DNA of 64,000 nucleotides, taken from contig CAWBBA010000015.1 in NCBI GenBank assembly GCA_963786905.1, positions 22,740-86,739 on the forward strand. Direction: 5' to 3'. The notes under the pieces are model-generated. The model made no database searches. It was not told where the DNA came from and saw nothing but the letters and a program-made list of their open reading frames with translations. The translations under genes were made by a program, and so were the position numbers. Shown in pieces: positions 1-64,000 of the stretch (positions within the stretch are counted from its first letter, which is position 1; every line of letters starts with the position of its first letter). The DNA is from an uncultured delta proteobacterium. GTDB taxonomy: Bacteria > Desulfobacterota > Desulfomonilia > Desulfomonilales > Desulfomonilaceae.

Positions 1-1
1 T

Positions 2-286
2 CTTGACGTTTCCATACCGCAGCAGGCCATTATCAAGGGAGACCGCCTATCCTTTTCAGTGGCTGCCGCGGGAATTCTTGCCAAAGTGACCCGCGACAAG
101 ATCATGGTGGAACTGCACGAGCAGTTTCCACAATACGGATTTGCCCAGCACAAAGGCTATGGGACTCGTGAACATAAAGAGGCGATCGCCCGGTACGGCC
201 CCTCTCCGGTGCATCGCATGTGTTTCCGCGGAGTCAAAGAACCTGACTTGCCGCTTTTTTGCGCCCCGCCCGATGGGGACGACTGA
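2..286 (+). CDS. rnhB: Ribonuclease HII, C-terminal part (5' end outside the window)
   Basis: The frame is open from base 2. The translation LDVSIPQQAIIKGDRLSFSVAAAGILAKVTRDKIMVELHEQFPQYGFAQHKGYGTREH matches the conserved RNase HII C-terminal core. TGA at 284-286. Confidence 0.85.
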   Translation, partial: LDVSIPQQAIIKGDRLSFSVAAAGILAKVTRDKIMVELHEQFPQYGFAQHKGYGTREHKEAIARYGPSPVHRMCFRGVKEPDLPLFCAPPDGDD

Positions 287-382
287 CAAGTCGAATTGAG
301 TTATTGGGTAGGTTGGGCCGTGCCCGACACGGTTTCCTGCTGTCATGTCAGCCACGGGCCGCCCTACCCTGACTGAAAGCGT

Positions 383-1739
383 CTAATTCCCGAGACCAGT
401 TCTATGTTTGAGCCCCTGCAAAACCGTAAATAGACCGCATCCTGCCATGAGGCAGACTATGGGCATTACAGGATGCCTGAATCTGCTGTACCCGATGCCT
501 CCCATCGAGGCCGTCAAGACAAGATACGCTCCTACTACAATCAAGACCATCAGTTGCGCCCCATTTACCCACCGCTTGGAGAAAACTCCAATTGCTGCGA
601 GCGTCCAGTATGCCAAGAGCACGATGAATAAAGGTACCTTCAGAATCCACTTGAGCCTGGCCCCCTCGGGAGAAGTCGGATCAACTCTGATCATGTCCAG
701 CAGATCCGTGGCTCCTGTCTCCCGTAAAGTTGTAATCGTGTTTTCAAATGCAAGCGTAAAGAACGTCCGCAGATTCTCAATAACCAGCTTGATCGCCTTC
801 CTTGCCTCTGTATCGATGTATCTCGTCTTGTGTCCAGGTCCGCTGTTCGGGGTGGAGCGCAAAATAGGTTTCAGGCACGCCGTATCCCATTTTCACTAGC
901 TGTTCATGGAGCTTCACTCCGTCCTTCTTGGCTAAGATTCCTCCACCAACGTAGAAATATAGGTTTTGGTCCGAGATGGCTGAAAAGCCCGAGTACCCCG
1001 TCTCGATTTTGTTGCGTGCCTGCCAGACAACAATGATGCCCATGGAAATTAGAAAGAACACGGCAGCGTGAAGGAACAGTTTGCGATTCTGCGATCGCCT
1101 AAGCAGCGTCCAAAGGAAAAGCGCAAACGTAATAGCGGAAGGCATAAAGTAGGAAATAGGGCGCACATAGGCCGTGGCAGCCAGAGTAGTCGCGGACAGT
1201 ATAATATCGGACAGAGCGCCGGTCTTCAAATACCTGATCAGAAAATACAAAAAAATCAATAGAACCGTTGAGTATAGTGTTTCGCTGTAAAGCCGGCCGG
1301 CATACATTATGGACAGCGGCTCCACGGCTAAGAGCGCAGCGCACAGAACGGCTATTTCATGTGTATCAAACAAAAGAATCCCGATTTTGTAGATGATAAA
1401 GACGCTGAAGCAGCTCAATACGATCTGCAAGGCGATAGTAGCCAACTCGATATGGCCCGATATTATTCCAGGTATGAGTAGCAGAGGGTAGCCGGGGGTG
1501 CGCTCGATTTCAGGGACACCTTTTGTCGCGAACTGCCAGGATGCTATAAGTCCCCTGGCAGGCTCTATATATTCTATTGTGTCGTTGTCATAAAAGACTT
1601 TTACATCCTTGCTCAAGCCAAGCATCAGAACAGGAAAGGCAACCCTCAGAGCGAGAGCCAAGAGGATTATATATCGCAGTTTTGGCAACACCATACCTGA
1701 TAGCCCCTGTTCTCTTTGGGTCCGGGCTCTTGGTTGCAC
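383..1739 (-). pseudogene. GT39/ArnT-like polytopic membrane glycosyltransferase, split by one frameshift
   Basis: ORFs 777..1739 and 383..862 overlap in different frames and together give one multi-TM protein (N-terminal YDNDTIEYIEPARGL...RTPGYPLLL motif, many hydrophobic helices). The shift lies within 777-862. Confidence 0.6.
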
Positions 1740-1848
1740 AGGGCCGACAATTGCCCTGCGGAGCGACTACACTCAGAAGCTCGGCCCCCCTACTATTACC
1801 ATCTTCTAACAATCCAACATTGTTTCTTGGCCGGAACGCCGAAACCAA

Positions 1849-4800
1849 TCAACCAATTCCCTCTTCTGGCTCCATTTTGTCATCAAGCACTGAGCGGACG
1901 ACCTCCAGCACCTGCCGAATGTCATACGGCTTGTTGACGAACCCCTTTGCCCCTGCCGCGAGTGCATCCTTGGTCGGACCGTCTAGCCGAGTAGCCGCTG
2001 GCTGATGACCACCTTGACCGAGGGATCGAGGCTCAAGAGACCTTCGAGGCATTGCTTACCGCCCATCTCAGGCATTATGAGATCCAGGATCACCAGGGAA
2101 ATCTCTCTGCTTCGCGCTCTGGTACAGCTCCAGAGCCTCTTTGCCGTTCGAATGCCGTGATCACCTTGTACCCGGCCTTTGTGAGAATCCTCAAGCAAAG
2201 GTCCCGAATCATTGCCTCGTCATCCACGAGGAGAATGGTCTCAGATCCTCCTTGTCGGCATTGTTCCGGCGATCGTTTCCTCGTAGTTCCTCATCTGACA
2301 CGAGGGCAGGGAAATATATCTTGAAGGCGGTCCCCTGACCCGGTTCGCTGTAACACCTGATATGGCCACCGTGCTGTTGGACGATCCCGTGGACCATAGC
2401 CAGACCGAGTCCCGTTCCTTTGTCCACCGCTTTGGTCGTGTAGAAGGGCTCGAAGATGTGCTCCAGCGTCTCTTTGTCCATGCCGGCGCCGGTGTCCGTG
2501 ACCGTCAGGATCACATAGCGCCCGGGCTTGGCGTTAAGATGCGATTGGCGCATATTCCTCGTCCAGGACGATGTTGGCCGTTTCGATGACGAGCCTTCCT
2601 CCCTCAGGCATTGCGTCCCGTGCGTTCACCGCAAGATTCATCAGGATCTGATCCACCTGAGTGGGATCGGCATTGATCGTGGCCAGATCCTCAGCGAGAA
2701 AGAGCTGTATGTCGATCATCTTGGGAATGGTTCTCTCGAGCATTTTCCGCATTTCATTGATACGGCGATTCAGGTTGAGCGGCTGAGTGGTTTGATCTCC
2801 GTCTTCCTGCTGAAGGTGAGCAGTCTCCTGAACCAGGTCAGCCCCACGCCTTGCGGATTCATTTATCTTCTGGAGGTCGGCCCGGTAACGCTGCAGGCAA
2901 GTCCTCATCGCCGAGAATCAACTCGGAGTATCCGAGCGCTACTTGCAGGATGTTGTTGAAATCGTGGGCAACGCCTCCGGCAAGGGTGCCGACCGCCTCC
3001 ATCTTTTGGGCCTGAAACAGTTGCTTGGAAAGCTCCAAGTGCTCGGTAATATCGCGCTTCACAGCAACGAAGTTCACGATCTTGCCTGAGGATGTCTCTC
3101 ACAGGCGATATCGTGGCCTCCTCGTGATAGATGTGCCCATCCTTCCTTCTGTTGACTAACTGTCCTGACCAGACATGGCCTCCCAGAATGGTATCCGACA
3201 CTGCTCGTAAAACTTTCTATCATGCTCACCGCCGTGAGGAAGCGAGGCTTTTGGCCAACAGCCTCTTCCTTCGAGTAGCCCGTAATCCTCTCGAAAGCTG
3301 GGTTTACATATTGAATGGTTCCCTGTTTGTCAGTGATGACGATAGCTTCAGCAACCTGTTCCACGGCTGTTGCCAGTCTCTTCTGAGCCTCTTCCGACCG
3401 TCTGCGGGCAGTCACGTCACGAATAATCATAGTTGACTTCCACTCGCCTTCAACGTCCTTGAACAAGACCGAAGATAATTCGGCAGGGAAAACGGTCCCA
3501 TCCTTCCGTACGAAGAGGAGTTCGCCCTGAAATTTTCCAGTTCGCTTTCGCTCTTCCAATGCCATTTTCAACCTGGGGTCCGCAATATCCACAAGACTGT
3601 TTCTGCCTGCTCGACGGATTTCTTCTTCTGTCATCCCAAACAGGTGGCAAACTGCTGGATTGGCCCTCAGTTTCTGCCATCCGGTATTGTTAGCAGTATC
3701 GCGTCAAGGCTGTTTTCAAATAGCGAACGAAACTGCTCTTCACTTTCCAGAGCGCATCTTCGGATCGCTTGCGCTCGGTGATGTCTTCGAAGATCCCCAG
3801 CACACCAATGACTCGTCCATGTCTGTCCTTGTAGGGAACTTTGATAGTATGTGCCCATCGATCTTGACCGGGGAGTTGATAGGGTTCTTCAAAGTCTTTA
3901 ACCATACCGGTATCCATGCAAGCCTGGTCGTCGGCACGGTACAATTGAGCCAGTTCGGCAGGATGGAAAGCGAAGTCGTCCTTGCCTACGATCTGTTCCG
4001 GTACGATTCCCAGGTCTGCGGCGTAGTTCGTGTTGCAGGACAGGTAGACCGAATTGCGGTCTTTGAGGAAGATGCGTTGAGGAAGATGCTCAACCAGACT
4101 CCGATGGGTCTCTTCGCTCTGTCGCAGCAACTCTTCCGAATTTTTGCGCTCGGTGATGTCAGTGGCGACGTGGATGACTTTCCGGATGTTTCCTTCTTGG
4201 TCGAGGACCGGCGTACAAGTGACAAGGTAGTAGTCGCCCAGGGCCTTCATCTCCATCTCCACGCTCTCCGTCGAACCCGATTCAAGAAGAGCCTCCATCG
4301 GGCAGCCTTGAGGTCTCTTACCATTTGCATGAAAAACCTCATAGCACTTGGCATTCAGCAACTCGTCATGAGATTTGCCTGTGACCTGAATGCACTTCTT
4401 GTTGGCTGCAACAATCCCGTGTTCCAGGTCCATTATAAAGGTTGGGTGGCCTGTGGCCTGGAAAATGTTCTCCCAATCCTGGCGGGCCTCCAGGAGTTCC
4501 GCTTCGGCCTGTTGACGGCGGGCGATTTCCTCCTGCAACGCGTGATTGGCTTGCTCCAACTGGAAGACCTTTTTCTCCAGCTTGTGAATGAGAACTTCAC
4601 TGTATTCCTTGAGCAAGCCCATTTGGTGACCTTCTGGGGCCCTGGCCGGGGACAGTTCGCCGCGGGCTTTTCTTGCCAGGACTTCCCGGATGCGGGCCAT
4701 GAACGGTTCCGGCTCGACGGGTTTGACGATGAAGGCGTCCGCCCCAAGGTCCAACGCCAAGCGTTCGTCTTTGGGCTCGGTGTAGGTGGCGGTATAGACA

Positions 4801-5433
4801 ACGAATGGGATCGTCCGGAGCTGCTCGTCGGCCTTCCACTGACGCAGGAGCGTGTAGCCGTCCATAACCGGCATCAGCAGGTCGGAAATGATCAGGTGGG
4901 GCGGCGCCTGGCGCGCTCTGGTCAGCGCCTCGACACCGTGGCGGGCCTCGTCCACGACACAACCGTGACCTTGTAGGAGAGCACGCAGCAGGTAGAGGTT
5001 CTCTTGCTTGTCGTCCACGATGAGCACGCGGATCATGGGGTAGCCTCCTCGACCAGGCGAGGGAAGAAAGCGTTCGACCTCGGCTACGAACGTCTCCGGA
5101 TTGATGGGTTTCTCGATGTAGCCTTCCGCTCCTGCGGCCAAGACCTTCTCCCTGTCGCCGACCATGGCGTAGGAGGTGACAGCGACGATGGGAATGGATT
5201 TCAACCGGGGATCGCTTTTCAAAGAGCGGGCCACGGCGTAGCCGTCCATTCCCGGCAACTGGATGTCGAGCAGTATCAAGTCGGGGCTGACTTTGGCTGG
5301 CCAATTCCAGGCCCAGCGAACCGGACACTGCGGGAACGACTTCATGACCGCACTGCTCCAGGAGGAAGGTTAGCAGGTAGCGGTTTTGCTCATTGTCTTC
5401 GATAAGGAGGATTCTCGCTTTCATGATTTGCAC
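1849..5433 (-). pseudogene. Large hybrid sensor kinase (REC-REC-coiled coil-PAS repeats-HisKA-HATPase-REC) broken by many frameshifts
   Basis: Minus-strand ORF fragments tile without gaps. They are: 4597..5433 ([18 protein letters not shown] receiver start); 3690..5345 (DLILLDIQLPGMDGY, second REC ISDLLMPVMDGY, PAS domains); 3667..3858, 3074..3634 and 2905..3201 (PAS); 2859..3077 (His[13 protein letters not shown]); 2534..2908 and 2209..2553 (HATPase [16 protein letters not shown]); 1983..2198 and 1849..2052 (C-terminal REC LVILDLIMPEMGG). Confidence 0.7.
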
Positions 5434-7853
5434 GATCCTTGTAGCGGGAAGGTGAAGCTAAACGTGCTGCCTTTCGTCCACGTGCTTTCAGCGCTAATAT
5501 CGCCGCCCATCAAATCCGCCAGGCGTCGGCAAATTGCCAGGCCCAAGCCCGTCCCTTCGTAATTTCGCGACAGACCGGATTCAATCTGCCGGAACGGTTG
5601 AAACAAGGTCGTCAGATCATCGGGCTTTATCCCTATGCCGGTGTCGGAAACGCGGAGTCGGACGGCAGGCTGTCCGGAAGTCCCTCCGGACGATCTTGAA
5701 ATCGGGAACCAGCTCGGTCTTCAGAGCGACCTCACCGCTATCGGTAAACTTGATGGCATTATTGAGAAGGTTCAGCAGAATCTGTTCAACACGGCGCTGA
5801 TCGCCGACGGCCTCGCCAAGCCCCGGCACGATATTGCGCACGAAGGGCAAGACCTTTCTTTTCAGCCAGCGGTGCTACGATGCCTACGACCTTGTTGATA
5901 GATTCGCGCAAGTCGAACCGCTCACTGGCGACTTCAAGTTGCCCGGCTTCGATCTTGGAGATGTCGAGCACGTCGTTGATGAGCGCCAGCAAGTGACGGG
6001 AACTGGAGCGGACCATTTCGAGCTGCTTGGCCTGCTCCGGATTCAACGGCCCGGCCAGCCCTTGTAGGATGATTCCGGTGAAGCCGATGATTGAATTGAG
6101 CGGAGTGCGCAGTTCGTGCGACATAGTGGCCAGAAAGGCGGATTTGAGATTGGTCGGCCGCTTCGGCTCGCTCCTTGGCATGTGCCAATTCCCTGGTGCG
6201 CTCGGCCACGATCCGCTCCAACTCTACAGCGTGGCGGTGTGATGCCTCATTGATTTCTTCCTGCGCCCGTTTAAGTTCCGTGATGTCCGTGCCGATGCTC
6301 AGAACCTCGGCAATGTTTCCTCGCTCATCCAACACGATTCTGTTGGTCCAAGCTATCACGACGCGCTCTCCACTGCGCCGCATGTTTTCATTGACGTTTC
6401 GTTCGAACGCTTTTGGGTCCGCGAGAATCTGATCCATCAGAGGACCCAGGTCATCACCACTACTGTCCGTTACAGGGACGATCGTGCCGATAACATGGCG
6501 TCCGACGATCTCCTCGGAGGAGTAGCCAAAGAATTTCTGACCGAACTCGTTCAGAAGGTGATCTTTCCGTCGCGTGTCCAGCGCAGAATGATGCTGTTGG
6601 CGTGCTCCACAAGCTCGCGGATACTTTCGTTCGCTCTCCGCTAGCCGTGCTTCGGCCTTCTTACGGTCGGTGACGTCTCGCACCCAGACCTGAATGCCAG
6701 GTTCTTCGTCAAAAGAGAACGCCTTAGCTCTGATCTCTCCATCGAGCACAGTTCCTTCCTTTGATTGGAGTCTGACCTCATAGTGGTCTATCGCGCTTTC
6801 CCCGCGCAACCGAGCTTGCGCTCTGGCACGAGTCATTGGCTGGTCTTCAGGGTGATAGATAACCCAATGGTCCTCTCCAATGAGTTCCCCTGGTTCGTAG
6901 CCCAGCATCTCATGCAGGGGTTTGTTGGCGAAGATTATCTTGGTTCCTTTCTGCAAGAAAATCCCATCAAAACTGTCTTCCACGAGGGTCCTATACCTCT
7001 GCTCGCTCTCCCTCAGCGCTGCTTGAGCTTGATCAAGCTCGCGCCGGCGCCGCCGGATTTTCCAGTGGCCCGCACCGAGCGACAACAGTGCCAAGCCTCC
7101 GATACCGCTTTGGGCGCGCAGTTCCTCGCGTTGGTAATAGCTAAAGATCGCCTCGTCGTCCTTCATTGGCACGACCGCCCTGATACCACCGGGGATGGCC
7201 CCCTCTTGGTAGCCCTGTACCGAGTAGCATTTCAGGCATCTCGCCATGGTCTTAGTGGGTTGCATGAGCCGCAGGTGGGGCTGGCCTTCGATTAGCTCCA
7301 CTGAACTGACTTCGGCCGCGCCTCGCTCGAAGGCTTCCAGCGCTTTCCGCTCCCTAGCGACAGGGTCGTTTTCCGGCCGGATTGGCTTGAGGCTGGTGAT
7401 ATGGTCGCGATGCTCGTAGAGTTCTTTGCCCAACTCCTGCACCTGCCGGATCATGTGGGCAGGGTTCATGAGGGTCAGCGGATGGCCAGACCGTGTGGTA
7501 ATGTCCCGATCGGGTAGGTGCACCAGGTAACGATTCAGCGGAGTCTTGCCAGTTGTCGGCACATACACACCGCCGTGCATGTCAGCACCTTGACGGTACA
7601 GGAGGTCCTTTTCGAAGCAGGACCGGGCACCGATCCGCGCCATATCCTTGACCGTCCGGCGTATATGAGCCGTGGTCCACCACAAGGCCAGCACGACCGC
7701 CAGCGCCCAGATGCATGCTCTCATTGGAGCCCAACCGGGAATTAGGGGCAGGAGCAAAGGACCGGCATCGCTATGCGTAATAGCAAATCGCGATTTCGTT
7801 GTAATGGATTTCATTGAACACCTCAATTGCAGAGCAGCAGTTTGGTGTTCCAC
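5421..7853 (-). pseudogene. Sensor histidine kinase with DUF3365 (Tll0287-like) domain, PAS x2, HisKA and HATPase; frameshifted
   Basis: ORF 5934..7853 carries the DUF3365-like region (CLKCYSVQGYQEGAIPGGIRAVVPM), a TM segment and PAS domains. 5786..6181 holds HisKA (MSHELRTPLNSIIG). 5617..5850 and 5421..5606 hold HATPase ([13 protein letters not shown]). These pieces are in different frames. Confidence 0.7.
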
Positions 7854-8095
7854 AGCGCCTGTTCCATCATTCAGCGCTCGGGCTCATCCCTGAACACAAG
7901 GACGACTCACGATGCAAGATGATACAGCGCGACTCTTTGAAAGGATGACTGATTTGTCGACGACGCTGGTGTGTCCAGCTTTCTTCGTATTCTACTCCAG
8001 ATATTATGAGACGGTTATCCTATTTTGGAAGTCTTGGCACCAGTAAGGGGTCGCCGGCGGCCCCCCGGACCCGAAAAAGTTCCGCATCGTCTCGT

Positions 8096-8410
8096 TCATG
8101 ACCCGACAGAGGCAGAACCGTCTTCATATTGATGAATAAACGCGTTTCCCCCCGTTTCTGAGCGTACCTCTTTACACGCTCCTCGGTCAATCACAATCGT
8201 GCGCGTGGCTGCTGACCCGAACACAACTTGCCAGTATAGGGCCAAGGGGAAGGCTGGGGCCACATGGACTTGTCGGTTTCGATCATGAAAGACTTTCGCT
8301 CCTACCTTGATCAAACGCTTGAGGAGCCACTTTATTGGCCGTTTCACCTCCTCGCCGCGGAGATAGAATTGCCGGAGCATTGGCAGGAGATTGTATGAAG
8401 CGTGCCCAAA
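8096..8410 (-). mobile_element. C-terminal remnant of a DDE transposase (IS4/IS1380-like tail); no catalytic domain or terminal repeats present
   Basis: The translation IKWLLKRLIKVGAKVFHDRNRQVHVAPAFPLALYWQVVFG resembles the conserved ...LRxKLIKIGAKVxxHxRxxxxxxAxxxP... tail of these transposases, recalled from memory. The upstream part is replaced by the regulator gene that ends at 8412. Confidence 0.4.
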
Positions 8411-8411
8411 T

Positions 8412-9095
8412 CTACGGCAGCATGTAACCCACGCCCGAGACTGTGACAATGTAACGTGGTTCCGCAGGATTGTCCTCAAGCTTGGACCGCAAGTGCTGAA
8501 TGTGAACGTCGATTACACGACTGTCCCTGGACAATTCGCCTTCGGGCCATAGGGCCTGTCGGATCACGGTCCTGTTCAAGACTCGGCCTGCATTCCTGGC
8601 CAGCAACAGGAGGAGAGTGAATTCACGTTGCGTGAGACTGACCTTGACGCCCCTCTTGCAGACGGTGTTTTTTCCCACGTCTATTTTCAAATCACCCAAC
8701 TCGATAGTCTCAGCAGGGCTAATAACCTGTCCCTGTCGCCGTAGACAGGCCTTCATTCTGGCCGCGAGTTCCAAGTAATCGAAAGGTTTAACCAAATAAT
8801 CGTCAGCCCCGGTTTCCAGCCCCAGCACTTTATCGGGGAGACGATCCCTCGCGGTCAACATGATTATGGGGATGTTGGATCTTTCTCGGATGGACCTACA
8901 AACCTGAATGCCGTCAATATCGGGAAGGGAAAGGTCCAATATTATTAGGCCAACAGGAACCCTTTCGAACGCCTGCAACGCTTCCTTACCGGTTGAGGCC
9001 GTGAAAACGCTATATCCATCCAGTTCGAGATTGTCCCGAAGGATTCTGAGAATGTCGGGATCATCATCCACTACAAGTATTTGCCCAACCGCCAT
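8412..9095 (-). CDS. OmpR/PhoB-family response regulator (REC plus winged-helix)
   Basis: MAVGQILVVDDDPDILRIL...LIILDLSLPDIDG...LTARD...DDYLVKPF followed by the winged-helix LTQREFTLLLLLARNAGRVLNR...YIVTVSGVGYML. The likely start is ATG 9095, directly after the kinase stop. Confidence 0.9.
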   Translation of the reverse strand: MAVGQILVVDDDPDILRILRDNLELDGYSVFTASTGKEALQAFERVPVGLIILDLSLPDIDGIQVCRSIRERSNIPIIMLTARDRLPDKVLGLETGADDYLVKPFDYLELAARMKACLRRQGQVISPAETIELGDLKIDVGKNTVCKRGVKVSLTQREFTLLLLLARNAGRVLNRTVIRQALWPEGELSRDSRVIDVHIQHLRSKLEDNPAEPRYIVTVSGVGYMLP

Positions 9096-9097
9096 AA

Positions 9098-10772
9098 TTA
9101 TCCCTTCTGGACTCGCTTCTCTACTGAGGCCATCTTTGTCGGAAGAGAGAAAAAGAAGGAACTCCCCTCTCCCGGCCGGCTTTGTACCCATATGTGCCCG
9201 TGATGGGCTTCGACGAGACCTTTGCAGATCGCGAGCCCTATGCCAGAAGACCCTTTGTGGATCTTGCTATCCTGTTGCCCGCCAACCTGATAGAATTTCT
9301 TGAATATAGCCTCATGGTATTTTTCTTCTATACCGGGCCCGGAGTCTTGCACGCAGACCTCAGCCGACTCGCCGTCCGATGCGTTGATCCTGACGAAAAC
9401 CTTGTTTCCGGGTGGTGAAAATTTCACAGCGTTGGATAGCAAATTGGTGAGGACCTGGTAGATCCGCTGTTTGTCGAAGACCATACGCAAGTCCTCGGGC
9501 ACTTCCAGCACCAGTTCAACAGATCTCTTTTGAGCCACGACATTCTGGGAAAGAACCGCATCCTCGGCCACGTCTTTAAGGGAAGCTTCCTCAAGGTCCA
9601 GCTCCAGTTTGCCTGATTCGATCTTCGAGTAATCGAGAAAATCTATGGCGACCTTTATGAGGTGATCGGTATTTCTCTTTATGATGTCCAGATATGTAGG
9701 ATCCCCGCATGACGCCTTTCTGTCCAGAATGTCCGCCGCGCCTTTTATGTTGGTGAGAGGTGTTCTCAGCTCGTGAGAGATGTCGGAAAAAAAATCTGAC
9801 TTTGCCTGGTTAAGCCGTTCGAGGTCCAGGTTGGCTGCTTCAAGGCTTCTGTTAGTCTCCGACAGGTCGTGAGTGGCCTCGGCAATTTTCCGCTCCAACT
9901 CTTCGTGCTGGTTTCTTCATTTCTTCATCTAAAAGATAGCAAAAGTCCGCAATTTCTTTAAGTTCGTCCCCATGCCCACCGTGGTTCTCAACCTGTTTAC
10001 CGACAGTCATGCGGCTCATGGCCGCCCTGATATCGTTTAACCGCTTGAAGACCAGAGATTGCGCTGCAACAAACACCAGGATCACCAGCGATCCAGCGAA
10101 CACCATCCCCCCTCCCAGCAGAATGGCCCTGTTGTGATTGATTGCCGAACGGGCTTCATCCATCGGTATGAAAACGCTGAGGCACCCGCCCACATCCCCC
10201 GGCTTGTAACCTTGAGAGGTGTGGCACTTCACGCAATTCTCGTTTACGTACAAAGGCGCAACATAGCGAAGGACAGATTTGCCGTTGACCTGTTCGGTCC
10301 TGAACGTCTCGTCCTTCTCAGACGACCTGAAAAGTCGGAGAGCCTCCAACTCGAACGCGTCGGGAGCGTTCTCCTGGTTCAGTCTCTCGGTATTCGTAAG
10401 TTTAAAGGAATACAGGCCGCTCTTGAGGGCGCGCTCTGAAAGGAGCCTGGTCATAACTGAAGGGCTGATCCTTGTGTACGCGTTTCCGTCTGAACCGTGC
10501 ACATCGGGTTGGTTCAGGAAAGGATTTGAGCTAACCTCCCCGGTCTTCGGAACGAGTACGCCGTTGTGATCCGCCACCCACTGGCGGGTAAGAACAATCT
10601 GTTTGTGGAGTATTATTGCTTGCTTCTTGACCTGTTCCATAATATGGTCTTCCTGCTGACGCGAAAACCAGACGAATACTACAACGAATATTACGGTTAT
10701 GGTCAGGGAAGTGGCGACCAGGAATTTGAAAGAAACCCTTTGGCCGAGAAATATCTTCAACCGGTTAACCAT
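9098..10772 (-). pseudogene. Sensor histidine kinase with TM segment, DUF3365 c-haem domain (CVKCH), HAMP-like linker, HisKA and HATPase; one frameshift
   Basis: ORF 9852..10772 carries YVNENCVKCHTSQGYKPGDVGGCLSVFIPMDEA (CxxCH codons at 10221-10235). ORF 9098..9898 carries ISHELRTPLTNIKG and GSSGIGLAICKGLVEAHHG. The frames differ and the junction is near 9855-9895. Confidence 0.8.
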
Positions 10773-10923
10773 TTACACTGTATCCATTCATTATCGTTAT
10801 CAAAACAAGTTAGTGCGCGGTTGGAAACATAACTGTTGTCCCTTTGGCCATCAATGATGGTAGCGGGGGCGTGAACCGGAAGCGGCATTTTTTCGGGAAG
10901 TATTATGCCCAGGTTCGAAACAA

Positions 10924-10962
10924 CTTTACAGGATCTTTACAAACTTTTACAGCATCCTTACG
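10924..10962 (+). promoter_or_regulatory. Four direct repeats CTTTACA / CTTTACA / TTTTACA / CCTTACG at 10-11 bp spacing; candidate OmpR-family binding array
   Basis: TTACA cores at 10926, 10937 and 10947, and TTACG at 10958 (spacing 11, 10, 11). The array lies in the divergent intergenic region between the kinase/regulator operon and the octahaem cytochrome gene, about 10 bp upstream of a weak -10-like CACAAT/CAATAT. Confidence 0.4.
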
Positions 10963-11132
10963 GCAACGCGTGTCACAATATGAACCAAATGGGCCAAAGG
11001 TTTAGCCTCCACCACAGCGGGGCAAGGAATCCAGCGGGTCGTCCTCATTTAGGGATGACCCAGCGGAGATCCGGCAAACCTCGGAAGTAACATGTTTATG
11101 AAAGCACTATATCGATACGGGGAGTGGATGCC

Positions 11133-12494
11133 ATGAGAAGAATTCTCATCCTGGTCGCACTGGCGCTTTTTGTCTGTTCCTACGCGGCTGATGCCGCGGT
11201 AAAAGTTGACCCGAAATTGTATGGGTCGCCCGAGGGGCAGGTCTGCATCAAATGCCATGAGCTGAAGTCCCCTGGCCTGTTTAAGCTGTGGCGGTCCGGA
11301 AAGATGGGGCAGGCGGGGGTCAACTGCTACGACTGCCATAAGGCAGAGAAGAAGACAGACAAGATACCGGGGGACCCGGACGGGTACGACCACCGGGGCT
11401 TCTGGATCGCTACGCTGGTCAGCCCAAAAGACTGTTCCCGGTGCCATAAGGAGCAGTTCGACCAGCAGCAGGTTTCCCACCATGCTAAGGCAGCGGATAT
11501 TCTGAATTCTTCTGACAACTACCTTGGCACGGTGGTCGGTGGACCGGCCGCGGTGAATACAGGGTGCCGCCAGTGCCACGGCTCCAACATCAAGGTACTC
11601 AAAGATGGGAAACTGGATCCCGATACCTGGCCTAATACCGGAATCGGCCGCATAAACCCTGATGGAAGTAAAGGGAGCTGTTCCGCGTGTCACACCAGGC
11701 ACCGTTTTTCCAAGGAACAGGCCAGGCGCCCGGACGCGTGCGGAAAGTGTCATCTCGGTCCGGATCATCCCCAGATCGAGGTTTTCAACGAGAGCAAGCA
11801 CGGCATCCTCTACCAGGCGTTCAGGGACAAGATGAACATGGACAAAGGGGAGTGGGTAGTCGGGGTCGACTACCAGGACTCAGCCACATGCGCTACATGT
11901 CATATGGGGGCCACGCCAAATCAAGCGGCGACTCACGACGTGGGCCAGCGAATCTCCTGGACCCTGCGGCCTGTGGTCTCCAAAAAGCTGGAGCATTGGA
12001 AAGACCGGCGGGACAAGATGAAAGACGTATGCCGCCAGTGCCACGGGGACTTCATGGTCAACGATTTCTACAGTCAGTTCGATGGTCTCGTGGACTTGTA
12101 CAACAATAAGTTCGCTATTCCTGCTATGAACGTCCGCCAGAAACTGATGGACACGGGCAAACTCACCAAGGCAGACTTCGACGACAAGCTGGACTGGATC
12201 TATTACGAACTGTGGCATCACGAAGGCCGCCGCGGACGGCACGGCGCTGCCATGATGGGTCCGGACTATGCATGGTGGCATGGTATGTATGAGGTGGCAA
12301 AGCATTTCTATACGTCTTTTCTCCCTGAAGTCGAGAGAATCATGGGCGGAAAGGATGCGGCAATGCCTATCCTTAACGAGTACGTCTTCAAGGATCCCCA
12401 GCATCGCTGGTATAAGGACGGGATGAGCAAGGAAGAACTGCAGAAGATAGAGCAGTTCTATCAGCAAAGGTACGGCGGCAAAGAGGCCAAGTAA
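11133..12494 (+). CDS. Secreted octahaem cytochrome c of the hydroxylamine oxidoreductase (HAO) family
   Basis: Eight CxxCH motifs (CIKCH, CYDCH, CSRCH, CRQCH, CSACH, CGKCH, CATCH, CRQCH). There is a signal peptide MRRILILVALALFVCSYAADA and a C-terminal YYELWHHEGRRGRHGAAMMGPDYAWWHG region typical of HAO-like proteins. GGGGAG lies 8 nt upstream of ATG 11133. Confidence 0.7.
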   Translation: MRRILILVALALFVCSYAADAAVKVDPKLYGSPEGQVCIKCHELKSPGLFKLWRSGKMGQAGVNCYDCHKAEKKTDKIPGDPDGYDHRGFWIATLVSPKDCSRCHKEQFDQQQVSHHAKAADILNSSDNYLGTVVGGPAAVNTGCRQCHGSNIKVLKDGKLDPDTWPNTGIGRINPDGSKGSCSACHTRHRFSKEQARRPDACGKCHLGPDHPQIEVFNESKHGILYQAFRDKMNMDKGEWVVGVDYQDSATCATCHMGATPNQAATHDVGQRISWTLRPVVSKKLEHWKDRRDKMKDVCRQCHGDFMVNDFYSQFDGLVDLYNNKFAIPAMNVRQKLMDTGKLTKADFDDKLDWIYYELWHHEGRRGRHGAAMMGPDYAWWHGMYEVAKHFYTSFLPEVERIMGGKDAAMPILNEYVFKDPQHRWYKDGMSKEELQKIEQFYQQRYGGKEAK

Positions 12495-12531
12495 GACTCG
12501 TCTGAGGCCACGTTAATACAAGGGCGCCTTC

Positions 12532-13134
12532 ATGAAAGGAACCACTAGAATCCGGAGACTTGTTCTGCCGGTTCTGATCCTGGGCCTGATCACACTGTGC
12601 CTGGGATTGGGAACCGGCTTGACCCTGGCCCAATTCCAGGACCGGACCCAGCCGTCGCCTGAAGATATCGAACGCGAATCCGATCAGGAATTTCCGGTCC
12701 CGTTGACACCCCTGCCGAAGACCATCACTCCGTGCCGTGCTTGTCACGGTCCGGAGAAGGATTTTCCCGTAAACTTCCAAAGGCGGGAAGATTTGCTTGT
12801 CCATAAGAATGTAAAGCTCAGCCACGGCGGCGTGCGAGTCTGGTGCCTGGACTGCCACAGCCCTGATAATCGCAACTATCTCTTGCCGCTGAGTGACGGC
12901 AAGCCAATTGATTTCGAGCACTCGTATCTTCTCTGCGGCAAATGCCACGGCACCAAGTACAGGGACTGGCGAAACGGCATACACGGTAGAAGGACCGGCA
13001 ATTGGAACGGTGAAAAGACCTACTACCGGTGCGTGAGTTGTCACGATCCGCATTCGCCCAAATTTAAGCCAATCGAGCCCATGCCCCCTCCCAGGAAGCC
13101 GTGGACCCCAAAAGAAACCAAGGCCAAGCACTAA
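12532..13134 (+). CDS. Membrane-anchored tetrahaem cytochrome c
   Basis: One N-terminal TM helix (LVLPVLILGLITLCLGLGTGL) and four CxxCH motifs (CRACH, CLDCH, CGKCH, CVSCH). The first haem motif lies about 40 residues beyond the helix and has no CxxCHxM. Confidence 0.75.
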   Translation: MKGTTRIRRLVLPVLILGLITLCLGLGTGLTLAQFQDRTQPSPEDIERESDQEFPVPLTPLPKTITPCRACHGPEKDFPVNFQRREDLLVHKNVKLSHGGVRVWCLDCHSPDNRNYLLPLSDGKPIDFEHSYLLCGKCHGTKYRDWRNGIHGRRTGNWNGEKTYYRCVSCHDPHSPKFKPIEPMPPPRKPWTPKETKAKH

Positions 13135-13146
13135 AGGTTCAGAGCC

Positions 13147-14124
13147 ATGAGCGATCAGACTGATAGTTCCGGTAAAGACAAATCAAACTCCGCAAGTGAA
13201 TCTGACTCCGAAATTGCGAAGAGACCGGATTCTCAATCCGCGGAGAATCGCAGCATGCTCCCGGATCGACGCACGTTCCTAGCCGGAGCTGCGAGTGTCC
13301 TGGGGATGATGGCGGTCAGCTCGTGCTCGTGGCAGGAATTCTTTCAGCAGCAGTTTCAAAGAATGACCAAGAAGGAGATCGAAGAGACGGTCGCCCGGCT
13401 TCAGGAGGACTACAAGAAGAAATACGGAAAGGAATTCGTGGTCGGGGCAGAATCCCCCATCGACGGAACCCTCTTTCGGTACGGGCTTGATATTCAGCGT
13501 TGCATCGGCTGTCGCCGGTGCGTGTACGGCTGCGTGGAAGAGAACAACCTGTCGAGAGACCCGCAAATCCAATACATAAGAGTCCTCAGGTTCAAAGACG
13601 GAAACATGGATCTCGAAGAATCGGACATCTACTACGAACCTGAAGAGGTGCCGGAGAAGGGCTATTACTACATGCCGGTGCAATGCCAGCATTGCGCCAA
13701 CGCGCCTTGTACCAAGGTGTGCCCTGTGCGGGCAACATGGACAGAGCCCGACGGCATTGTGGTGGTCGATTACAACTGGTGTATCGGATGCCGCTACTGC
13801 ATGGCAGCGTGCCCGTACATGGGCCGATGGTTCAATTTTTCCGACCCTGGTATTCCAAGCGAGCAGGTGAATCCCAAAACTCACTATCTGGGGAATCGTC
13901 CGAGAATGCGCAATGTGGTGGAAAAGTGCACTTTTTGCATTCAGAGAGTCCGCAAAGGGATATACCCCAAATGCGTCGAGGTCTGCCCGGTCGGAGCCCG
14001 CAAGTTCGGCAATCTCCTCGATCCCAACAGCGAAATCAGCATGATCATAAAGACCAAGAGGGTCTTCCGTTTGAAGGAAGATCTGAACACGCAGCCGAAA
14101 TTTTATTACTTCTTCGCTACTTGA
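13147..14124 (+). CDS. Tat-exported four-cluster [4Fe-4S] protein (NrfC/PsrB/DmsB-like)
   Basis: Twin-arginine motif DRRTFLAGAAS. Cys clusters are CIGCRRCVYGC, CQHCANAPCTKVCP, CIGCRYCMAACP and CTFCIQRV...CVEVCP. Confidence 0.85.
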   Translation: MSDQTDSSGKDKSNSASESDSEIAKRPDSQSAENRSMLPDRRTFLAGAASVLGMMAVSSCSWQEFFQQQFQRMTKKEIEETVARLQEDYKKKYGKEFVVGAESPIDGTLFRYGLDIQRCIGCRRCVYGCVEENNLSRDPQIQYIRVLRFKDGNMDLEESDIYYEPEEVPEKGYYYMPVQCQHCANAPCTKVCPVRATWTEPDGIVVVDYNWCIGCRYCMAACPYMGRWFNFSDPGIPSEQVNPKTHYLGNRPRMRNVVEKCTFCIQRVRKGIYPKCVEVCPVGARKFGNLLDPNSEISMIIKTKRVFRLKEDLNTQPKFYYFFAT

Positions 14125-14127
14125 CAG

Positions 14128-15386
14128 GTGGGGAACGTCATGCAGAGATCCGGATTCCTATTCGCAGCAGCCAGGAGGCTCACGACAGGTCCCCGAATAT
14201 ATTACATTTGGGTTCTGGTGCTGCTCGTCACGGCCATTGTCGGCATCGCGGCCTATACCAGGCAGCTTCAGCAGGGCCTGATCGTCAGCGGTATGACGAG
14301 CTACGTCTCCTGGGGATTGTACATCGGGAACTTTACGTTCCTGGTCGGTGTGGCCGCGGCCGCGGTACTCCTCATCATTCCAGCCTACCTCTATGACTTC
14401 GGCCCCATCAAAGAGGTCGTCATCGTCGGAGAAGCGCTGGCAGTGAGCGCGCTTTGCATGTGTCTCATGTTCGTCACGGCCGACTTAGGACGTCCTGACA
14501 GGGTTTGGCATCTCATACCAGGTCTGGGCATATTAAATCTGCCGCGGTCCCTCCTCGGATGGGACATAGTGGTTCTGAACGGGTATCTGTTTCTGAACCT
14601 CTTCATTCCCGGGTACTTGCTGTGGAACGCATACCATCAAAAGCCTGAAAACACGAACTTCATCCTTCCCTTCATTCTTCTTTCCATCCCCTGGGCGGTC
14701 AGCATACACACCGTAACCGCGTTTATTTACAATGGTCTCGTAGCGCGACCATTCTGGAACGCTTCCATTCTGGCCCCAAGATTTCTGGCGTCCGCTTTCT
14801 GTTCCGGACCGGCGCTGGTAATCCTCCTGTACCAGATCGTCAGAAAGTACACTCAAATTTCACGTCAAAGACGAAGCGCTCTTCAAAATCGCGGAGATGA
14901 TCTCGATCGCGATGGCGGTCAATCTGTTCTTGCTTGGAGCGGAATTCTTCAAGGAACTCTATTCGGACACCCATCATCTGTCCCCTTTGAGATACCTTTA
15001 TGCCGGCCTTCACGGCAAAGGGGTGCTTATCCCGTGGATATGGACTGCTTTCACATTCAACATCATTGCATTCTTCATTTTTCTCATACCGGTTACCCGC
15101 AAGAATTTCGCAACTCTCAACGCGGGGTGCGTTCTCATCATAGTGGGTATCTGGATCGAAAAAGGGATGGGCCTGATCATTCCGGGATTTATCCCTGCGC
15201 CATTAGGCGAGGTCTGGGAGTACCTGCCGACAAGGATCGAAATCCTCGTGATCCATGGGGATATGGGCTATCGGACTGCTCATACTCACCCTGATACTGA
15301 AAATCATTATTCCCATCGAAACCGGGGAGTTCACTAAGGCGACGCAGATCGAGAGAGCATACCCACACGTTGGAGTACATCCATGA
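14128..15386 (+). pseudogene. NrfD/PsrC-like polytopic membrane quinol-interacting subunit, with at least 2 frameshifts
   Basis: ORF 14128..15294 reads as a multi-TM protein until about 14870. ORF 14897..15337 continues it (MISIAMAVNLFLLGAEFF...). A third frame gives the C-terminus IWAIGLLILTLILKIIIPIETGEF, ending with a TGA that overlaps the next ATG (ATGA at 15383-15386). Confidence 0.7.
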
Positions 15387-16231
15387 ATACGAAGGCCGAG
15401 GCAGGCATTGTTGTGAGCAGAAGGCCGCGCTTCAAAGCAAGACTTTGGGCTCTCGCTGTGATCGCCAGTGCTTCGGTGCTCATGACCGCCTTGCCGCCGC
15501 CTTCTGTGGGAGCGGACACTGCTCCGGCCAAGGATTTGAGCACTCTTCTCAACGATCTCAACAGTCCTGACCCGGCAGTGGCGTCTCAAGCCGCGACCGA
15601 GATCAAGAACCAGCACGCGAAGCAAGCAATACCTGCTCTGGCCCAGGCAATTAAGCATCCTAATGAAATCGTGCGACTCACGGTGATCGAGGCGCTTTCA
15701 GAGATCGGTCCCGACGCGGCCCCCGCGGTTCCGGCTCTGGCTGAGGCGCTTAAGGACAAAGACCCAATGATCAGGGAAGCTGCGGCATTGGCCTTGCTCA
15801 GCGTGGGGAGGCAGAGCACCGGTGCGGTGCCCGCGTTGGTATCCGCCCTGGGTGACGAAAACAAGCGGGTCCGCGACAGCGTGGTCTTGGCCCTTGTGAA
15901 TATCGGTGAAGCTGCGGTCCCGGACCTGATTAAGGCCCTTGAGAGCAAAGATCAGTCTGTCAGATCCTCGGCCACGACAGCTCTGGGAAGGATCGGAGGC
16001 CCGGCTGTCCCGGCCTTGGTGGCCCTGCTCAAGAAGGGAGACCCTCACAGCTCGACGGCGGCTTCAAAAGCCCTGGGAGAAGTGGGAGCCCCCGCAGTCG
16101 CGCCGCTGATAGAGCTGTTAACGACCGCAAAAGCGGAAGCTTCGAAACTTGCCGGAGAAAGCCTGGCGGCCATCGGTGCGCCGGCCGTCCCTCCCCTGGT
16201 AGATGCATTGCTGAAAAGGAAACAGCAGTAA
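15383..16231 (+). CDS. Exported HEAT-repeat (PBS-lyase HEAT-like) protein
   Basis: Hydrophobic N-terminal signal followed by about 7 repeats of the pattern xxVRxxAxxALGxIGxxAVPALxxAL. Confidence 0.75.
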   Translation: MNTKAEAGIVVSRRPRFKARLWALAVIASASVLMTALPPPSVGADTAPAKDLSTLLNDLNSPDPAVASQAATEIKNQHAKQAIPALAQAIKHPNEIVRLTVIEALSEIGPDAAPAVPALAEALKDKDPMIREAAALALLSVGRQSTGAVPALVSALGDENKRVRDSVVLALVNIGEAAVPDLIKALESKDQSVRSSATTALGRIGGPAVPALVALLKKGDPHSSTAASKALGEVGAPAVAPLIELLTTAKAEASKLAGESLAAIGAPAVPPLVDALLKRKQQ

Positions 16232-16345
16232 GCGGCAGACCTGTTGTGACCTACACTTTGAAATGACCGCCGCGACCGGTATTCAGACACTGGACATTGA
16301 AAAGTTTGTCGGAACATGGCCTTCGAAGTGAAGGAGGAGAAGAAG

Positions 16346-16858
16346 ATGAAAAAGACAGTCTATTCCCTGATGATCCTGTCTCTCTTTCTCTGCGTGCCTA
16401 TGCAGGCCACGACTCAAGACAAGGATTGTCCCGACTGTCCCAAGAGCTCAACTACCAGCACTTCTCTCGATGCCAAGTGGAAGGAGTTCACCCCGCCAGC
16501 GCTGGCGCCGGGAGAGCGGCCTGATTGCCACCGCGTGCAGTTCGGGAAACAGGACTGTGCCGAATGCCACAAAAAGGAGACCCCCGAGAGCTACAAAGCT
16601 GGTTGGGTTCCAAGCACGGCATCAATAGTGTGAAGTGCGGCATTTGTCACGGTGACGTGAACAATTATCGGGCCAGGCCGGACAGAGTGGTCTGCATTGG
16701 ATGCCACTCCGCGCAGGTCCATAACATGCCTGCCCAGGCTCTTGGTGACCAATTGCTCGTTCTGCCACAAGGGCCATTGGTTCACGGTCCACAAGATAAA
16801 AGATTACGAGAAGTTCTCTCCCGGAAGAGAGCAGCGTTTCAAAGTGCCCGGCTTCTAA
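16346..16858 (+). pseudogene. napM: NapM-like periplasmic tetrahaem cytochrome c, 2 frameshifts
   Basis: AAGGAGG precedes ATG 16346, followed by the signal peptide MKKTVYSLMILSLFLCVPMQA. The four haem motifs CAECH, CGICH, CIGCH and CSFCH are spread over three frames. The last frame reads VTNCSFCHKGHWFTVHKIKDYEKF and ends with TAA at 16856-16858. Confidence 0.6.
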
Positions 16859-16895
16859 GCGCTCTAGACCCGTTATCCGACTTTTGGAGGACACC

Positions 16896-19288
16896 ATGAG
16901 TATGACTCGAAGAGAAATGATAAAGTTGTCGGCGGCGGCATTTGCCGCAGGAGCCTTGAATATACCGTTCGCCGGACGTGCTGACGCATCGGGGGAGCCC
17001 ATGGAAGTGGACAAATGGGTCAAGGGCACATGTCGCTTTTGCGGTACAGGTTGCGGCGTCTATGTGGGAGTCAGGAAGGCAAGTGGTCGGTATCCGGGGT
17101 AATCCCCAAGCCGCGACCAATTTCGGGTTCCTATGCGTCAAGGGATTCAAAGGTTACATGAGCATGTACCACCCGGACCGGCTGAACTATCCCTTGGTTA
17201 AGGCAGAAGACGGAAAGTTCAAGCGAGTCTCCTGGGACGTGGCGCTCGACACTGTGGCGAACAAGTTCAAGGAACTGCAACAGAAGTACGGGAAGGACTC
17301 GGTGGCCTTTTACGGGTCCGGTCAGTGCATGACCGAAGAGAGCTACACCTTCAACAAGCTCTGGAAAGGCGGCTTCGGTTCCAACATGGTGGAAGGCAAT
17401 CCGCGGCTGTGCATGGCTTCGGCTGTGGGCGGGTACGTCACGACTTTCGGCACAGACGAGCCCGCAGGGTCCTACGCTGATATCGAGAAGGCGAAGACTT
17501 TTTTCATCGTGGGTTCCAACATGTCGGAGTGCCATCCGATTATTTTCCGCCGCGTAGCACGACAGAAGCTCAAAGATCCGGACAAGATCAACATCATCGT
17601 CTGCGAGCCTAGGCTCACTTCCACTGCACGGATTGCGGACGTCTGGCTCCCCGCGGACCCGGGCACCGATCTCGCGGTTTTTCATTGCATGGCCCGAGAA
17701 ATCGTCAAAAACAACTGGATTGATAAGTGGTACGTGGAGAACCTCTGTAGATTCACCACTGGAACAGAAGTCGGATTTCAAGACTTATGCTCAATTCCTC
17801 GAGCAGTTCACTCCTGAAGCGGTGGAAAAGACTGACACGATGCCCTGCGGCCAACATCAGGGAGGCGGCCCGGCTGTTCGGGACCCAGGGACCGACCATG
17901 AGTCTGTGGACCATGGGTCTGAATCAGACGGACGAGAGGCGTTTGGGCCAATAATCTGATTCACAATCTCCACCTGATCACGGGCAATATCTGTAAGGAA
18001 GGAGCAGATTCCTTTTCACTGACGGGACAACCCAACGCGTGCGGCGGCGTACGTGAGACGGGCTCCCTGTGCCATCTCCTTCCAGGGACCCGACCTGTGG
18101 CGAATGCGGCGGCCAGGGAGCAGGTCGAGAAGGCGTGGAAAATCCCCGCGGGGAAAATTGATCCCAAGCCGGGGTTCCACACCATGGAGATGTTCGCAAA
18201 GCTGGGAGCAGAGAACGACGCTTCCAAGCCGCTCAAAGGAATGTTCGTCACCACCACGAACCCTGCTCAATCGCTACCGAACGGCCACAAGTACTGGAAA
18301 GGAATGAAGGACGGGTTTCTCGTAGTTGCCGACATCTTCCCGACACGAACCACGCAGTTCGCCGACGTGATATTGCCCGCGGCCTTTATTTACGAGAAGG
18401 GCGGAGTTTTCGGCTGCTCCGAACGCCGCAGCCAGCTCACCGGAAAGTGCGTAGAACCTCCCGGTGAGGCTAAACCGGACCTCTGGATGGCCGCGCAGCT
18501 TGCCAAGCGCATGGGACTGGAAAAACTCATCCCGTGGAACGGCGATGATGCTCCTGCGAGTTAACAAAATGGCCTGGGATGATTACCGGGAATGCGTAAA
18601 GATGACCGAGCACACGCTTTACGGCATAACCTACGAACGGCTCCAGAAATCGGAAGAAGGGCTCCAGTGGCCGTGTCCAGACGACAAGAGCCCTGGAACG
18701 GCCATACGCTACGTGCGCGGCAAAGACCCACTCATGAACATGCCCGAAATCGTCAAAGTGCCGCCACAGGCTCTAATCTATTTCTACGGGGATCAACAGC
18801 ACGAAGGCAAAGCGAACGTGTTTCTGAGGCCTTACAAGGGGCCGGAAGAGCCGCCGGACAAGGAGTATCCGTTTTTCCTGACCACCGGCCGTGTTATCGA
18901 ACAGTGGCACAGCGGCACCATGACCATGCGGGTGCCGGAAATAGCTCGCTCCCAGCCCAATGCTTATGTGGAGATCAATCCGAAGGATGCGGAGGCGTAC
19001 GGCATCAAGAACGGCGACATGGTGAAAATGATCAGCCGCCGCGGCTTCAACATATTGCCTGCCCGGGTGGTGAAGATGTCGCTGCCCGGAATTCTTTTCG
19101 TCCCGTGGTTTGATCAGGATTGGGATCGGATGATGAACCGGGTGACCATCGACGCGTTTGATGACGGTTCTAAACAACCTGAGTTCAAAATTTGTGCGGT
19201 ACGAATCGAACGGGTGGGTGATCCCAAAGACGTGGCGGACATGACGATCATCTCCAGTGTGGACGCCCCATTTCCGGAAAAGGTGTGA
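16896..19288 (+). pseudogene. napA: Periplasmic nitrate reductase catalytic subunit NapA, at least 5 frameshifts
   Basis: Tat signal MSMTRREMIKLSAAAFAAGAL and the N-terminal FeS motif KWVKGTCRFCGTGCGV. Fragments 16884..17102, 16978..17817, 17633..17959, 18097..18564 and 18464..19288, plus an unlisted frame (PAANIREAARLFGTQGPTMSLWTMGLNQ), tile a full NapA. Confidence 0.85.
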
Positions 19289-19525
19289 CGAGACGATCGT
19301 AATCGTTCACCGCGGAAATCGCGAGATCGCAGAGAAAGCGTTTTTCTGTGTTTGTTGCTGAGCAAGAAGCATAGTGGATTGCGAGTGAATCACCTTGAAC
19401 ATGTGCATTGGCTGAGTCTTCGTGTCCCGATACGTATTAACTCATTTGAGCTCATTATCTCTGCGATCTCGGCGCACTCTGCGGTAAATCCTGCTTTCTG
19501 ATCCAAAGCTCCGGAGCTTTCCCCA

Positions 19526-19828
19526 ATGGTCATCACCGGCAGTGCCCTTCTTATCAAGCGCGGCGCGGACATAGAGGTCCTGGAGCGGCTTAAGCAGTTC
19601 CCTGAGGTGACTTTCCACGTGAAGTCGGAATCGGGAACCGAACTGGTTGTGAATTTCGAAGCTGAGGACCACGATTCGTTGGAGCGGCTCTGCACAAGGA
19701 TTAAGGAGGCGATTCCCGAAATCATCGAAATAGCCCATGTGTATGTGAATTTTGAAGACGAGATCGAAAAGATCAAGTCGGGAAAAATTGTTAAGGGATC
19801 GCTTAACAAGCCGAAGTTCGACGAATGA
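19526..19828 (+). CDS. napD: NapD-like chaperone
   Basis: 100-aa protein (LIKRGADIEVLERLKQFPEVTFHVKSESGTELVVNFEAEDHDSLERLCTRIKEAIPEIIEIAHVYVNFE) with the NapD-type pattern, positioned after napA. Confidence 0.6.
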   Translation: MVITGSALLIKRGADIEVLERLKQFPEVTFHVKSESGTELVVNFEAEDHDSLERLCTRIKEAIPEIIEIAHVYVNFEDEIEKIKSGKIVKGSLNKPKFDE

Positions 19829-19875
19829 TGCTGGTGGTTAGGAGGTAAGAATTCAGTTATCGGCGGCGAAAGTTT

Positions 19876-20177
19876 GTCATTGCGAGCAAAGCGAAGCAAT
19901 CTTATCGTTTATACTGACTGCCAAAGATAATGTCCCTTTGACCATGAGGCGGGCACGTTGCAGGGGAGCTGGTTCGGGTCTGCCTTGTTTGTCATTCCCG
20001 CGAACGCGGAATCCAGAAGGCCCAAATAACAACAATGGTAAACCCTGTTCAGACTTTCCCGGACTGGATTCCCACGTTCGCGGGAATGACGGGATTTGGC
20101 CTCTCTGAATCGGACAAGAATTCTGGCAATGGCTATAAGCTCTGAGATTGCTTCGTCGTTTCACTCCTCGCAATGAC
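19876..20177. repeat. Nested palindromic (REP/MITE-like) element
   Basis: Outer arms are GTCATTGCGAGCAAAGCGAAGCAATCT (19876-19902) and GAGATTGCTTCGTCGTTTCACTCCTCGCAATGAC (20144-20177). Inner arms are GTCATTCCCGCGAACGCGGAATCCAG (19991-20016) and CTGGATTCCCACGTTCGCGGGAATGAC (20064-20090). Confidence 0.8.
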
Positions 20178-20205
20178 GCGGACGCTACAATGTCCGCGTA
20201 AGTGA

Positions 20206-21018
20206 ATGGTAATTTCAGGAGAACAACGAACCTTGAGTTCAGGTTGGATAAATAGTCTTCTGAAACGGTTTCTTGGTGAGCGCGAGAATCCTCTGGCAAA
20301 TCAGTACAGCGAGAACCGTCTTCGCCCTCCCGGAGCAGTGGACGAGAAACGATTTATGGCGCTTTGCATACGCTGCAATCGCTGCCTGGAGGTCTGTCCG
20401 TACAACTCAATCCGGCGCGCGGGCCTGGGCACAACTATGGGAACGCCTTACGTTCTGCCGCTGGAGAAGGCTTGTTATCTTTGCATGGCCTGCTGCCGCC
20501 TCTGTCCTACAGGGGCACTGGACAGGCTCCTGAGCAACCCCGAGGGCGTTGCGATGGGCAAAGCCAGGATCGACACCTCCATCTGCTACAGCCACCTCTT
20601 TGTGGACCATGATGTGCTGCCTGAAAACGCAGGCCAAAAGATCGGTGCGCTTTGCAACACGTGCTACAATGTTTGTCCGCTTCCCGACAAAGCCATAGCG
20701 CTGAAGCAGAACCTCTTCCCTGTAATTCTGGACGGTTGCGTAGGTTGCGGTATCTGCACCGAAAGGTGCCCTACCCGTCCCAGACGGGCGATCAACGTGA
20801 TTCCCGCGGGTGTGGGGCGGGTTGACGAGGCAGGGTTCTATTTTCGCAAGGCCCGGAAACACTTTGAGTCAGCGGTGCGTGTGGAAAGGGACGGGGCATC
20901 AGGGGCCTTGAAAGGGGAGCAACTTCTAGAGCAGAAATCCTTAATTGAAGGGACCAAGGAACAGCCGCAATTCGAATTCCCATACCAGGTTCCAAAATTC
21001 ATAGAAGGTTGGGATTGA
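20206..21018 (+). CDS. napG: NapG-like multi-cluster 4Fe-4S ferredoxin
   Basis: LRPPGAVDEKRFMALCIRCNRCLEVCP, CYLCMACCRLCP, CNTCYNVCP and CVGCGICTERCP. The start codon is uncertain. Confidence 0.7.
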   Translation: MVISGEQRTLSSGWINSLLKRFLGERENPLANQYSENRLRPPGAVDEKRFMALCIRCNRCLEVCPYNSIRRAGLGTTMGTPYVLPLEKACYLCMACCRLCPTGALDRLLSNPEGVAMGKARIDTSICYSHLFVDHDVLPENAGQKIGALCNTCYNVCPLPDKAIALKQNLFPVILDGCVGCGICTERCPTRPRRAINVIPAGVGRVDEAGFYFRKARKHFESAVRVERDGASGALKGEQLLEQKSLIEGTKEQPQFEFPYQVPKFIEGWD

Positions 21019-21857
21019 TGTACGGGCCGTACAGAAAAACAGTTCAGATACTGGTGTTCGGGATCATGTTCGGGATCCCGTTACTCAATTTGTATGAAAT
21101 ATATGCAGTGACCGGTACTTTCTACGCGGTCAACATCGGGGGGCTCGGCATAGCTGATCCAGTGGTAATCCTTCAAGCGATATTTGCATCGGGCGAACTC
21201 ACAGTGCCATTGCTGGGCGCAGCCCTTTTCCCCGTCTTTATTGCGCTGTTATTCGGCAGAATCTGGTGCGGCTGGATGTGTCCTTTTCACCTGCTGGCCG
21301 ACGTCGCGGCGTGGTTACGCAGACGATTCAGAGGAAAAGGCTCGCGGCTTGCCAGGGATGAAAGCTTGGTGGTCGCGGATTCATTCAAGGCCAACACTTG
21401 GCGCTATGGCTTCCTCGCCGCGGGAACCCTCGCGGCCGGTGCTATCAGCATCCCCGTCCTGAACTACGTGAGCGCTCCCGGTATTCTGAGCACGGAAGCG
21501 ATGATACTGGTCAAAGAACGGATGGTGTCACTGGAGTTCTCTTTCATAGCCCTTCTTTTCCTCCTCGAACTGTTAATCTTACCCCGTTTCTGGTGCAGGC
21601 TCTTCTGCCCCACCGGCGCTTTTATTGCAGTCTTTCGCGTCCCCTTCACTCTCCGGGTCGGGACGAGTATAAGAACTCCCAAGGCCCCATGTTGCAAGGA
21701 GAACCGATGTTCAGGCGCGTGTCCGATGGGTCTGGCGCCTTTCCGGGAGGGGAACAATCTGCTCTGCACGAACTGCGGCCTGTGTATCGATGCGTGCCGA
21801 GCGGCAGAAGGTTCTGGTAGGCTGAGATTCCAAGGCTTTCAGGCATTTGATCGGTGA
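21009..21857 (+). CDS. napH: NapH-like membrane FeS protein
   Basis: Four TM helices with CGWMCPFHLL and RFWCRLFCPTGA motifs, and a C-terminal CSGACPMG...CTNCGLCIDAC. Overlaps the end of napG. Confidence 0.8.
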   Translation: MGLMYGPYRKTVQILVFGIMFGIPLLNLYEIYAVTGTFYAVNIGGLGIADPVVILQAIFASGELTVPLLGAALFPVFIALLFGRIWCGWMCPFHLLADVAAWLRRRFRGKGSRLARDESLVVADSFKANTWRYGFLAAGTLAAGAISIPVLNYVSAPGILSTEAMILVKERMVSLEFSFIALLFLLELLILPRFWCRLFCPTGAFIAVFRVPFTLRVGTSIRTPKAPCCKENRCSGACPMGLAPFREGNNLLCTNCGLCIDACRAAEGSGRLRFQGFQAFDR

Positions 21858-22000
21858 TGAGAAGTCTGCAAACTCACGAGACCTCCTGGCCGCTCTTACC
21901 TTGAAAAAGACCGCTGCATCAAGCAATGTATCGAATTGAAACGTGGGCCTTTGGCTGAATGTAGGCAATCTACCTTGAGACCCAAAAGGGAGAGAATTCC

Positions 22001-22517
22001 ATGGCACTTGAACCATGCCGAGAATGCGGGAAAGAGGTGAGCACACAATGCGGTTTCATGCCCGAACTGCGGCGCGCCGCGCCCCGCACTCGCCGAGTGG
22101 GCGGGTACCGGAATTGATTGGAAATCCCGGGCAAAGATTTTAGGCATCCCTCTCATTCACGTCGCCTTCGGGAGGGACAGTGCAGGCAAGCTCCGTGTCG
22201 CAAAAGGGTTCATTGCGGTCGGGCAATTTGCCATTGGCGGGATTACAATAGCCCAGTTTGGAATCGGCATCATATTCGGCCTGGGACAATTCATGATCGG
22301 TTTGACCGCGTTGGCTCAGTTTGCCGGGGGCTTACTCATCGGCGTAGGCCAGATTGCCGCAGGGGTAGTAACCATAGGGCAATTTGTGGTGGGCATTTAT
22401 GGTCTGGCTCAGGCCGGGTGGGCAAGATACATGTGGAGCCCAACTAGGGTCGACATGGAAGCTGTCGCCTTGTACAGCACGATACAAATGAGGCTTGAGC
22501 AGTGGCTGGGTTTCTAG
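22001..22517 (+). pseudogene. Zinc-ribbon membrane protein, one frameshift near 22041-22050
   Basis: ATG 22001 gives MALEPCRECGKEVSTQ. After a +1 shift the reading is AVSCPNCGAPRPALAEWAGTGIDWKSRAKILGIPLIHVAFG, followed by glycine-zipper TM repeats (GQFAIGGITIAQFGIGIIFGLGQF...), ending at 22517. Confidence 0.6.
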
Positions 22518-22636
22518 GTCCGTTCGAGACCAGAGTGCCGGGAAATAGTTGACCATAGTTGGACAACATCGAGTAGGACCAGCATTTCGCCCGTCAACGT
22601 TAGGCAAAGCTACGCCTGACCATCCACCGCACTAGT

Positions 22637-23101
22637 TCAAATTATTCTGCGTTTCAGGTCCGACGCGCCTGAAGCTGATTGACTGCGGGGAAACTCGGTC
22701 AGTAGCCATTCCAAGATAGCCCGCGCCTTCGTGAAATTACTCGCATCAAAATGGGCCTTACCTATGCCCAGCATCAATGACGGGATAAATTCCTCAGGTG
22801 GGAGAAAACCGACTGTCCGGTGATGCTCTTTTCCGTCACCGTCCAGCGTTATAACTGTTGGAGTGTATTGAATCACGAAACGAGTCGCCCAGGCCGCCAG
22901 AGAGTTTGTGTAAGCGCGCAGCGGTACCATGTAGCGATGAACGAACTCTACTGTGCGAGGATTGGGATACGTGACCGTATCCATCTGTTTGCACGCGGGT
23001 CAACCGGGGTTGAAGAAGTCGAGCAGCACGTGTTTTTCTTGCACCCTCGCCATAGACAGGGCCATGTCCCAATCCGTTTCCCACCTTATGTTAGCTGCCA
23101 T
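22637..23101 (-). CDS. Thioredoxin-fold (Thioredoxin_7-like) protein with in-frame UGA at the first position of the CxxC motif; candidate selenoprotein
   Basis: ORFs 23000..23296 and 22637..22984 share one frame and are separated only by TGA 23000-23002. The joined reading is MAANIRWETDWDMALSMARVQEKHVLLDFFNPG-U-PACKQMDTVTYPNPRTVEFV. GGGAG precedes ATG 23101. A SECIS-like hairpin lies downstream. Confidence 0.65.
22965..22982 (-). promoter_or_regulatory. SECIS-like hairpin GGAUAC-GGUCAC-GUAUCC
   Basis: Perfect 6-bp stem starting 18 nt after the UGA. The apical loop begins with GGUC. Confidence 0.55.
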
Positions 23102-23174
23102 GAGTGAGGCTCCCGTAATGTCAATAGCGCTCCCGAATTGCGCACTCCATCGTAATGAGCCGCACCTATAGATA

Positions 23175-23200
23175 TTATAGCAGTTCTCGAAAGTAATCAC
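23175..23200 (+). repeat. Dispersed ~26-nt motif TTATAGCAGTTCTCGAAAGTAATCAC (copy A)
   Basis: Near-identical copies occur at 53781-53809 (+) and 35471-35494 (reverse orientation). Each lies in an intergenic region next to GC-rich hairpin repeats. Confidence 0.6.
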
Positions 23201-23631
23201 GGTTTGACATGTGGGTGCCACTGCTGGCTTGTCCAGCAGTGCGGCTCCGTTGAGAAAACATTTATGAGAATGACGATAGGAAACACTGCTGTTCAAGCCA
23301 GCAGTGGCACCCGACGCCCGATACAGGCTGGCGGGACAGGCATCTAAAAGTGTCTCAAAACCAGAAATTCGGCCAGGAAACGATGCGGGTCTTGCGAGGA
23401 CGCTTCTCGAACCGCCGGAAATGAGGGCGCAGCGAGCGGCGCCCGCCCCTACACCACGATCTCTTGATCGACCCAGGGGCCGTTTTCAATGCACACCGGT
23501 ATAACAACCGCGGGAACCACCCGCCGCGAACGTTTCCCCGCCGTGATCGGTGTTTTCACCATTCTGGATCACCACTTGTAATTCCATCCGTACAGACGGA
23601 AAATTAAGGTATAACGAAAACGGAGAGTCCC

Positions 23632-23871
23632 ATGAGAATTCAGTTGAGCCTTTACGCGTCCCTTGCCTCACATTTGCCCGAGAAGGGCGGAGGAAACTCC
23701 TGCACCTTGGAGGTTCAGGAGGGCACCGCGGTGCGGGACATTTTAGGACAGTTGAAGATAGGTTTGGACGTCCCCAAAATCATCTTCTTGAACGGGCTCC
23801 ACGCGGGCTTCGACGATGTACTGAAGAATGGAGACAGACTAGCTGTCTTTCCGCCCATAGCAGGCGGATAG
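23632..23871 (+). CDS. ThiS/MoaD-family sulfur-carrier protein (C-terminal GG)
   Basis: 79 aa ending ...GDRLAVFPPIAGG, a beta-grasp-type sequence. Confidence 0.75.
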   Translation: MRIQLSLYASLASHLPEKGGGNSCTLEVQEGTAVRDILGQLKIGLDVPKIIFLNGLHAGFDDVLKNGDRLAVFPPIAGG

Positions 23872-23980
23872 TCGCACATGTTTTCACGCAAGGCCTCGGG
23901 CCAAATGGCGCCTCGGCGGGCATGCGAAAGTTATTGGCTATTTGCTCCTATTTCGATGTTCCTGTCTCAACGGTGGTCAC

Positions 23981-24739
23981 ATGGAACCGGAAATTCCTCG
24001 ATATAGTCGGCACCAGCTTCTGAGAGTATTCGGAGAAGATGGCCAGGAGAAGATACAGAAATCCCGTGTCTTCGTAGCTGGACTCGGAGCCCTCGGTTCC
24101 CTCATTGCTATTCTTCTTGTTCGGGCAGGAGTCGGTCTTGTCAGAGTTGCCGATCAGGACTGCCCCGAGCTGCATAATCTCCACAGGCAAATTCTTTACG
24201 ACGAAGAGGACGCGACTCGCTGTGTCTCCAAGGCTCAGGCAGCGGCTCATCGACTTCGGGCAGCCAATTCCGAAGTAAATGTCCAAATCGTGGATGCGGC
24301 AATCGGCCCGGACAATGTCGAGGAACTTACAGACGGTGTGGATCTGGTAGTGGACGCGCTCGATAATATACGGACGCGATACCTGATCAATGACGTGATC
24401 CTGGCCCGGGGCATCCCCTACATATTCGGAGGAGCCGTAGAAACCGTGGGGAATGTCATGACAATTATCCCAGGAAAGACTCCTTGTCTCAGATGCCTGT
24501 GGCCGGACCCAAAAGCCGTTGATGATCATCCGAGGGCGTCTGCTGTGGGAGTTCTTTCCTCGGTGGCCACTGCGGTTGCCTCCTTCGAGGTGACGGAGGC
24601 CCTGAAAATCATGGTAGGACGAGAAGAGGATGTACTCTCGGGCCTGCTGGTGTTCGATGTGTGGCGGAACGATTTTCACATTGCGCCGCTGGAACCGGAC
24701 CCGGGATGCATCTGCAGAGGATTGATCCAACATCGTTGA
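23981..24739 (+). CDS. ThiF/MoeB/HesA-family E1-like adenylyltransferase
   Basis: RYSRHQLL...KIQKSRVFVAGLGALGS (nucleotide-binding loop), DNIRTRYLIND and a CLRC zinc motif. The start is taken at MEPEIPRYSRHQ. Confidence 0.8.
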   Translation: MEPEIPRYSRHQLLRVFGEDGQEKIQKSRVFVAGLGALGSLIAILLVRAGVGLVRVADQDCPELHNLHRQILYDEEDATRCVSKAQAAAHRLRAANSEVNVQIVDAAIGPDNVEELTDGVDLVVDALDNIRTRYLINDVILARGIPYIFGGAVETVGNVMTIIPGKTPCLRCLWPDPKAVDDHPRASAVGVLSSVATAVASFEVTEALKIMVGREEDVLSGLLVFDVWRNDFHIAPLEPDPGCICRGLIQHR

Positions 24740-24888
24740 AGCCCTGTCTGGGCATTCGTTTCTTCGCCACAAGGGCAGACTCTCTGGTCTTTCGAAGACT
24801 TGTCTTCGAGTTTCTTACTCGGACGACTTAGGGTCTTCGCCGCACAAGAATTTGGTCAGCGGGAAGCTATGCAAAAGGATAGATACTA

Positions 24889-25614
24889 ATGAAGGATGCC
24901 GGCCTACCTTTCGCGGCTCTGATACTGGCCGGAGGCTTGGGAAAAAGGCTGCGGTCAGTTGTTTCCGACAGGCCTAAGCCTATGGCAATGGTTCGTGGAG
25001 CGCCTTTCCTGGAGATACTGATCGACTCGCTGGCAGGTAAAGGCGTACGGCAATTCGTTCTCCTCACAGGGCACAAAGGGGAAGCGATCGAAGATCACTT
25101 TGGTTCGGATTACCGCAGCGACATCAAAATCGTTTTTTCTCATGAACGTTCTCCCCTGGGAACCGGCGGCGCGGTGAAAAATGCTGAGGCATACGCCACT
25201 GATCCTTCGCTCCTAGTAAATGGGGACACATTCTTTGACGCGGACCTGAGCGGTCTATTGAAATTCCATATGGACACCGGCGCGGAGGTAACTCTGTCGC
25301 TCTTCAAGGTGGAGGACGTGGGCCGCTATGGTTCGGTGATGGTGGATCGAAAAGGTATGGTGATCGGCTTCCGTGAAAAGGATGAGAACGTCAGGGAACC
25401 CGGCCTGATCAATGCCGGCCTGTCGCTCCTCTCTAAACGCCTTATCGGTAGTCTGCCGCGTGGACCCTTCTCGATGGAACGAGAAATCTTTCCGTCGCTG
25501 GTAGGGTCCGGGAAGATGTTCGGGTTACTCCAGGAACGGCCGTTCTTCGACATAGGAACACCGGAAAGCTATGAAGCATTCAAACTGTTCATGAAGGACC
25601 GCTGTAACAGTTGA
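24889..25614 (+). CDS. Sugar-phosphate nucleotidyltransferase (NTP_transferase family)
   Basis: ALILAGGLGKRLRSVVSDRPKPMA signature, then GTGGAV and LVNGDTFFD. Confidence 0.8.
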   Translation: MKDAGLPFAALILAGGLGKRLRSVVSDRPKPMAMVRGAPFLEILIDSLAGKGVRQFVLLTGHKGEAIEDHFGSDYRSDIKIVFSHERSPLGTGGAVKNAEAYATDPSLLVNGDTFFDADLSGLLKFHMDTGAEVTLSLFKVEDVGRYGSVMVDRKGMVIGFREKDENVREPGLINAGLSLLSKRLIGSLPRGPFSMEREIFPSLVGSGKMFGLLQERPFFDIGTPESYEAFKLFMKDRCNS

Positions 25615-25772
25615 CGGGGCTCTGAACTGAACGAGTGTGAGGATTCTGTTGTGCGGGGGCATTTCGCCGCGCTCGCAATGATAACCTCTGCCCCGCAAAG
25701 CTGAATGCTTGCGGAGGAGTTGACGAATCTCTGACAAGGGGTTACGCTGGAATTGTTGGCAGGAGGTTCGAT

Positions 25773-26081
25773 ATGTGTGTAGATGGAGTCAGCCGACTCG
25801 TCATGGGGAACCTGGCTATTCAAAACCTAATGTCCAATCCGATCCTCGACATTGTTCACAAACAGGTGGTGATGACGCTCTACTCTCTCGCGGCGGATCA
25901 TTGCCTCGATGAGTACGAGAAGATGCTGCCCGTCTACTTGTCCATTGATTGGCCCCAGTGCTCGGCCATTTTGGACACCATAGAGCAAGCCGGTTTACTT
26001 ACAAGGACCGAAGGCGGTATATCCCTGACCTATCCCATCGACGCGGAGGCTGAAAGCTCTGCCTGCGGTTGCAGTTGCTAA
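25773..26081 (+). CDS. Hypothetical protein with winged-helix-like core and Cys-rich C-terminus (SSACGCSC)
   Basis: The ORF alone supports this call and I recognise no family. The start is uncertain; an alternative Met lies at 25830. Confidence 0.35.
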   Translation: MCVDGVSRLVMGNLAIQNLMSNPILDIVHKQVVMTLYSLAADHCLDEYEKMLPVYLSIDWPQCSAILDTIEQAGLLTRTEGGISLTYPIDAEAESSACGCSC

Positions 26082-26099
26082 GGATGAAGCCTGGAGGGA

Positions 26100-26843
26100 T
26101 CAGTTAGGCCTAACGGAACGTGCCGCGGTCTGACAATTCCTGCCTTTGATGGCTTCTTCAAAACCATCCGAGATCACACGGCCGTCTCTGATACGAATGA
26201 TTCTGTCACAGGCGTTGCCGATGTCATCCTCGTGGGTTACCAGGACCACCGTAAATCCCTGCCTCGCAAGATCCCTAAGTTGTGCCACGACTATGTCGGT
26301 ATTTTTCTGATCCAGTTGGCCTGTGGGCTCATCCCCGAGGATAAGAGAAGGGTTGTTGACCAGGGCTCTGGCTATGGCAGCGCGTTGGCGCTCCCCCCCG
26401 GATAGACGGTTGGACCAGTGGTCCACACGATGAGAGAGTCCGACCCTGTCCAGCGCATCGAGGACCTTTTTCCGGCGGGTGTTTCGGTCGGATTCCGCGT
26501 ATATTAGAGGTAACTCCAGATTTTCAAAGACAGTGGAGTTGGCCAAGAGATCGCAGCTTTGGAACACGAACCCAAGTTCCCTGTTCCTGAAGTTCGCCTG
26601 TTCCTCGCGGTCATAATTTAGAATGTTTTGGCCCTTGAAAATATACTGCCCCGAGGTAGGGGGTTGAAGAAGCCCAAGAATGTACAGCAGAGTAGACTTG
26701 CCTGACCCGGACGGCCCCATTATGCCCACCATTTCTCCGCGGCCAACCTTTATGTTAGCTTTGTCCAGAGCGTGGATAACGTTTCCACCGTCGATGTAGT
26801 CTTTGCCCAGGTCCTTCGTCTCAATAATTATTTCATTTCCCAT
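26100..26843 (-). CDS. ABC transporter ATP-binding protein (MacB/LolD-like), no adjacent permease
   Basis: Walker A GPSGSGKST, signature LSGGERQR and Walker B LILGDEPTGQLD. Confidence 0.9.
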   Translation of the reverse strand: MGNEIIIETKDLGKDYIDGGNVIHALDKANIKVGRGEMVGIMGPSGSGKSTLLYILGLLQPPTSGQYIFKGQNILNYDREEQANFRNRELGFVFQSCDLLANSTVFENLELPLIYAESDRNTRRKKVLDALDRVGLSHRVDHWSNRLSGGERQRAAIARALVNNPSLILGDEPTGQLDQKNTDIVVAQLRDLARQGFTVVLVTHEDDIGNACDRIIRIRDGRVISDGFEEAIKGRNCQTAARSVRPN

Positions 26844-26943
26844 CTGCGATCACCGGTCCCCACATAACAAATTTCGTGGATGGATGCCAGTATAACCCAT
26901 CGGGAGCCAAACTCCTATGCCGTCGTATCCGGCATGCGGATTT

Positions 26944-27228
26944 TCACCGTTTGCAGCACTCCTGTGTTATATTACCGCAATGTTCCAGATAGCCAAACAG
27001 GCCCGTGGTGACCGGGGCGCTTTCGTAAAACTCATCCAGCTCGATGCGGATGATTTCGCAGTAATCGTGCGTGCTCCATCGGACGTAAGGCTGCATCACC
27101 GGTACATAGGGCCTGATCCGGCCAAAGCAGAAGAGATTTTCAACGCTGAGGCGGGGAAGCTTAATCCAGGGGACCGTCAGCAGTAGATCGGGATGTCTGG
27201 CGGCAGCGGTTCTTGGGATTCGTTGGCC
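26944..27228 (-). CDS. Conserved-looking ORF without a canonical start (possible truncated or frameshifted gene)
   Basis: The minus frame is open for 94 codons between TAG 27229-27231 and TGA 26944-26946 (…LLLTVPWIKLPRLSVENLFCFGRIRPYVPVMQPYVRWSTHDYCEIIRIELDEFYESAPVTTGLFGYLEHCGNITQECCKR). Third codon positions are GC-rich. The only ATG lies mid-ORF. The listed + ORF 26917..27186 is antisense to it. Confidence 0.3.
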   Translation of the reverse strand, partial: GQRIPRTAAARHPDLLLTVPWIKLPRLSVENLFCFGRIRPYVPVMQPYVRWSTHDYCEIIRIELDEFYESAPVTTGLFGYLEHCGNITQECCKR

Positions 27229-27262
27229 CTAACTCGCGGCCGTCTGGTGAGGAGAGCCTTGT

Positions 27263-27754
27263 ATGGCGAAAATACGCTTGCAGAGTGAATGGAAAATGTG
27301 GGCCGCACTAGGCGGAATACTTTTACTCGTTATCTTTTACCTTTACATGGCGAGCCGACCCCCTACGGAGGGCGGTGAGTATCTCTGGAATGTGACAAAG
27401 ATCGTAGACGAGACGGACCTGTCGTTGAGAGGCTCAGGGAATATAATTGAACTCAAGTTGGCGGGCTTGCGCGTTCCGCCGGGTCAGGCGCAAGCGGCAC
27501 GAGATTTTCTTACAAAAACGCTTGAAAATCAGTGGGTTCGGGTAAAGGTAATCCGTGACGGGCCGAAAGGATCTAAAGAAGGGTTCGTGTTTCTGTCGGG
27601 AGAGGACACAAGCGCGCGATTGATAAGACAAGGATTGGCCGAAATCGACAGGGAAGAAAAAGATTTCGACATCAGACCATATATTGAACTAGAGCAAGAA
27701 GCGAAAAGAGAGCAAAGAGGCCTGTGGCGGCAGCAGAGCCCTGGAGCTAAGTGA
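27263..27754 (+). CDS. Membrane-anchored thermonuclease (SNase-like) family protein
   Basis: N-terminal TM helix, then ARLIRQGLAEI...YIELEQEAKREQRGLW, which is typical of SNase homologues. Confidence 0.7.
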   Translation: MAKIRLQSEWKMWAALGGILLLVIFYLYMASRPPTEGGEYLWNVTKIVDETDLSLRGSGNIIELKLAGLRVPPGQAQAARDFLTKTLENQWVRVKVIRDGPKGSKEGFVFLSGEDTSARLIRQGLAEIDREEKDFDIRPYIELEQEAKREQRGLWRQQSPGAK

Positions 27755-27755
27755 C

Positions 27756-29036
27756 ATGAAGATCCTTATCGTAGGGTCCGGGGGACGGGAACATACCCTT
27801 GCCTGGAAGATGGCCCAATCGGATTTGGTTAAGGAAGTCATCGTAGCACCCGGCAACGTGGGTATTGAAATAGAACCAAAATGCAGGCTGGCCGATGTCT
27901 CCTCAGACAACGTCTCCGGCATACTCCACTTGGCCCAAGCCGAAAGAGTGGACCTCACTGTGGTAGGGCCTGAAGCGCCTCTTGTGGCTGGACTGTCTGA
28001 CGCTTTGCGTTCAGCCGGGCTCAGGGTTTTCGGCCCTTCCAGGGAAGCAGCGCAACTGGAAGGGAGCAAAGTCTTCACCAAGCGCTTGCTCGCGAAATAC
28101 GAGATCCCGTCGGCCGAATTTGAGGTCTTTCAGGATTTTGAAGCGGCCTCCTCCTACCTGAAAACATGTCCCGGCCGCGTGGTGCTCAAGGCTGACGGTC
28201 TTGCCGCGGGGAAGGGAGTGTTCGTCTGCGTCGACCAGAACGAAGCTCAGATGGCGCTTTCGACTATCATGAAGGAGAGGGCATTTGGTGATGCCGGCGA
28301 CAGAGTTGTCATAGAAGAATGCCTTGAAGGTGAGGAGGCATCTTTCATTGCCTTCACCGACGGTAAAGAAGTGCTTCCACTTGCCAGTTCCCAGGATCAC
28401 AAGGCCATATTCGACGGCGATCAAGGCCCCAATACAGGGGGTATGGGGGCGTATTCTCCTGCACCTGTGGTTACTCCGGAGATGCACGACCGGATTATGA
28501 CGGAAGTGATGATCCCGGTGGTACGCGCTATGGAGCACGAAGGGACTCCCTATATGGGATTTTTATACGCGGGCGTCATGATCAAGGATGGAAAGGCCAA
28601 AGTCCTGGAATTCAACGCTCGCATGGGGGATCCCGAGGCCCAACCTCTTCTTTTTAGGATGAAAACCGATCCGGTGCCCTTGATGGTGGCCGCGTTGGAG
28701 GGTGGGCTTGGCAACATGAAAATCGAGTGGGCCCCGGAAGATGCTGTTTGCGTTGTCATGGCCTCCGGAGGCTACCCCGGCTCGTACGAAAAGGGAAAAC
28801 CTATTACGGGAATTGAAGCAGCTGACGCGATGGAGGGGATCAAGGTGTTCCATGCCGGGACTGGTAGGGGAGCCGACGGATTCGTCACTGCGGGAGGCCG
28901 CGTTCTCGGTGTCACCGCCAAAGCCCAGGGTATATCCAACGCAATTGCAAGGGCTTATGAGGCGGTTGAAAAGATCCACTGGGAGAACGCTTACTACAGA
29001 AAAGACATCGGGAAGAAGGCCCTACAAAGAGCTTAG
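27756..29036 (+). CDS. purD: Phosphoribosylamine--glycine ligase
   Basis: MKILIVGSGGREHTLAWK...PNTGGMGAYSPAP...EFNARMGDPE, full length at 426 aa. Confidence 0.95.
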   Translation: MKILIVGSGGREHTLAWKMAQSDLVKEVIVAPGNVGIEIEPKCRLADVSSDNVSGILHLAQAERVDLTVVGPEAPLVAGLSDALRSAGLRVFGPSREAAQLEGSKVFTKRLLAKYEIPSAEFEVFQDFEAASSYLKTCPGRVVLKADGLAAGKGVFVCVDQNEAQMALSTIMKERAFGDAGDRVVIEECLEGEEASFIAFTDGKEVLPLASSQDHKAIFDGDQGPNTGGMGAYSPAPVVTPEMHDRIMTEVMIPVVRAMEHEGTPYMGFLYAGVMIKDGKAKVLEFNARMGDPEAQPLLFRMKTDPVPLMVAALEGGLGNMKIEWAPEDAVCVVMASGGYPGSYEKGKPITGIEAADAMEGIKVFHAGTGRGADGFVTAGGRVLGVTAKAQGISNAIARAYEAVEKIHWENAYYRKDIGKKALQRA

Positions 29037-29044
29037 AACGCGCG

Positions 29045-29075
29045 TGTCCGGGTCTTTAAGCAAAGAACCCGGACA
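29045..29075 (+). terminator. Long hairpin 9 nt after the purD stop (no U-tract)
   Basis: TGTCCGGGTCTTT-AAGC-AAAGAACCCGGACA: 13 bp with one bulge. Confidence 0.35.
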
Positions 29076-29303
29076 TGCTGGAGAAAACGTGCTCGCCTGT
29101 TGTCCTAATTATACTGCATCCGAACTACGCGTCAACAGTCTGAAAGCCGGCAGAGACGCCGGCCCTACTATGAGCCGGTAGGACCGGCCTCCCCGCGGGA
29201 CGCGGGGTCGCCGATTGCTCGGTGAACGGTTATGACTTCTGAACTGGTCTCGTGACGGCGAGGGAGGCTTTGAGGCGCTTGCTTTTCGGGAGGGTCACGT
29301 GCC

Positions 29304-29329
29304 AAAAAAAAGCCCGTTCGGAAACGGGC
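29304..29329 (-). terminator. Rho-independent terminator on the minus strand
   Basis: On the minus strand this reads GCCCGTT-TCCG-AACGGGC followed by T8. Confidence 0.6.
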
Positions 29330-29970
29330 CAAAGGAAGGATTAGGTTTGGTTTGTCGCTGGACGAGAAAAAACCACGTTATGAGGATGTTGTCAAGTTTT
29401 TTTAAATCAAAACATTAAAAAATATTAACCACAATCCCGCACATTGCAGTAACATATTAATATAACGTGACTATATTGTTAAGAGCGTTGATCCAAAATG
29501 CCATCCCCTTCGCTCGTGTGATGCCGCCAACGGTCCCCTCACGACGCGCAGACCCCCATTCGCCCCCCCCCAACACACAAACCCATGCCGAAAGTCCCCA
29601 ACCGGGGGCGTAGGTGGCTTCAGAGTAGGCAAATCATAGGAATTGGCTTTTCAAGCGGTAAGATTTGTAATCTCGGCAGGCGCTGACCCGTGGAGACTGT
29701 CGCAAAATCCTCACACATGCCCAAATCGCAGCGTGATACATTGGTAGGGGCGTGGTTGGACGACGCCCTTCGTCGATCACCCAACACGGGCAGGTTTCAA
29801 ACCCGTCCCTACAAGGCTCGTGTTACTTGCCCGAATGAGAAACCGCACCACTCGCAGTTTTCTTGCACTGTTCGGATCGCTAGAGGATTATTTCCTATAG
29901 GGTCGCTTCCCAGCGGTCTGCACGCTCGAACTGTTCTCTTTAGGTTTTCAGTGCTCGGTTACTCAAAAAA

Positions 29971-30462
29971 TTATTTGGAGGAACGTTCGCACACTGCTGA
30001 GCAGTAAGGCGCTTCTTCCGGGTCGTTAACGTCGCACACCGGGCAATCGCACACATCGGGCCCATCCGCGGGTTTTTGGTATTTTACACCCTGGTTTTTG
30101 GCTCTGTAGTCTTCGATGGCCCTGTGCAAGGCATCAGCGCCCAAATTGGAGCAATGGTGCTTCTTTTTCGGCAGTCCGTCCAGAGCATCAATCACGGAAT
30201 TGTTGGTGATCTTCATGGCCTCGTCCAGGGTCTTACCTTTGGCCAATTCGCTGACCATGCTCGACACAGCTATGGCAGCTCCGCATCCGAAAGTTTTGAA
30301 CTTGACATCTTCCAGGATGTTATCTCTGACCTTGATGTAAAATGCCATGATGTCCCCGCACGCGGGGTTACCCACTTCGCCGACGCCGTCGGCATCCGGA
30401 ATTTCCCCCACGTTGCGGGGATTCTTGAAATGGTCCATGACTATTTCGCTGTACATATGCAC
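29971..30462 (-). CDS. IscU/NifU-N-type Fe-S cluster scaffold with Cys-rich C-terminal extension
   Basis: DHFKNPRNVG...NPACGDIM...FKTFGCGAAIA...KKKHHCSNLG, the three conserved Cys motifs. Confidence 0.9.
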   Translation of the reverse strand: MHMYSEIVMDHFKNPRNVGEIPDADGVGEVGNPACGDIMAFYIKVRDNILEDVKFKTFGCGAAIAVSSMVSELAKGKTLDEAMKITNNSVIDALDGLPKKKHHCSNLGADALHRAIEDYRAKNQGVKYQKPADGPDVCDCPVCDVNDPEEAPYCSAVCERSSK

Positions 30463-30488
30463 CCCCTGTGATTATGGGCAAAGATTGA

Positions 30489-30506
30489 CCGCTTAACGTT
30501 AAGCGG
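30489..30506. promoter_or_regulatory. Perfect 18-bp palindrome CCGCTTAACGTTAAGCGG between the NifS-type and IscU-type genes
   Basis: Read directly from the sequence, within the 232-nt spacer of the two-gene cluster. Confidence 0.3.
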
Positions 30507-30694
30507 CTCGCGATCACCGTAGCTGTAGCAATATTGAGAGCCGAGAGGAGAAATCAACCTCATTGAACGTCTAAGCTCCGTTGCGGCTTCCTTCTTATCT
30601 GGTGTAGCCCCATGAATACGCGGGCCTGTTTTCAAGCTTGTATCCGCCGGCACATCGTTGTTCTTGTCTCGGGTATTTCACCAGTGGGCTCCAG

Positions 30695-31882
30695 TCACTG
30701 AACTACGGACTGGACTTTCGCTGTTTTCTTGTAAAGCGGCGACATATCTCTCAGCTTCTGAACAATCGGCGGCAACACTTCCACGACTACGTTTACGTCG
30801 CCATCCGTGTTGTCCGCGCCGAGAGTAAAAAGGAGCGATCCCTGTGCGGTAGCCGCGTCCATGCCCATGGCCAGCATGACGTGCGAGACTTTCAGAGAAC
30901 GAGAGATGCAGGCCGAGCCGCTCGCTATCTTAATGCCTTCCATGTCCAGGAAGAGCAGCATGGACTCTCCTTCAACATACTTCACAGTCAGGCTGGCGTT
31001 GCCGGGGAGTCGAATGGTTGGATGACCCACCAGGTCCACCTCTTCTATAGCTCCGGTAATCTCTTTAATCAGCTTGTCCCTCAAAGGAACCAGGTGAGCC
31101 ATTCTAGGCTCAACTTCTCCGGCCGCGATCTCCGCTGCCTTTCCCATGCCAACAATGCCGAGGACGTTTTCAGTGCCTGCCCTGTAGCCCCCTTCTTGGA
31201 TTCCGCCATCCATCAACGGCGCGATCTTGACTCCCTTACGGACATATAGAGCGCCCACGCCCAGAGGGCCGTAAAGCGGATTTGCTGCCAAAGAAAGAAG
31301 ATCAGCGTTCAAGCTTTCTACGTCAACGGGGATGGCGCCCACGGTTGCCACAGCATCAGTGTGAAATGGTATCTTGTGGCTGCGTGCTATTCCTCCGATC
31401 TCCGCGATGGGTTGGATAGTGCCCGTCTCGTTGTTTGCATGCATGACGGAAATGAGCACCGTGCGGGGAGTAATTGCTTTTTCCACGTCCGCTGGGTCGA
31501 CCATTCCATACTTGTCCGCCGGTAGGCGAGTAACCTCTGCTCCCTGGTTCTCAAGGGCTTTTATCGCATGCATGATCGAGAAATGCTCGATGGAGGAAGT
31601 GACAATATGATTGCCTCGAGCGCGGTTCGCTTGAAGAACCCCCTTGAGAGCCCAGTTGTTGGCCTCAGTCCCTCCGGACGTGAAAAAGACCTCCTGCGGC
31701 TTGGCGTTGATCAAGGCCGCCACCATCTCTCTTGCCTGGTCGATAGCATCGGTCACGTCTGCACCGAGGCTATGCATGCTGGAAGGGTTTCCGTACTGCT
31801 CTTTTAGAAAAGGCAGCATTGCATCCACCACCTCAGGTAGTAGTGGAGACGCTGCTACGTGGTCCATATTGATAGTCCGCAT
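30695..31882 (-). CDS. Cysteine desulfurase (NifS/IscS type)
   Basis: [19 protein letters not shown], an HTDAV region and SGSACIS (active-site Cys). 395 aa. Confidence 0.9.
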
Positions 31883-32094
31883 GGGATCACCTCCCTAATG
31901 AAAACGGAGGAAACAATTTAGAAATCTCATAATTGTCGTGTTTAACATAGCTATCACGAGATGAATTGTCAACGACAGCCCCTTCTTTCAGGGTTGTTAC
32001 GACCGTCACGGTTGTGGTAAACAACTTGGTATGCCTCAGGGATTATGACCGTGTTCTCGGTAATGAAGTGGATTTCATTGAGAAAGGCTATGAT

Positions 32095-32670
32095 GTGAGT
32101 ACCAAGAATTGGGGAATCTCCAGGGAAGAAGCCCAGGCGCTCATGGAACAGTACCTGGAAACGGACAATATGCGAAAGCACTGTCTGGCCTCTGAAGCGA
32201 TCATGAGGGCCTTGGCACCAAGATTTGGAGCGGACCCTGAAATGTGGGGGCTGACGGGCTTGCTCCATGATATCGATTACAATGAAACTCGCGACAACAT
32301 GCCCCAGCACACGCTCCTAGCCGAAAGAATTCTCCTTGAAAAAGGGGTGGACCCGGCAATTGTCGAGGCGATCAAGTACCACAATGCTGAAAACCTTGGA
32401 TTGACGCGCAACGAACCAATTCACTTTGCTCTCACGGCGGCCGAGACCATAACCGGGATGTTGGTTGCCGCCAGCCTGGTCACCCCTGAGAAAAAACTCT
32501 CTGCCGTGAAAGTCAAGTCTGTGAAGAAGAGGATGAAAGCCAAAGAATTCGCGAGGTCCGTCAACCGGGATCAGATCCGCTTATGCGAAGAGATCGGGAT
32601 TCCTCTGGACGAATTCATAGGCCTGAGCCTGGAAGCCATGAGCGGGATTAGCGAGCAACTCGGATTGTGA
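32095..32670 (+). CDS. HD-domain phosphohydrolase
   Basis: RKHCLASEAIMRALA...GLLHDIDY...KYHN. The ORF is open from 31966 (TTG), but GTG 32095, preceded by GAGAAAGG, fits the domain start better. Confidence 0.65.
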   Translation: MSTKNWGISREEAQALMEQYLETDNMRKHCLASEAIMRALAPRFGADPEMWGLTGLLHDIDYNETRDNMPQHTLLAERILLEKGVDPAIVEAIKYHNAENLGLTRNEPIHFALTAAETITGMLVAASLVTPEKKLSAVKVKSVKKRMKAKEFARSVNRDQIRLCEEIGIPLDEFIGLSLEAMSGISEQLGL

Positions 32671-33015
32671 TATGAGAAGTCCCAGAGCCTGGGTTTTCCC
32701 ATAAAGTAGTTGAACGGAATAGGATCTTTGTGTAAAATAAAATAACAGTCGTAGCAGGATACTGTATTCGGACAGACAAGACAGTTCATATGATCACGCG
32801 CTGAAGAGTCAAAGCGCCCTTCCTTTCAGCAGCGCGGGCGGGGGATCCGTAGCCTTCGTCCTAGGAAGGCAGGGTCTCCACAGTTTCCCATCCTAAGAAG
32901 TTGGCGTCTTACGCCGTCTCCGACAACCTTCGGACCATAAACCGAGACTACCGGGTTTCTTGGCCCGGAAAACATGGTTCCCATCGGCTCCACAACACAG
33001 GCTAGGAGAAGAGAG

Positions 33016-33870
33016 ATGAATAAAAGGTATCTCACTATGCTGGGATTGTTGTTGGCCCTATTATTGGCGGCCATGGTCTGTTTTTCCGACGCTCAGGACC
33101 AGACGGGAAAGATTATAAAGATCAGAGGCTCCAATATTATGGCGAGTCTCGCCGACAATTGGGCTAAGGCATTTAGTGACAGTAATCCAGGGATTAGAGT
33201 GATGGTTAGTGGTGGCGGCGGGAGTGAAGGCAGCGACGGAACAGCCGCGGGCCTCGAGGCTCTTTTCGAAAAGACGGCCGATCTTACCATGGCATCGCGG
33301 CAGATAATAGAAAAGGAATTGCAGGCTGCTGCCTTAAGCGGCTCAAAACCCTTCGAAGTTCCGGTTGGTCGGATCGGTGTCGCAATAATAACCCATCCTG
33401 AGAATCGAGTGCAGGAACTGACCATTGAACAACTTCGAAAAATATTCACCGGTGATTACACGCGCTGGTCAGAAGTCGGGGGTGCGGATGAACCTATAGC
33501 AGTCATCACCAACCAACAGACTTCGGGGGTAGCCCTCTTTCTCAGAACTCACATTATGGAGAACGGCCTTTTCACTTCAGATGCGGGCATTAGGGACCTC
33601 TACCATAATATTATGAGAGAGATTTCCAAGAAAAAACCACCCGCAATCGGCTATGCCGGATTAGTGGACGCGCAGAGAGGGGCTAAGAATAACCTGATCA
33701 AGATCCTTGGAATAAAAAAGGATGCTGCTTCGCCCACAGCGGTTCCATCAGCAGAAACGGTCAAGAATCAATCATACCCACTTAGCGTTCCGGTGTACTT
33801 CTATTACGATAGCTCGTCCGCGGGAGATCACATAAAGAGGTTTGTGGATTTCTGCAAGACCAGGAATTAG
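33016..33870 (+). CDS. PstS-like (PBP_like_2) periplasmic substrate-binding protein, orphan
   Basis: Signal peptide MNKRYLTMLGLLLALLLAAMVCFS, then IRGSNIM, SGGGGS and LTIEQLRKIFTGDYTRWSEVGG motifs. No pstCAB genes are nearby. Confidence 0.7.
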   Translation: MNKRYLTMLGLLLALLLAAMVCFSDAQDQTGKIIKIRGSNIMASLADNWAKAFSDSNPGIRVMVSGGGGSEGSDGTAAGLEALFEKTADLTMASRQIIEKELQAAALSGSKPFEVPVGRIGVAIITHPENRVQELTIEQLRKIFTGDYTRWSEVGGADEPIAVITNQQTSGVALFLRTHIMENGLFTSDAGIRDLYHNIMREISKKKPPAIGYAGLVDAQRGAKNNLIKILGIKKDAASPTAVPSAETVKNQSYPLSVPVYFYYDSSSAGDHIKRFVDFCKTRN

Positions 33871-33964
33871 AGTTTTACGCTGCACTCACGTTGCAGTATG
33901 ACTCTGGCCGTAAGAGATCCCGCGTAGCGAATCTGGATTCTGCGCTTCGGAACCAGGCACGCAC

Positions 33965-35152
33965 TTATTGCAGTACCTGGATGGCGTCATCAAAGTTAGT
34001 CAGCTTATCCAAGCCTTTTTCGGTCACAACGAACGAATTCTCAATTCCGGCTAGCCCTTCGCCCGGTAGAATGAACTTAGGCTCCAGAGCTATAACCATC
34101 CCTTCCTTCAAGACATGGGGTGACTTCCTTCCGATCACCGGCAATTCATCCAGTTCCAGCCCGATTCCGTGCCCGACAAAAGTCACAGGCTGCGGGTATC
34201 CCATAAAACCTTCCGTAAGCCTCGCTTCAGCGGCTATGTTCATAGCAATATCATATAGTTTTTCCGCTTTCGTCCCTGCACGACCTTGCGAGATGAGGGC
34301 CTCTTGAATAGCCAGAGCCGTGGCATGTATCTTCAGGAACTTCTCGGGAGGCTCTCCGATAAAAAAGGTTCTGGCCTGATCGACCATATAGCCGCCCACT
34401 ACTCCCACGTAGTCGATCTGAACAGGCTCGTGCCTCTTAATGATCTTGGAACCGGCCCCCTGAGGCATTGTGGGATTGAGTCCAGGCCCACCGGTCGGCC
34501 CCACGGAACAGCTTGGTACGGCCAGATTCGCGCCTGACATTATATGTCCATAGAATACTTCGCTATTGAAACTTCTTACCCGCACAAACCCCTGATGGCC
34601 GTTCTTGCGGTACTGCGCTTCGAGTAGGCCCGCAAATTCTATTTCCGACATCCCCTCTTTGAGGATCTCTCCCACTGCGGAAAACAGTGCGTCGTTCATG
34701 AGAGCGGCCTGTCTGATCAATTGCAACTCGTGCTCTGATTTGACCATCCTGGTTTCTCTTATCAGAGACGAGACATCGTTAATAGCCGCGTTTGGAAAGA
34801 GTTTTGAGTAGAGCATGTAATTATTAACAGGGAGAACATCCAGTTCCATCCCGAGGCGTTTCCAGGGGCCCGAATATTCCCTCTCAATGCTCTTCTTTAA
34901 GCCGGAAAGGCTCTTCACCGCCACGACGTGCTCAAGTGGAGAATCCTGTACCGCTCTTTCAAGACTTTTTCGTACTAAAAGGAGAGGCGACCCTTCTGCC
35001 GGCACAAAGAGATGAGCGTCCTGGCCTGTCCCCGAAAAATAGAAGAGGTCTACGCGCTGAACTATCAGCGCAGCATCCAGGCCGTTGTCAGCCATTGCGG
35101 ATTGAAGGTTTTTGATACGCCGATGAATCTCTTCCAGGGGGGTTGAATGCAT
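33965..35152 (-). CDS. M24-family Xaa-Pro aminopeptidase / creatinase-like
   Basis: Creatinase-like N-domain plus the M24 core (DYVGVVGGYMVDQARTF, GHGIGLELDELP, ENSFVVTEKG). Confidence 0.85.
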   Translation of the reverse strand: MHSTPLEEIHRRIKNLQSAMADNGLDAALIVQRVDLFYFSGTGQDAHLFVPAEGSPLLLVRKSLERAVQDSPLEHVVAVKSLSGLKKSIEREYSGPWKRLGMELDVLPVNNYMLYSKLFPNAAINDVSSLIRETRMVKSEHELQLIRQAALMNDALFSAVGEILKEGMSEIEFAGLLEAQYRKNGHQGFVRVRSFNSEVFYGHIMSGANLAVPSCSVGPTGGPGLNPTMPQGAGSKIIKRHEPVQIDYVGVVGGYMVDQARTFFIGEPPEKFLKIHATALAIQEALISQGRAGTKAEKLYDIAMNIAAEARLTEGFMGYPQPVTFVGHGIGLELDELPVIGRKSPHVLKEGMVIALEPKFILPGEGLAGIENSFVVTEKGLDKLTNFDDAIQVLQ

Positions 35153-35470
35153 GAGCTACCATCGTGTTGTTGGGTTCGAAACTAAGTAGCGAGATCATGA
35201 GTTCGAAGATTGTTCGGGGAACTTTGCCACGAATTGTTTCATTCGGGTTCGCCGTCAAACTCACAACATTTAGGACACCTTGTAAGGGCACGGAGTGGAA
35301 ACTGTCTCAAAATTCAAAGTACGGTCCAAATCGTTCCACGATCTGGGCTTTCATGTGTTTTGTTTCCCTCACCCCGGCCCTCATATAGGCTGGTGGGACA
35401 GGCTTCCAGCCTGTCTATTGGGAATGACGGGCAAGATGCCCGTCGCCACCAAATCATTTTCTCTTTCCGC

Positions 35471-35494
35471 CATTACTTTTGAGAACCGCTATAA
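35471..35494 (-). repeat. Dispersed motif copy C (reverse complement TTATAGCGGTTCTCAAAAGTAATG)
   Basis: See copy A. It is flanked by the hairpins GACAGGC-N5-GCCTGTC and GACGGGC-N5-GCCCGTC at about 35400-35450. Confidence 0.55.
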
Positions 35495-35506
35495 AACGCT
35501 TTTCCT

Positions 35507-36532
35507 TCATTTCTGAGGTTCGATAACGACCTTCATGGAATCCCCCGCCTCTGCCACCAAGGAGAAGCCCTCGCCCGTCTTTTCCAAGGGGAGCCTATGC
35601 GTGATCATGTCGATGACATTCAACTTGCCCGAGGAAATCAGTTCCATGGCGACGGTTATATCCCGAGGGCTTCCGGCGTAAGATGTAGTCATAGTGACCT
35701 CCTTCCGCCAGAGTTCGTTGAAAGGCATCTCGACACGGGCCCCGGGATCGGAAGGGGCAAAAAAAAGTATGGTTCCACCTCGATCTACTGCGTGGAATGC
35801 CTGGCCGACAGCCGAAACAGCGCCGGTTGAAACGATGACCAGCTCTGCAAGTCGGCCGTCATTGCAATCCTTCAAACGGTCTATGAAGTCGTCACCAGGC
35901 GTTAAGGCAACATCCGCCCCTAATTTCTTAGCCGCATCAAGGCGGGAAGCATTGATGTCCACTGCAATGACTCGGGCCGCGCCGGCAGCTTGAGCAAGCT
36001 GTATGTGCAAAAGCCCGGCTATTCCGCTGCCAATGACAAGGACTCTTCTCCCCGGCATCCATCCTGTATGCTCCTGCCCCCTGACTACGCAGGCAAGTGG
36101 CTCGATAAAGACCCCCTCGTCGTAGGACATCGTGTCCGGCAGGCGGTAGACACCGTTGCGGACGTTGATTGCCGGTACTCGCACGTACTCCGTGAACCCG
36201 CCCGGGTCAAAATTGGTGGCGGACAGCGTGTCACAGACCGAATGATGACCGGCCAAGCAGTACCTGCACATGTTGCACGGGACATGATGGGACACAAAGA
36301 CGCGATCACCTTTCTTCCATTCCCGGATGTCGCTCCCGACTTCCGCTACCTCACCGGCAATCTCGTGGCCGAGGACCAGAGGCGCCTTTGGCAAACGATA
36401 CCATTCCAGGACGTCACTCCCACAAACACCGCTCGCCCAAACCTTCACAAGCAGTTCATCCGAGCCGATACGCGGGGTTGGCATCTCTTCGATGCGGACG
36501 TCCTTGTTATTGTAATACATGGCTACGCGCAT
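35507..36532 (-). CDS. Zinc-dependent alcohol/threonine-type dehydrogenase (MDR family)
   Basis: GVCGSDV, GHEIAGEVAEVG, CNMCRYCLAGHHSVC and GSGIAGLL Rossmann motifs. Confidence 0.85.
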   Translation of the reverse strand: MRVAMYYNNKDVRIEEMPTPRIGSDELLVKVWASGVCGSDVLEWYRLPKAPLVLGHEIAGEVAEVGSDIREWKKGDRVFVSHHVPCNMCRYCLAGHHSVCDTLSATNFDPGGFTEYVRVPAINVRNGVYRLPDTMSYDEGVFIEPLACVVRGQEHTGWMPGRRVLVIGSGIAGLLHIQLAQAAGAARVIAVDINASRLDAAKKLGADVALTPGDDFIDRLKDCNDGRLAELVIVSTGAVSAVGQAFHAVDRGGTILFFAPSDPGARVEMPFNELWRKEVTMTTSYAGSPRDITVAMELISSGKLNVIDMITHRLPLEKTGEGFSLVAEAGDSMKVVIEPQK

Positions 36533-36632
36533 ATTCCGCTCCAAAAGGCGTGCAACACTCTCAAGACAAACGATCTGACCGCTGAATTAAGCCATTCTTG
36601 ATTGTTGGGTCACGGAAAGATCTCATCCATCT

Positions 36633-36730
36633 GTCATTGCGAGTCCCGCAAGACGCGGGGCGAAGCAATCTCATTGTGTTGATGGGCCGAACATTACAGA
36701 TTGCTTCGTCGCTTTGCTCCTCGCAATGAC
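36633..36730. repeat. GTCATTGCGAG-type inverted-repeat element
   Basis: Arms at 36633-36671 (GTCATTGCGAGTCCCGCAAGACGCGGGGCGAAGCAATCT) and 36698-36730 (AGATTGCTTCGTCGCTTTGCTCCTCGCAATGAC). Confidence 0.8.
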
Positions 36731-36839
36731 ATACGGCCGCGAATCACTCTATGTGGCCCAAATAAGGGACCGCTTAGACATCTTTGACAACCCTTGGCAG
36801 ATGCCTCGGTGGTCCCTCAAAAAATAGACCTACAGGCGT

Positions 36840-37724
36840 TCAGCAGCGGGCCGACTTTTTCTCATCCTTGTAGATTTTGAGGGCAGCCTTGGGCTTCTCA
36901 TTGTGGTGGACCACGGCACGTACGGCCTTTATCATTCCAACGGGGCAATCGGACTGAAAGATGTTGCGCCCCATATCCACGCCGACCGCGCCCTCGGAGA
37001 CCGCGTTGTAAGCCATGGTTAGGGCCTCAATCTCAGGAAGTTTCTTCCCCCCGGCCATGACGATGGGAACTGGACAGGTACCCGTGACTCTCTCGAAGTT
37101 CTCGCAATAATAGGTTTTGACTATATTGGCTCCCATTTCAGCCGCGATCCGGGAAGAAAGAGAGAGATAGCGTGCATCTCGTGCCATTTCTCGACCAACA
37201 GCCGTTACCGCCAGAATCGGAATTCCCGCGTCATAACCTGCATCGATTAAGTCCGAAAACGCGACCAGCGTCTGGTGTTCGTATTCACCCCCGACGTAAA
37301 TTGACAGCGCCATTCCGGACACATTCAGACGAATGCAGTCTTCCAGCGAGACGTTGTAGGTCTCGTTGGATAGTTCGCTGAGCACGCTGTTGCCTCCTGA
37401 CACCCTTAACACGATCGGGACCTGGCTGCCGGGCGGGACTGAAGTACGTAGTATTCCACGTGTGAGCATCAGGCAATCCGCGTATTGAATCAACGGGGCC
37501 AGGGTCTGTTCCATAACTTCAAGTCCGGAAGTCGGGCCTTGGAAGTATCCGTGATCCACGGCCAGCATGACCGTCCGCCCGGTGTCAGGCTTGATGATCC
37601 TGGAAAGCCGGTTTTTCATTCCCCAATCAAGATGCGAGGATCCTTTCAAGTGAAATCCGGCTGCACTTCCTGCACCCGAAGTCTTCACATTTCTAGCCGC
37701 TACCAATCCTTCAACGTCCGCCAT
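36840..37724 (-). CDS. DhnA/LsrF-family class I aldolase
   Basis: TVMLAVDHGYFQGPTSGL, ANIVKTYY and VVMAGG-type motifs. The start is taken at MADVEG. Confidence 0.65.
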   Translation of the reverse strand: MADVEGLVAARNVKTSGAGSAAGFHLKGSSHLDWGMKNRLSRIIKPDTGRTVMLAVDHGYFQGPTSGLEVMEQTLAPLIQYADCLMLTRGILRTSVPPGSQVPIVLRVSGGNSVLSELSNETYNVSLEDCIRLNVSGMALSIYVGGEYEHQTLVAFSDLIDAGYDAGIPILAVTAVGREMARDARYLSLSSRIAAEMGANIVKTYYCENFERVTGTCPVPIVMAGGKKLPEIEALTMAYNAVSEGAVGVDMGRNIFQSDCPVGMIKAVRAVVHHNEKPKAALKIYKDEKKSARC

Positions 37725-37837
37725 GGCTGGTCCACCCCTTTGATGAATAATGGAAAGCGAAAATGTAGCAAAGGGATGAATTAGTGTCAACTTGGGGGCA
37801 GACCTACGGCAACCGCCATATACTAGCCCCCGATACT

Positions 37838-37920
37838 GTCATTGCGAGGGCGTGAGCCCGTGGCAATCTCCAATATGAAGAAAAAGCGGATTGCTTCGTC
37901 GCTCCACTCCTCGCAATGAC
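37838..37920. repeat. GTCATTGCGAG-type inverted-repeat element
   Basis: Arms at 37838-37869 and 37889-37920 (…GGATTGCTTCGTCGCTCCACTCCTCGCAATGAC). Confidence 0.8.
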
Positions 37921-38005
37921 ATATTCCCGTATGGCGATTGCTAGAAACTGTCCCCGCAAATCCTGCCGGAGCAAATCATTCAAAAGGCTGGACAAATGCT
38001 AAATA

Positions 38006-38770
38006 TTAGAAACGATGAATAAATGACGCGAGGCCCTGGATCATATCCGTTCCTGAATTGGAATTGTGAAGCTCATCCCCCTTGCCCCACATATTTCCAT
38101 TACAAAGGTGCCTCCACTGTACTCCCAGGGAAAAGACAGCGTCGCCCGGCAAACATCGTTCAAACCCGAATCCGCCAAGAAAAGACCAGTTCCAGCGGGA
38201 ACCTGAATTGCGGAACGTCTCCGACACGTAGCTAAGTCCCGCGCCGCTTTCAAGATACGGGGCCACCCCAACCGAGCAGATAGGAAAAGTAAACCGCCCC
38301 TTGGGGACCCATGCCAATTCGTATCCATCATGGAAGTCGAGTTTCTTTATCCGTTCGACGTTCCCTTCATAATAGACAACATACGAAGCCAGCATCGCGA
38401 CCTGGACTTCTCCTACAGCAGGACCCCAAAGGGTAACTGCCGGGAAACTGGAGAGCCGCTTGCTGAATTCCAAGGTTGCATAGTCGAGCTGCGTTGAGGT
38501 CCCGTAGGTGCGTCCATAGGCTAATTTGACCAGGTAATCGTTGGCAGGCCGGAACGCCGGAGCTGGTGGAAGAAGAGAAGCCTGCAGGCCATTGGGTGGA
38601 GCGGGAGGCTGAACGATCCCCGAAGCGTTCATGTCCGGCAAGGGACCGTCCCAGCTCATGGCCGACAAGCAAGTCAAAATGGTAATAAACGTCGTTGAAA
38701 CAACGACGCGGAAAACCACGCGACAGCCCAAACCCACGATATCCTCCTTGAACGAAGCGACAAGAAACAA
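38006..38770 (-). CDS. Outer-membrane acyloxyacyl hydrolase / lipid A deacylase (PagL-like) beta-barrel
   Basis: N-terminal signal, alternating beta-strand pattern, C-terminal WRHLCNGNMWGKGDELHNSNSG (HxSN-like catalytic motif) and a terminal aromatic residue. Confidence 0.5.
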   Translation of the reverse strand: MFLVASFKEDIVGLGCRVVFRVVVSTTFITILTCLSAMSWDGPLPDMNASGIVQPPAPPNGLQASLLPPAPAFRPANDYLVKLAYGRTYGTSTQLDYATLEFSKRLSSFPAVTLWGPAVGEVQVAMLASYVVYYEGNVERIKKLDFHDGYELAWVPKGRFTFPICSVGVAPYLESGAGLSYVSETFRNSGSRWNWSFLGGFGFERCLPGDAVFSLGVQWRHLCNGNMWGKGDELHNSNSGTDMIQGLASFIHRF

Positions 38771-38994
38771 AACAAACCAACAGTGAACCGCTCGCTAGCA
38801 CGGAGTTCGCGCGCTGTCAAGAAAGAAAAAGCTCATATTTGTGCTAAAAGAGGGTGATTTCGAGTGGCGCGGGTCACATTCATGCAGGATTTGGTTAGTC
38901 TTGCCCCGTGTCTTGTAGGATGTCCGCTATCTTCAGGAACAGGTCTGAATCGCGGACAATCCCTTCGGTTGATAGCCTGGTCGTTCGGGCATCT

Positions 38995-40709
38995 TCATGC
39001 GCTGTTTACCCCGGGTTCCTGGAGCATTTCCCAGTTGCGGATAACTGTAAGAGCTTCTTCGGGATTTCTCACCGAAGATAGACTTTCAACCAGTTGCCGA
39101 TTACGGGCGGCTCGGCTAACGAGAGCAAGAACTTGAACCTGAACAGCAGGTATGTGAGCCGGAGAGAGAATCAGGAAGACAAGTTCAATGGGCTTGCCCG
39201 CGGACTCGCCGAGGACACCCTGTCGCGTCAAACCCAAGGCCACCACCGGCGTAGAAATTCCCTCAATCCGAGCATGCGGGAACGCTACTCCCTCATTGAA
39301 GAAGGTCGAACCCTGCTCTTCTCTCTTCCTCACTGCTTGCAAAATCTCGTCAGAATCACATGCTTCGACGTCTTTGTCCGCGACCTCCACCAAGGCCTTC
39401 AGGACAAGATCTTTCTCAACAGGCGTGTCCCACGTGATGATTCGGCGACTCGACAACAAACCGCTGAGGCTCAGAGAACCCGCGCTGACAGAAGGTTCGA
39501 CCACAGACGTTTTCTTACTTTCAGGTAACCCTGCCTCCGCTTTATGTGTCGGGGTTTTCTGGCTGCTGGTGTCGAGAACTACCACAGTAATGCCTTCCGG
39601 GTTCTTGATAAGGCGTTCAACAACACTCTTTTCCCCAACAGTCTTTTCCAGAAACGGGACCTTGCCGGGGCTGCCAAGGACAATGTGGCCGACTCGGTAT
39701 TCCTTTGCAAAACGCAGGATAGTGTCTGCAGACGTCCTCTCCCTTGTACGTGAACACCATGGCCCCCAGTTGTTTTGCAAGGGTCAGCGTACTTGAGAGA
39801 AGCCGCTGGGTGTGCGCATCAATGACGGTAGGCTCTTCCGAGGGTGTTTGAACGTACACTGCATACCAATTCCGGTTGAGTCGTCCGGCAAAGCGGGAAG
39901 CATAGCGCAAGAGCATCTCACTATTGGGACCGCGTGAGCTCAGACAGACCATCACCTGATCAGGAGCGGGATCGCTGCCGTCCCCCGAGCTTTCGCGCAT
40001 CCTCAGGTCAATCTGCGATGCAAGTTCACGCAGTGTAAGTTCACGAAGCGTTCTCCAGGTTCGGCGTCTTGAAAAAATTGGCCAAGGCTGTCTCAATACG
40101 TTCCGGCGGATAGATTTTGCCTTCCCGCAAACGTTCCAGGAGGTCTTCGGTGGTGAGGTCCACATTTACGATCTCGTCCGCTTCAGCGAGGATCGTGTCC
40201 GGCAGGCGTTCCCGGACCTTGACGTGAACGGTCTTTTCTACGGTGTCGTACAGGCTCTCCAAATGCTGAACGTTCAGGGTCGTAATTACGTGTATTCCCG
40301 CGGCCAGAATGTCTTGAACGTCCTGATAGCGTTTGGGATTTCGACTACCAGGCACATTGGTATGAGCCAGTTCATCAATGAGCGCGACCTCGGGTCTGCG
40401 GTCCAAGACCGCATCAACGTCCATTTCCTCTAAGACGTGTCCTCGGTATTCCTGACTTCTCCGCGGGATCACTTCCAGGCCGTCGATGAGTTTGGCTGTA
40501 TCCACTCGGCCGTGAGTCTCGATCAACCCCACCACAACGTCTATGCCTTCAGCCATGAGCCGGTGGCCCTCTTGGAGCATCTGATATGTCTTTCCCACTC
40601 CCGCGCCGTAGCCCAGGTAAATCTTCAACCTGCCCCGGCGGGAGCGGCGAATCATGCGCAAGAAGGTATTGGCTCTATCTTCGGTCATAGGTTTTCGTTC
40701 ATCTTGCAT
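38995..40709 (-). pseudogene. KdpD N-terminal sensor domain plus Usp domain fused to a PTS EIIA(Ntr)-like domain; no kinase core; 2 frameshifts in the KdpD-N/Usp part
   Basis: ORF 40041..40709 carries GRLKIYLGYGAGVGKTYQML...ALIDELAHTN (KdpD_N). ORF 39617..40165 is Usp-like. ORF 38995..39780 is uninterrupted and contains the Usp C-terminus (HIVLGSPGK...VVERLIKNPEGITVVVLD), a linker and an EIIA_2 domain (REEQGSTFFNEGVAFPHARIEG...PIELVFLILSP). Confidence 0.7.
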
Positions 40710-41286
40710 CGAGAGACAGGTTCAATGTCAGCACGTTCACCCTCGGCTCTCCGAGGATTCCCAAGGTCCTCCCCTCGGTATGGGCTTGCACCTTTGCCAG
40801 AATCGCTTCTTCGCTCATGCCGCGTGCCTTGGCAACCCGAGCCGGCCTGTATGAGAGCGTTCTTCGACACTTATATGCGGATCCAAACCGCTGGCCGAGG
40901 CTGTTACCGCATCGGCGGGGACCGGAACCGTGGGTGGCAAGATTGTTTTCCGCGCGATAGGCCTCGACCCGTTCTTTTACCGAATCGATCAATTTCTTGG
41001 AGGTAGGACCGAGATTGCTGCCTCCTGAGCTTGCCGCGTCGTATCCCACGTCGCCCGCAGCAGAGGGCCGTGGATGAAAGTACTTTGGACCTGTGAAATT
41101 TTGGGCAAGAAGCTCTGACCCAATGATCTTTCCATCTCGTACTATCAGGGAACCGTTGGCCTTGTCGAGGGAACAGCGCCTGTGCTACGCCCCACACCAC
41201 CAACGGATAGATGCCGCACACAATCACGGCCAAAGAGAGCGGTAGCTACTACGGAAATGCGAAGCTCGGACAATGAGATTCTTCAT
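40699..41286 (-). pseudogene. kdpC: K+-transporting ATPase subunit C, at least 3 frameshifts
   Basis: GGAGGAG precedes ATG 41286. Fragments read AVIVCGIYPLVVWGVAQALFPRQ, NGSLIVRDGKIIGSELLAQNF (other frame) and GYDAASSGGSNLGPTSKKLIDSV...[44 protein letters not shown]. Confidence 0.8.
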
Positions 41287-41301
41287 GACAGATACTCCTC
41301 C

Positions 41302-43331
41302 CTACGCAAGATGCAGGGCTGACACGACCATGTCTATGAGTTTTATTCCTACAAACGGCGCCACCAGTCCACCAAGCCCATAGATGAGCAGGTTGCGACG
41401 CAATAGCACGGCAGCGCTAAGTGGCCGGAAACGTACCCCGCGCAGCGCCAGAGGTATGAGCGCCACAATGATGAGCGCATTAAAGATGACCGCGCTCAAA
41501 ATGGCACTTTGGGGCGAATGTAATCCCATGATGTTCAACGGGCTGATCACAGGAAAAGTCGCGACCAGCATCGCGGGAATTATCGCAAAATACTTGGCTA
41601 CGTCATTGGCGATGCTGAAAGTCGTTAGAGCCCCGCGCGTCATGAGCATCTGTTTTCCGATTTCCACAATCTCGATGAGCTTGGTGGGATTGGAGTCCAG
41701 ATCCACCATGTTGCCCGCTTCTTTCGCCGCCTGAGTCCCCGTATTCATGGCCACTCCCACGTCGGCCTGAGCCAAGGCGGGTGCATCGTTGGTACCGTCT
41801 CCGGTCATGGCCACGAGGTGACCCGTCGCCTGTTCCTTACGGATCAGTGCCAGCTTGTCTTCAGGCCTGGCTTCGGCAAGGAAATCGTCTACTCCGGCTT
41901 CCTTCGCGATAGCCGCGGCCGTCAGTCGATTGTCACCAGTGATCATGACGGTTTTGATTCCCATGGCGCGAAAACGCTCAAAGCGGTCTTTCAGACCGCC
42001 CTTGACGATGTCTTTAAGATGAATGACACCGATTGCCTTGTCATTTTCAGCAACCACCAGTGCTGTTCCACCTGATGTCGAGATCCTTGTCACTGCGTCC
42101 TCAACAGACTGGGGCAGCGCCCCCCCACGAATTCTGTCACTGCATCAGGCGCTCCTTTCCTGATCTGTCTGCCGTTAATGTCTACGCCGCTCATCCGCGT
42201 CTGGGCCTTGAACGGGATGAACGTGGCACGGGGCATGTCCGACATGCTGCCGGCCTCTGAGCCCGTACTGCTTGGCAAGGACTACAATACTTCTGCCTTC
42301 CGGTGTCTCATCAGCCAGAGAAGCCAGTTGAGCGGCATCGGCCAATTCCTGGACTTCGACTCCTTCGGCCGGGATGAACTCCGTGGCCTGACGGTCTCCA
42401 AGGGTAATGGTACCGGTCTTGTCCAGAAGCAGGACGTCCACGTCACCCGCGGCCTCCGCGGCCCTACCGCTCATGGCAAGCACGTTCTTCTGCACCAGAC
42501 GGTCAATTCCCGCTATGCCGATGGCGCTCAAAAGACCACCGATGGTCGTGGGGATGAGGCAAACCAGTAATGCCACCAAGACCGTGATCGACAAAGAGAG
42601 AGAGGCGTAAATAGGCCAAAGAATTTCAGAGTAAGGATGACCATCAGAAAGATGATGGTGAGAGCCGCCAGGAGGATCGTCAGGGCTATCTCGTTCGGAG
42701 TCTTTTGGCGTTGGGCCCCTTCAACCAGGCTGATCATGTGGTCAAGAAAGCTTTCACCCGGATTTGCCGTTATTCGGACTATGATTCGATCCGAGAGCAC
42801 TCTGGTGCCGCCAGTGACCGAGCTTCGGTCGCCGCCCGCTTCCCTTATGACCGGAGCGGATTCACCGGTTATTGCCGATTCGTCAACAGACGCAACCCCA
42901 TCAATCACCTCGCCGTCACCGGGGATGATCTCTCCTGCCGAGACCACCACCTCGTCGCCTTTTCGCAGTTTTTCCGCAGAGATTTCCTGCTCGACCAGAC
43001 CGTCCTGTAAGAGGCGGTGCGCCATCGTGTGAGTGCGCGTCTTTCGCAGAGCATTCGGCCTGGGCCTTGCCTCTACCTTCGGCTACTGCTTCCGCGAAGT
43101 TGGCGAACAAGACGGTGAACCAGAGCCAAATGGCAATCTGGAATCCAAAGCCGAACGTCTCGACCTTCAGGCCTGACAATTAGACTCCGCGGTGGTTATT
43201 GCGGCTCCAACCTCGCAGACGAACATGACCGGGTTTCTTGCCATGCTCAACGGATTGAGCTTCTTGAAAGAGTCTATCACCGCCTGGGTCAGGATCTCAC
43301 GTTCAAAGGTCGAATGTATTTTTGCCGCCAT
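41302..43331 (-). pseudogene. kdpB: K+-transporting P-type ATPase subunit B, at least 4 frameshifts
   Basis: Fragments 42916..43179, 42528..43025, 42175..42594 ([12 protein letters not shown] phosphorylation motif) and 41302..42093 ([18 protein letters not shown]) tile a full KdpB. ATG at 43331. Confidence 0.9.
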
Positions 43332-43345
43332 GTCGGTAGTTCCTC

Positions 43346-45153
43346 TTAGAACAGTACGTTGGAACCGGTCATAAGATAGTGCTCCACAATGGGTCCCAGC
43401 GAGAGGGCCGGGAAAAACGTCAGGGCTCCCACGATCAGAATCGTGCCCACCAAGAGCACCGTGAACATCGGCCCGGACACGGGAAAGCTACCGCCACTCG
43501 GCGGAACCAGCTTCTTCTTGGCCAGGTTTCCCGCCAGCGCCAGAACCGGAACTATCATGAAGAATCGCCCCATGAGCATAGCGATTGCCCATAGTAGTGT
43601 CGTACCAGTACGTGTTGGCGTTGAGGCCGGCAAAGGCACTGCCATTGTTTCCTGTTGCGGACGAGTACGCGTACAGGATTTCGCTGAAACCGTGAGGCCC
43701 GGTATTGTTCAAACCTGCCAGACCCCAACCAGCTCACAGCAGCCCATGCGGCGAAGCCCAGGATGCTCAAGACAGGAACCATCACGTAACAGTACGCTTG
43801 CTTTCACGTCATAGGCTTCTATCTTTTTGCCGAGGTATTCCGGCGTCCTCCCGACCATCAGGCCGGCAAGAAACACGGCCAGCACCACGAAGACCAGCAT
43901 TCCATAGAGACCAGCTCCGACGCCGCCGAAGATCACTTCGCCCAACTGGATGTTGAGCATTGGGATCAATCCGCCCAACGGTGTGAAGGAGTCATGCATG
44001 GAGTTGACCGCGCCGCAGGAAGCGTCGGTGGTCACCGTGGCAAAAAGCGCAGAATTGAAAATTCCGAAACGGACCTCTTTGCCTTCCATGTTTCCGTAAG
44101 CAGCATCCACTCCCAGGGCCTGCAACCGCGGATTGCCTGCTGCTTCGGCCCACCAACAGACCATCACACCCGATCAAAAAGATCGCTGCCATCGCGCTCC
44201 AGACTGCCCACCCGTGCCGCTGGTTCTTCACCATTCGCCCGAGATAGTAGGTCAATCCGCTTGGGATCAGAAAGATCGACAACATTTGCAAAAAGTTTGA
44301 CAGAGGTGTCGGGTTTTCGTACGGGTGGGACGCATTGGCATTCGTAAACCCGCCTCCGTTGGTCCCCAGCATCTTGATCGCCACCTGGGAGGCCATTGGC
44401 CCTTGTGCAATGGTTTGAGTCTCGACCTTCCGGTCCTCCATCACCGGGTTGCCTTGAGCGTCCTTGACTTCCTGTCCGTCGGCACCTTTTTGGGGAACCT
44501 GAGTGGTGTAAGGTTCGATCACCTGCACTGTTTCGTAGGGCTTAAAGTTTTGGATCATGCCTTGCGACACGAGAAACACCGCATAGACAAGACAAATCGG
44601 CAAAAGCAGGTAGAGAGTTCATTCGAATCAAATCGATCCAGAAGTTGCCGATGGTTTTTGCAGAGTTGCGTGCAATGCCTCTCACCAGCGCTGCCGCCAC
44701 CGCTATGCCTGTGGCTGCGGAGATGAAATTATGAAACGTCAGCCCTACCATCTGGGAAAGATACGACATGGTTGATTCGCCGCCGTAGCTTTGCCAGTTG
44801 GTGTTGGTGGTAAAGCTCACCGCGGTGTTGAAGGAGAGGTGATCGCTGACAGGCCCGAGGCCCTGGGGGTTAAGCGGCAGCATGTGCTGAAGCCGCAGAA
44901 TCGCATACGTGAACAGGGCGCCGACAAGGCTGAAGGCAATTAGAGAAAACGTATACTGTTTCCAGTCCTGCTCCTTCTGCGGGTCCACCCGAAGAAGGAA
45001 ATAGAGCAGCCGTTCCACAGGTCCCATTACTGGAGCCAGGAAAGTCTTGCCTTCAATGTCCAGAACCTGGACGAGATACACTCCCATCGGCTTTGTCAGC
45101 GCCACAAGAAGACCGACGAACAGGGCTAATTGAATCCATCCAAAATAGTCCAC
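43346..45153 (-). pseudogene. kdpA: K+-transporting ATPase subunit A, at least 4 frameshifts
   Basis: GTG 45153 is preceded by AGGTGA. Fragments 44542..45153, 43992..44603, 43709..44167 and 43346..43645, plus a short bridging frame, tile a KdpA-length multi-TM protein (TNTNWQSYGGES, GTNGGGF motifs). Confidence 0.85.
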
Positions 45154-45159
45154 AATAAT

Positions 45160-45252
45160 TCACCTCGTCAGAACCATTCCGGCCTGTAGGACCGTGATGA
45201 ACAGGTACACAATCAGAATCACGCCTATCAAGCCAACGATTATATCAACCAT
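45160..45252 (-). pseudogene. kdpF: KdpF-like small membrane peptide; the 3' end appears shifted by one extra G
   Basis: As given it reads MVDIIVGLIGVILIVYLFITVLQAGMVLTR*. Removing one G from CAGGCCGG gives ...VYLFITVLQPEWF*, the usual KdpF-type ending. Confidence 0.55.
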
Positions 45253-45255
45253 TGT

Positions 45256-45339
45256 TCAGATCCTCTCGCACGCCAGGCAGTACAAAACGCACAGAGCGAA
45301 GAAAGCTATGAGACCCACGACAAAAATGAGATCAGTCAT
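45256..45339 (-). CDS. 27-aa hydrophobic peptide, translationally coupled to the upstream kinase (ATGA overlap)
   Basis: MTDLIFVVGLIAFFALCVLYCLACERI*. Its ATG (45337-45339) overlaps the kinase stop TGA (45332-45334). Confidence 0.35.
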   Translation of the reverse strand: MTDLIFVVGLIAFFALCVLYCLACERI

Positions 45340-47197
45340 ATTGAGTGTCGTCCTCGAAAACACGATCAAAACGTCTGAGAGAAAAAGTAAAGGTGCTTCC
45401 TTCAGCTTCCCGGCTTTCAGCCGTAATAGTCCCGCCGTGCGCCTCCACTATCTCTTTTGCAATGGCAAGCCCCAAACCCGCGCCCGAGTTAGATTCCTGG
45501 CCGGGAATCCTGAAGAATTGCTCGAAAATTGTTTGAAGATAGCGCTCCGGTATGCCTTTGCCTGTATCCGAGACTGAAAAACGAACAAATTCCCCGTCAG
45601 CCTCTGCGGATAGAGTTATGACGCCGCCCGGATCAGTGTATTTCAAAGCATTGGAAAACAAGTTCGCAAAAATATGGCTTACTCGCGTCGGATCGACCCA
45701 AACTTCGGGCAAGACATTCGGTAGTTTCACGACCATGCTTACGCCGCAATCCTGGCAAGCACTCCGGAAAGGTTCCGCCGCATCCAAGGCCAGAATGTGA
45801 GGGGACGCCGACTGGAAATGCATGTGTGCCTTTCCTGCCTCGATCCGGCCTATGTCCAACAAATCTTCCAGGATCTTGTAGAGCCGTTCGGCATCTTCTT
45901 CCGCGGCAATGAGGACCTCGACCTGTTTTTCAGTCAATCCCCCCAAATCTTCTTCAAGGAGCAAATGAATTGCCATGCGAACAGATGTGAGCGGTGTTTT
46001 CAATTGGTGAGACACGGTAGATATTACCCCCCGTTTCAAGTCATCCTGCTGGGCTTGCTGCGTAACATCTGAAAGAATGAACATCACTGCCGTCGCTTGT
46101 TTTTCCCGGTCCAAGATAGGCACTGCGCGTGGACGAAAGTAACGTTCTTCTCCGTTGACAAAGCGTTGGATCGGAAATCGGCTACCACTTGGTTCGACCG
46201 AAGCGCCGTTCTTAAGGGCGGTGTTGAAAAGGGGCAGGATCCAATCGAGAGAAAGACCTTGAATCTGCGTGTTGGGCTTGAGCCCGAAAGCACCGACAGC
46301 AGCCTCGGTGGCCACTTCCACCCGTCCATCTAGGTCCACGACCGCGACAGCATCAGGGAGAGCGTTAAAGGCTTGTTGTGTGGCGTGCTGAATTTGAGCC
46401 AATTTGGCCTGACGAGTACGTCGAACCCGCCGGAGGCTCTCTGTCATGGAGTTGAAAGCTTCTGACAACTGGCCTATCTCATCGCGGGAGTCAGTTTTTA
46501 CAACTAAGTCGAGATTTCCCGCTTTAATTTCATTTGTTGAAAGGATGAGCCGGGTTATCGGCCGAAGGATCCATCGTCCGGTAAAAAATATGAAGCCTCC
46601 CGCTACAACTGCTCCGACGACCAGCAGAAAATACATCTGCTTCCTGGCAGACTCAGCCCGGCGTCGCGCACGGTCATTCGCATCGCCCATGCTGTGTTGG
46701 TTCATCCGAAGGATGTCATCAGCCGTGGTCTTGATCTGTTCAAAGAGCGGCAGCAGTTTAGTAAAATAATTTGTACGCCTCACATCAGCAGGAAGACTTT
46801 CGTCTGTCGCATCCTTAATTGTTGATTTATACTGATTGAAGAGGTCTTGGAGCTGATGAGCTTTTTCGCCTTCTCCGGGGAGCGTAATATTGCTCATCTC
46901 CACTTGGAGGGCCTTCTCGAAGGCCGATTCATTGGCATCGATCAGCTTCATCCCCTCTTGCTCGTACCCAAGCAGCACAAAAAGTACTCCGCTATCTATA
47001 CGCTCCAGAGCTTCCTTCATTTGCTGGCATGCGATCACGCTGCGATAGTTCTCTCGAAGGATCACATCGATGGAATCCCCGAGCTGGGAGAGCAGGATGA
47101 CGCTCTGCCCGCCGACAATAAGAATTATTGCCAGTAACCCGCCGAATCCCAATGACAGTTTTTGCCTGAGGCCAAGCATGTTATGTTCCTCGCTCAA
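45332..47197 (-). CDS. Sensor histidine kinase (four-helix-bundle sensor, HAMP, PAS, HisKA, HATPase), intact
   Basis: TM segments flank a helical sensor, followed by HAMP (ILRPITRLILSTNEIKAGNLD), VSHQLKTPLTSV and SGAGLGLAIAKEIVEAHGG. The start is possibly MLGLRQ at 47179. Confidence 0.9.
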   Translation of the reverse strand: MSEEHNMLGLRQKLSLGFGGLLAIILIVGGQSVILLSQLGDSIDVILRENYRSVIACQQMKEALERIDSGVLFVLLGYEQEGMKLIDANESAFEKALQVEMSNITLPGEGEKAHQLQDLFNQYKSTIKDATDESLPADVRRTNYFTKLLPLFEQIKTTADDILRMNQHSMGDANDRARRRAESARKQMYFLLVVGAVVAGGFIFFTGRWILRPITRLILSTNEIKAGNLDLVVKTDSRDEIGQLSEAFNSMTESLRRVRRTRQAKLAQIQHATQQAFNALPDAVAVVDLDGRVEVATEAAVGAFGLKPNTQIQGLSLDWILPLFNTALKNGASVEPSGSRFPIQRFVNGEERYFRPRAVPILDREKQATAVMFILSDVTQQAQQDDLKRGVISTVSHQLKTPLTSVRMAIHLLLEEDLGGLTEKQVEVLIAAEEDAERLYKILEDLLDIGRIEAGKAHMHFQSASPHILALDAAEPFRSACQDCGVSMVVKLPNVLPEVWVDPTRVSHIFANLFSNALKYTDPGGVITLSAEADGEFVRFSVSDTGKGIPERYLQTIFEQFFRIPGQESNSGAGLGLAIAKEIVEAHGGTITAESREAEGSTFTFSLRRFDRVFEDDTQYD

Positions 47198-47374
47198 AGC
47201 TTATAAGCAACCTTAATGCCAAATCCATCCGCACCTAACCCTTCGTAATTACACCAAGGGTGAACAACTCGCTAGGTGGAGTCTTGCACCTGGCAAGGTC
47301 CGCTATCGAAACGCCTTGCATTATGCAAGGTCAGACAGGTGTCCCCCGGCTCGGGCCTTCTCGTTATTATTGAA

Positions 47375-48733
47375 TCAAATTTTATATTGCTTGCGTCGGC
47401 GCCACAGCGTGGCCTGATCTATCCCGAGAATTTCAGCGGCTTCTTGGAGTGATTTCGTTGACGCCAAAACGCGCCTGATGTGCTCTTCTTCAATTCTGGC
47501 CAGGCTTGCGGGGTCCCCAAGTTTAAGTCTGGCCATGTTGTGAGAAATTCTGTCGGGCAAATGTTCGACGCCGACAACGTCGGATTTGCAAAGGATAGCA
47601 GCCCGCTCAACGATATTGCTTAATTCCCTGACATTACCGGGCCAATCGTATTCTTTGAGTCCTTGAAGGGCACTCTCTGTGAAACCTTGGAAAAGACGAT
47701 GGTTCTTGCGGCCAAAGAACGCCAGTAACATCTCTGCCAAGGGGACCACATCTTCGGGTCGCTCACGTAAAGGAGGAATTTCAATCTGGATAACGTTGAG
47801 TCGATAGAAGAGGTCTTCTCGGAAGCGTCCTTCCCGAACCGCATTTTCCAAGTCCACATTGGTGGCCGTTATGATGCGGACATCAGCCTTTCGTGTAATG
47901 AGTTCGCCCACACGCTCGTATTCACGGTCTTGAACAAATCGCAACAGCTTGGGTTGAAGGGGCAGTGGTAGGTCTCCGATCTCATCCAAAATGAGAGTTC
48001 CGCCCTCACAGATTGCTATACGTCCGGGATAATCACGAATTGCTCCAGTGAATGCGCCCTTGGCATGCCCGAATAGTTCACTTTCCAGCAGCTCCAAGGG
48101 AAGAGTCGGGCATGAGATGACCCCCAGAGGCTTTTCGGCGCGACCACTCCAATGATGGATGGCTCGAGCCAGTGCGCTTTTTCCTGTACCGCTCTCGCCG
48201 CGAAGCAGGACACTGGCATCTGAAGCGGCAACTTCACGCGCCAGGTTCACCGCCCGTTGCATTGCCGGGGTGGAGCTGGAAAAGTCCGCCTCGGGGATCG
48301 ATCTTCCCAGCTCGTCCTGCAGTGCTGTAAGCTTCTGTTCTAATGAGCGAACTGAGGCCACTTTGCCGACAACCAGATTCACTTGCGCGGGTGTAAACGG
48401 CTTCGGAATATAGTCTGTCGCCCCACGACGCATTGCTTCAACCGCAGTACCAATAGAAGAATAAGCTGTTATCACCACTACTTTGAGCCAAGGGGTTGAG
48501 GCCAGCAGCAAGGGGATCAAATCCATTCCGTCGTCTGTGCCAAGCCTGAGATCGACAAAAGCCAGGTCAAAAGAACGCCGCGCAGCTTCCGCGACGGCAT
48601 CTTGAAAATTACTGACCGCAATGACCTTATGCCTTCTTGTTTCCAGACAAATGGTTAATGTTTTGCGAATGTTGACCTCATCATCCACAATCAGAATGTT
48701 GAGAGGCCCTGCTGAGGTCTTCGGTTCAACCAT
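47375..48733 (-). CDS. Sigma54-dependent response regulator (NtrC family: REC, AAA+, HTH), intact
   Basis: LNILIVDDEVNIR...DLAFVDLRLG, GESGTGKS, GAFTGA, ESELFGH and a C-terminal HTH (LQEAAEILGIDQATLWRRRKQY). Confidence 0.9.
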   Translation of the reverse strand: MVEPKTSAGPLNILIVDDEVNIRKTLTICLETRRHKVIAVSNFQDAVAEAARRSFDLAFVDLRLGTDDGMDLIPLLLASTPWLKVVVITAYSSIGTAVEAMRRGATDYIPKPFTPAQVNLVVGKVASVRSLEQKLTALQDELGRSIPEADFSSSTPAMQRAVNLAREVAASDASVLLRGESGTGKSALARAIHHWSGRAEKPLGVISCPTLPLELLESELFGHAKGAFTGAIRDYPGRIAICEGGTLILDEIGDLPLPLQPKLLRFVQDREYERVGELITRKADVRIITATNVDLENAVREGRFREDLFYRLNVIQIEIPPLRERPEDVVPLAEMLLAFFGRKNHRLFQGFTESALQGLKEYDWPGNVRELSNIVERAAILCKSDVVGVEHLPDRISHNMARLKLGDPASLARIEEEHIRRVLASTKSLQEAAEILGIDQATLWRRRKQYKI

Positions 48734-49173
48734 GGGAAAACCCGTCCTGCGCTGAGCAAAAATAGGATCCTGTTCTCGGACCGGGAGCTGTGACATAAGA
48801 GTATGACAATTAAGAGACAATTCGGTAACACTCTTTTAGAGACACTGCAAAAAAATTCACTGAATCACCGGGCAACTCGTTTCATAGAGTGACCATTGCG
48901 GTTAGAACACGGCATGATACGGACCAGCTTTCATACTGAGAAAATGCCGTTCGTCACGGTAGGGGCAGACTTGCGTGTCTGCCGGATTTAGGCGTACACA
49001 CGGGCGAGCCTGCATAAAGCATGTTGTTGGGAGAAGTCCACTAAGTATTCATCGCTTGGCGTCGACTTCGTATACGTCGCTGAATTTCATTCTCTTGACA
49101 CTTTGCCTGCGGATTGCTATTTCAATAGCTACAACACGCTTTTGCCGCATCACTGGAGAGGGAAATATGCGGC

Positions 49174-50068
49174 ATGCGGGGAAAGGGGGTGTCTCCCTAC
49201 TTGGATGAGATTCAGCCTTCGAAAGAGGGAAACCTGCATCGGTGGTTAAAAAGAATCGGCCTGGAACGGCGCCCGAAGGAAATTCAGGAAGTCCTGGACG
49301 AAAGTGAACAACAGGGACTGATCGGCCATGATGAAGGGGACATGATCGAGGGGATCTTCGATCTGAAGCAGACCGTGGCCCGAGAGATAATGATCCCGCG
49401 AACCCATTTGGTTTCTGTTTCTAAAGATTGTACGCGCGAAGAGCTTCTTAATACCATTATTGAGTCCGGTCATTCACGCATTCCGGTGTACAGCGAAAAC
49501 GTGGATCACATAGTCGGAATAGTCTACGCCAAGGACCTTCTACCCTTGTGGCTCAACGGGAGAGATGAGTTCAGTATTGAGGAAATCTACAGGGAGCCGT
49601 TCTTCGTACCCGGAAACCAAGCGAATCAACGATCTTCTTAATGAACTGCGAAGCAAGAAGTCCCACCTGGCAGTGATCGTGGACGAATACGGCGGAACAG
49701 CAGGTATCGTTACTATTGAAAATATCATTGAAGAGATTATCGGCGAGATCCGGGACGAACATGACGTCGAGGAGGAGTTGTTCCTGCCGCAAGAGGATGG
49801 ATCTGTGCTGATTAACGCCAGGGCAAATCTTGATGATTTCGAAGAACATTTCGGAGTCACCCTTCCCAGGGAAGGATTCGATACGCTGGGAGGGTTCATT
49901 ATCCATCTCATGGGTAAGGTCCCCCGAAAAGGTGAAGAGATTACCTATGAGGGACTTCGAATGCGTATTCAAGGCGGTGACCAAAAAAGGATAACCCGCG
50001 TGCTTGTAGCTCTAGAAGTCGAGGCCGATGCTGGAACGTCTTCCAGTAACCAAGAACTCATTCCATGA
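49174..50068 (+). pseudogene. CorC/HlyC-family protein (CBS pair plus CorC_HlyC domain), one frameshift near 49600-49640
   Basis: ORF 49174..49641 carries the CBS pair (VAREIMIPRTHLVSV...GHSRIPVY). ORF 49565..50068 carries SHLAVIVDEYGGTAGIVTIENIIEEIIGEIRDEHD and the transporter-associated domain. The gene sits upstream of lnt, as is common for ybeX/corC. Confidence 0.8.
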
Positions 50069-51603
50069 TAGCTCCCCTCGTCGTCTCAGTGGGCGGCGGC
50101 CTTCTCTTATCCTTCGCCTTCCCTCCTTTACGGATCGACTTACTTGCTTGGATCGCCTTTGTTCCCCTTTTCTGGGCAATCCATAGGGACCCTCGGCCCG
50201 CCTTCGCAGCTTTATATGGCGTGGCTTTTGGAATCGCATTTTTTTCCGTTGATTTGAGCTGGATTTATCATACCCTGACAATTCACGGCCACTTTGGGTC
50301 TGCCTCCGCCCTTGCCATGTTTGTTGGCATGATCCTGACGCTGGCACTGTTTCCGGGAGCCTTCGCCTTCATGTCGGCGCTCCTCTTAAATAGGGGGATC
50401 ACCCCGGCATTGGCCGCACCTTTCTTATGGACGGCCCTGGAATATTTTCGGACCGTTCTGTTTACAGGTTTTCCGTGGGATCTGATAGGTTATTCACAGG
50501 CAGGCCGCGAAACCGTCATTCAAATTGCCGATATAACCGGCGTTTACGGGGTCTCTTTTCTTCTATTATTGGTGAACGGGACTTTGTGGGAAATGCTGAG
50601 GGCAACATTGAACAGGGATCGGTTCCCTGTGAAGTTGGTTGCGACAACGGCCGGGACCCTGGTCCTAGTGTCGGTTTACGGAAATGTCAGAATCGCCCAT
50701 TTCTCCGATGATCAACAAGACAAGTCAGGTGTTGTTGTCGGTATTCTTCAGGGCAATATACCTCAGGAAATAAAATGGGAAGACGCATCACGGCGCCACA
50801 CTTTTGCCACCTATGAGAGGCTGGCCGATCAAGCCGTACAAGCGGGCGCCCAGTTATTAGTCTGGCCCGAAACCAGCGCTCCGGTTCTATTTGGCGGCGG
50901 CAATCCTGACTGGCAGCGGCCCGGTGAGATTTCACTGCGGCTGAAAGTACCCATGCTTGTGGGGGCCCCATCCATCAAAACGGTGGACGGGATGACACGA
51001 TACTACAATAGTGCGTTTCTCGTGGACGGAACCATGCTGCGTTACCGTTACGACAAAATGCATCTAGTCCCCTTTGGGGAATACATGCCTCTGACATGGC
51101 TGCTGCCGTTGGGCCCCGGGATAGCCACCAGAGACGCGGACTATTCCCCCGGTGAGGACATGACGATAATGCGTGTGAAAGGACATCCCGCTTTCGGGGT
51201 TTTGATCTGCTACGAGACAATCTTTCCTGACCTCGCGAGAACAGCCGTTGGAAAAGGAGCCGGTATGCTGATAAACATTACCAATGATGGGTGGTTCGGA
51301 GACACCGCTGCTCCCTACCAACATCTGGCAATGGCCGGCATGCGCAGCGTGGAGAACCGTGTCTGGCTCGTAAGGTCAGCCAACACAGGGGTGAGCGCAG
51401 CCTTTGACCCTACCGGACGCATGGTATCGCGAATCCCCCTGAACCAGGAGGGCGTCTGCACGGTCCGCGTCCCTAGCTCCGCGGCGGCCGGCTCATTGTA
51501 CACACGCTTTGGCGACTTGTTCGCATGGTGCTGCATTGCAGTGTCTATATTGCTCGGCCTAACGGTAGGCAAGTTCGGCAGATTGCCTCAGCCGGTTGAG
51601 TAA
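50065..51603 (+). CDS. lnt: Apolipoprotein N-acyltransferase
   Basis: N-terminal multi-TM region plus a CN-hydrolase domain (LLVWPETS...KMHLVPFGEYMP...VLICYE...NITNDGWF). Confidence 0.9.
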   Translation: MIAPLVVSVGGGLLLSFAFPPLRIDLLAWIAFVPLFWAIHRDPRPAFAALYGVAFGIAFFSVDLSWIYHTLTIHGHFGSASALAMFVGMILTLALFPGAFAFMSALLLNRGITPALAAPFLWTALEYFRTVLFTGFPWDLIGYSQAGRETVIQIADITGVYGVSFLLLLVNGTLWEMLRATLNRDRFPVKLVATTAGTLVLVSVYGNVRIAHFSDDQQDKSGVVVGILQGNIPQEIKWEDASRRHTFATYERLADQAVQAGAQLLVWPETSAPVLFGGGNPDWQRPGEISLRLKVPMLVGAPSIKTVDGMTRYYNSAFLVDGTMLRYRYDKMHLVPFGEYMPLTWLLPLGPGIATRDADYSPGEDMTIMRVKGHPAFGVLICYETIFPDLARTAVGKGAGMLINITNDGWFGDTAAPYQHLAMAGMRSVENRVWLVRSANTGVSAAFDPTGRMVSRIPLNQEGVCTVRVPSSAAAGSLYTRFGDLFAWCCIAVSILLGLTVGKFGRLPQPVE

Positions 51604-51711
51604 TCTTGATTGTGGTGCCTCTATACGCGATACAAAATACTTCCAAAATGGGATGAACTAGTTCAGGGTATTCCTGGGCATCAATCTTTCACCTGGGGGA
51701 GGTTACGGCCA

Positions 51712-52813
51712 ATGACCGCAGAGGCAAAGAGAAACTCTCATCAGACTTGGGGCCGGCGCTGCCTTCTTTATCGTCCTGATTTGGCTGATGAGCGCCTTGG
51801 AGTCTGTCACCACCGTTGTCATGGTGGCTTTTTTCCTGGCGTACATACTGAACCCCATTGTTGAACGGCTGACTTCCTGGGGGCTGGGCCGACCTTTGGC
51901 TGTGTTCATAATTCTGCTCTCAGGCTTATTTCTTTTCATCGGACTCTTGCTTTTTGTCGTTCCGGTTATCATCGAAGAGACCAGGAAGTTCGCTGATGTT
52001 CTGCCACGTTACGCTTCCGCCCTACACGGCCAACTCATGCGGTTGGCAGAAAAGTTTGACGTGGCCGTTCCCCAGGACTGGGACCAGGTGACCGGCCTGA
52101 TTGTCGAGAGAGGCAGACAATTCCTGCCCAGGATAGCCGATATATCAGCCCAGGCTTTTTTCTCGATATTCAAATCCACTCTGCACATTTTGTCGGCTCT
52201 CCTGCACATTCTTCTAGTGCCTATCATCACGTATTACCTTATGGTCTCCTTCGATTCTATCAAAAAAGGAATAGAGGAACTGATCCCGCCCTACGCACGG
52301 GATCCGGTTATTCAAAAACTCGGAGAGATTGATCGAGTGCTGGCAGGCTTCATCCGAGGCCAGTTGACTATTTGCCTCATCCTGGCGGTTTTGTACAGTT
52401 TGGGATTCGTTCTAATACGCATCGATCTGGCCGTGGTCCTGGGACTCGTATCCGGGCTCCTCTTCATTGTTCCATACCTCGGAACCATGATCGGCGTGAT
52501 CTTCGGTTCCCTTATGGCTTTGGCCAAATTTGGGGACTGGGTCCACGTGCTCTACGTCTTCGGATGGATCGGACTCGTGCAACTCTTGGAAGGTTATGTC
52601 TTGACGCCCAGGATAGTGGGACAGGCTACGGGGTTGCACCCGGTCGTGTATATTCTGGCTGTTATTGTAGGCGGGAACCTCTTTGGTTTTGTGGGCATGC
52701 TCGTAGCCGTTCCAGTGACTGCTGTGTTGCAGGTGCTTCTGGCCACCGGTATCAAGGCGTATCGGAATTCCTACTTATATAGTGAGCCGCCGCACGCGAG
52801 ATCCAACAAATGA
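51712..52813 (+). pseudogene. AI-2E (PerM/UPF0118) family permease, N-terminal frameshift near 51730
   Basis: GGGGGAGG precedes ATG 51712 (MTAEAKR). The frame then shifts into ETLIRLGAGAAFFIVLIWLMSALESV..., which continues as ORF 51788..52813. Confidence 0.7.
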
Positions 52814-53667
52814 AAAACAGTGTCTTGTATGTGGTGTCAACTCCCATAGGCAATTTGGAGGACATCACCTTCCGTGCACTGGATGTGCTTCGCAAAGTGG
52901 ACCTGATTGCATGCGAAGACACTCGCAAAAGCCGAATACTCCTTGAGCGCTGGGAAATCGCCACAAAGCTGATGAGCTTGCATCGCTTCAGCGAGAGTCG
53001 CAAGACCCAAGTCATTCTGGAGCGTCTCGATCAAGGAGAAAACGTCGCGATTATCTCCGATGCCGGGACTCCTGCCATTTCCGATCCGGGTAGCCGACTC
53101 GTTCGAGCGGCACTTGAGGCCGGATTCACTGTAACTCCTGTTCCCGGGGCCTCATCGATCAGCGCTGCCCTGTCTGTTTCCGGCATGGATTGCTCCTCCT
53201 TCGTATACCTTGGATTCGCTCCAAGGACGGATAGCCGGCGTCGAGCGTTCTTTGACAAAATTAGGCAGGAAGAGCGGACCTCTCTCTTTTTCGAGACCGC
53301 GAAACGTGTTCAGGCAACTCTGCGAGTCGCTGAGGAAATCCTCGGCGATAGACGCCTGGTCCTTTCCAGAGAGCTTACCAAGCTGCATGAGGAGATTATT
53401 CCGGGAACAGCGGCAAGCATTCTCGCTCAGTTTGAGACCCGAGCATCCGTCAAGGGAGAGATCATCGTAATAGTGGAAGGCGGGGCGGGAGCAGGCCCGC
53501 AAATTGAAGTCCGCGATGCGGTAAGACTCCTGATAGCGGAGGGCCTGTCCGGGAGGAGATTGGCGGCCGAGGCGAACAAGAGATATGGCCTGAAAAAAAG
53601 TGATGCCTACGAAGCTTTCTTGATGATCAAAGATGCAAACGCGAGCCCCGGCAAAAGTCATAGATAA
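52810..53667 (+). CDS. rsmI: 16S rRNA (cytidine1402-2'-O)-methyltransferase
   Basis: LYVVSTPIGNLEDITFRALDVLRKVDLIACEDTR...ISDAGTPAISDPG. Confidence 0.9.
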   Translation: MKNSVLYVVSTPIGNLEDITFRALDVLRKVDLIACEDTRKSRILLERWEIATKLMSLHRFSESRKTQVILERLDQGENVAIISDAGTPAISDPGSRLVRAALEAGFTVTPVPGASSISAALSVSGMDCSSFVYLGFAPRTDSRRRAFFDKIRQEERTSLFFETAKRVQATLRVAEEILGDRRLVLSRELTKLHEEIIPGTAASILAQFETRASVKGEIIVIVEGGAGAGPQIEVRDAVRLLIAEGLSGRRLAAEANKRYGLKKSDAYEAFLMIKDANASPGKSHR

Positions 53668-53780
53668 CGCCGGCTGAAGTACAAGCCCACATTTGCGCGA
53701 CAGGGTCTTCTACTGTCTTCAGTTCATCCGACTCATCTTCGACAGTGCACCGTTTTGGGGCACTGGTCAAGCAGTTGTAA

Positions 53781-53809
53781 TTATTAGAGCAGTTCTCAAA
53801 AGTAATCAC
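53781..53809 (+). repeat. Dispersed motif copy B (TTATTAGAGCAGTTCTCAAAAGTAATCAC)
   Basis: See copy A. Confidence 0.6.
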
Positions 53810-54179
53810 GAATTGGGAAGAGCGATTCCCCGAAATTAGTAGCACCGGCCTCCGTGCCGGTGGATTATTATCAACCAAATCAACCCGTTCCGCCCGGCAG
53901 GGACGCCGGGCCTACCGATTCTTTGAGATGCGGCTACCTAAAAACGTCAAGACTTTCGAGAACCAATATGGGTGGCATTTTCAGTAGTTCTGGAAGTTGC
54001 TGTAATCACGGGGCGTGATTTTCGATGATATTTTGAAACGTAGTGCCTAGAATGTGCGTATTGGCTCACGGTTCTTCTTGATATGGCAGGTTTTAGCATG
54101 CCATCTGTCTCTTATGTTTATTCGTAGAAAACGCAGTGTACAGAAGAGCGACGAATATGAATACCTACAGATCATCGAA

Positions 54180-54259
54180 TCGAGCACTTCTTTCGCAAAG
54201 AATTTCTTCACGGAATCTCTGAAGATTCTGTGATCTTCCGTATAAGGCAGAATGTCCAT
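54180..54259 (-). pseudogene. N-terminal stub (about 25 codons) of an acyl-CoA dehydrogenase
   Basis: MDILPYTEDHRIFRDSVKKFFAKEV is a typical ACAD N-terminus. The reading then degenerates into unrelated sequence within ORF 54047..54259. Confidence 0.5.
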
Positions 54260-54367
54260 CGATGTACTCCTTTGAGAGACGGGCCAACGGTCGCGTGACC
54301 TACGCCGGCATCAGAAGCAAAGGTTGTCCACGAGTCCGGTTAGCGCAGAAAGCAGACCTTTGCGCTC

Positions 54368-54979
54368 CTATTCCCTACTTTCAGTTATTCCTCGGAAGAC
54401 AATCTCACAGAGTTGATCGGACGCCTCTTCCGGATTCAGTGCGTAGTGGAAAAGGACATTGGGGAGACAGGTGTGTTCGATTCCTCCCAGAATGAGCTGT
54501 CTGATAACCTCAGCGGGGATGTCCCTGCGTATGGAACCTTCCGCTCTCCCTTCCTCGATGATTCCCATGAGGAGACTGGTGTACCGTTTGACCGTCTTGT
54601 ATGCGTCACTGTGGAAATAGTCCGGGTGGTTTCTCACCTCCAGGATGAGTATCCGTGAGAAAACCCTGTTATGGGCGTACATGGTGATGTGGATCCGGAT
54701 CAGTTTGCGGAGCTTGTTCAAAGCCCCCTCCGTGTCTCGGAGTTCCGTTTCCAGTCGAGTGAGAAAGAAGTCCACGTAGTCCGAAAGGACCACATGTAGC
54801 ACGTCTCGTTTGTCCTTGAAGTACTTGTAGATGAGCCCTTCCGTGACCCCCGCGGTGGCTGCGAGTTCCGATATGGTGATGGAGGTGAACTCTTTCTGCT
54901 CCAGCAGGACCTTGAGAGCCTCCATGATTTTGACTTTTCCCGGAGGAAGCCTCTTTTCGGGATACGTCCGGGGCTTCAT
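54368..54979 (-). CDS. TetR-family transcriptional regulator
   Basis: KIMEALKVLLEQKEFTSITISELAATAGVTEGLIYKYFKDKRDV, an N-terminal HTH signature. Confidence 0.85.
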   Translation of the reverse strand: MKPRTYPEKRLPPGKVKIMEALKVLLEQKEFTSITISELAATAGVTEGLIYKYFKDKRDVLHVVLSDYVDFFLTRLETELRDTEGALNKLRKLIRIHITMYAHNRVFSRILILEVRNHPDYFHSDAYKTVKRYTSLLMGIIEEGRAEGSIRRDIPAEVIRQLILGGIEHTCLPNVLFHYALNPEEASDQLCEIVFRGITESRE

Positions 54980-55006
54980 CGCGGTCCGTCATGACGACAC
55001 CTCGGA

Positions 55007-56189
55007 TCATACTCGCTCAATAATGGTAGCGGGCGCCATACCGCCGCCCGTGCAGAGCGTGACAAGGCCGTACCTGCTTTGCGTCCTCTCCAATTCATGC
55101 AGGCAGGTGACCATAAGTCGAGACCCCGAGTTTCCCACGGGGTGTCCCAAGGCTATAGCGCCGCCATTGGGATTGACTCGCTCCCAATCCGGTCGGTGTT
55201 CACGCCCCCATGCCAGCGGCACCGATGCAAAGGCCTCGTTGATCTCGACCTCGCCGATGTCATCCAGGGTCAGACCGGTCATCTTGAGGACCTTCCTCGT
55301 GGCCGGAATAGGACCCGTGAGCATCATCACCGGATCCGCTCCCGCTACAGCCGATGCCACTATCCTTGCTCTCGGCTTCAGTCCCAGTTCCTGTGCCTTG
55401 CGACCCGACACGAGCAGTATCGCGGATGCCCCATCGGTGATGGGGCTGGAATTGCCGGCCGTAATGACCTTGGTGCCGAACACCGTCTTCAGCCCTGCCA
55501 GCGCTTCCATCGATGTTTCAGGTCGAACAGCCTCATCGCGGGTGAGCAAGCGTCTCCTCACCGTCAGGGCTCTTGATTTTTACAGGGACTATCTCCCGGT
55601 CGAACCTGCCCTCAACTTGGGCTCGGTGGGCTCGCTGATGGCTACGCAATGCAAACGCGTCCAATTCTTCCTTGGAGATACCCCATTTCTGGGCAATGAG
55701 TTCCGCGGCCTGTCCCTGGTCGACGAACTTGCCGCCCGTACGATTCAAATATGCCGGTCCCAAAGGCATTCCGGCCGGCTGGCCATTGGCCAGCGTCAGG
55801 TTCAACCACTCCGCGGCGATCGCATACTTGCTCATGATCTCGCAGCCACATGCGATCATGCAGTCCCGCCAACCGGCTATGATCTGGGCGGCACAGAAAT
55901 TGACGGCAGTGAGACTAGAGCCGCACTGCCGATTTATGGACACTCCGGGAGTGTCATCAGGGAACCCCGCGGCAAGGACCGCCATTCGCGCGAGAGTAAA
56001 TCCCTGCTCGCCCACCTGAGTGACGGTACCACCAACCACGTCCTCCACCTGAGCAGGATCCACGCTTACCCGATCCACCACTTCCCTAAGGGCCAACCCC
56101 AGCAGTTCATCGGCTCTGAAGGTCGCAAGGCTTCCATTTCGCTTTCCTACCGGGGTTCTCACCGCACTTACAATGAATGCTTCTTGCAC
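55007..56189 (-). pseudogene. Acetyl-CoA C-acyltransferase (thiolase), one frameshift near 55540
   Basis: ORF 55533..56189 carries AFIVSAVRTPVGKRNG and NRQCGSS (active-site Cys). ORF 55007..55561 carries NEAFA, GGAIALGHPVG and CTGGGM. Confidence 0.85.
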
Positions 56190-56199
56190 CGTTCCTCCG

Positions 56200-58303
56200 C
56201 TAGATTAGACTCGAATCCACGCCGCATGCGACGAGTGCATCGAATTCGGGCGCGGGTTTCAGTCCCGGCATTGCGAACTTGTCGGAAAGTTCGGTTAGTC
56301 TTTGCTTGACCGCCTTCACCCCTTTGAGACTCACGTACCTCGCAGGTCCGTGCCAACAATCGGGAAAGCCGATTCCCAGCACAGCGCCGAGATCCATGCT
56401 GTAGTAATCTTTGAGGACTCCTTCGCTCATGCACCAGAATGCCTCGTTCACCATACCGAGGAGCAGCATGTCCTGAGCTTCTTCCGGTGTAGGAGTCGGT
56501 AGCCCTTCCGCTCGAACGATGAATTCCGCAGCGTCTTCGTTCGGCACCAACTTGCGGTCATCCAGATAGAAACTCGGCTTGCCTGCACCGACGAAGCCCG
56601 CCTCGATACATTTTCACGAGGGAAGCAGGAACCTTGACACGATCCGGAAGACGAGAAACGAGAAACTGAGAGGCATGATAGATCACATTGCCGCCGGCAG
56701 TTCCGTACACGTGCATCGGCCCCTGGGGGAAGCCCGTGATTAAGGCCAGCCGGTCCACCTCCCACGGTGTGAGACCCAACTCTGCCATTCTAAATCCGCT
56801 TATGACGTACGAAGCGAACGTGCGGCTCGTATAGAAGCCCGGTCCATCGCCCACCAGAATGACGGTCTTACCGATAGCCCGGCCCACGGATACGGCTGTG
56901 GCGACCGCTGCAGGACTCGACTTCGGGCCCTGTATGACTTCCAATAGCGGCATGAGAGGTGCGGGAGAGAAATAGTGCATGCCCACAACCTGTTCCGGTC
57001 GAGGACATGCGCTTGAGATCTCAGCCATCGGGATAGTTGACGTGTTGGACGCAAAGATGGCGTGGGGATTGGCTTCCTGAACCTTGGCAAGGATCTTCTG
57101 CTTGAGCTGCAGGTCCTCGAATACGGACTCAATGACCAGAGGAATATCTTTCAATGCACGAGTAGTCATCGGTGACACTCAGGTTGGCCATTGCGGCATC
57201 TCTGCGCCGCTGAGGCCAGCGGCCCCTGGCAACGAGATCGTCCAGGGTTTTCTTGATCTTCTCAACAGCCCGGCGCAGCGGTTTCGACGTCCACGTCGAT
57301 GAGCGTGGTCTTGATCCCGCTGTCCGCCGCCACCTGAGCAATGCCGCTACCCATGAGTCCGGACCCTATGACTGCCAATCTGTCTACGGCTACCGCCTTT
57401 CGGCTGTCAACCTTGGCGAGCTTGGGGCCGACGCTGGAAGCGAGGAAAAACAGGTCGATCTTGTTGCGGGAATTGGCATTGTCGAAGAGCGGCACAAACA
57501 GGTCTATGTCGTGTCGGACCGCCTCGTCGAAAGACATTTTGAGGCATGCTCCCATGGAGTCCAGTGCAGCCAGGATGTACGGACGGCTACGGGGATATGC
57601 CATACCGATTTCGTGCATCTGAAAGAATCTTCTCCTTCTCGCTCTCGGTTGACTGATCAGCAGACTGATAGCTCGGATCGTAATTCCGATTGGTGATCCC
57701 GTGATGCCGGTCGATCCAGTGCACTGCTTCTGCCTTGAGGTCAGCCGACGCACAGAGGGTGACGAATCCGGTCTGGGCATAATCTTCCGCCGAGCTTACC
57801 CGTCCCGTGAGGATCGCATCCACCGCAGCCTTGAACCCAACGAGCCTTGGCAGAATCTGAGTGCCCCCGCCTGCCGGGAAGAGACCTACATTGATTTCAG
57901 GCAAGCCCATCTTGGAGGACGCGGTAGCGAATACGTGGTCGCAGCCCCACAGCAAGAGTTCGAAACCGCCGCCCAATGCCGTCTGTCCATCCAGGATGGC
58001 CACCACGGGAAACGGACTTTTCGCCAGATTTGCCAATGCTTCCTGGAATCTCATCACTACGTGGCGAATGACCCCAGGAGTAGCGTCGGTCAAGATCTCC
58101 TTCAGATTGGCTCCATCGAGAAAGCTTCGCTTCTTCCCGGACACCAACATCACACCCTTGACCTCGTCCGAGAGAGCCTTTCCAGTAGCCCGCTCCAGGT
58201 CGGCAACAAAGGCCTGTCCAACGGTGTTGACCGGTCCGGCAGTATCTATCGTGAACGTCGCGATCCTGGAAGATTGATCCAACGTGTAGGCAACTTCAGT
58301 CAT
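56200..58303 (-). pseudogene. FadB/FadJ-like bifunctional enoyl-CoA hydratase / 3-hydroxyacyl-CoA dehydrogenase, at least 4 frameshifts
   Basis: ORF 57587..58303 is the crotonase fold (GGGFELLLWGCDH). ORFs 57262..57780 (LAVIGSGLMGSGIA), 57129..57341, 56558..57178 and 56200..56550 tile the dehydrogenase and C-terminal domains in different frames. Confidence 0.8.
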
Positions 58304-58322
58304 GGCAAACCCTTTCTCATAC

Positions 58323-59517
58323 TTATGTGCGAATAATGACAGCCTCTCCCTGGGTCAAACCTCCGCAAATGGCAGCGGCTCCGAGACCCCCGCCCCGACG
58401 ACGAAGCTCGTACATCATCGTCATGGAGATTCTCAGACCCGAGGCACCCACCGGGTGTCCGAGAGCGATGGCTCCTCCGTTGACGTTGGTCTTTTGCAGC
58501 AACTCAAACCAGCGGTCTCGGTCGCCATCCGCGAGGATCTTGGTGCTAACCAGCGGCATGGCCGCAAACGCCTCGTTGATTTCAATGAGATCGATCTGAT
58601 CGACCGTCAATCCCGACTGAGAGAGGGCCTTCTTGATCGTGAGCGCCGGTATCCACGAAATTCCGTAAGGCGCATTGGTTTCTCCGGCCACTTCCACGAT
58701 AGTGCCCAGCGGCTCAAGGCCGAGTTCCCGTGCACGCTCCTCGGTCATCACCACCATTGCTGAGGCTCCATCGTTCAGACCCGGGGCATTTCCGGCCGTG
58801 GTCGTACGAGCCCCGAATATGGTCGGTAACTGCTCCACCGCAGCGACCGTGCTGTCAGGCCGCGGGGACTCATCTGCCGAAAGGAGGAATGTGTCCCTAC
58901 CCTTTCGAACCTGAATAGGAGCCAACTCATCCTCGAATTTGCCTTCTGCCTGCGCTTGGATGGCCTTCTTGTGCGAGCCCACTGCCCATGCGTCCAGCAT
59001 CTTCTTTGGAACATCATATTTATCCGCACCGTCGGACAGCGTCCACGGCCACGGAATTGTATCCAGTGTACGTGATCGGATAGATCGGATCTTTCAAGTT
59101 GACATCGCCAATGCGAACTCCTCCCCTCAACCCGCGATGCATGTGAGGTATCCTGCTCATGGCTTCCACGCCCACGATCAAGGCTGAAGAGAACTCCCCC
59201 AGCCTCAGTCCCCAAACCGCCATGCGAAGCGCTGTGAGCGAAGAACAGCACGCGGTATCCAGAGTAATGGAGAATCTGTCGATTCCCAGCTTGAGGCCGA
59301 CCTGGCGGCCGGTTACCGAAGCGGTTTCAAAAGACGGTGGGAAACAGTTACCCACAAAGATGTGATCAATTTCCGTGCTAATATCACTACCTTGGGCAGT
59401 CAGAGCGGCCTTGCCGGCATGAACCGCCAGGTCCAGGGGTTCCATTGCGGAAAGGGCCCCCAGGTATCTTCCGAAAGGGGTTCGTTTTGCCCCCACGATG
59501 ACGAAACTCTCTGACAT
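58323..59517 (-). pseudogene. Thiolase (FadA-like), one frameshift near 59000-59020
   Basis: ORF 59020..59532 carries SFVIVGAKRTPFG and DTACCSS. ORF 58323..59000 carries NEAFA, GGAIALGHPVGASG and CGGLTQG. Confidence 0.85.
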
Positions 59518-59620
59518 GTGTATTCTCCTCATGCCGCTTGTTAAGCCACTTTAGAGCCATATTGGCCTGCCTTGATGTCCTTCCGAGTTCAGGACCAAGC
59601 ACAAGTTTTTGAACGGGGGA

Positions 59621-59664
59621 GGTGAGTTAAGGTTACTCACCTGGGTGAGTAAATATTACTTACC
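59621..59664. promoter_or_regulatory. Two tandem 21-bp palindromic operators, GGTGAGTTA-N3-TTACTCACC and GGTGAGTAA-N3-TTACTTACC
   Basis: Located at 59621-59641 and 59644-59664, in the 320-nt gap between the ACAD gene and the thiolase/fadB-like genes. A TetR-family gene lies in the same cluster. Confidence 0.5.
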
Positions 59665-59852
59665 GACTGTCTGTCAAGAACTTTTTGATAATGACTTGCC
59701 TCCAAAAACAGATCCAGGTTATGAGTTAGTTCTGTGGCAGAACTGATGCTGAGGCCAGGACTTGCACGACTTTGGCTAAGACGACGGGCTTGTGCTCAGC
59801 TGAAAAAAGCCCGGCCTCGGGGATTGCCGAGACAAACTCCCGGGTACTTTGA

Positions 59853-61046
59853 TCACTTCAACATCTCACGAGAAAATCCCAGAACGTTTCGAGCAATCAC
59901 CAGCATCTGAATCTGGCCGGTACCCTCGAAGATGTCAGTGATCTTCGAATCTCGCATCCACTTTTCGGCCAGCCATTCCCGCGAGTAGCCGAGCGGTCCA
60001 AGGAGTTCCACACATTTCTGAGTAACCAGAGTAGCCGCACGACCGGCCTTGGCCTTGGCTATTGAAGCCTCTAGGCTGTTCCTCAGACCGTCATCCAGCA
60101 TGGACGCCGCACGCCAGTTGAGCAGTCGAGCAACATCAAGGTTAGCCTCCATCTCCATCATCGTCCTCTGCACGTAATTGAGCTTGTGCAGACTGACGCC
60201 ATAGGGAAAGGTGTGGCCTTCCCCCTCCAGCTTCTCCTTCGTGAACTCCAGCGAGGCTCGGGCCACTCCGATAGCCATGGCAGCCACTCCTGGGCGGGTG
60301 GCGTCAAAAGTGGCCATTGCGCCGCCCAGGCCTTCCCTTCTCTCTGTGATCTCCGGGCTGCCCAGGATATTGTCATATGGGATTCGGCAGTCCTGTAGAA
60401 CAATCGAGGCCGTGTCGGAAGCGCGGATACCGAGTTTGTGCTCCAGTTTGGTAACCGTCATCCCAGGGGTGCCCTTCTCCACCACGAAGCTCTTGATTGC
60501 AGCTCGACCCTTACTGCGGTCCAGGGTGGCCCAAACCACGACGGCTTCGCAGTGATAGCCTGATGTAACGAAAATCTTCTCTCCATTGAGTATCCATTCG
60601 TTTGTCTCAGCGTCGAGCTTAGCAGTGGTCGAGATCGCGGCGGTGTCCGAACCCGCACCAGGTTCAGTGATCGCCATTGCAGCGAACTTGGCTCCGAGTC
60701 TGGCTTTCTGTTCCGGAGTAGCAACAGCGTCAATGGCGGCATTGCCTAAACCGCGGACGGGAAAGCAGAGCATGATGCCGACGTCGCCCCAGGAAAGCTC
60801 TTCCATATTTACCACCAGGGAGACGTTGGGCTCGGAGGTTCTCTTCCCGTCGGCCTCCGGCTTGCCCGCGGCGCTCTGTCTGAAGGTCTTGAGGCCCATC
60901 CTCTCGACCACGTCATACAACTCTTGCACCTTTTCATGTTCGTGGTCGTCATAGTGTCTGGAGACCGGCCTAAACACTCCTTCCGCAAGAGCGCGGACCA
61001 TTTGTCGCATCTGTTTAGTTGCCGGCAATAGTTCAAAGTCTATCAT
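59853..61046 (-). CDS. Acyl-CoA dehydrogenase, intact
   Basis: 397 aa with AMAITEPGAGSD, a GDVGIMLCF-type N-domain and C-terminal IFEGTGQIQ. Confidence 0.9.
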   Translation of the reverse strand: MIDFELLPATKQMRQMVRALAEGVFRPVSRHYDDHEHEKVQELYDVVERMGLKTFRQSAAGKPEADGKRTSEPNVSLVVNMEELSWGDVGIMLCFPVRGLGNAAIDAVATPEQKARLGAKFAAMAITEPGAGSDTAAISTTAKLDAETNEWILNGEKIFVTSGYHCEAVVVWATLDRSKGRAAIKSFVVEKGTPGMTVTKLEHKLGIRASDTASIVLQDCRIPYDNILGSPEITERREGLGGAMATFDATRPGVAAMAIGVARASLEFTKEKLEGEGHTFPYGVSLHKLNYVQRTMMEMEANLDVARLLNWRAASMLDDGLRNSLEASIAKAKAGRAATLVTQKCVELLGPLGYSREWLAEKWMRDSKITDIFEGTGQIQMLVIARNVLGFSREMLK

Positions 61047-61116
61047 CCAGTTCTCCTTTTGAGACGGCTCGATTGCTCAGCACAGAATCGGTTATTGCTG
61101 CGGTCGCGAGGTCCCC

Positions 61117-62227
61117 TCAGCCTATGGCCAGGCCTTCCATGGTGGAAAAACCGCGGCCGTTCCGGAACCACATCTCCACAGGGTGTTCACGGATGTATCC
61201 GTGGCCTCCCAGGATCTGCACGCCGTAATCAACAATTTTCATAGCCTGCTCGGCGCAATACATCTTTGCCAGAGCTGCGTCACGCGTTCGCGTCTTCGTT
61301 CCGGTCCAAACGCCACGCAGCCCTCCATGCCAGCATACGCATTCCGTCCACCTCCATGGCGGATTCGGCTAACATGAAGGCAATGGATTGTCTGCTGGCA
61401 ATCGGTTCCCCGAATGCAAACCTCTCTTTGGCGTAGCCCAGAGCATACTCATAGGAAGCGCGGGCAACCCCCACGGCCATGGCACAAAGGATCGATCTTG
61501 AGAGATTGAGTAACCTCATATAATCAATCCCCTGATCTCCGCCGACCTGCCGCGATTTGGGCACTACACAGTCTTCAAATGTCACTCGAAACAACGGCAA
61601 AGAATTAAGCCCCAGGTTCTTTTCCCGCTCACATATTTTGAGGCCGGGCGTGCCATTGTCGACAATTATGGCTTTCGCCGAACTTGGCCCCCCATCTTCG
61701 GCAGCGGTGGCATAAACCAGTATTTGCTCGGCCTGATCGGCCATAGGCACCATACATTTGGCTCCATTGATGACTATCTCGTCTCCTCTTATTTGTGAGA
61801 CGGTTTGAAGATCCATCGGATCGAAAGTTATCCTCGGCTCCATTAGGGCTGCTGTGGCACGAAAAAATTGCTCCTCGCAGAATTTTGGCAGCCACTCCTC
61901 CTTTTGTTCCTCGGAACCGAATTCAAGGATGGGTAACATCATTAAGAGGGGCGAAAGAGCCCCCAGGGTGAGACTGACGTCGCCCCAGGCCAATTCCTCG
62001 GCCATGATGGCCGCAGTAAGGGCGGAACGTCCCAGCTCATATCCACCGTATTTTTCTGGGATTGCGTTGGGACAAAAGCCCAACTGCCATACCTTGTTGA
62101 GGAGGTCGGTCGGAAGTTTGGCCTCCTCGTCACAATCCCGGGCAATCGGCCTAAGCTCCTTGGCCGCAAACTTCCGGGCCATGTCCTGGATCTGCCGTTG
62201 ATCCTCGTCCAGAGTAAAACCAGCCAT
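61117..62227 (-). pseudogene. Acyl-CoA dehydrogenase, C-terminal frameshift near 61290
   Basis: ORF 61280..62284 begins (from MAGFTLDEDQRQIQDMARKFA) as an ACAD. The shifted frame supplies TRDAALAKMYCAEQAMKIVDYGVQILGGHGYIREHPVEMWFRNGRGFSTMEGLAIG* with TGA at 61117-61119. Confidence 0.8.
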
Positions 62228-62666
62228 TTGATCTCCATACGACGAATGTCTTTTCGGTGAATTGCCTTGAGATTTGAACCTCAAACGCGGTCCGCGTTAT
62301 GACCTGACATTGGCTTGCCCACGTATCATGTACCACTTGTTAAGTTAGAGGTATAGCGCGTTTGTCTCCCAAGAGTGGCGAGAGGTCTCCCGGTTAAGCC
62401 TGGCAAAACTACGGAACCATCTCTGCCGGTAGAACTGCCGGCAAAAACATCCGAGTACTGTTCCCTCCACGGAGGCAGCGTGCCGGGCGATGTGCCAGAT
62501 GGGTAATTAGAGTACCCCTCAAGAAATTCCTATGTAAAATGAAGGGCAGACGTGACCCCGGCTTGCGGGGGGCGCCCACCAATATTGGGGGCGGGGAGGT
62601 ATGGATTGAGATCTACGATGCCCCCTCGGGTTCCTACGTCGTTATGAGCCGCCCTACTAACTACGG

Positions 62667-62825
62667 ATAAGAAGGTCGGGAGTTCGAATCTCTCAGGGCG
62701 CACCAGAAACAAATAAAGCTACGGTACTTTCCGTAGCTTTTGTTTTTTCAATAGCCCGCGGCATTTGCGAGAAACTGGACGAGCGGAAATAAGTATGGTG
62801 TCCCTGGAATTACCGGAATTATTGG
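62667..62825 (+). repeat. Direct repeat copy 1: tRNA-Arg-like 3' fragment (62667-62705, ending CCA) plus terminator hairpin plus about 80 nt
   Basis: ATAAGAAGGTCGGGAGTTCGAATCTCTCAGGGCGCACCA corresponds to the anticodon-stem 3' strand, variable loop, T-arm and acceptor 3' strand. No matching 5' half, D-arm or anticodon arm is found upstream. Confidence 0.7.
62715..62748 (+). terminator. Hairpin AAAGCTACGG-N6-CCGTAGCTTT followed by TGTTTTTT
   Basis: Read directly from the sequence, immediately after the tRNA-like fragment. Confidence 0.6.
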
Positions 62826-62878
62826 CGGAGAACCTCATTTTGCTGAGGTCCTCCTTTGTAGCGCGATAATCTTACCCT

Positions 62879-63160
62879 CTATTGATTGCTTGGTTTTGAT
62901 TTGGAAGATTGGTTCTTGGATTTTGAAGTCTTGGTCCGCACTTGCGTGTACTCGGGTTGACCCTGAGACCCGTAGTCTCCGTATCCATATCCATCGCCAT
63001 ATTTGTACCCTTCTTCTCCATAAGAAGGCCCCGCCGTATAGCCGCTGCCCCCTGACCAGGGGACACAGTTCCATCAGCTCGCCTCAACTCCGTAAGGTAT
63101 CGCCGCGATGGCAAACACAGCCATCAAACGAAATAACTTAGCAGGATTTATCCACTGCAT
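62879..63160 (-). CDS. Small secreted Gly/Tyr-rich protein with in-frame UGA just after the signal peptide (S-U-W-N-C); candidate selenoprotein
   Basis: AAGGAGG precedes ATG 63160. The reading is MQWINPAKLFRLMAVFAIAAIPYGVEAS, then TGA (63074-63076), then in the same frame WNCVPWSGGSGYTAGPSYGEEGYKYGDGYGYGDYGSQGQPEYTQVRTKTSKSKNQSSKSKPSNQ, ending with TAG at 62879-62881. G-first codon periodicity holds in this frame, and a SECIS-like hairpin lies downstream of the UGA. Confidence 0.5.
63047..63064 (-). promoter_or_regulatory. SECIS-like hairpin GUCCCCU-GGUC-AGGGGGC
   Basis: 7-bp stem (one G-U pair) with tetraloop GGUC. The loop starts 17 nt after the UGA. Confidence 0.5.
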
Positions 63161-63504
63161 CCTTTCCTCCTTCCCAACAACACATGACTCGCAAGAGCGT
63201 AACATGTACCCCACCAGGAGATGTTTGTCATCCTTTTTTGCCGATGGCTCCAGGCCAAGTGCTACCCCTCGGCAATACTCATGTCCAATAAGTCCTTTCG
63301 TTCCAGAGGAATCGCGTGCCGCATATTGGTCGCCCATGACTCCTGTGTCCACGGGTGTCCATATTGATCACTATAAGCGGTCTGATCCAGTGTGCCGAAT
63401 GTAACAGGAAATAAAGGCAGTCCCTCCCATGATGTTATTAACAAAGAACTGCCCAATTGTACCTCGGTTACAATCTGTGCAAACGGTAGGACTGCCCACT
63501 ACCG

Positions 63505-63661
63505 ATCAGAAGGTCGGGAGTTCGAATCTCTTAGGGCGCACCAAGAAAAAGCAAAAGCTGCGGGTACGTTCCGTAGCTTTTGTTTTTCAATAGCCCACGG
63601 CGTTTTCGAGACATTTCACGAGCGGAAATAAGTGTCCCTGCAATTACGATGGAATTACGGG
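63505..63661 (+). repeat. Direct repeat copy 2: tRNA-Arg-like 3' fragment (63505-63543) plus terminator hairpin (63554-63588) plus about 70 nt
   Basis: ATCAGAAGGTCGGGAGTTCGAATCTCTTAGGGCGCACCA, then AAAGCTGCGG...CCGTAGCTTTTGTTTTT, CAATAGCCCACGG and GAGCGGAAATAAGTGTCCCTG. By eye it is about 80% identical to copy 1. Confidence 0.7.
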
Positions 63662-63675
63662 GCTAAGGGAGCGTG

Positions 63676-63936
63676 CTATTTGTCCTTTTCTTTGAGGGCC
63701 TTGGTCTTTTTGTCGAAATCTGCCCAGAATTTCCGGTCGCATTCCTGCATGCAAGCTTCATAATTGCCCTGCATCATGGGAATGAGTTTCCCTTCGTGCG
63801 GGACCTGCCCGAAATTATAACGCCATGGCAATCCTCTGCAGTCCCCATAGCAGTCCTCAATATTAAAATCCGTGTATCCTGCGTTAGGCAGCAAAAGGGC
63901 GGCGAAGATCAATCCCATGACCAAACGTTTTGCCAT
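63676..63936 (-). CDS. Small secreted Cys-rich hypothetical protein
   Basis: MAKRLVMGLIFAALLLPNAGY signal, then EDCYGDCRGLPWRYNF...ACMQECDRKFW. I recognise no family. Confidence 0.4.
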   Translation of the reverse strand: MAKRLVMGLIFAALLLPNAGYTDFNIEDCYGDCRGLPWRYNFGQVPHEGKLIPMMQGNYEACMQECDRKFWADFDKKTKALKEKDK

Positions 63937-64000
63937 GAATCCCTCTATTTCCAATTATCCCAGTCGCCGGAATTATGCGGCAGTCCTGCCGTTTCGAAGC

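Follow-up and report, generated by a model that had tools for sequence, protein, structure and literature searches.

A conserved two-unit cluster of nap genes and a HAO-type cytochrome module, with a probable role in nitrate ammonification, in an uncultured Desulfomonilaceae bacterium

An uncultured member of the Desulfomonilaceae carries, in the 64-kb stretch of DNA analysed here (the window), a genuine and conserved cluster of respiratory genes in two units, one built around a HAO-family octahaem cytochrome c and the other comprising napMADGH. The most likely reading is that Nap reduces nitrate to nitrite and the HAO-type cytochrome reduces nitrite to ammonium. We put the probability that this conserved two-unit cluster serves such an ammonification, with indels that are most likely assembly errors, at about 0.6. 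The evidence consists of gene content, conservation, synteny, an upstream motif and residue alignments; the proposed substrates, products and electron-flow direction are deduced from family assignments and from published work on epsilon-Hao enzymes and on organisms with nap and hao genes. Since the layout has been described in ammonifiers that lack nrfA, the reading itself is a published hypothesis, and the cluster is a further case of a nap plus HAO arrangement already described in other anaerobes. New here are a conserved TTTACA candidate operator, a Trp that aligns with the cross-linking Tyr of oxidative HAOs, the association of a HEAT-repeat gene and a two-component system with the HAO module and not with nap, and the finding that nap is a variable cassette.

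Gene content and layout of the cluster

All genes that the original prediction had named in this block were recovered by Pfam and NCBIfam searches, and the strands were as it had described, with the respiratory genes on the plus strand and the divergent kinase and regulator genes on the minus strand. The features are as follows.

8412-9095, minus: OmpR/PhoB-family response regulator (Response_reg 1.5e-30, Trans_reg_C 2.3e-25)
9098-10772, minus: sensor histidine kinase (PF11845 9.5e-20, HisKA, HATPase_c)
10925-10965, plus: four direct repeats, TTTACA / TTTACA / TTACA / TTAC, spaced 10-11 bp, between kinase and hao
11133-12494, plus: HAO-family octahaem cytochrome c (8 CxxCH; PF13447 5e-26)
12532-13134, plus: tetrahaem cytochrome c (4 CxxCH; N-terminal signal or anchor)
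13147-14124, plus: Tat-exported NrfC/DsrO/QrcC-type 4Fe-4S protein (Fer4_11 and related Pfam families)
14128-15386 (end approximate), plus: NrfD/DsrP-type membrane quinol/quinone-interacting subunit (PF03916 1.9e-30; NCBIfam DsrP 2e-90)
15383-16231, plus: exported HEAT-repeat protein, about 6 repeats (HEAT_2 7e-54)
16346-16858, plus: NapM, tetrahaem cytochrome of Desulfovibrio-type Nap systems (4 CxxCH over two frames)
16896-19288, plus: NapA, periplasmic molybdopterin nitrate reductase (PRK13532 and TIGR01706 on fragments)
19526-19828, plus: NapD chaperone (PF03927 1.1e-6, 29.1 bits against a cut-off of 28)
19845-20214, no strand: nested palindromic MITE-like sequence of ~370 bp between napD and napG, absent from relatives
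20206-21018, plus: NapG ferredoxin-type subunit (NCBIfam NapG 8e-30, MauM/NapG 1e-22; several Fer4 Pfam families)
21018-21857, plus: NapH membrane ferredoxin-type quinol dehydrogenase subunit (NapH/MauN 6e-31, NapH 1e-29; Fer4_5)

Tat or Sec signals predict a periplasmic location for the HAO protein, both cytochromes, the FeS protein, NapA and NapM. The fragments of NapA match the Pfam families Molybdopterin, Molybdop_Fe4S4 and Molydop_binding, and the protein carries a Tat motif (TRREMIK) and a cluster motif (CRFCGTGC). To call the block a self-contained island was an overstatement, as nap is missing from four close relatives that keep the HAO module. The candidate operator lies upstream of hao only. 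The block has a GC content of 0.541 against 0.538 for the window, and so has no compositional island status. A 6.7-8.1 kb segment is inserted immediately upstream of the block.

The HAO protein had been proposed as the sole candidate nitrite reductase next to Nap in the window, and this was borne out. Multihaem reading frames are confined to the block in a six-frame CxxCH/CxxCK scan of the window. Pfam scans covered about 70 larger ORFs across the window, including all in and beside the block; among these, no cd1 or copper nitrite reductase was matched and no Cytochrom_C552 scored above the gathering threshold, the lone match to that family being the HAO protein itself (21.6 bits against a cut-off of 24.1). 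NrfA, NirS and NirK were thus not found in the 64 kb, which says little about the whole genome.

The HAO module, its regulators and their conservation

The hao gene is intact. A profile search of the PDB with its product recovered IhOCC (4QO5, E 4.9e-60) as the closest solved relative, with Nitrosomonas HAO at E about 6e-28 and HOX and HDH also among the matches. Asp214-His215 align with Asp267-His268 of NeHAO, so that the conserved Asp-His distal pair is kept. The Tyr that forms the cross-link in oxidative HAOs, Tyr467 of NeHAO, aligns with Trp384 in an alignment of low identity that included 60 family representatives, while the profile-profile alignment ended before this site. IhOCC is not known to have a cross-link, unlike the cross-linked bacterial HAOs. 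The catalytic subunit is of the HAO family and is distinct from MccA, Otr and the pentahaem selenoprotein MccSep (PMC13510729).

The tetrahaem cytochrome gene adjoins hao in all 13 close-clade loci whose contig reaches that far. Pfam multihaem matches to its product are weak and no homologue of solved structure was found. The FeS protein, with the Tat motif DRRTFL (in DRRTFLAG), matches DsrO (2e-53), QrcC (9e-44) and NrfC (2e-35) in NCBIfam, all under the cut-offs, and the nrfD-like orthologue at locus L002 has its best solved relatives in the ActC subunits of alternative complex III. A multihaem carrier, an FeS protein and an NrfD-type protein also make up E. coli NrfBCD, a parallel drawn from established knowledge. 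By analogy, the HAO partners would form an NrfBCD-like, quinol-linked electron-input module.

The exported HEAT-repeat protein had been noted as a possible assembly or scaffold factor between the two modules, and synteny now places its gene with the HAO module. Orthologues follow the nrfD-like gene in 10 of 11 informative loci, four of them without nap, and L010 has nap and no HEAT gene. The N-terminus is signal-like, with a basic and then a hydrophobic region followed by VGA|D. No conserved Cys or His was found among the orthologues, and outside these the protein resembles generic HEAT proteins only.

The cluster is collinear and intact on a 3.98-Mb contig of a related Desulfomonilaceae member, and its gene order is conserved in other MAGs too. 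The order hao, cytochrome, nrfC, nrfD, HEAT, then nap genes is found at L001, L002, L005, L012, L013 and L016, and nap adjoins the HAO module in 7 of 11 informative close loci. At L003, L004, L006 and L028, nap is missing while the HAO module and the HEAT gene are kept; L028 retains the kinase and regulator as well, and an ICMT-like gene occupies the nap position at L003 and L028. The HAO module therefore has no need of a neighbouring Nap. Further away, distant HAO homologues of Nitrospirota and Methylomirabilota (L020, L022) also have NapA-like genes next to them.

The kinase has a periplasmic Tll0287-like haem-c domain with a single CxxCH (CVKCH, at 10235). The regulator combines a receiver domain with a winged-helix Trans_reg_C domain, matches only generic OmpR-family models in NCBIfam and likely starts at an internal ATG at 9095. 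The TTTACA array between kinase and hao is unique in the window (chance expectation 0.01 matches) and is the sole strongly conserved block in an alignment of this intergenic region from 10 loci. Nine loci carry the exact pattern, each in a single copy 160-210 bp upstream of hao; L007 and L013 have 1-2 mismatches, the array is degenerate in L004, and L006, where no kinase or regulator is adjacent, lacks it. A pattern scan of the window found no array upstream of napM. We propose the array as a candidate operator and putative site of the OmpR-type regulator.

Proposed electron path and alternative functions

In the first unit, the kinase and regulator genes diverge from an operon of hao, the tetrahaem cytochrome, the nrfC/dsrO-like, the nrfD/dsrP-like and the HEAT gene, and the regulator probably binds the four repeats that lie some 170-200 bp ahead of hao. 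Menaquinol would be oxidised at the NrfD-like subunit, from where electrons would reach the periplasmic octahaem enzyme via the FeS protein in the periplasm and the tetrahaem cytochrome, their presumed carrier to the HAO protein. This enzyme, in which Tyr is missing from the aligned cross-link site, is a candidate reductase of nitrite and hydroxylamine, possibly also of NO, and judged from sequence it is probably a nitrite reductase that yields ammonium. In the second unit, NapGH would draw electrons from quinol and NapM would pass them to NapA, which is expected to reduce nitrate to nitrite in the periplasm. Acting together, the two units would allow nitrate ammonification without NrfA. The originally predicted sequence of Nap and then HAO thus stands as the most likely reading, favoured by the intact cluster in relatives, the Asp-His pair and the published layout. 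Thermosulfurimonas dismutans and Dissulfuribacter thermophilus, cultured organisms that ammonify nitrate without nrfA, carry napMADGH beside a HaoA-like/cytochrome/FeS/NrfD locus (PMC5276818), a layout that we liken to ours through the description in that paper and not through sequences. Nap-hao clusters have also been reported in Deferribacter (PMC6896113), and in cable bacteria a nap operon is followed by a HAO-related multihaem cytochrome (bioRxiv 10.1101/2020.02.22.960823). Counting against the proposal are the relatives that keep the HAO module without nap, the absence of a TTTACA array ahead of napM, the NO formed by the anammox HAO (PMC8042395), the breadth of N and S substrates of multihaem enzymes and the DsrO- and DsrP-like scores of the partners. 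In addition, Deferribacter desulfuricans has napMADGH and hao, yet nitrite accumulates as its end point (PMC6896113).

This last case would also suit a HAO module that reduces nitrite, NO or hydroxylamine outside any energy-conserving ammonification, serving detoxification or forming NO from nitrite under the haem-c sensor, with an incidental link to Nap. We consider this unlikely but by no means far-fetched, given the four loci that keep the module and HEAT gene without nap (L028 even with kinase and regulator), the candidate operator upstream of hao only, and the Tyr-less anammox HAO, which turns nitrite into NO in vivo and not into ammonium (PMC8042395). However, a dedicated quinol-linked input through three additional subunits typifies respiratory reductases more than detoxification enzymes, most informative close loci have nap next to the module, and the same layout occurs in the NrfA-less ammonifiers (PMC5276818). 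It is improbable that the substrates of the HAO-type cytochrome and its DsrOP-like partners are sulfur compounds (sulfite, tetrathionate, thiosulfate or polysulfide) instead of nitrogen oxides, as the catalytic subunit is of the HAO family with the Asp-His pair kept, nap linkage recurs in the clade and NapA-like genes stand alongside in other phyla. This possibility was raised by the authors of PMC5276818 for the equivalent locus; it draws on DsrO and DsrP being the models that the FeS and membrane subunits match best, on a host lineage within the sulfate-reducing, sulfur-cycling Desulfobacterota and on the promiscuous use of N and S substrates by multihaem enzymes (PMC13510729). Finally, the enzyme could run oxidatively, with electrons from hydroxylamine reaching the quinone pool by way of the cytochrome, then the FeS protein, then the NrfD-like subunit, after the model of the hydroxylamine:ubiquinone redox module of ammonia oxidisers. 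NrfD-type modules can indeed operate in either direction, as Qrc does, and many homologues are labelled 'hydroxylamine dehydrogenase' in source databases. Nevertheless, the aligned Trp, the closeness to IhOCC and not to the cross-linked HAOs, the anaerobic host lineage and the linkage to a nitrate reductase make this direction highly implausible. Moreover, the Tyr-less HAOs tested so far are reductases, and evidence for nitrite and hydroxylamine reduction has been summarised for Tyr-less epsilon-HAOs (PMC8042395).

Frame breaks and a palindromic insert

Four of the 12 cluster genes are broken in frame, by 11 single-base indels in 13.4 kb: an insertion near 9914 in the kinase gene, insertions near 14854 and 15251 in the nrfD-like gene, indels near 16597 and 16741 in napM, and six one-base events in napA (about 17075, 17083, 17773, 17828, 17928 and 18562). 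In frameshift-aware alignments, the broken genes realign full length without in-frame stops: the kinase over residues 1-543 of its intact L002 orthologue of 546 aa (61% identity), the nrfD-like protein over residues 1-399 of 405 (78%), NapM over 170/170 residues against L002 (72%) and NapA over 795/795 (84.5%). Once corrected, the nrfD-like frame ends in a TGA that overlaps the HEAT-gene ATG. Identity in the broken genes (61-84.5%) does not fall below that of intact neighbours, which against L002 reach 65% (regulator), 82% (HAO), 58% (NapD), 68% (NapG) and 66% (NapH).

Because in-frame stops are lacking and similar breaks occur across the window (in kdpA, kdpB, kdpD, corC, thiolase, 3HCDH, ECH and acyl-CoA dehydrogenase genes), the indels most likely arose as consensus errors in the assembly, and the earlier caveat that the cluster might be decayed probably reflects an artefact. 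True decay, with kinase, nrfD-like, napM and napA as pseudogenes, seems doubtful to us. The frameshifts are unevenly spread, the genes at 22-38 kb looking intact; nap is dispensable in close relatives, and both the palindromic element and the segment upstream of the block are insertions, as decay would allow. Against this, the broken genes show neither nonsense codons nor raised divergence, nucleotide identity to L005 is even at about 89% throughout the block, and related long-read MAG loci have breaks of their own at other sites.

The palindromic element contains inverted repeats 44 nt and 19 nt long, and no other copy of its motifs was found in the window. The L005 alignment matches up to 19844 and resumes at 20215, and at L002 napD and napG are 30 bp apart.

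Gene content of the block and nitrite reductases in the window

It had been proposed that Nap reduces nitrate to nitrite and that an HAO-type enzyme carries nitrite on to ammonium, both being encoded in one self-contained island. ORF listing together with Pfam and NCBIfam scans recovered every gene named in this original prediction. The block contains the following genes (window coordinates):

8412-9095, minus strand: OmpR/PhoB-type response regulator with receiver and winged-helix domains
9098-10772, minus strand: histidine kinase with a periplasmic Tll0287-like domain (PF11845) carrying a single CxxCH (CVKCH at 10235), followed by HisKA and HATPase_c
11133-12494, plus strand: HAO-family cytochrome with eight CxxCH motifs
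12532-13134, plus strand: tetrahaem cytochrome
13147-14124, plus strand: FeS protein with a twin-arginine signal; top models DsrO, QrcC and NrfC, each below cut-off
14128 to about 15386, plus strand: NrfD/DsrP-type membrane protein
15383-16231, plus strand: HEAT-repeat protein with a signal-like N-terminus
16346-21857, plus strand: napM, napA, napD, napG and napH

With a CxxCH-bearing PF11845 domain, HisKA and HATPase_c in the kinase and receiver and winged-helix domains in the regulator, the first two genes have the make-up of a two-component system. The kinase orthologue at L002, our intact Desulfomonilaceae reference locus (contig ctg94864l of ERZ21869602), is an unbroken protein of 546 aa with the same domains. 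An intergenic region of 360 bp separates the kinase from hao. The GC content of the block (0.541) matches that of the window (0.538), and the block is therefore not a compositional island. Promoter and terminator scans gave counts no greater than those in shuffled sequence.

The nap genes are of the Desulfovibrio type. Fragments of NapA matched the NapA equivalog models and three Pfam domains, and the sequence contains a Tat motif (TRREMIK) and a cluster motif (CRFCGTGC); full-length cut-off scores were out of reach because of indels, and the corrected frame aligned over 795 of 795 residues at 84.5%. A tetrahaem napM (four CxxCH) lies upstream of napA, and NapD, NapG and NapH follow downstream, as in the Desulfovibrio-type order. 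NapB and NapC are not present, and there are no haem-motif clusters elsewhere in the window.

Between napD and napG we observed a nested palindromic, MITE-like sequence of about 370 bp (19845-20214). Its outer inverted repeats are 44 nt long (GTCATTGCGAGC...GCTCGCAATGAC type), and the hairpin inside (GTCATTCCCGCGAACGCGG) has 19 nt. This insert is absent from L002, from the related locus L005 and from the remainder of the window. The annotated napG ORF takes its first three codons from this insert, which may affect read-through into napGH.

That the window lacks NrfA, NirS and NirK was borne out: about 70 larger ORFs across the window gave no NrfA match above threshold, no NirS or NirK and no match to other nitrogen-oxide reductases. 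A six-frame haem-motif scan of the window placed all multihaem reading frames within the block. A pentahaem NrfA with CxxCK was not found in the window; CxxCK occurs there once, on the minus strand at 20377, as a lone chance match. The Cytochrom_C552 match on the HAO protein stayed below its cut-off. A literature search for nrfA in Desulfomonilaceae genomes yielded nothing specific.

The HAO-type cytochrome and its predicted electron supply

A single polypeptide of the size expected for its family (about 450-570 residues), the HAO protein contains eight motifs for c-type haem binding and matched PF13447 at 5e-26. Its closest solved structure by sequence is the Ignicoccus hospitalis cytochrome IhOCC (PDB 4QO5, E 4.9e-60), in an alignment that runs from haem 2 to haem 8 and takes in part of the C-terminal helices. 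Further solved matches were Nitrosomonas HAO (about 6e-28), Kuenenia HOX (9e-26), kustc0458 (5e-24) and HDH (3e-17). The GxDW/GPDY loop region also aligns with IhOCC, although the latter is archaeal, membrane-associated and 521 residues long and has genomic partners that differ from those found here; we know of no nap linkage of IhOCC. Homologues number in the thousands (1621 clusters at 50% identity match at E <=1e-3) and occur in Desulfobacterota, Nitrospirota, Acidobacteriota, Gammaproteobacteria and other groups, the closest (80-96% identity) coming from Desulfomonile and Desulfomonilaceae MAGs. As a sulfur-reducing identity, the multihaem selenoprotein MccSep was considered and rejected, since it belongs to a different pentahaem family (PMC13510729).

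Asp214-His215 (GPDHPQ) stands opposite the distal pair Asp267-His268 (VDHNN) of Nitrosomonas europaea HAO (NeHAO), and both residues are invariant within the clade alignment. To place Tyr467, which in oxidative HAOs cross-links to the catalytic haem of the adjacent subunit, NeHAO residues 236-404 (169 residues) were rebuilt from the PDB alignment and used as query of the protein collection. This query retrieved 36 candidates, all of them fragments of at most 289 aa, with no full-length ammonia-oxidiser HAO among them. Tyr467 was fixed from two C-terminal ammonia-oxidiser HAO fragments, with PDB numbering via Asp267/His268, and corresponds to the Tyr within GGWTYTEGWGP. We then used an L-INS-i alignment of 63 rows, comprising the window protein, 60 family representatives and the two fragments. 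Here, HVGLAHVNPGGWTYTEG aligned with RHGAAMMGPDY-AWWHG, and the site of the Tyr that marks the oxidative (P460) subgroup is taken by Trp384, in a region of low identity. The Tyr467 column holds Tyr in 5 of the 63 rows, two of which are the ammonia-oxidiser fragments themselves; most of the family has Gln, His or Trp there. Two residues before Trp384 stands Tyr382, which is invariant. A profile-profile alignment of the clade against the fragments (hhalign) ended at query residue 350, ahead of the Tyr467 site. With Trp384 opposite Tyr467, the enzyme is predicted to be of the HAO type without the P460 cross-link. In the cases tested, an absent cross-link accompanies reductase activity (PMC8042395).

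Judging from the family assignments, menaquinol would be oxidised at the NrfD-like subunit and electrons would reach the periplasmic HAO by way of first the Tat-exported FeS protein and then the tetrahaem cytochrome. There, nitrite (and hydroxylamine or NO) would be reduced, with ammonium as the most likely product, and NapGH, NapM and NapA would provide the nitrite from nitrate. By sequence, the partner subunits are nearer to DsrO/DsrP and to ACIII ActC than to NrfCD. A comparison of the tetrahaem cytochrome with the PDB gave only spurious matches to designed Kelch-repeat proteins. Nap followed by HAO remains the best reading of the block, and we infer it from gene families; what did not hold is the notion of a self-contained island, which goes too far.

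Published nap-hao clusters make this interpretation an existing hypothesis, applied here to a new lineage. In Thermosulfurimonas dismutans and Dissulfuribacter thermophilus, an 11-gene cluster comprises napMADGH, two unknown periplasmic proteins and a four-gene locus for a HaoA-homologous cytochrome, an NrfD-family protein, a 4Fe-4S protein and a cytochrome c (Slobodkina et al. 2017, PMC5276818). Both organisms convert nitrate to ammonium without nrfA, and the authors proposed that the HaoA-like locus reduces nitrite, with a role in sulfur metabolism as the alternative (PMC5276818). Measured against the description in that paper, rather than by sequence, the gene families and their arrangement are the same as in our block. 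Common to both are napMADGH without NapB/NapC and the unknown periplasmic gene or genes between the two loci. In contrast, the block has one such intervening gene (HEAT) instead of two, an adjacent haem-c sensor kinase with an OmpR-type regulator, and a mesophilic Desulfomonilaceae host. Clusters of nap and hao are also reported from Deferribacteres; one carrier, Deferribacter desulfuricans, nevertheless takes nitrate no further than nitrite (PMC6896113). In cable bacteria, a periplasmic multihaem cytochrome that is sister to the epsilon-Hao clade follows the nap operon (bioRxiv 10.1101/2020.02.22.960823).

The epsilon-Hao or reverse-HURM pathway is described for Nautilia profundicola and Campylobacter (Hanson 2013, PMC3701875; Haase 2017, as cited in PMC8042395). 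Tyr-less epsilon-HAOs of Epsilonproteobacteria reduce nitrite and hydroxylamine in vitro, according to Haase 2017 as cited in PMC8042395. Our block shares with this system an octahaem HAO-family enzyme encoded near nap and a cross-link position without Tyr, and the activity, whether proposed or demonstrated, is in both the reduction of nitrite and hydroxylamine. The electron input is different, namely a tetrahaem cytochrome with NrfC-like and NrfD-like proteins here and a NapC/NrfH-type CycB there. A CycB-type partner was not found: the tetrahaem protein gave an 18-bit partial NapC/NirT match, below cut-off, and no NrfH match. HAOr of Kuenenia stuttgartiensis (kustc0458/0457) makes NO for anammox and has a dihaem cytochrome as partner (PMC8042395). 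It is likewise a Tyr-less HAO-family reductase with a dedicated small cytochrome partner, although only distantly related to the window HAO (E about 5e-24). With E. coli NrfABCD the block has a common logic, in which a multihaem carrier and an FeS protein exported by Tat stand between an NrfD quinol dehydrogenase and a multihaem catalytic subunit in the periplasm. However, the catalytic subunit is octahaem and HAO-type instead of the pentahaem NrfA with CxxCK, and the NrfC and NrfD models matched far below their cut-offs, with DsrO and DsrP scoring higher.

The result for this window is mostly confirmatory: an arrangement already published is met once more, in an assembly prone to errors. The additions made here are modest, namely the linkage of hao with the HEAT gene and the regulator, the variable nature of the nap cassette, a candidate operator of TTTACA repeats and the Trp at the cross-link position. 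If the HAO module is an ammonifying nitrite reductase, DNRA surveys that rely on nrfA only miss Desulfomonilaceae and many other lineages, and surveys that use hao as a nitrification marker miscount them.

Synteny in related loci and a candidate operator

Synteny was analysed by tblastn of the L002 proteins against 82 fetched loci and by blastn of these loci against the window. L002, which lies on a 3.98-Mb contig, shows exactly the gene order of the block, and none of its genes is broken (NrfD-like 405 aa, NapM 170 aa, NapA 795 aa). The genes for HAO, the tetrahaem cytochrome and the NrfC-like and NrfD-like proteins are never found apart in the close clade. The HEAT gene comes next after this module in 10 of 11 informative close loci. 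Adjacency of hao and nap, seen in the window on one strand (hao at 11133, napM at 16346), was found in 7/11 of these loci: nap follows the module in L001, L002, L005, L012, L013 and L016, and also in L010, which itself has no HEAT gene. In L003, L004, L006 and L028, nap is absent at the locus. This distribution indicates that the HEAT gene goes with the HAO module, nap-less loci included, and that nap is a variable cassette. It answers which of the two modules the HEAT gene accompanies, and it is on account of the four nap-less loci that self-containment was overstated.

Alignments of nap-less loci jump from window 16426 to 21965 (L003) and from 16232 to 21973 (L028). The position of nap is occupied by an opposite-strand gene of about 1 kb (L003 15302-16428, L028 15114-16038), which we read from its sequence as a putative isoprenylcysteine-carboxyl-methyltransferase (ICMT)-like membrane protein. 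The L003 alignment still reaches the first ~80 nt of napM. There are hints that nap was replaced or deleted in L003 rather than never present. The partner set of the close clade is missing around more distant HAO homologues (48-63% identity), which come from many phyla. Some of them, at L014, L019, L020 and L022 (55-61% identity; Nitrospirota, Dissulfurispiraceae, Methylomirabilota), adjoin molybdopterin oxidoreductases. At L020 and L022 the neighbour is a NapA-like gene (41% identity); at L014 and L019 it encodes a less closely related molybdopterin protein, and NrfC-like and NrfD-like genes come after it.

Searches with the HEAT protein found a few close orthologues and otherwise generic HEAT-repeat proteins, and gave no functional lead. 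An alignment of 11 HEAT orthologues contained no conserved Cys or His. In the window, the TGA stop of the corrected nrfD-like gene overlaps the ATG of the HEAT gene (ATGA, 15381-15386). This overlap fits, and suggests, translational coupling of the two genes. The L002 orthologues lie 25 bp apart and have no ATGA overlap.

When the kinase-hao intergenic regions of ten loci were aligned, only one block was strongly conserved. It consists of four direct repeats, TTTACAnnnnnTTTACAnnnnTTTACAnnnnnnTTAC, with a spacing of 10-11 bp (window 10925-10965). No second copy of this pattern exists in the window, where 0.01 matches are expected by chance. The fetched loci, 1.2 Mb in all, contain it no more than once each, in every case 160-210 bp upstream of hao. 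L007 and L013 have versions with one or two mismatches. Two loci lack an adjacent kinase and regulator, and in these the repeat is missing (L006) or degenerate (L004). Binding sites of the OmpR/PhoB family are usually direct repeats one helical turn apart. We read the TTTACA repeats as a candidate operator of the adjacent OmpR-type regulator. No copy of the repeat was found upstream of napM.

A farther-reaching proposal is that kinase, regulator, TTTACA operator, hao, cytochrome, nrfC-like, nrfD-like and HEAT genes form an autonomous haem-sensor-controlled module. It would encode a distinct quinol-dependent nitrite/NO/hydroxylamine reductase of the HAO type with DsrJOP/ACIII-like input, with the exported HEAT protein as a dedicated subunit or assembly factor. 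With or without Nap, this would be a widespread, overlooked route to ammonium or NO in soil and sediment Desulfomonilaceae. We regard this proposal as speculative and, taken as a whole, rather unlikely. The conserved candidate operator, the haem-c sensor kinase and the HEAT-HAO linkage offer experimental handles on a module of inferred function.

Frame breaks and neighbouring DNA

Against intact proteins from a related locus, a frameshift-aware alignment of the window mapped 11 one-base indels in the block:

kinase: 9914
nrfD-like gene: 14854, 15251
napM: 16597, 16741
napA: 17075, 17083, 17773, 17828, 17928, 18562

The indels upstream of 17400 also show up at the same sites in a DNA alignment of the window to the 90%-identical L001 contig; this alignment ends at 17400. 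Such breaks could reflect decay of the genes or errors in the consensus. Once corrected, the genes align essentially end to end with zero in-frame stops, and their identities (kinase 61%, nrfD-like 78%, napM 72%, napA 84.5%) are no lower than those of unbroken genes (HAO 82%). Frame-broken genes also occur in the window outside the block, at 38000-45200, 49170-50070 and 56500-62300. According to Pfam partial-domain matches, kdpA is in at least four pieces and kdpB and kdpD are split; corC, thiolase, 3-hydroxyacyl-CoA dehydrogenase, enoyl-CoA hydratase and an acyl-CoA dehydrogenase are truncated or split. The sensor genes at 2.3-7.9 kb are split as well. Related long-read MAG loci have breaks at other positions. 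We consider consensus error much more likely than decay as the cause of the indels. The region at 22-38 kb looks intact (thiF, purD, iscU, nifS, M24 peptidase, ADH, deoC), hence the errors are patchy, which suggests uneven coverage or polishing.

Farther downstream, a putative 492-aa ORF on the plus strand (54831-56309) has no Pfam family match and overlaps several minus-strand ORFs. An ORF at 8096-8479 had been considered as an IS transposase remnant and was dropped, as it has no Pfam or NCBIfam support. Relative to close relatives, window 266-8406 (or 1707-8406) is an extra segment: in L001 and L028, window 265 is followed immediately by 8413, and in L005, 1707 by 8406. The segment contains PAS, receiver and kinase genes that are themselves frame-broken, including a second Tll0287-like kinase without haem motif (5934-7853). 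In L001, the rpsP-rimM-trmD-rplS-rnhB region abuts the regulator.

Follow-up and report, generated by a model that had tools for sequence, protein, structure and literature searches.

The hao cluster in the window, a 64,000-nucleotide stretch of DNA from an uncultured delta proteobacterium, probably serves a Desulfomonilales-type bacterium as an island for the respiratory ammonification of nitrate and nitrite, with a path running from menaquinol to ammonium. At its core, the gene for an octahaem cytochrome c (Hao) is followed by a trio encoding a tetrahaem cytochrome c, an FeS protein and an NrfD-family integral membrane protein. The unit extends beyond these four genes to take in a HEAT-repeat gene, napMADGH and a divergently transcribed two-component system. 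The hao-trio cluster is an uncharacterised variant and no new kind of system, since clusters with the same make-up had been described from Thermosulfurimonas and Dissulfuribacter in 2016-17.

The hao open reading frame covers 11124-12494 on the forward strand, with a probable start at ATG 11133 (gene 11133-12494) and a GGAG motif 8 nt upstream. From this start the protein is 453 aa, matching the length of its homologues. As a preliminary description of the locus had claimed, the product is Sec-exported with exactly eight CxxCH motifs, and its C-terminal motifs YYELWHHEGRR and DYAWWHG are HAO-like and near-invariant across 81 relatives. All 16 haem cysteines are assigned, and one further Cys lies within the signal peptide. 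The catalytic subunit had been described as HAO-type, and this classification held: Hao scores 92 bits against Pfam PF13447, the significant matches in a PDB sequence search are all HAO, IhOCC or HDH, and the top 11 Foldseek matches all belong to the HAO family. The structure models are poor (pLDDT 47 and 61). The best PDB match is IhOCC of Ignicoccus hospitalis (4qo5, E 6e-43), an octahaem nitrite reductase without P460 (PMC9250108); HAOs follow at ~1e-19 and Kustc0458 at 5e-18. IhOCC is also first in Foldseek, with the tyrosine-less Kustc0458 second. Sequence comparison thus robustly places the octahaem protein in the HAO family, nearest to the tyrosine-less nitrite reductase IhOCC. ONR, NrfA, OTR and MccA were absent or insignificant in Pfam, in PDB sequence and profile searches and in Foldseek, and none of ONR, OTR and MccA is the closest family.

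Hao shares eight CxxCH motifs in HAO order with IhOCC and with tyrosine-less HAOs (epsilon-Hao, Kustc0458). IhOCC is the best match in both sequence and fold, the distal Asp-His pair is common to the two proteins, and their C-terminal helical regions align, including the surroundings of the missing cross-link loop. They differ in that overall identity is just ~24%, Hao has ~50 extra C-terminal residues (408-456) and the partner genes are not the same. D214 and H215 of Hao align to D267 and H268 of NeHAO, and the catalytic Asp-His pair is thus kept, while the invariant R282 occupies the position of NeHAO Y334. Whether the P460 cross-linking Tyr is present bears on the direction of catalysis. 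If it were, a cross-linked Hao could oxidise hydroxylamine or a related compound, and the quinone pool would receive the electrons by way of the tetrahaem and FeS proteins. Tyr430 does fall at the position of the NeHAO cross-link Tyr467 in MAFFT and in an hhalign alignment of low confidence. However, that column is variable among the 81 relatives (Y 49, gap 16, F 8, L 5, H 2, V 1), and an alternative alignment via IhOCC, consistent with the order of predicted helices, gives a shortened loop with Trp or a gap. With the nearest relatives being tyrosine-less reductive enzymes, the hosts anaerobic and nap adjacent, we regard oxidation as extremely improbable.

The trio lies directly 3′ of hao on the forward strand. 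The tetrahaem cytochrome (12532-13134) starts after a gap of 37 nt and the FeS gene (13147-14124) after a further 12 nt, as first described. The third gap had been given as 3 nt, which is correct to GTG 14128; it is 15 nt to ATG 14140 (MQRSG), where the homologues begin. The tetrahaem protein contains four CxxCH motifs plus invariant H91, H98, H151 and H174, giving four predicted bis-His haems. It belongs to a family of 1265 clusters at 50% identity. Its description as membrane-anchored stands in part: an N-terminal hydrophobic stretch is present, followed by a variable linker, but this helix may be either an anchor or a cleaved signal (..TLA/Q). The earlier view that it is not a NapC/NrfH protein agrees with a Pfam score of 17.6 against a cutoff of 24.1, the first haem motif at residue 68 and the lack of CxxCHxM.

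The FeS protein has, as claimed, a Tat signal (DRRTFL) and four Cys motifs for four [4Fe-4S] clusters. Among NCBIfam models it scores highest with DsrO (181 bits, cutoff 200), ahead of QrcC (150) and NrfC (122). The membrane protein (14128-15386), with a putative menaquinol site, scores 427.6 bits for DsrP (cutoff 350) and 19.7 for NrfD (cutoff 347.6) once its reading frame is corrected. The module had been called NrfCD-like, and an FeS/NrfD-family trio is indeed conserved with Hao in the clade, but by these family profiles the pair are DsrO/DsrP homologues and not NrfC/NrfD proper. In the cryo-EM structure of DsrMKJOP, menadiol sits on DsrP within 8 A of a DsrO cluster, with protons released to the periplasm (bioRxiv 10.64898/2026.08.25.746951). 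By composition, the trio is an already described, uncharacterised module of the DsrOhPh-tetrahaem or Geobacter Cbc4 type (PMC13047784; bioRxiv 10.1101/2025.04.14.648717). The wiring that had seemed unfamiliar is uncharacterised, but both the module and a similar nap-linked cluster are in the literature.

Sulfur substrates are possible, given a probable sulfate-reducing host and a Dsr-derived module. Hao could then reduce sulfite, tetrathionate, thiosulfate or polysulfide, like OTR or the octahaem MccA fed by the NrfCD-type MccCD. The DsrOP homology of the membrane module and the Desulfomonile-like sulfate-reducing hosts fit such a role, which the Thermosulfurimonas authors left open (PMC5276818), and multihaem reductases accept N and S anions promiscuously (PMC13510729, discussion). 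On the other hand, no PDB match to MccA or OTR appears at E<=0.01, Hao has eight plain CxxCH motifs and no CX15CH or Cu-site motif, and seven of 11 loci are linked to nap and not to sulfur genes; we consider a sulfur-compound reductase quite unlikely. The Wolinella MccABCD sulfite reductase is likewise an octahaem cytochrome fed by an NrfC/NrfD-type quinol module, but its octahaem subunit is of another family, it lacks a carrier cytochrome and it acts on sulfite.

The membrane-protein gene carries single-base insertions at 14854 and 15251 relative to its nearest relative, L006, and removing both restores a 418-aa open reading frame. Within 10.7 kb there are ten lone indels, outside homopolymers and spread over four genes (membrane subunit, napM, napA and the kinase), as might be expected if the frameshifts were real and the cluster were decaying here, leaving no working complex. 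Yet in the corrected frame dN/dS of the membrane gene against L006 is 0.08 overall, and 0.10 and 0.12 in two segments past the first frameshift. The hao, tetrahaem (c4) and FeS genes are unbroken, orthologues are intact in 14 other loci, and broken genes are also seen in the relatives L006 and L029, both uncultured delta proteobacterium MAGs with MFD-prefixed isolate names. Decay is therefore very unlikely, and because ten lone indels in 10.7 kb coincide with a corrected-frame dN/dS of 0.08, the frameshifts in the NrfD-family gene are probably assembly errors.

Downstream, the gene for a HEAT-repeat protein whose N-terminus bears a signal for export or anchoring (15383-16231, forward strand; Pfam HEAT_2 180 bits) begins in overlap with the stop of the membrane-protein gene. 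The nap genes follow on the same strand. A napM-like tetrahaem cytochrome (16316-16899) has lone indels at 16600, 16744 and 16865, and its homologue in locus L002 is intact, with 170 aa and four CxxCH motifs. The napA gene (16884-19288), for the Tat-signal-bearing catalytic subunit of periplasmic nitrate reductase, has indels at 17080, 17832, 17927 and 18563; the best family of its L002 orthologue is NF010055, at 656 bits and under the cutoff of 904. A napD-like chaperone (19526-19828; L001 and L002 homologues match Pfam NapD), a napG-like ferredoxin with Fer4 domains (20206-21018; best family of the L002 orthologue NapG) and a napH-like membrane FeS protein (21009-21857; Pfam Fer4_5) complete the set. 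The nap cluster thus has its own quinol module, NapGH, and the trio is therefore dispensable for Nap. On the reverse strand, divergent from hao, lie an OmpR-type response regulator (8412-9191; Response_reg and Trans_reg_C in the L001/L002 homologue) and a sensor histidine kinase with a periplasmic Tll0287-like haem-c sensor domain (9098-10772; CVKCH; PF11845, 72 bits). A lone 1-nt insertion at 9915 breaks the kinase gene in two, and its L001 and L002 homologues are intact at 546-573 aa with HisKA and HATPase domains. Promoter and terminator scans gave counts equal to the shuffled expectation.

A census of gene neighbourhoods found the order hao, tetrahaem, FeS, NrfD in all 14 informative loci of a Desulfomonilales-like clade (Hao identity >=77%), the only clade in which the trio lies directly 3′ of hao. 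In the close loci, HEAT follows the NrfD-like gene in 10 of 11 informative cases and nap is present in 7/11; a two-component system lies upstream of hao in most, the response regulator in 8/15. Among Hao relatives at 48-64% identity the trio is found in 0/65, and Hao can therefore use other donors. The internal order of the trio, tetrahaem gene first, is kept in 8/8 distant relatives, where it adjoins other periplasmic redox partners, including a divergent napDAB. The trio is thus a self-contained module found in many lineages with various partners.

Nap is not nearby in 4/11 close loci, and the nitrate link is therefore not obligatory. This would also suit a Hao that uses the same electron path without making ammonium, either forming NO from nitrite, as the tyrosine-less Kuenenia HAO Kustc0458 does (PMC8042395), or mainly detoxifying hydroxylamine or NO during nitrate reduction. 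The structural rank of Kustc0458 and the promiscuity of the HAO family toward N-oxides (PMC9250108) point the same way. We nevertheless think this unlikely, given that IhOCC is far nearer by sequence, that a three-subunit quinol module and a two-component system exceed usual detoxification needs, and that NrfA-less ammonifiers with an analogous cluster make ammonium (PMC5276818).

That analogous cluster, an 11-gene nap cluster shared by Thermosulfurimonas dismutans (TDIS_0599-0609) and Dissulfuribacter thermophilus, has the same composition by description. It comprises napMADGH, genes for uncharacterised periplasmic proteins and a four-gene locus for a multihaem cytochrome homologous to Hao, an NrfD-family protein, a 4Fe-4S protein and another cytochrome c, an uncharacterised locus hypothesised to reduce nitrite in NrfA-less ammonifiers (PMC4911364, PMC5276818, PMC9676032). 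Its four-gene order is apparently different, and it holds two unknown genes as against one here. The DsrOhPh-tetrahaem locus of cable bacteria, some Desulfobulbales and Gamma-/Betaproteobacteria matches the trio in composition, again by description; its tetrahaem protein has four His-His haems, it is encoded apart from dsrMKJ, and its authors' speculation was that it delivers quinol electrons to the periplasm (PMC13047784; bioRxiv 10.64898/2026.08.25.746951). In contrast, the trio here stands after the Hao gene and before HEAT and nap, and the TMH1 gene is not seen. Geobacter sulfurreducens Cbc4 (CbcS, CbcT, CbcU; GSU0068-0070) also resembles the trio by description, with an anchored tetrahaem protein bearing four bis-His haems and an unstructured linker after its N-terminal helix, a protein with four [4Fe-4S] clusters and an integral membrane subunit devoid of cofactors (bioRxiv 10.1101/2025.04.14.648717), but the role discussed for it is in extracellular electron transfer, where PpcA would be the partner. 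E. coli NrfABCD follows the same logic as a functional analogue, combining a periplasmic multihaem nitrite reductase and a small multihaem carrier with a Tat-exported FeS protein and a quinol subunit of NrfD type (PMC12285233). The families differ throughout: here an HAO-type catalytic subunit carries eight CxxCH and lacks CxxCK, the carrier holds four haems instead of five, and the FeS and membrane proteins fall far under the NrfC and NrfD cutoffs.

Family membership, the conserved gene order and gene integrity after removal of the two insertions are shown by the analysis; for the Hao-trio system we infer which way electrons run, what Hao consumes and forms and which proteins make contact, as follows. 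The DsrP-like NrfD-family subunit would oxidise menaquinol, releasing protons to the periplasm, and the four [4Fe-4S] clusters of the Tat-exported DsrO-like protein would carry the electrons onward to the small tetrahaem cytochrome with its four bis-His haems. The IhOCC-type Hao would then receive them and reduce nitrite from the adjacent NapMADGH to ammonium, with hydroxylamine or NO as further possible substrates. The HEAT-repeat protein is a conserved putative accessory, and operon control probably falls to the divergently encoded haem-sensor kinase and its regulator. If this scheme is true, a relative of sulfate reducers would convert nitrite to ammonium without the usual NrfA enzyme.

The plus strand between 11.1 and 21.9 kb of the window carries a closely packed row of genes running from hao through napH. 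The row opens with the octahaem cytochrome c (Hao; 11133-12494), 453 residues long from an ATG with GGAG 8 nt upstream, the length of its homologues, and continues on the same strand with a tetrahaem cytochrome c (c4; 12532-13134), a four-cluster FeS protein bearing the twin-arginine motif DRRTFL (13147-14124), an NrfD-family membrane protein whose gene contains two frameshifts (14128-15386), a HEAT-repeat protein (15383-16231), a napM-like tetrahaem gene (16316-16899), napA (16884-19288), napD (19526-19828), napG (20206-21018) and napH (21009-21857). A recount gave eight CxxCH motifs in the octahaem protein and four in the tetrahaem protein, as the preliminary description had it, and a motif count found no further multihaem ORF in the window besides napM. 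The first two intergenic gaps given there, 37 and 12 nt, are also right, while the third measures 3 nt to a GTG, or 15 nt if the gene starts, as in the homologues, at the ATG. Scans for promoters and terminators returned as many hits as expected from shuffled sequence.

The octahaem protein clearly classifies with the HAO family. It scores 92 bits on the Pfam model PF13447 (cutoff 21.9), and its PDB matches at E<1e-10, in sequence and profile searches, are all HAO, HOX, HDH or IhOCC, the octahaem cytochrome of Ignicoccus hospitalis (PDB 4qo5). IhOCC stands far ahead (E 6e-43 by sequence, 2e-59 with the profile) of N. europaea HAO (NeHAO), Kuenenia HOX, the tyrosine-less Kuenenia HAO Kustc0458 and HDH (E about 1e-19), and NrfA is a marginal match (E 0.0035, 19 bits). 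The first 11 Foldseek matches are likewise all HAO-family structures, with IhOCC first and Kustc0458 second; here the query was an AlphaFold2 model with a pLDDT of 61 and a poor haem core, from which we used the ranking and not the geometry. ONR is absent from the significant PDB matches and appears in Foldseek only at E>2, and the CxxCK motif that marks NrfA and the ONR enzymes TvNiR and TaNiR is not found in the protein. TaNiR of Trichlorobacter (PMC12142623), considered as a counterpart, was dropped as an ONR-type enzyme with CxxCK. A rival reading gives Hao a sulfur substrate, as in MccACD; neither MccA nor OTR occurs among the PDB matches at E<=0.01, and a search for the MccA-type CX15CH motif found plain CxxCH motifs only. 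Pfam, the PDB searches and Foldseek thus decide for HAO the choice between HAO, ONR, OTR and MccA that the preliminary description had posed. MccSep (PMC13510729), a pentahaem selenoprotein, was also set aside as a counterpart.

At the catalytic site, the P460 haem motif of NeHAO aligns with the fourth haem motif of the octahaem protein, and the distal pair Asp267-His268 corresponds to D214-H215, invariant in 45 homologues. Tyr334 of the NeHAO distal active site is replaced by Arg282, which is invariant in the same number of homologues and whose cationic side chain could favour nitrite binding. In oxidative P460-type HAO, HOX and HDH enzymes, a conserved tyrosine of one subunit is cross-linked to the catalytic haem of the next (Tyr467 in NeHAO, Tyr415 in the KsHOX chain). 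The C-terminal sequence of NeHAO was checked against PDB chains, which fixed Tyr467 in GGWTYTEG, and the Kuenenia HOX equivalent was obtained likewise. When aligned through IhOCC, the Tyr467 loop falls on a shortened loop, MMGPDYAWW, with Trp384 or a gap at the tyrosine position and Tyr382 two residues earlier, and this alignment fits the predicted helix order of one long helix, a helix pair and a long helix. MAFFT and a low-confidence hhalign alignment disagree, placing Tyr430 (HRWYKDG) at the Tyr467 position, so that the two routes conflict over where that position lies. Were Hao an oxidative P460 enzyme, the MAFFT placement would offer Tyr430 for the cross-link; among 81 family members, however, this column holds Tyr in 49, a gap in 16, Phe in eight, Leu in five, His in two and Val in one, and a residue essential for the cofactor would not vary in this way. 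Column 382 in the same 81 members is Tyr in 76 and Phe in three. The closest relatives of the octahaem protein lack the cross-link tyrosine, and the variation at column 430 together with the affinity to IhOCC argues, tentatively, for a reductive, non-cross-linked enzyme.

The three proteins that follow Hao, hereafter the trio, were assigned separately. c4 has an N-terminal hydrophobic helix followed by a variable linker, and its four CxxCH motifs are accompanied by four more invariant histidines, which would imply four bis-His haems. Its score on PF03264 (Cytochrom_NNT) is 17.6 bits, under the cutoff of 24.1, its first haem motif is CRACHGP, without the CxxCHxM of NrfH, and no NrfH chain occurs among its PDB matches at E<=10, which upholds the earlier view that c4 is not NapC/NrfH-like. 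Its AlphaFold2 model (pLDDT 47) was left out of the fold search. Nor does the carrier resemble NrfB, scoring 17.8 against a cutoff of 184 on NF008659 and having four haems where NrfB of enterobacteria is pentahaem. For the FeS protein the best model is DsrO, at 181.2 bits and below the NCBIfam cutoff of 200, with NrfC at 122 bits against 377.6; the membrane protein, after frameshift correction, scores 427.6 bits on DsrP, above the NCBIfam cutoff of 350, and 19.7 on NrfD against 347.6. The module described at first as NrfCD-like is therefore better fitted by the DsrO and DsrP models. The locus differs from DsrMKJOP in that dsrM, dsrK and the trihaem dsrJ, which would be co-encoded, were found neither in the operon nor in the window, the neighbours being hao, c4, the HEAT gene and nap. 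Since the membrane protein passes the curated DsrP cutoff though dsrMKJ is not nearby, annotation pipelines would probably assign it, a paralogue, wrongly to the sulfite-reduction complex.

Among the fetched loci, the best matches to the window are L006 and L029, at about 89% nucleotide identity. Relative to L006, the nearest relative found (89%), the membrane gene is interrupted by a lone extra base at 14854 and another at 15251, and taking these out yields a 418-residue protein that ends exactly at 15386 and has the length of the L006 protein. Compared with L006 in the corrected frame, dN/dS is 0.05 upstream of the first insertion, 0.10 from there to the second and 0.12 beyond it, with an overall value of 0.08, and these low values mean that selection has acted on the full-length frame. 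Ten isolated indels of 1-2 nt relative to L006 lie within window 8557-19292 (about 10.7 kb), none of them in a homopolymer; the eight outside the membrane gene fall in the kinase (9915), napM (16600, 16744 and 16865) and napA (17080, 17832, 17927 and 18563), and the hao, c4 and FeS genes are unbroken among them. L006 and L029, which are MAGs of uncultured delta proteobacteria whose isolate names have the prefix MFD, likewise carry broken genes. The stretch looks like error-prone assembly, and from the dN/dS and the pattern of lone indels the insertions are most likely assembly errors rather than the real frameshifts that the preliminary description had allowed for. A very recent decay of the cluster is an unlikely alternative.

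The distribution of the arrangement was followed from the Hao side by scanning one genome per species, which returned at least 594 species with a Hao relative; the best 80 were fetched, and 83 loci were compared in total, 15 with a Hao at 77-96% identity and 65 at 48-64%. The 15 close loci come from MAGs labelled Desulfomonilaceae, Desulfomonile tiedjei, Desulfomonilales, Syntrophaceae and the like, and the trio stands directly after hao in all 14 with enough downstream sequence. The HEAT gene comes next in 10 of 11 close loci, and napM and napA follow in seven of 11; four loci (L004, L005, L007 and L029) have no nap genes after the HEAT gene within the sequence examined, and in two of them, L005 and L029, the opposite strand carries the next sizeable ORFs. 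The HEAT-repeat (PBS-lyase-like) protein, kept after the trio also where nap is missing, has an N-terminal signal of the SRRPRF type, and the start of its gene and the stop of the membrane gene overlap; it may act in docking or maturation. A gene pair divergent from the hao row (8412-10772) encodes an OmpR-type regulator and a sensor kinase, the latter with a haem-c Tll0287-like domain. Two Tll0287-like sensor proteins are encoded upstream of the operon on the minus strand (5934-7853 and 9098-10772), the nearer of which has the haem motif CVKCH; most close loci keep this one, together with the response regulator, upstream of hao.

The tetrahaem gene is absent from all 65 loci of the more distant set, which derive from Nitrospirota, Bacteroidota, Acidobacteriota, Geobacterales, Gammaproteobacteria and others. 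The coupling of Hao to the trio is therefore clade-specific, and the co-occurrence for which the preliminary description had asked for a neighbourhood census holds in the close clade and does not extend, as far as the tetrahaem gene is concerned, to these 65. Other layouts also occur. In L015, L020 and L021 (Nitrospirota/Dissulfurispiraceae MAGs; about 11350-15500), hao is followed by a molybdopterin enzyme of ~900-930 residues and, in L015 and L020 within the sequence examined, by a 249-residue FeS protein and an NrfD-like protein (a 423-aa ORF in L020), so that by gene content this Hao family is paired there in another, Psr/Ttr-like way. One Geobacteraceae locus has four-haem and five-haem proteins after hao, and several gammaproteobacterial loci pair hao with a small protein and a dihaem cytochrome. 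In L003 (Burkholderiales MAG; 6250-9347), the final part of a NiFe-hydrogenase large-subunit gene overlaps hao, in a hydrogenase operon with a further gene for a CCG-domain FeS protein, which suggests a hydrogen-linked use of Hao in another lineage.

Relatives of c4 itself make up 1265 clusters at 50% identity in a full HMMER search. The order tetrahaem, FeS, NrfD-family is kept in all eight distant relatives looked up (39-50% identity), whose FeS and membrane proteins are 45-60% identical to those of the window, and none of the eight has a Hao nearby. Their neighbours vary: L084, L085 and L086 have no other adjoining cytochrome gene; in L087 (489-7194) the trio is divergent from napD-napA-napB, with napC and napGH not in view, and might serve there as the quinol module for Nap; in L088 (1752-9738) it directly follows cytochromes with 11, 9 and 7 haems, its own cytochrome being duplicated and having eight haems; Cytochrome_CIII-, c7- and c554-like cytochrome genes lie near it in L089; in L090 (5235-10115) it comes directly after a 26-haem cytochrome; and on one JGI contig its neighbour is a c554-like protein. 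Because the order is the same in all eight and the neighbours differ, the trio is a self-contained, widespread module joined to various periplasmic cytochromes.

A module of this architecture is already in the literature. In cable bacteria and several Proteobacteria it goes by the name DsrOhPh-tetrahaem, and its authors speculate that it delivers quinol electrons to the periplasm (PMC13047784; bioRxiv 10.64898/2026.08.25.746951), and its Geobacter counterpart is Cbc4 (CbcSTU) (bioRxiv 10.1101/2025.04.14.648717). The trio shares with these a tetrahaem cytochrome of predicted bis-His type, a four-cluster FeS protein, a cofactor-less NrfD-family protein and a separate locus, and its likeness to the cable-bacteria proteins and to GSU0068-0070 is one of architecture by published description. 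We found no paper in which a Hao is linked to DsrOhPh-tetrahaem or Cbc4. In Thermosulfurimonas dismutans and Dissulfuribacter thermophilus, nitrate ammonifiers without NrfA, a cluster has been reported in which napMADGH is accompanied by genes for periplasmic proteins without assigned function, for a 4Fe-4S protein and an NrfD-family protein, and for two cytochromes c, one of them a multihaem homologue of Hao. It was proposed to reduce nitrite there, and T. marina and strain F29 have it as well (PMC4911364, PMC5276818, PMC9676032). Our locus resembles the T. dismutans (TDIS_0606-0609) and D. thermophilus clusters in reported gene composition, and is thus an uncharacterised variant of an already reported kind of cluster, not a new kind; the wiring that had seemed unfamiliar has been reported in composition, and the earlier remark that it is not a characterised system holds for all such clusters.

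In the DsrMKJOP structure, DsrP binds menadiol at no more than 8 Å from a DsrO cluster, with periplasmic proton release (bioRxiv 10.64898/2026.08.25.746951), and by homology to it we propose that the DsrP-like subunit oxidises menaquinol. Electrons would then cross the four FeS-protein clusters, reach the tetrahaem cytochrome and go on to Hao, which would convert nitrite made by Nap to ammonium; the direction of electron flow, substrate, product and protein contacts in this path are what we infer from the family assignments and the conserved gene order. The path is organised like E. coli NrfABCD, but each of its components belongs to another family. On a rival account Hao makes NO or serves in detoxification; for ammonification, the locus offers the nap genes of the same row and the resemblance to clusters of NrfA-less ammonifiers. 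We put forward tentatively, with somewhat less than even confidence, that the widespread module is a general menaquinol:multihaem-cytochrome oxidoreductase, that an IhOCC-type Hao is its first clear physiological acceptor, in an energy-conserving, NrfA-independent nitrite ammonification in sulfate-reducing Desulfomonilales, and that the periplasmic HEAT protein is a new assembly or docking factor.

The usual marker for nitrate ammonification in genomes and metagenomes is nrfA, and a Hao-based route with its own quinol module, if true, would be overlooked by it. The locus offers a proposed physiological partner for the DsrOhPh-tetrahaem/Cbc4-type module, which is present in many phyla, and a proposed nrfA-independent marker for ammonification. 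Were the route borne out, relatives of sulfate reducers that are common in soils and groundwater would join the organisms that retain nitrogen as ammonium.

Follow-up and report, generated by a model that had tools for sequence, protein, structure and literature searches.

Organization of the locus

The DNA analysed (the window, 64 kb) comes from an uncultured member of the Desulfomonilaceae. Two of its minus-strand open reading frames, 23000..23296 and 22637..22984, lie in one frame, and the sole stop between them is the TGA at 23002..23000, which is also the only internal stop when the frame is followed from 23296 down to 22637. Reading across this TGA joins the two parts as ...VQEKHVLLDFFNPG-U-PACKQMD..., and the gene that results has the following features.

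22637..23101, minus strand: complete gene for the predicted selenoprotein, 154 codons plus stop (translation)
23110..23114, minus strand: Shine-Dalgarno-like GGGAG, 8 nt 5' of the ATG (direct sequence reading)
23101..23099, minus strand: start codon ATG, in agreement with the N-termini of full-length homologues (M-x-x-x-I-x-W-E)
23000..23002, minus strand: in-frame UGA, codon 34, predicted Sec codon at the first position of UxxC (homologous TGA/Cys codons and DsbD alignment)
22991..22993, minus strand: TGC, Cys37, resolving Cys of UxxC (invariant Cys in alignments A1 and A3)
22637..22639, minus strand: ordinary TGA stop of the predicted selenoprotein gene (translation)

Translation with U at codon 34 gives the product MAANIRWETDWDMALSMARVQEKHVLLDFFNPG-U-PACKQMDTVTYPNPRT...DLKRRII. 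The ATG at 23101..23099 was taken as the start because the homologues begin with the N-terminal pattern given above. The first-pass annotation of this DNA had described a single frame broken only by the TGA at 23000-23002, a joined reading ...U-PACKQMD... that creates a UxxC motif, and a gene that an ordinary, stop-based gene call would miss or truncate. The ORF coordinates and the translation bear out the first two of these statements, and the third is confirmed by the database entry for the gene (P0001), a product of 115 aa that is 100% identical and begins at the Met after the UGA.

TGA is the commonest stop among the long ORFs of the window, of which it terminates 25 out of 43, and it also ends the predicted selenoprotein gene itself, indicating that UGA is not reassigned genome-wide. 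Given this general use of UGA as a stop, its recoding at codon 34 has to be a local event that depends on context. Many genes in the window are frame-disrupted, and single-base errors are plausible there. A sequencing error at TGA 23002..23000 is ruled out by the occurrence of the same codon in 83 independent assemblies.

Conservation of the in-frame UGA and alignment with Cys homologues

A protein homologue search of 5.8 billion proteins gave 402 relatives, most of which cover only the last 70–75% of the query because the gene call begins at the Met after the UGA. The full-length relatives in the database are of two kinds, with either CxxC or 'W'xxC at the motif. For two of the 'W' entries the DNA was fetched, and the codon proved to be TGA, which stands for Trp in the genetic code that the gene caller had applied to these two entries. 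Searching at the DNA level (tblastn, one genome per species) yielded 309 loci; the 80 best of these were kept and, with three further contigs added, make up a set of 83 loci. The homologous codon is TGA in 83/83 of this set, and the tblastn matches in the best 80 of the 309 loci extend from query residue 1 to about residue 150, across the TGA. The TGA loci include Desulfomonilaceae relatives that are 84–91% identical, and further ones belong to the Syntrophaceae, other Thermodesulfobacteriota, Geobacteraceae, Ca. Brocadia, Nitrospirota/Thermodesulfovibrionia, Chloroflexota and Acidobacteria; the TGA is carried by several Ca. Brocadia loci, one complete genome among them.

In rarer homologues (P0014–P0017, P0035 and the Geomonas forms) the UGA column is occupied by Cys. 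The first-pass annotation had proposed looking for Cys- and Sec-containing homologues aligned at this position, and full-length Cys forms of this kind exist, their motifs CGAC, CSAC and CIGC aligning exactly at the UGA with TGC or TGT as the codon. Among the closest relatives (L004–L009) the 33 codons 5' of the TGA show mostly synonymous changes, as do the codons 3' of it; in the comparison with L007 the upstream codons carry 12 synonymous versus 4 non-synonymous substitutions. Mostly synonymous change on both sides of the TGA implies that both sides are translated.

These observations bear directly on the alternative in which translation really ends at the TGA, so that the locus is a pseudogene or else comprises two genes (one for a peptide of 33 residues, the other for a 115-residue protein whose first residue is Met40). 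In its favour, automatic annotation calls exactly the 115-aa product, and frame-disrupted genes are numerous in the window. The first-pass annotation had itself named a genuine stop or two separate genes in the homologues as an outcome that would speak against its reading. What was found instead is TGA in every locus of the set with coding-type substitutions on either side of it, together with uninterrupted Cys homologues. Furthermore, the 115-aa fragment would be without strands 1–2, helix 1 and the entire redox motif of the thioredoxin fold, and the hairpin downstream of the TGA (described below) covaries and tracks TGA, not Cys. We therefore consider a true stop to be extremely unlikely and the reading of the locus as one continuous gene to be the better one.

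A hairpin immediately downstream of the UGA

Two RNA features were recognized 3' of codon 34.

22965..22982, minus strand: SECIS-type hairpin, stem 22982..22976 paired with 22971..22965 (RNAfold and comparative data)
22953..22994, minus strand: possible lower helix, weak, GUGC 22994..22991 with GCAC 22956..22953 (MFE folds)

The perfect hairpin GGAUAC-GGUCAC-GUAUCC that the first-pass annotation had placed 18 nt downstream is indeed present at 22982..22965; counted from the UGA, its first G is the 18th nt. In the RNAfold structure a further G-C pair extends the stem to 7 bp and leaves GUCA (22975..22972) as the loop. The hairpin has a folding energy of −10.4 kcal/mol (z = −3.2), and 3/200 shuffles fold as well. 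The 71-nt stretch around the hairpin folds unexceptionally (z = −0.9), so energy in a single sequence is weak evidence; the case for a functional hairpin is carried by the comparative data, and the single-sequence energy is suggestive only. The possible lower helix appears in the MFE folds of the window and L004–L006 only, other members of the family folding differently below the hairpin.

When alignment columns are numbered with the U of UGA as 1, the apical dinucleotide is G28-U29 (22975..22974), which is invariant, and the loop begins 24 nt after the UGA. The consensus for bacterial SECIS elements has G within the first two positions of the loop, frequently with G or U after it, a distance of 16–37 nt from UGA to loop and an MFE of −7.5 kcal/mol or lower (PMC13188914). 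The window hairpin agrees with all three points of the consensus given in that source (GUCA, 24 nt and −10.4 kcal/mol). Rfam gave no match in the whole window at gathering thresholds, and in the hairpin region, with E values up to 10, no match save one chance miRNA on the opposite strand. In the light of the Rfam result the function of the hairpin is argued from the consensus and from the comparative data.

Conservation and covariation of the hairpin

The hairpin alignment contains 74 distinct sequences and is gap-free. Columns 21–26 pair with columns 33–38, in the same register, in 73/74 of the distinct sequences, and over the 74 sequences 98.6% of the pair cells are paired as compared with 15–54% when the 3' partners are slid by 1–3 columns. 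At one stem pair a double change from A-U to G-C is seen in four sequences, and this switch consists of an Asp-to-Gly change plus a synonymous Tyr UAU-to-UAC change. The hairpin is thus both conserved and covarying in the orthologues, a point on which the first-pass annotation had said that its proposal could fall.

The hairpin lies within the conserved peptide MD-A/T-V-T/S-YP. Part of the nucleotide conservation is therefore protein-level, and protein-level and RNA-level conservation are separated only by the synonymous-site and covariation results. At the synonymous sites of the stem, the base that pairs is all but invariably the one used at the third position: Asp is encoded by GAT in 74/74 cases (60% elsewhere in the same genes), Thr by ACG in 66/67 (28% elsewhere in the same genes) and Ser by TCG in 17/17 (16% elsewhere in the same genes). 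As to covariation, columns 27 and 30 are both four-fold degenerate third codon positions, the former in an Ala/Thr codon and the latter in a Val codon. These two positions form a standard pair in 73/74 sequences, covarying through five pair types (AU 34, GU 17, GC 12, CG 9, UA 1), and enclose the invariant G28-U29. When a neighbour-joining tree was computed from the remainder of the protein, at least 23 state changes fell at col27:col30, with 81/82 still paired, and 0/20000 shuffles were as good. An alternative 7-bp stem using col27:col32 holds in only 29/74 sequences, and col27:col30 explains the data better.

The Cys forms, of which there are three distinct sequences (five loci, three of them identical), have lost the hairpin or retain it in degraded form. 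The stem is lost in L087 (GGAGUC..UUACCC) and L088 (GAAGGC..GUAUCC), and L084 has a degraded version. There is one exception on the TGA side, L030, which keeps the TGA and has lost the stem; it has a different hairpin slightly upstream.

It could be argued that the hairpin is a by-product of the MD(A/T)V(T/S)YP motif, and that read-through of the UGA is SECIS-independent, for example by near-cognate suppression. Most of the stem nucleotides are indeed first or second codon positions of conserved residues, and the invariant loop GU is forced by the Val codon. This explanation has to contend with the frozen third positions in the stem and with the covariation of two four-fold degenerate positions, and also with those Cys forms in which similar residues are retained, since these use other codons and lose the stem (L087: ACU UAC). 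Taken together these results make it exceedingly improbable, and they favour a hairpin maintained as RNA.

Fold and domains of the protein

The protein encoded at 22637..23101 consists of two parts, which overlap slightly.

22784..23041, minus strand: thioredoxin-fold domain, residues 21–106 (Pfam Thioredoxin_2, P0014 model, Foldseek)
22640..22798, minus strand: C-terminal helical tail, residues about 102–154 (helices of the P0014 model, weak TPR_16)

With U modelled as C, Pfam gave Thioredoxin_2 (E 5e-12) and Thioredoxin_7 (E 7.6e-7). The PF13098 (Thioredoxin_2) domain is thus present, with the predicted Sec first in UxxC and in the context NPG-U-xxC-(K/Q)QM. As structure model we used the AlphaFold2 model of P0014, a Cys homologue that is 59% identical, of equal length and aligned without gaps. 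This model (pLDDT 94) has a thioredoxin fold in which helix 35–44 bears the CxxC at its N-terminal end. The C-terminal domain of DsbD came first in both the PDB sequence search and the Foldseek search, and U falls on the first Cys of its CVAC, so that the earlier placement of the UGA at the N-terminal Cys of a thioredoxin CxxC holds.

The tail is made up of the last thioredoxin helix and two further TPR-like helices (102–119, 123–136 and 141–152 in the P0014 model) and is shorter than in the family members of 186–190 aa. It gives a weak TPR_16 match (Pfam, E 0.04), and the long family forms have TPR_6/YfiO Pfam matches. No signal peptide or membrane segment was seen when the sequence was read by eye, which suggests that the selenoprotein is probably cytoplasmic. 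No NCBIfam model scored above its cutoff for the window protein: the TsoB selenoprotein model gave 42.6 bits versus a cutoff of 805, and the VPGUxxT types 1 and 2 gave 26.7 versus 275 and 14.8 versus 350 bits, respectively.

Genome context and the identity of the inserted amino acid

Reading of the ORF list by eye revealed no candidate for selA, selB or selD in the 64-kb window, and ARAGORN found no tRNA of any kind in it, so selC does not lie within the window. When the window was searched for further selenoprotein genes, 157 in-frame TGA matches (Cys/Ser/Thr-type motifs) came up. With the exception of the codon-34 TGA, all of these were rejected as being antisense to real genes, ordinary gene ends or without coding support.

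The UGA at codon 34 might be decoded as Cys by a tRNA(Cys) of the selC* type whose anticodon is UCA, a kind reported from some Deltaproteobacteria, in which case the product would be an ordinary CxxC thioredoxin-like protein. Cys at position 34 is functional, since natural Cys forms exist. SelB-dependent delivery normally brings Sec, and it is this kind of delivery that the strongly conserved GU-loop SECIS-type hairpin fits. Moreover, TGA is retained across phyla without reported tRNA(Cys)UCA, and the window, having no tRNA at all, does not encode one. An (8/4) tRNA(Cys)UCA has been described in Desulfococcus and related bacteria, and opal-to-Cys decoding has been tested with Desulfomonile tiedjei genes (PMC5389517). 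On balance we judge Cys insertion to be very unlikely, and Sec remains the preferred assignment for codon 34. D. tiedjei is the cultured type species of the Desulfomonilaceae, the family of the window organism. Its selD has an opal Sec codon (PMC5389517), which lends indirect support to the Sec trait in this lineage.

No gene neighbourhood is conserved across the family, most loci sharing nothing. The closest relatives show clade-level synteny, with a divergent ThiS/ThiF pair and an NTP-transferase, and in 9/82 loci glutaredoxin-like and ferredoxin:thioredoxin-reductase-like genes lie immediately downstream. The neighbourhood is too patchy to support assignment to a pathway.

Proposed function of the locus

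From these results we conclude that 22637..23101 is very probably one gene, encoding a 154-residue, presumably cytoplasmic thioredoxin-fold selenoprotein in which UGA34 is read as Sec and the hairpin acts as the SECIS. What has been demonstrated, and what forms the basis for this conclusion, is the frame, the conserved UGA, the Cys/Sec pairing, the conservation and covariation of the hairpin, the fold and the family membership. By analogy with the standard bacterial mechanism, we infer that Sec would be inserted at UGA34 and that SelB would bind the hairpin. The UGA at codon 34 would then be read as selenocysteine, with the hairpin 18–35 nt downstream serving as a bacterial SECIS whose apical G-U would be presented to SelB-GTP-Sec-tRNA(Sec), and Sec would be delivered once the UGA enters the ribosomal A site.

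In the protein, U34-P-A-C37 would form a redox centre at the N-terminus of helix 1 in a thioredoxin fold like that of the DsbD C-terminal domain. Cycling between selenol/thiol and selenenylsulfide states (U34/C37) would make the protein a thiol-disulfide oxidoreductase, as its fold suggests, and the short tail of TPR-like helices is probably a docking site for a partner protein.

Two extensions of this proposal may be considered. The SECIS may have an architecture of its own, consisting of a 6-bp stem, a covarying N:N' pair closing a two-nucleotide G-U loop, and a dinucleotide bulge on the 3' side. If this is true, the RNA requirement of the SECIS would be the reason why the peptide M-D-(A/T)-V-(T/S)-Y-P is constant in several phyla. 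As for the protein, it may be a cytoplasmic redox partner of the ferredoxin:thioredoxin-reductase-like and glutaredoxin-like proteins whose genes adjoin it in the minority of loci noted above, a role that, if true, would differ from the one implied by the name 'thiol:disulfide interchange'. This extended reading as a whole, with a distinctive, tightly specified SECIS and a protein acting as selenium-dependent redox partner of FTR-like/glutaredoxin-like proteins, seems to us doubtful.

Annotation of the gene and its family

In public data the gene is labelled 'hypothetical' or 'thioredoxin-related'. Long-form members have either shortened calls named 'BamD' or, where code-switching callers were used, Trp translated at the Sec codon. 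The family is recognized by none of the NCBIfam models, and a dedicated model would repair more than 1700 database entries. The outcome for the locus is an annotation fix and not a discovery. Conceptually there is nothing new in it, as UxxC thioredoxin-fold selenoproteins are the commonest kind and the family has been listed since 2004–2006. The increments are modest, namely a broader family (anammox Planctomycetota, Nitrospirota and Chloroflexota) and clean evidence for covariation in the SECIS; the uncultured Desulfomonilaceae organism is, in addition, a probable selenium user.

Comparison with known systems

The window protein is a member of an already known family of predicted selenoproteins, the "Thiol:disulfide interchange protein" family. 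This family was reportedly predicted by Kryukov and Gladyshev in 2004. It was found in Geobacter metallireducens, G. uraniumreducens and Syntrophus aciditrophicus by Zhang et al. (2006), and the supplement to that paper gives G. metallireducens and G. uraniumreducens sequences with LLDFFNPGUIGCKQMDAVTYP...WTPT...EHHRTVGF (PMC1794560). An inventory from 2026 lists it as PF13098, UxxC, WP_011366075.1, 'predicted with high confidence' rather than verified (PMC13188914). In BLASTP comparisons with the published members the window protein matches that of G. uraniumreducens at 47% (E 4e-52) and that of G. metallireducens at 42% (E 1e-42). The published Geobacter members and the window protein share LLDFFNPG-U-xxC-KQMD..YP, WTPT, EHHRTVGF, the Pfam domain and the position of the predicted Sec.

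The window protein and its Desulfomonilaceae relatives differ from the published members in being a short form (154–156 aa versus 186–190 aa) that lacks some 35 C-terminal residues (...SEWTKRAYPYRLL) present in the 186–190-aa members, and in having U-P/G-A-C where the published members have U-I-G-C. The C-terminal extension ...SEW..RA.PY.LL, which is our own description of the published members and not a published criterion, is absent from the window protein, which stops at residue 154. We therefore treat the window protein as a member of a short subfamily. The family is far wider than the three genomes of 2006, with 309 loci at the genome level and over 1700 proteins in the databases.

Among proteins of known structure the best match is the C-terminal domain of DsbD (PDB 1uc7, 2fwe-h and 1vrs), with a sequence E value of about 1e-6, a Foldseek probability of 1.0 and about 29% identity. 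DsbD transports electrons in the inner membrane and has three domains, a central transmembrane one and N- and C-terminal ones on the periplasmic side, whereas the window protein is a stand-alone, soluble single domain of 154 aa that carries predicted Sec instead of Cys and ends in a helical tail. DsbD proper is ruled out, as there is no membrane or N-terminal domain and the NCBIfam DsbD model gave 36 bits versus a cutoff of 330. CnoX/YbbN (PDB 3qou and 3qdn), in which an N-terminal thioredoxin fold is followed by TPR-like helices, was also among the Foldseek matches. The likeness here is at the level of fold only (12–14% identity, RMSD >10 Å over the whole protein), the helical tail of the window protein is much shorter than that of CnoX/YbbN, and a shared function is not indicated.

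At the RNA level the comparison is with the SECIS of E. coli fdhF, which the window hairpin resembles in being a coding-region hairpin just 3' of the UGA whose small apical loop has G and then U. The apical GGUC of the window hairpin is presumably the same as the loop of the fdhF element, and the covarying col27:col30 pair around the GU has a likely parallel in a G22:C25 closing pair of fdhF. In fdhF, G23 and U24 are the apical bases required for SelB (PMC8659212), and the GU of the window hairpin lies 5 nt farther from the UGA than this pair of bases. The window hairpin, unlike that of fdhF, is without a bulged U on the 5' strand; formation of the 27:30 pair would instead leave two nucleotides (A/U, then C) bulged on its 3' side.

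Divergent and miscalled homologues

In one homologue of the selenoprotein gene, from a Desulfomonilales MAG (L030, JBBSBY010000041.1, about 3099-3150), the in-frame TGA is kept and the conserved family hairpin is lost, with ACC UAC AGG in place of ACG UAU CCN. A few nucleotides upstream lies another stem-loop, AACAGU-UGGAU-ACUGUU, which may be a replacement SECIS. A single full-length homologue (P0133, 189 aa) carries Ser at the Sec/Cys position (NLG-S-TGC); this form could be inactive or work by a different mechanism, or it may be an artefact of sequencing or translation.

Some public gene calls of the family run the full length but show Trp for Sec, the caller having applied to short contigs a code in which UGA means Trp; others are truncated (150 aa) and carry the NCBI name 'outer membrane protein assembly factor BamD'. 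Loci and proteins concerned:

Genome locus L002, 190-759
Genome locus L003, 409-978
Database proteins P0022-P0024, P0032, P0089, P0103, P0125 and P0126

Neighbouring genes in other family loci

Nine loci (L034, L040, L043, L051, L055, L057, L060, L061 and L069) share neighbours, whose identities were read from the sequences by eye. On the same strand, 0.5-1.2 kb downstream of the selenoprotein gene, all nine encode a protein that resembles the ferredoxin:thioredoxin reductase (FTR) catalytic subunit, and eight of them also a glutaredoxin/NrdH-like CxxC protein; in seven a YyaL/DUF255-type thioredoxin-domain protein lies upstream, at about 1.3 kb.

Gene content and reading frames in the window

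A respiratory-type cluster encodes two multihaem cytochromes c, a 4Fe-4S dicluster protein, an NrfD-type membrane subunit, two more Fe-S proteins that look like NapG/NapH, and a molybdopterin oxidoreductase whose frame is disrupted. Many genes in the window look split into adjacent or overlapping ORFs; by eye these also include KdpD, KdpB and KdpA pieces and split thiolase and FadB-like genes. Such fragmentation suggests either assembly indel errors, possibly of long-read origin, or widespread pseudogenes.

11124-21857 (+), respiratory-type gene cluster
16978-19290 (+), molybdopterin oxidoreductase, with its frame broken twice, around 17815-18100 and near 18560
about 38995-45153 (-), further fragmented genes, adjacent or overlapping ORFs
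56558-59532 (-), further fragmented genes, adjacent or overlapping ORFs

Upstream flank of the selenoprotein gene

23213-23241 and 23284-23312, arms of a 29-nt inverted repeat (93% complementary, 42-nt spacer)
23632-23871 (+), ThiS/MoaD-like sulfur-carrier protein ending in GG
23942-24739 (+), ThiF/MoeB-type E1 enzyme, following the ThiS/MoaD-like gene

The inverted repeat, each arm of which is a hairpin on its own (CACTGCTGG...CCAGCAGTG), sits upstream of the selenoprotein gene, within the divergent intergenic region. Apart from the window, only the near-identical contig L001 carries it; the 84-91% identical relatives lack it. The selenoprotein gene and the ThiS/MoaD-like and ThiF/MoeB-type pair are divergently transcribed, and synteny of the ThiF gene is limited to the closest Desulfomonilaceae loci. 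The window's ThiF/MoeB-type gene contains no in-frame TGA; MoeB-type proteins are a listed selenoprotein family in their own right.

Follow-up and report, generated by a model that had tools for sequence, protein, structure and literature searches.

A candidate small exported selenoprotein of an unnamed family in an uncultured delta proteobacterium

On the minus strand of a 64,000-nucleotide stretch of DNA from an uncultured delta proteobacterium (GCA_963786905.1 CAWBBA010000015.1:22740-86739; hereafter the window), a short reading frame runs through a signal peptide straight into an in-frame UGA and then stays open to a later stop codon. The question that this locus raises is whether the UGA ends translation or specifies selenocysteine (Sec). 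In our judgment, the locus is probably a genuine gene whose product is a small, exported selenoprotein of an unnamed family, and from the sequence comparisons described below we put the probability of this reading at roughly 0.75 to 0.8.

The proposed gene, all parts of which lie on the minus strand, has a Shine-Dalgarno sequence (AAGGAGG, 63172-63166) 5 bases ahead of the ATG start codon (63160-63158). Codons 1 to 28 (63077..63160) translate as the signal peptide MQWINPAKLFRLMAVFAIAAIPYGVEAS, with the layout MQWINPAKLFRLMAVFAIAAIPYGVEA|S, in which a K/R n-region and a hydrophobic core precede a V-E-A|S cleavage-type end; the likely cleavage site, after V-E-A, was assigned by the -3/-1 rule. 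The codon that follows is the TGA at 63074..63076, the proposed Sec codon (residue 29), which is kept in relatives. The U-W-N-C motif that it opens is completed by a TGT (63065..63067) encoding the Cys of U-x-x-C that is invariant in its alignment column. The 64 codons after the UGA (62882..63073), whose frame is kept in six sequences, encode WNC followed by VPWSGG, a Gly/Tyr/Ser/Glu-rich stretch, and a basic tail, VRTKTSKSKNQSSKSKPSNQ, with KPSNQ at the C-terminal end; peptides encoded by the gene include GPSYGEEGYK and YGDGYGYGDYGSQGQPEYTQVR. The stop codon TAG (62879..62881) is common to five of the six sequences, and the remaining one (L005) has a TAA one codon sooner. The ribosome-binding site, start codon, 28-residue signal peptide, TGA, 64 open codons, and U-x-x-C motif were all found where the initial annotation had placed them. 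Its claim of a clear G-first codon periodicity held only in a modest form, since G (31%) is hardly more frequent than T (30%) at codon position 1 and the clearest signal is the 3% of T at position 2.

The 5' leader or promoter region, including AAGGAGG (63161..63260, minus strand), is nearly invariant across five loci, and a scan for the sigma-70 consensus found no site directly upstream of the gene. At the other end, 30 nt past the stop, a short palindromic hairpin (62832..62849, minus strand) that came from the terminator scan of the plus strand marks the end of the conserved module. Farther on, at 62715..62740, a hairpin resembling a bidirectional intrinsic terminator, AAAGCTACGG-loop-CCGTAGCTTT, has T-runs on both strands and is the probable transcript end of the gene. 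This terminator-like hairpin is part of a repeat also present at 63555-63587.

Relatives of the gene fell into forms with TGA and forms with Cys. A word-indexed search, for which the U of the read-through protein was replaced by C, returned two clusters: P0001, a 90-amino-acid full-length relative with C-S-S-C where the window gene has U-W-N-C, and P0002, an ORF that starts from an upstream GTG and ends with ...GVEAS, i.e., at the same UGA. When metagenome and genome collections were scanned, DNA was obtained for four loci (L001 to L004). L001, L002, and L003 agree with the window gene in the TGA codon, the hairpin, and the TAG stop and have U-W-N-C or U-W-S-C as the motif, while L004, the P0001 form from a Desulfomonilaceae metagenome-assembled genome (MAG), has TGC at the Sec codon. 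The source of L003 is the MAG of an uncultured "delta proteobacterium," in which an IS3 transposase lies about 1 kb from the gene. An exhaustive phmmer search with P0001 as the query brought in P0003, with W at the Sec column; its DNA, from four wetland samples (L005 to L008), has the TGA and the hairpin, so the W stems from a gene caller using genetic code 4. The UGA, U-W-[NS]-C, the hairpin, and the frame are kept in all five distinct TGA sequences (the window, L001, L002, L003, and L005 to L008), which are 74 to 91% identical among themselves and come from independent projects. Such retention in five diverged sequences of independent projects excludes a sequencing error. Among the outcomes that had been named in advance as evidence against read-through are homologues that terminate at this position and an indel linking the signal peptide to another frame, and none of the checks made on these outcomes refuted the selenoprotein interpretation. 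We found instead that the TGA sequences share frame and hairpin and that L004/P0001 has TGC, and no indel of that kind was seen: the Cys form reads from the ATG to the shared stop, with all indels being multiples of 3.

More distant relatives carry Cys at the position of the UGA. The phmmer search with P0001 also matched proteins of 85 to 92 amino acids with C-A-C, C-P-A-C, or C-P-L-C, and a profile search collected 45 clusters, all of them "hypothetical proteins" of 81 to 122 amino acids and several of them from Desulfomonile or Deltaproteobacteria MAGs. In about 40 distant members of the family, the Sec column is occupied by Cys, with C-x-C or C-x-x-C directly following the signal peptide. 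In an alignment of 37 sequences (A5), the first position of the pair is Cys in 35, one exception being P0003, the TGA form translated as W, and the second Cys does not vary in any of the 37; the spacing of the pair is C-x-C instead of C-x-x-C in about half of the family. Cys homologues at the Sec column are the established in silico criterion for new selenoprotein families, applied in PMC1976440 and in deep-Sep (PMC12013277), and conservation of the UGA in different orthologues is a criterion of PMC1976440 as well. The locus combines a UGA in at least two orthologous sequences, Cys homologues at the UGA, and a stem-loop with an apical G directly downstream.

If the UGA were a true stop, the locus would be a pseudogene of a Cys-form ancestor or would encode a 28-residue hydrophobic peptide, and the frame downstream would be open by accident. 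The initial annotation had cautioned that other minus-strand frames are open in this region, and correctly so: frame +1 and one antisense frame are open downstream of the UGA as well, and we rejected ORF openness as weak evidence for that reason. The window also contains at least one frameshifted gene (an acyl-CoA dehydrogenase), and substitution patterns past the UGA do not single out the frame. In the signal-peptide part, pN/pS was 0.39 in frame versus 0.9 to 1.2 in the other frames, a sign of clear purifying selection; in the post-UGA part it was 0.66, and two other frames gave values at least as good. The value of 0.66 is compatible with a disordered tail of low complexity but has no weight as proof. 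Because pN/pS fails to discriminate between frames in the tail, stop avoidance and indels were used instead. None of the three or four post-UGA indel events, of 3, 3, and 12 nt, shifts the frame. This frame is prone to stops, with 7.5% of single-base changes creating one versus 2.5% in frame +1, and at least 66 post-UGA substitutions across the six sequences have produced no internal stop, against about five expected under neutrality. The sole new stop, in L005, takes away the last residue only, and the position of the stop codon is common to the UGA forms and the Cys form L004. Additionally, the post-UGA peptide is homologous to the tails of about 40 intact Cys-form proteins (alignments A3 and A5). 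At the sequence level, the in-frame indels, the avoidance of internal stops, and the homology to Cys-form tails support coding after the UGA. A true stop would also leave a bare signal peptide as the 28-residue product and would have to accommodate five diverged sequences that keep TGA, frame, and hairpin, and we regard it as highly improbable.

The region directly downstream of the UGA folds into a SECIS-like stem-loop (63038..63074, minus strand), with a conserved consensus structure and a lower stem extending to and including the A of the UGA. Its apical hairpin, GUCCCCU-GGUC-AGGGGGC (63064-63047), has a 7-bp stem and begins 9 nt past the TGA, just as first described. In the minimum-free-energy fold, this hairpin lengthens to an 11-bp stem with one bulge, to which the lower stem is added; with a stem of 7 to 11 bp, the GGUC loop begins 16 nt past the UGA, and the free energy is -16.7 kcal/mol (48 nt). 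GGUC is the apical loop of the SelB-bound SECIS elements of Escherichia coli fdhF and Moorella fdhA, and the stem-loop of the window gene is like the fdhF archetype in lying directly downstream of the UGA, in its GGUC-type loop, and in its similar distance; the 16-nt loop start falls inside the 16- to 37-nt spacing range of bSECISearch. The fold alone is only mildly unusual (z = -1.9 versus shuffles, 66 nt). Hairpins with a GGTC tetraloop and a stem of at least 6 bp are present only three times in the 64-kb window on both strands, and only 1.3% of its 2,233 TGA triplets have a comparable G-loop hairpin 12 to 27 nt downstream. A G in the apical loop is conserved in bacterial SECIS elements (PMC1976440).

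Conservation of the hairpin, which had been proposed as a check, followed the UGA in most respects. The hairpin is kept in every UGA form, the consensus structure is conserved across six sequences with one compensatory pair, and no hairpin follows the Cys codon in the distant Cys forms L009 and L011 to L014. The close Cys form L004 retains a strong hairpin, UCCGC-CGGUCA-GCGGA, with a compensatory change from C-G to G-C, so the structure might serve a role other than that of a SECIS, or L004 might be a recent revertant from Sec to Cys. We interpret L004 as a form that recently reverted from Sec to Cys and still has a fossil SECIS, although its hairpin also leaves room for a Sec-independent role of the structure.

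The hairpin in L004 is one of three observations in favor of a module that acts mainly as RNA, be it a small or regulatory RNA or an attenuator hairpin, with the ORF being secondary. The second is the high nucleotide-level conservation of the leader and of the 3' part, and the third is that the module turns up in unrelated contexts. A conserved unit of about 490 bp (62827..63315, minus strand) comprises the leader, the ORF, and the 3' hairpin, and blastn aligned it with L001, L003, and L004 at 80 to 85% identity from 62827 to 63315, 63248, or 63312, with unrelated flanks; the Sec-clade loci have no neighboring genes in common. As homology ends at the module and the flanks are unrelated, the Sec clade behaves as a free-standing 490-bp module. 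However, the strong ribosome-binding site with its ATG and the coding signature of the signal peptide argue for a protein product, the distant homologues recognizable at the protein level have diverged DNA and no hairpin, and no Rfam family matches, all of which makes a primarily RNA-based function highly unlikely.

The UGA might also be recoded as something other than Sec, either as Cys by a selC*-type tRNA(Cys) with the anticodon UCA or as Trp by near-cognate read-through. A tRNA of the former kind is present in deltaproteobacteria, e.g., in Desulfococcus biacutus (PMC5389517), and Cys is functionally acceptable at this position in relatives. Against such recoding, it is specifically the UGA forms that have kept a SECIS-type GGUC hairpin with canonical spacing, and Desulfomonile tiedjei serves in PMC5389517 as a source of Sec-containing selD, not of selC*. 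The window holds no such tRNA; ARAGORN found no tRNA gene of any kind in its 64 kb. We therefore consider recoding to another amino acid very unlikely, and Sec the preferred identity of the residue.

The host lineage is consistent with the use of Sec. The selD gene of D. tiedjei, which belongs to the same family as the related MAGs, carries a Sec codon (PMC5389517), the species has an MccSep homologue (PMC13510729), and the related Cys-clade loci contain UGA-interrupted mccSep genes. Within the 64-kb window, no selA, selB, selC, or selD was seen, and Rfam gave no hit at the gathering threshold and nothing meaningful in E-value mode for 62300-64000. The window does hold a second UGA candidate, a thioredoxin-like ORF on the minus strand (ATG 23101 to stop 22637) with FNPG-U-PAC at TGA 23002, followed after 17 nt by a 7-bp hairpin. 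This ORF matches PF13098 (E = 5e-12) and, weakly, the NCBIfam selenoprotein models for TsoB and for the VPGUxxT thioredoxin-like family. The initial annotation had given the two candidates the same loop, which was not the case: the loop of the thioredoxin-like candidate is GUCA on a 7-bp stem, and only the pentamer GGUCA is common to both, shifted by one base. Other candidates from the hairpin scan, at 13488(+), 43174(+), 57899(-), and 11882(-), were rejected because their translations are implausible as proteins, and a GGUC hairpin at 6690(-) was rejected because its TGA is out of frame with a 639-amino-acid ORF.

With the conserved UGA and hairpin, the Cys homologues, and the in-frame evolution supporting the original selenoprotein interpretation, we propose the following course of expression. 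Translation would begin at ATG 63160. The stem-loop with its GGUC loop, acting as a classical bacterial SECIS, would recruit SelB and Sec-tRNA(Sec), which would decode the UGA at 63076-63074 as Sec. Insertion of Sec would be compatible with export, since decoding of the UGA precedes the emergence of the signal peptide from the ribosome, and MccSep provides a precedent for an exported selenoprotein. The 93-residue precursor would be exported via the Sec pathway and then cut after V-E-A. This cut, at the most likely signal peptidase I site, would leave a peptide of about 65 residues with Sec as residue 2, consisting of S-U-W-N-C, a disordered Gly/Tyr/Ser-rich segment, and a Lys/Ser-rich basic tail.

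The initial annotation had not recognized the protein family, and neither the gene product nor its relatives had a match in Pfam, in NCBIfam (including its dedicated selenoprotein models), or in the PDB. The family has a common architecture, in which a signal peptide ending in ...EA[AG] is followed by the Cys pair, a G/Y/S-rich middle with S[GR][IV]GQSNGYY or GGGSSSY and then YG repeats, and a basic K/S/P tail of the type KSKK..K.KP.AQ (A5). By its phmmer and profile matches and its place in alignments A3 and A5, the window gene is a putative Sec-containing clade of this unnamed family of secreted peptides of 81 to 122 amino acids, which is apparently confined to Desulfomonilaceae-like Desulfobacterota. 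The family members P0004 to P0046 (including a protein from a MAG of D. tiedjei, HY912_04440), share this architecture at profile E-values of 1e-13 to 1e-39, with GQSNGYY/GGSSY, a YG-rich middle, and a KSKK..K.KP..Q tail. They differ in having Cys (C-A-C, C-P-A-C, or C-P-L-C), no hairpin, and an mccSep cluster, whereas the window clade has U-W-N/S-C and is free-standing.

No thioredoxin-like domain surrounds the UxxC motif, as judged from Pfam, NCBIfam, and PDB searches and from an AF2 model in which no secondary structure extends past the signal helix. In this model, built from the 37-sequence alignment, the only helix covers residues 6 to 19, and the mean pLDDT is 56, with values of about 50 for the remainder; disorder is predicted for the mature part, which is rich in Gly, Tyr, and Ser and has a Lys-rich tail. 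The model suggests that the product would be a small, exported, unstructured peptide whose chemistry is strictly conserved at the N-terminal Sec/Cys-Cys pair alone. We also looked at two other ways of reading the N-terminus. A lipoprotein processed by signal peptidase II at a lipobox, [LVI][ASTVI][GAS]-C free of charged residues at -3 and -4, is unlikely because V-E-A-S-U has Glu at -3. Most relatives have E-A-[AG]-C, and only a few (P0007 and the P0008 group) fit a PROSITE-type lipobox pattern by eye. A RiPP precursor was set aside, since the N-terminus is a typical Sec-pathway signal peptide and no maturase genes adjoin the gene.

The peptide resembles known systems in part only. Like the redox selenoproteins with UxxC or CxxU motifs (thioredoxin-, DsbA-, and peroxiredoxin-like), it has a UGA with a Cys three residues away, Cys homologues, and a host lineage among the selenoprotein-rich Desulfobacterota. 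Those proteins carry Sec in an enzyme active site, whereas the window product has no recognized fold (Pfam, NCBIfam), is predicted by AF2 to be disordered, and would have Sec as residue 2 of a secreted mini-peptide. The small exported proteins SgpA, SgpB, and SgpC of purple sulfur bacteria have Gly/Tyr repeats and are associated with extracytoplasmic elemental sulfur, but the resemblance is compositional only, and we know of no Sgp protein with an N-terminal Cys/Sec pair or a Lys-rich tail. MccSep (GSU2937-2936; PMC13510729, Sci Adv 2026) is likewise an exported Sec-containing protein of Desulfobacterota; however, it is a 49-kDa five-heme enzyme without sequence relationship to the peptide.

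A link to MccSep came from the neighborhoods of the Cys-clade genes. In all seven loci with context (L009, L011, L012, L013, L014, and the contigs of P0044 and P0032), the Cys-clade gene lies 95 to 700 nt downstream of a five-CxxCH cytochrome whose ORF is interrupted by an in-frame UGA (...AGHRIPDG-U-PSKTQVV...). The match of this cytochrome to the crystal-structure sequences of MccSep (9wt8 and 9wt9; E = 5e-63) includes the D-G-U-P catalytic loop. A PF04060 FeS protein is sometimes found between mccSep and the Cys-clade gene, and other genes of the cluster encode thioredoxins, DsbD_TM, Thioredoxin_3, rhodanese, MauE/DoxX, DGC, a HEAT protein, and DUF4405. Downstream of the cluster are either a HAMP-cyclase with ArsR-type regulators and a MacB ABC system or ArsC-ArsR-Acr3. 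With or without the FeS protein, mccSep is the only neighbor constant in all seven loci, a synteny that may partly reflect relatedness, since the samples behind the mccSep-linked loci are few and the genomes are related. A tblastn search with the cluster proteins found no mccSep in the window (which ends at 64000, upstream of the gene) and neither mccSep nor cluster genes near the window gene or L001 to L008, so that any function suggested for the window gene and the Sec-clade loci is transferred from the paralogues.

MccSep is a periplasmic polysulfide reductase essential for respiration of elemental sulfur (S0) in Geobacter (PMC13510729). Its conserved association with the Cys paralogues makes these a candidate for a periplasmic sulfur-handling step in elemental-sulfur respiration, and the linkage is a testable functional lead. 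Tentatively, the selenol/thiol pair may act as a nucleophile or redox carrier for periplasmic sulfane sulfur (polysulfide, S0, and possibly selenium). Sulfur might be carried as a selenotrisulfide or persulfide adduct, or reducing equivalents might be shuttled, in the MccSep polysulfide-reductase pathway, which the neighboring thioredoxin, DsbD, and rhodanese genes would serve as well. The disordered basic tail could give solubility or surface binding, and the Sec clade could be a free-standing, more nucleophilic version of the Cys clade. A more specific proposal is that of a secreted, disordered, nonenzymatic selenopeptide whose N-terminal selenol/thiol pair reacts with extracytoplasmic elemental sulfur, polysulfide, or selenium and delivers it, covalently bound, to respiratory enzymes of the MccSep type, or which nucleates or coats chalcogen particles; this proposal is in our view rather doubtful.

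The main functional rival of the sulfur-carrier role is the binding or detoxification of metals or metalloids (As, Hg, Cu, Se, or Te) through the U/C-x-x-C pair of a real selenoprotein. CxxC is a classical pair of soft-metal ligands, selenite is also reduced by MccSep, and the Cys-form gene of the D. tiedjei MAG is followed by genes for an LMW-phosphatase-type ArsC, ArsR (HTH_5), and Acr3/SBF; ArsR-type regulators, DGC, Thioredoxin_3, and a MacB-type ABC exporter also recur in the cluster. However, the ars genes are not constant in the way that mccSep, with or without the FeS protein, is across the seven loci, and the C-x-C spacing in about half of the family departs from that of the ligand pair. 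We consider a metal or metalloid role possible but unlikely.

To our knowledge, bacterial selenoproteins are almost all folded redox enzymes. Judged from the AF2 model, a disordered, secreted mini-selenopeptide would be an unusual variant among them, and an exported peptide that has some 65 residues and carries Sec as the second of them would, if confirmed, widen the range of uses of Sec. If the more specific proposal of a nonenzymatic, chalcogen-carrying selenopeptide is true, the family would supply the periplasmic sulfur-transfer component that is missing from MccSep-type S0 respiration and would represent a new functional class of selenoprotein, with a gene mobile as a 490-bp stand-alone module. 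The decoding mechanism is, as proposed here, a classical one, and the novelty lies in the family, which is unnamed and absent from Pfam, NCBIfam, and the PDB. More than 100 bacterial selenoprotein families are cataloged in BSepDB, where 111 are listed (PMC13326102). Standard annotation always misses the gene, which is truncated at the UGA (P0002), called in the wrong frame, or read through with the code-4 Trp of P0003.

The selenopeptide gene is bracketed by two copies of a repeat unit of about 175 nt, located at positions 62660 to 62830 and 63498 to 63670 of the window, in plus-strand sense. The two copies are approximately 85% identical and lie 838 nt apart, and each combines 45 nt from the 3' part of a tRNA with a bidirectional terminator and a further 100 nt or so of sequence. 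The tRNA piece comprises the 3' side of the anticodon stem, the T-arm GGTCGGGAGTTCGAATCTC, the acceptor end, and CCA. The 5' tRNA half was absent from both copies, and neither ARAGORN nor Rfam detected a tRNA anywhere in the window. The same two repeat copies were present in the related locus L002. Tandem integrations could have left these repeats as att-site remnants; alternatively, they could be a duplicated cassette boundary. In another related locus, L003 (MAG contig CAVUIT010000015), an IS3-family transposase (orfA/orfB, 2851 to 4015) lay upstream of the selenopeptide gene, some 1 kb away, which fits a location of this gene module in variable or mobile regions.

A second small secreted open reading frame (ORF) (63676 to 63954, minus strand), with the probable start MAKRLVMGLIFAALLLPNAGY..., lies just upstream of the selenopeptide gene on the same strand, and the other copy of the repeat is found downstream of it. 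The ORF encodes six cysteines and a lysine-rich end and had no match in Pfam or NCBIfam; a 92-amino-acid gene occupies the equivalent position on the contig of P0002, the relative's ORF that ends at the same UGA. The initial annotation had described frameshifts in this window, and, consistent with this, an acyl-CoA dehydrogenase gene (61117 to 62284, minus strand) was split into a 334-amino-acid ORF (61280 to 62284) and a 48-amino-acid C-terminal ORF (61117 to 61263) in another frame. This split is a frameshift, and the gene is either a pseudogene or was broken by an indel in the assembly.

In the window, the hairpin GCAUUCA-GGUC-UGGGUGC (6673 to 6711, minus strand), with a TGA 18 nt upstream, closely resembles the fdhF-type SECIS; however, it probably arose by chance, because its TGA is out of frame with an uninterrupted 639-amino-acid ORF (5934 to 7853). 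The window also contains a thioredoxin-like ORF (22637 to 23101, minus strand; PF13098, E = 5e-12) with an in-frame UGA (TGA at 23002 to 23000) within FNPG-U-PAC, followed 17 nt downstream by the 7-bp hairpin GGAUACG-GUCA-CGUAUCC. Its matches to TsoB and VPGUxxT, both selenoprotein models of NCBIfam, were weak, and the ORF probably represents a second selenoprotein gene.

In the four wetland loci encoding P0003 (L005 to L008), a public gene call assigns 332 nt to a 94-amino-acid product, taking the UGA as Trp and ending only at a later TGA, after passing two stops. The call exemplifies a route by which such UGA genes are mis-annotated, and it can seed protein databases with a homologue that wrongly carries "W". 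Next to the Cys-form relatives, the mccSep homologues (L014, 532 to 1746; L009, 6083 to 7315; L013, 4059 to 5318) were each split in the annotation into a cytochrome gene of about 300 amino acids and a separate 98-amino-acid ORF. The UGA in ...HRIPDG-U-PSK... links both pieces into a single reading frame, and the homologues matched the MccSep structures 9wt8 and 9wt9 with E = 5e-63.
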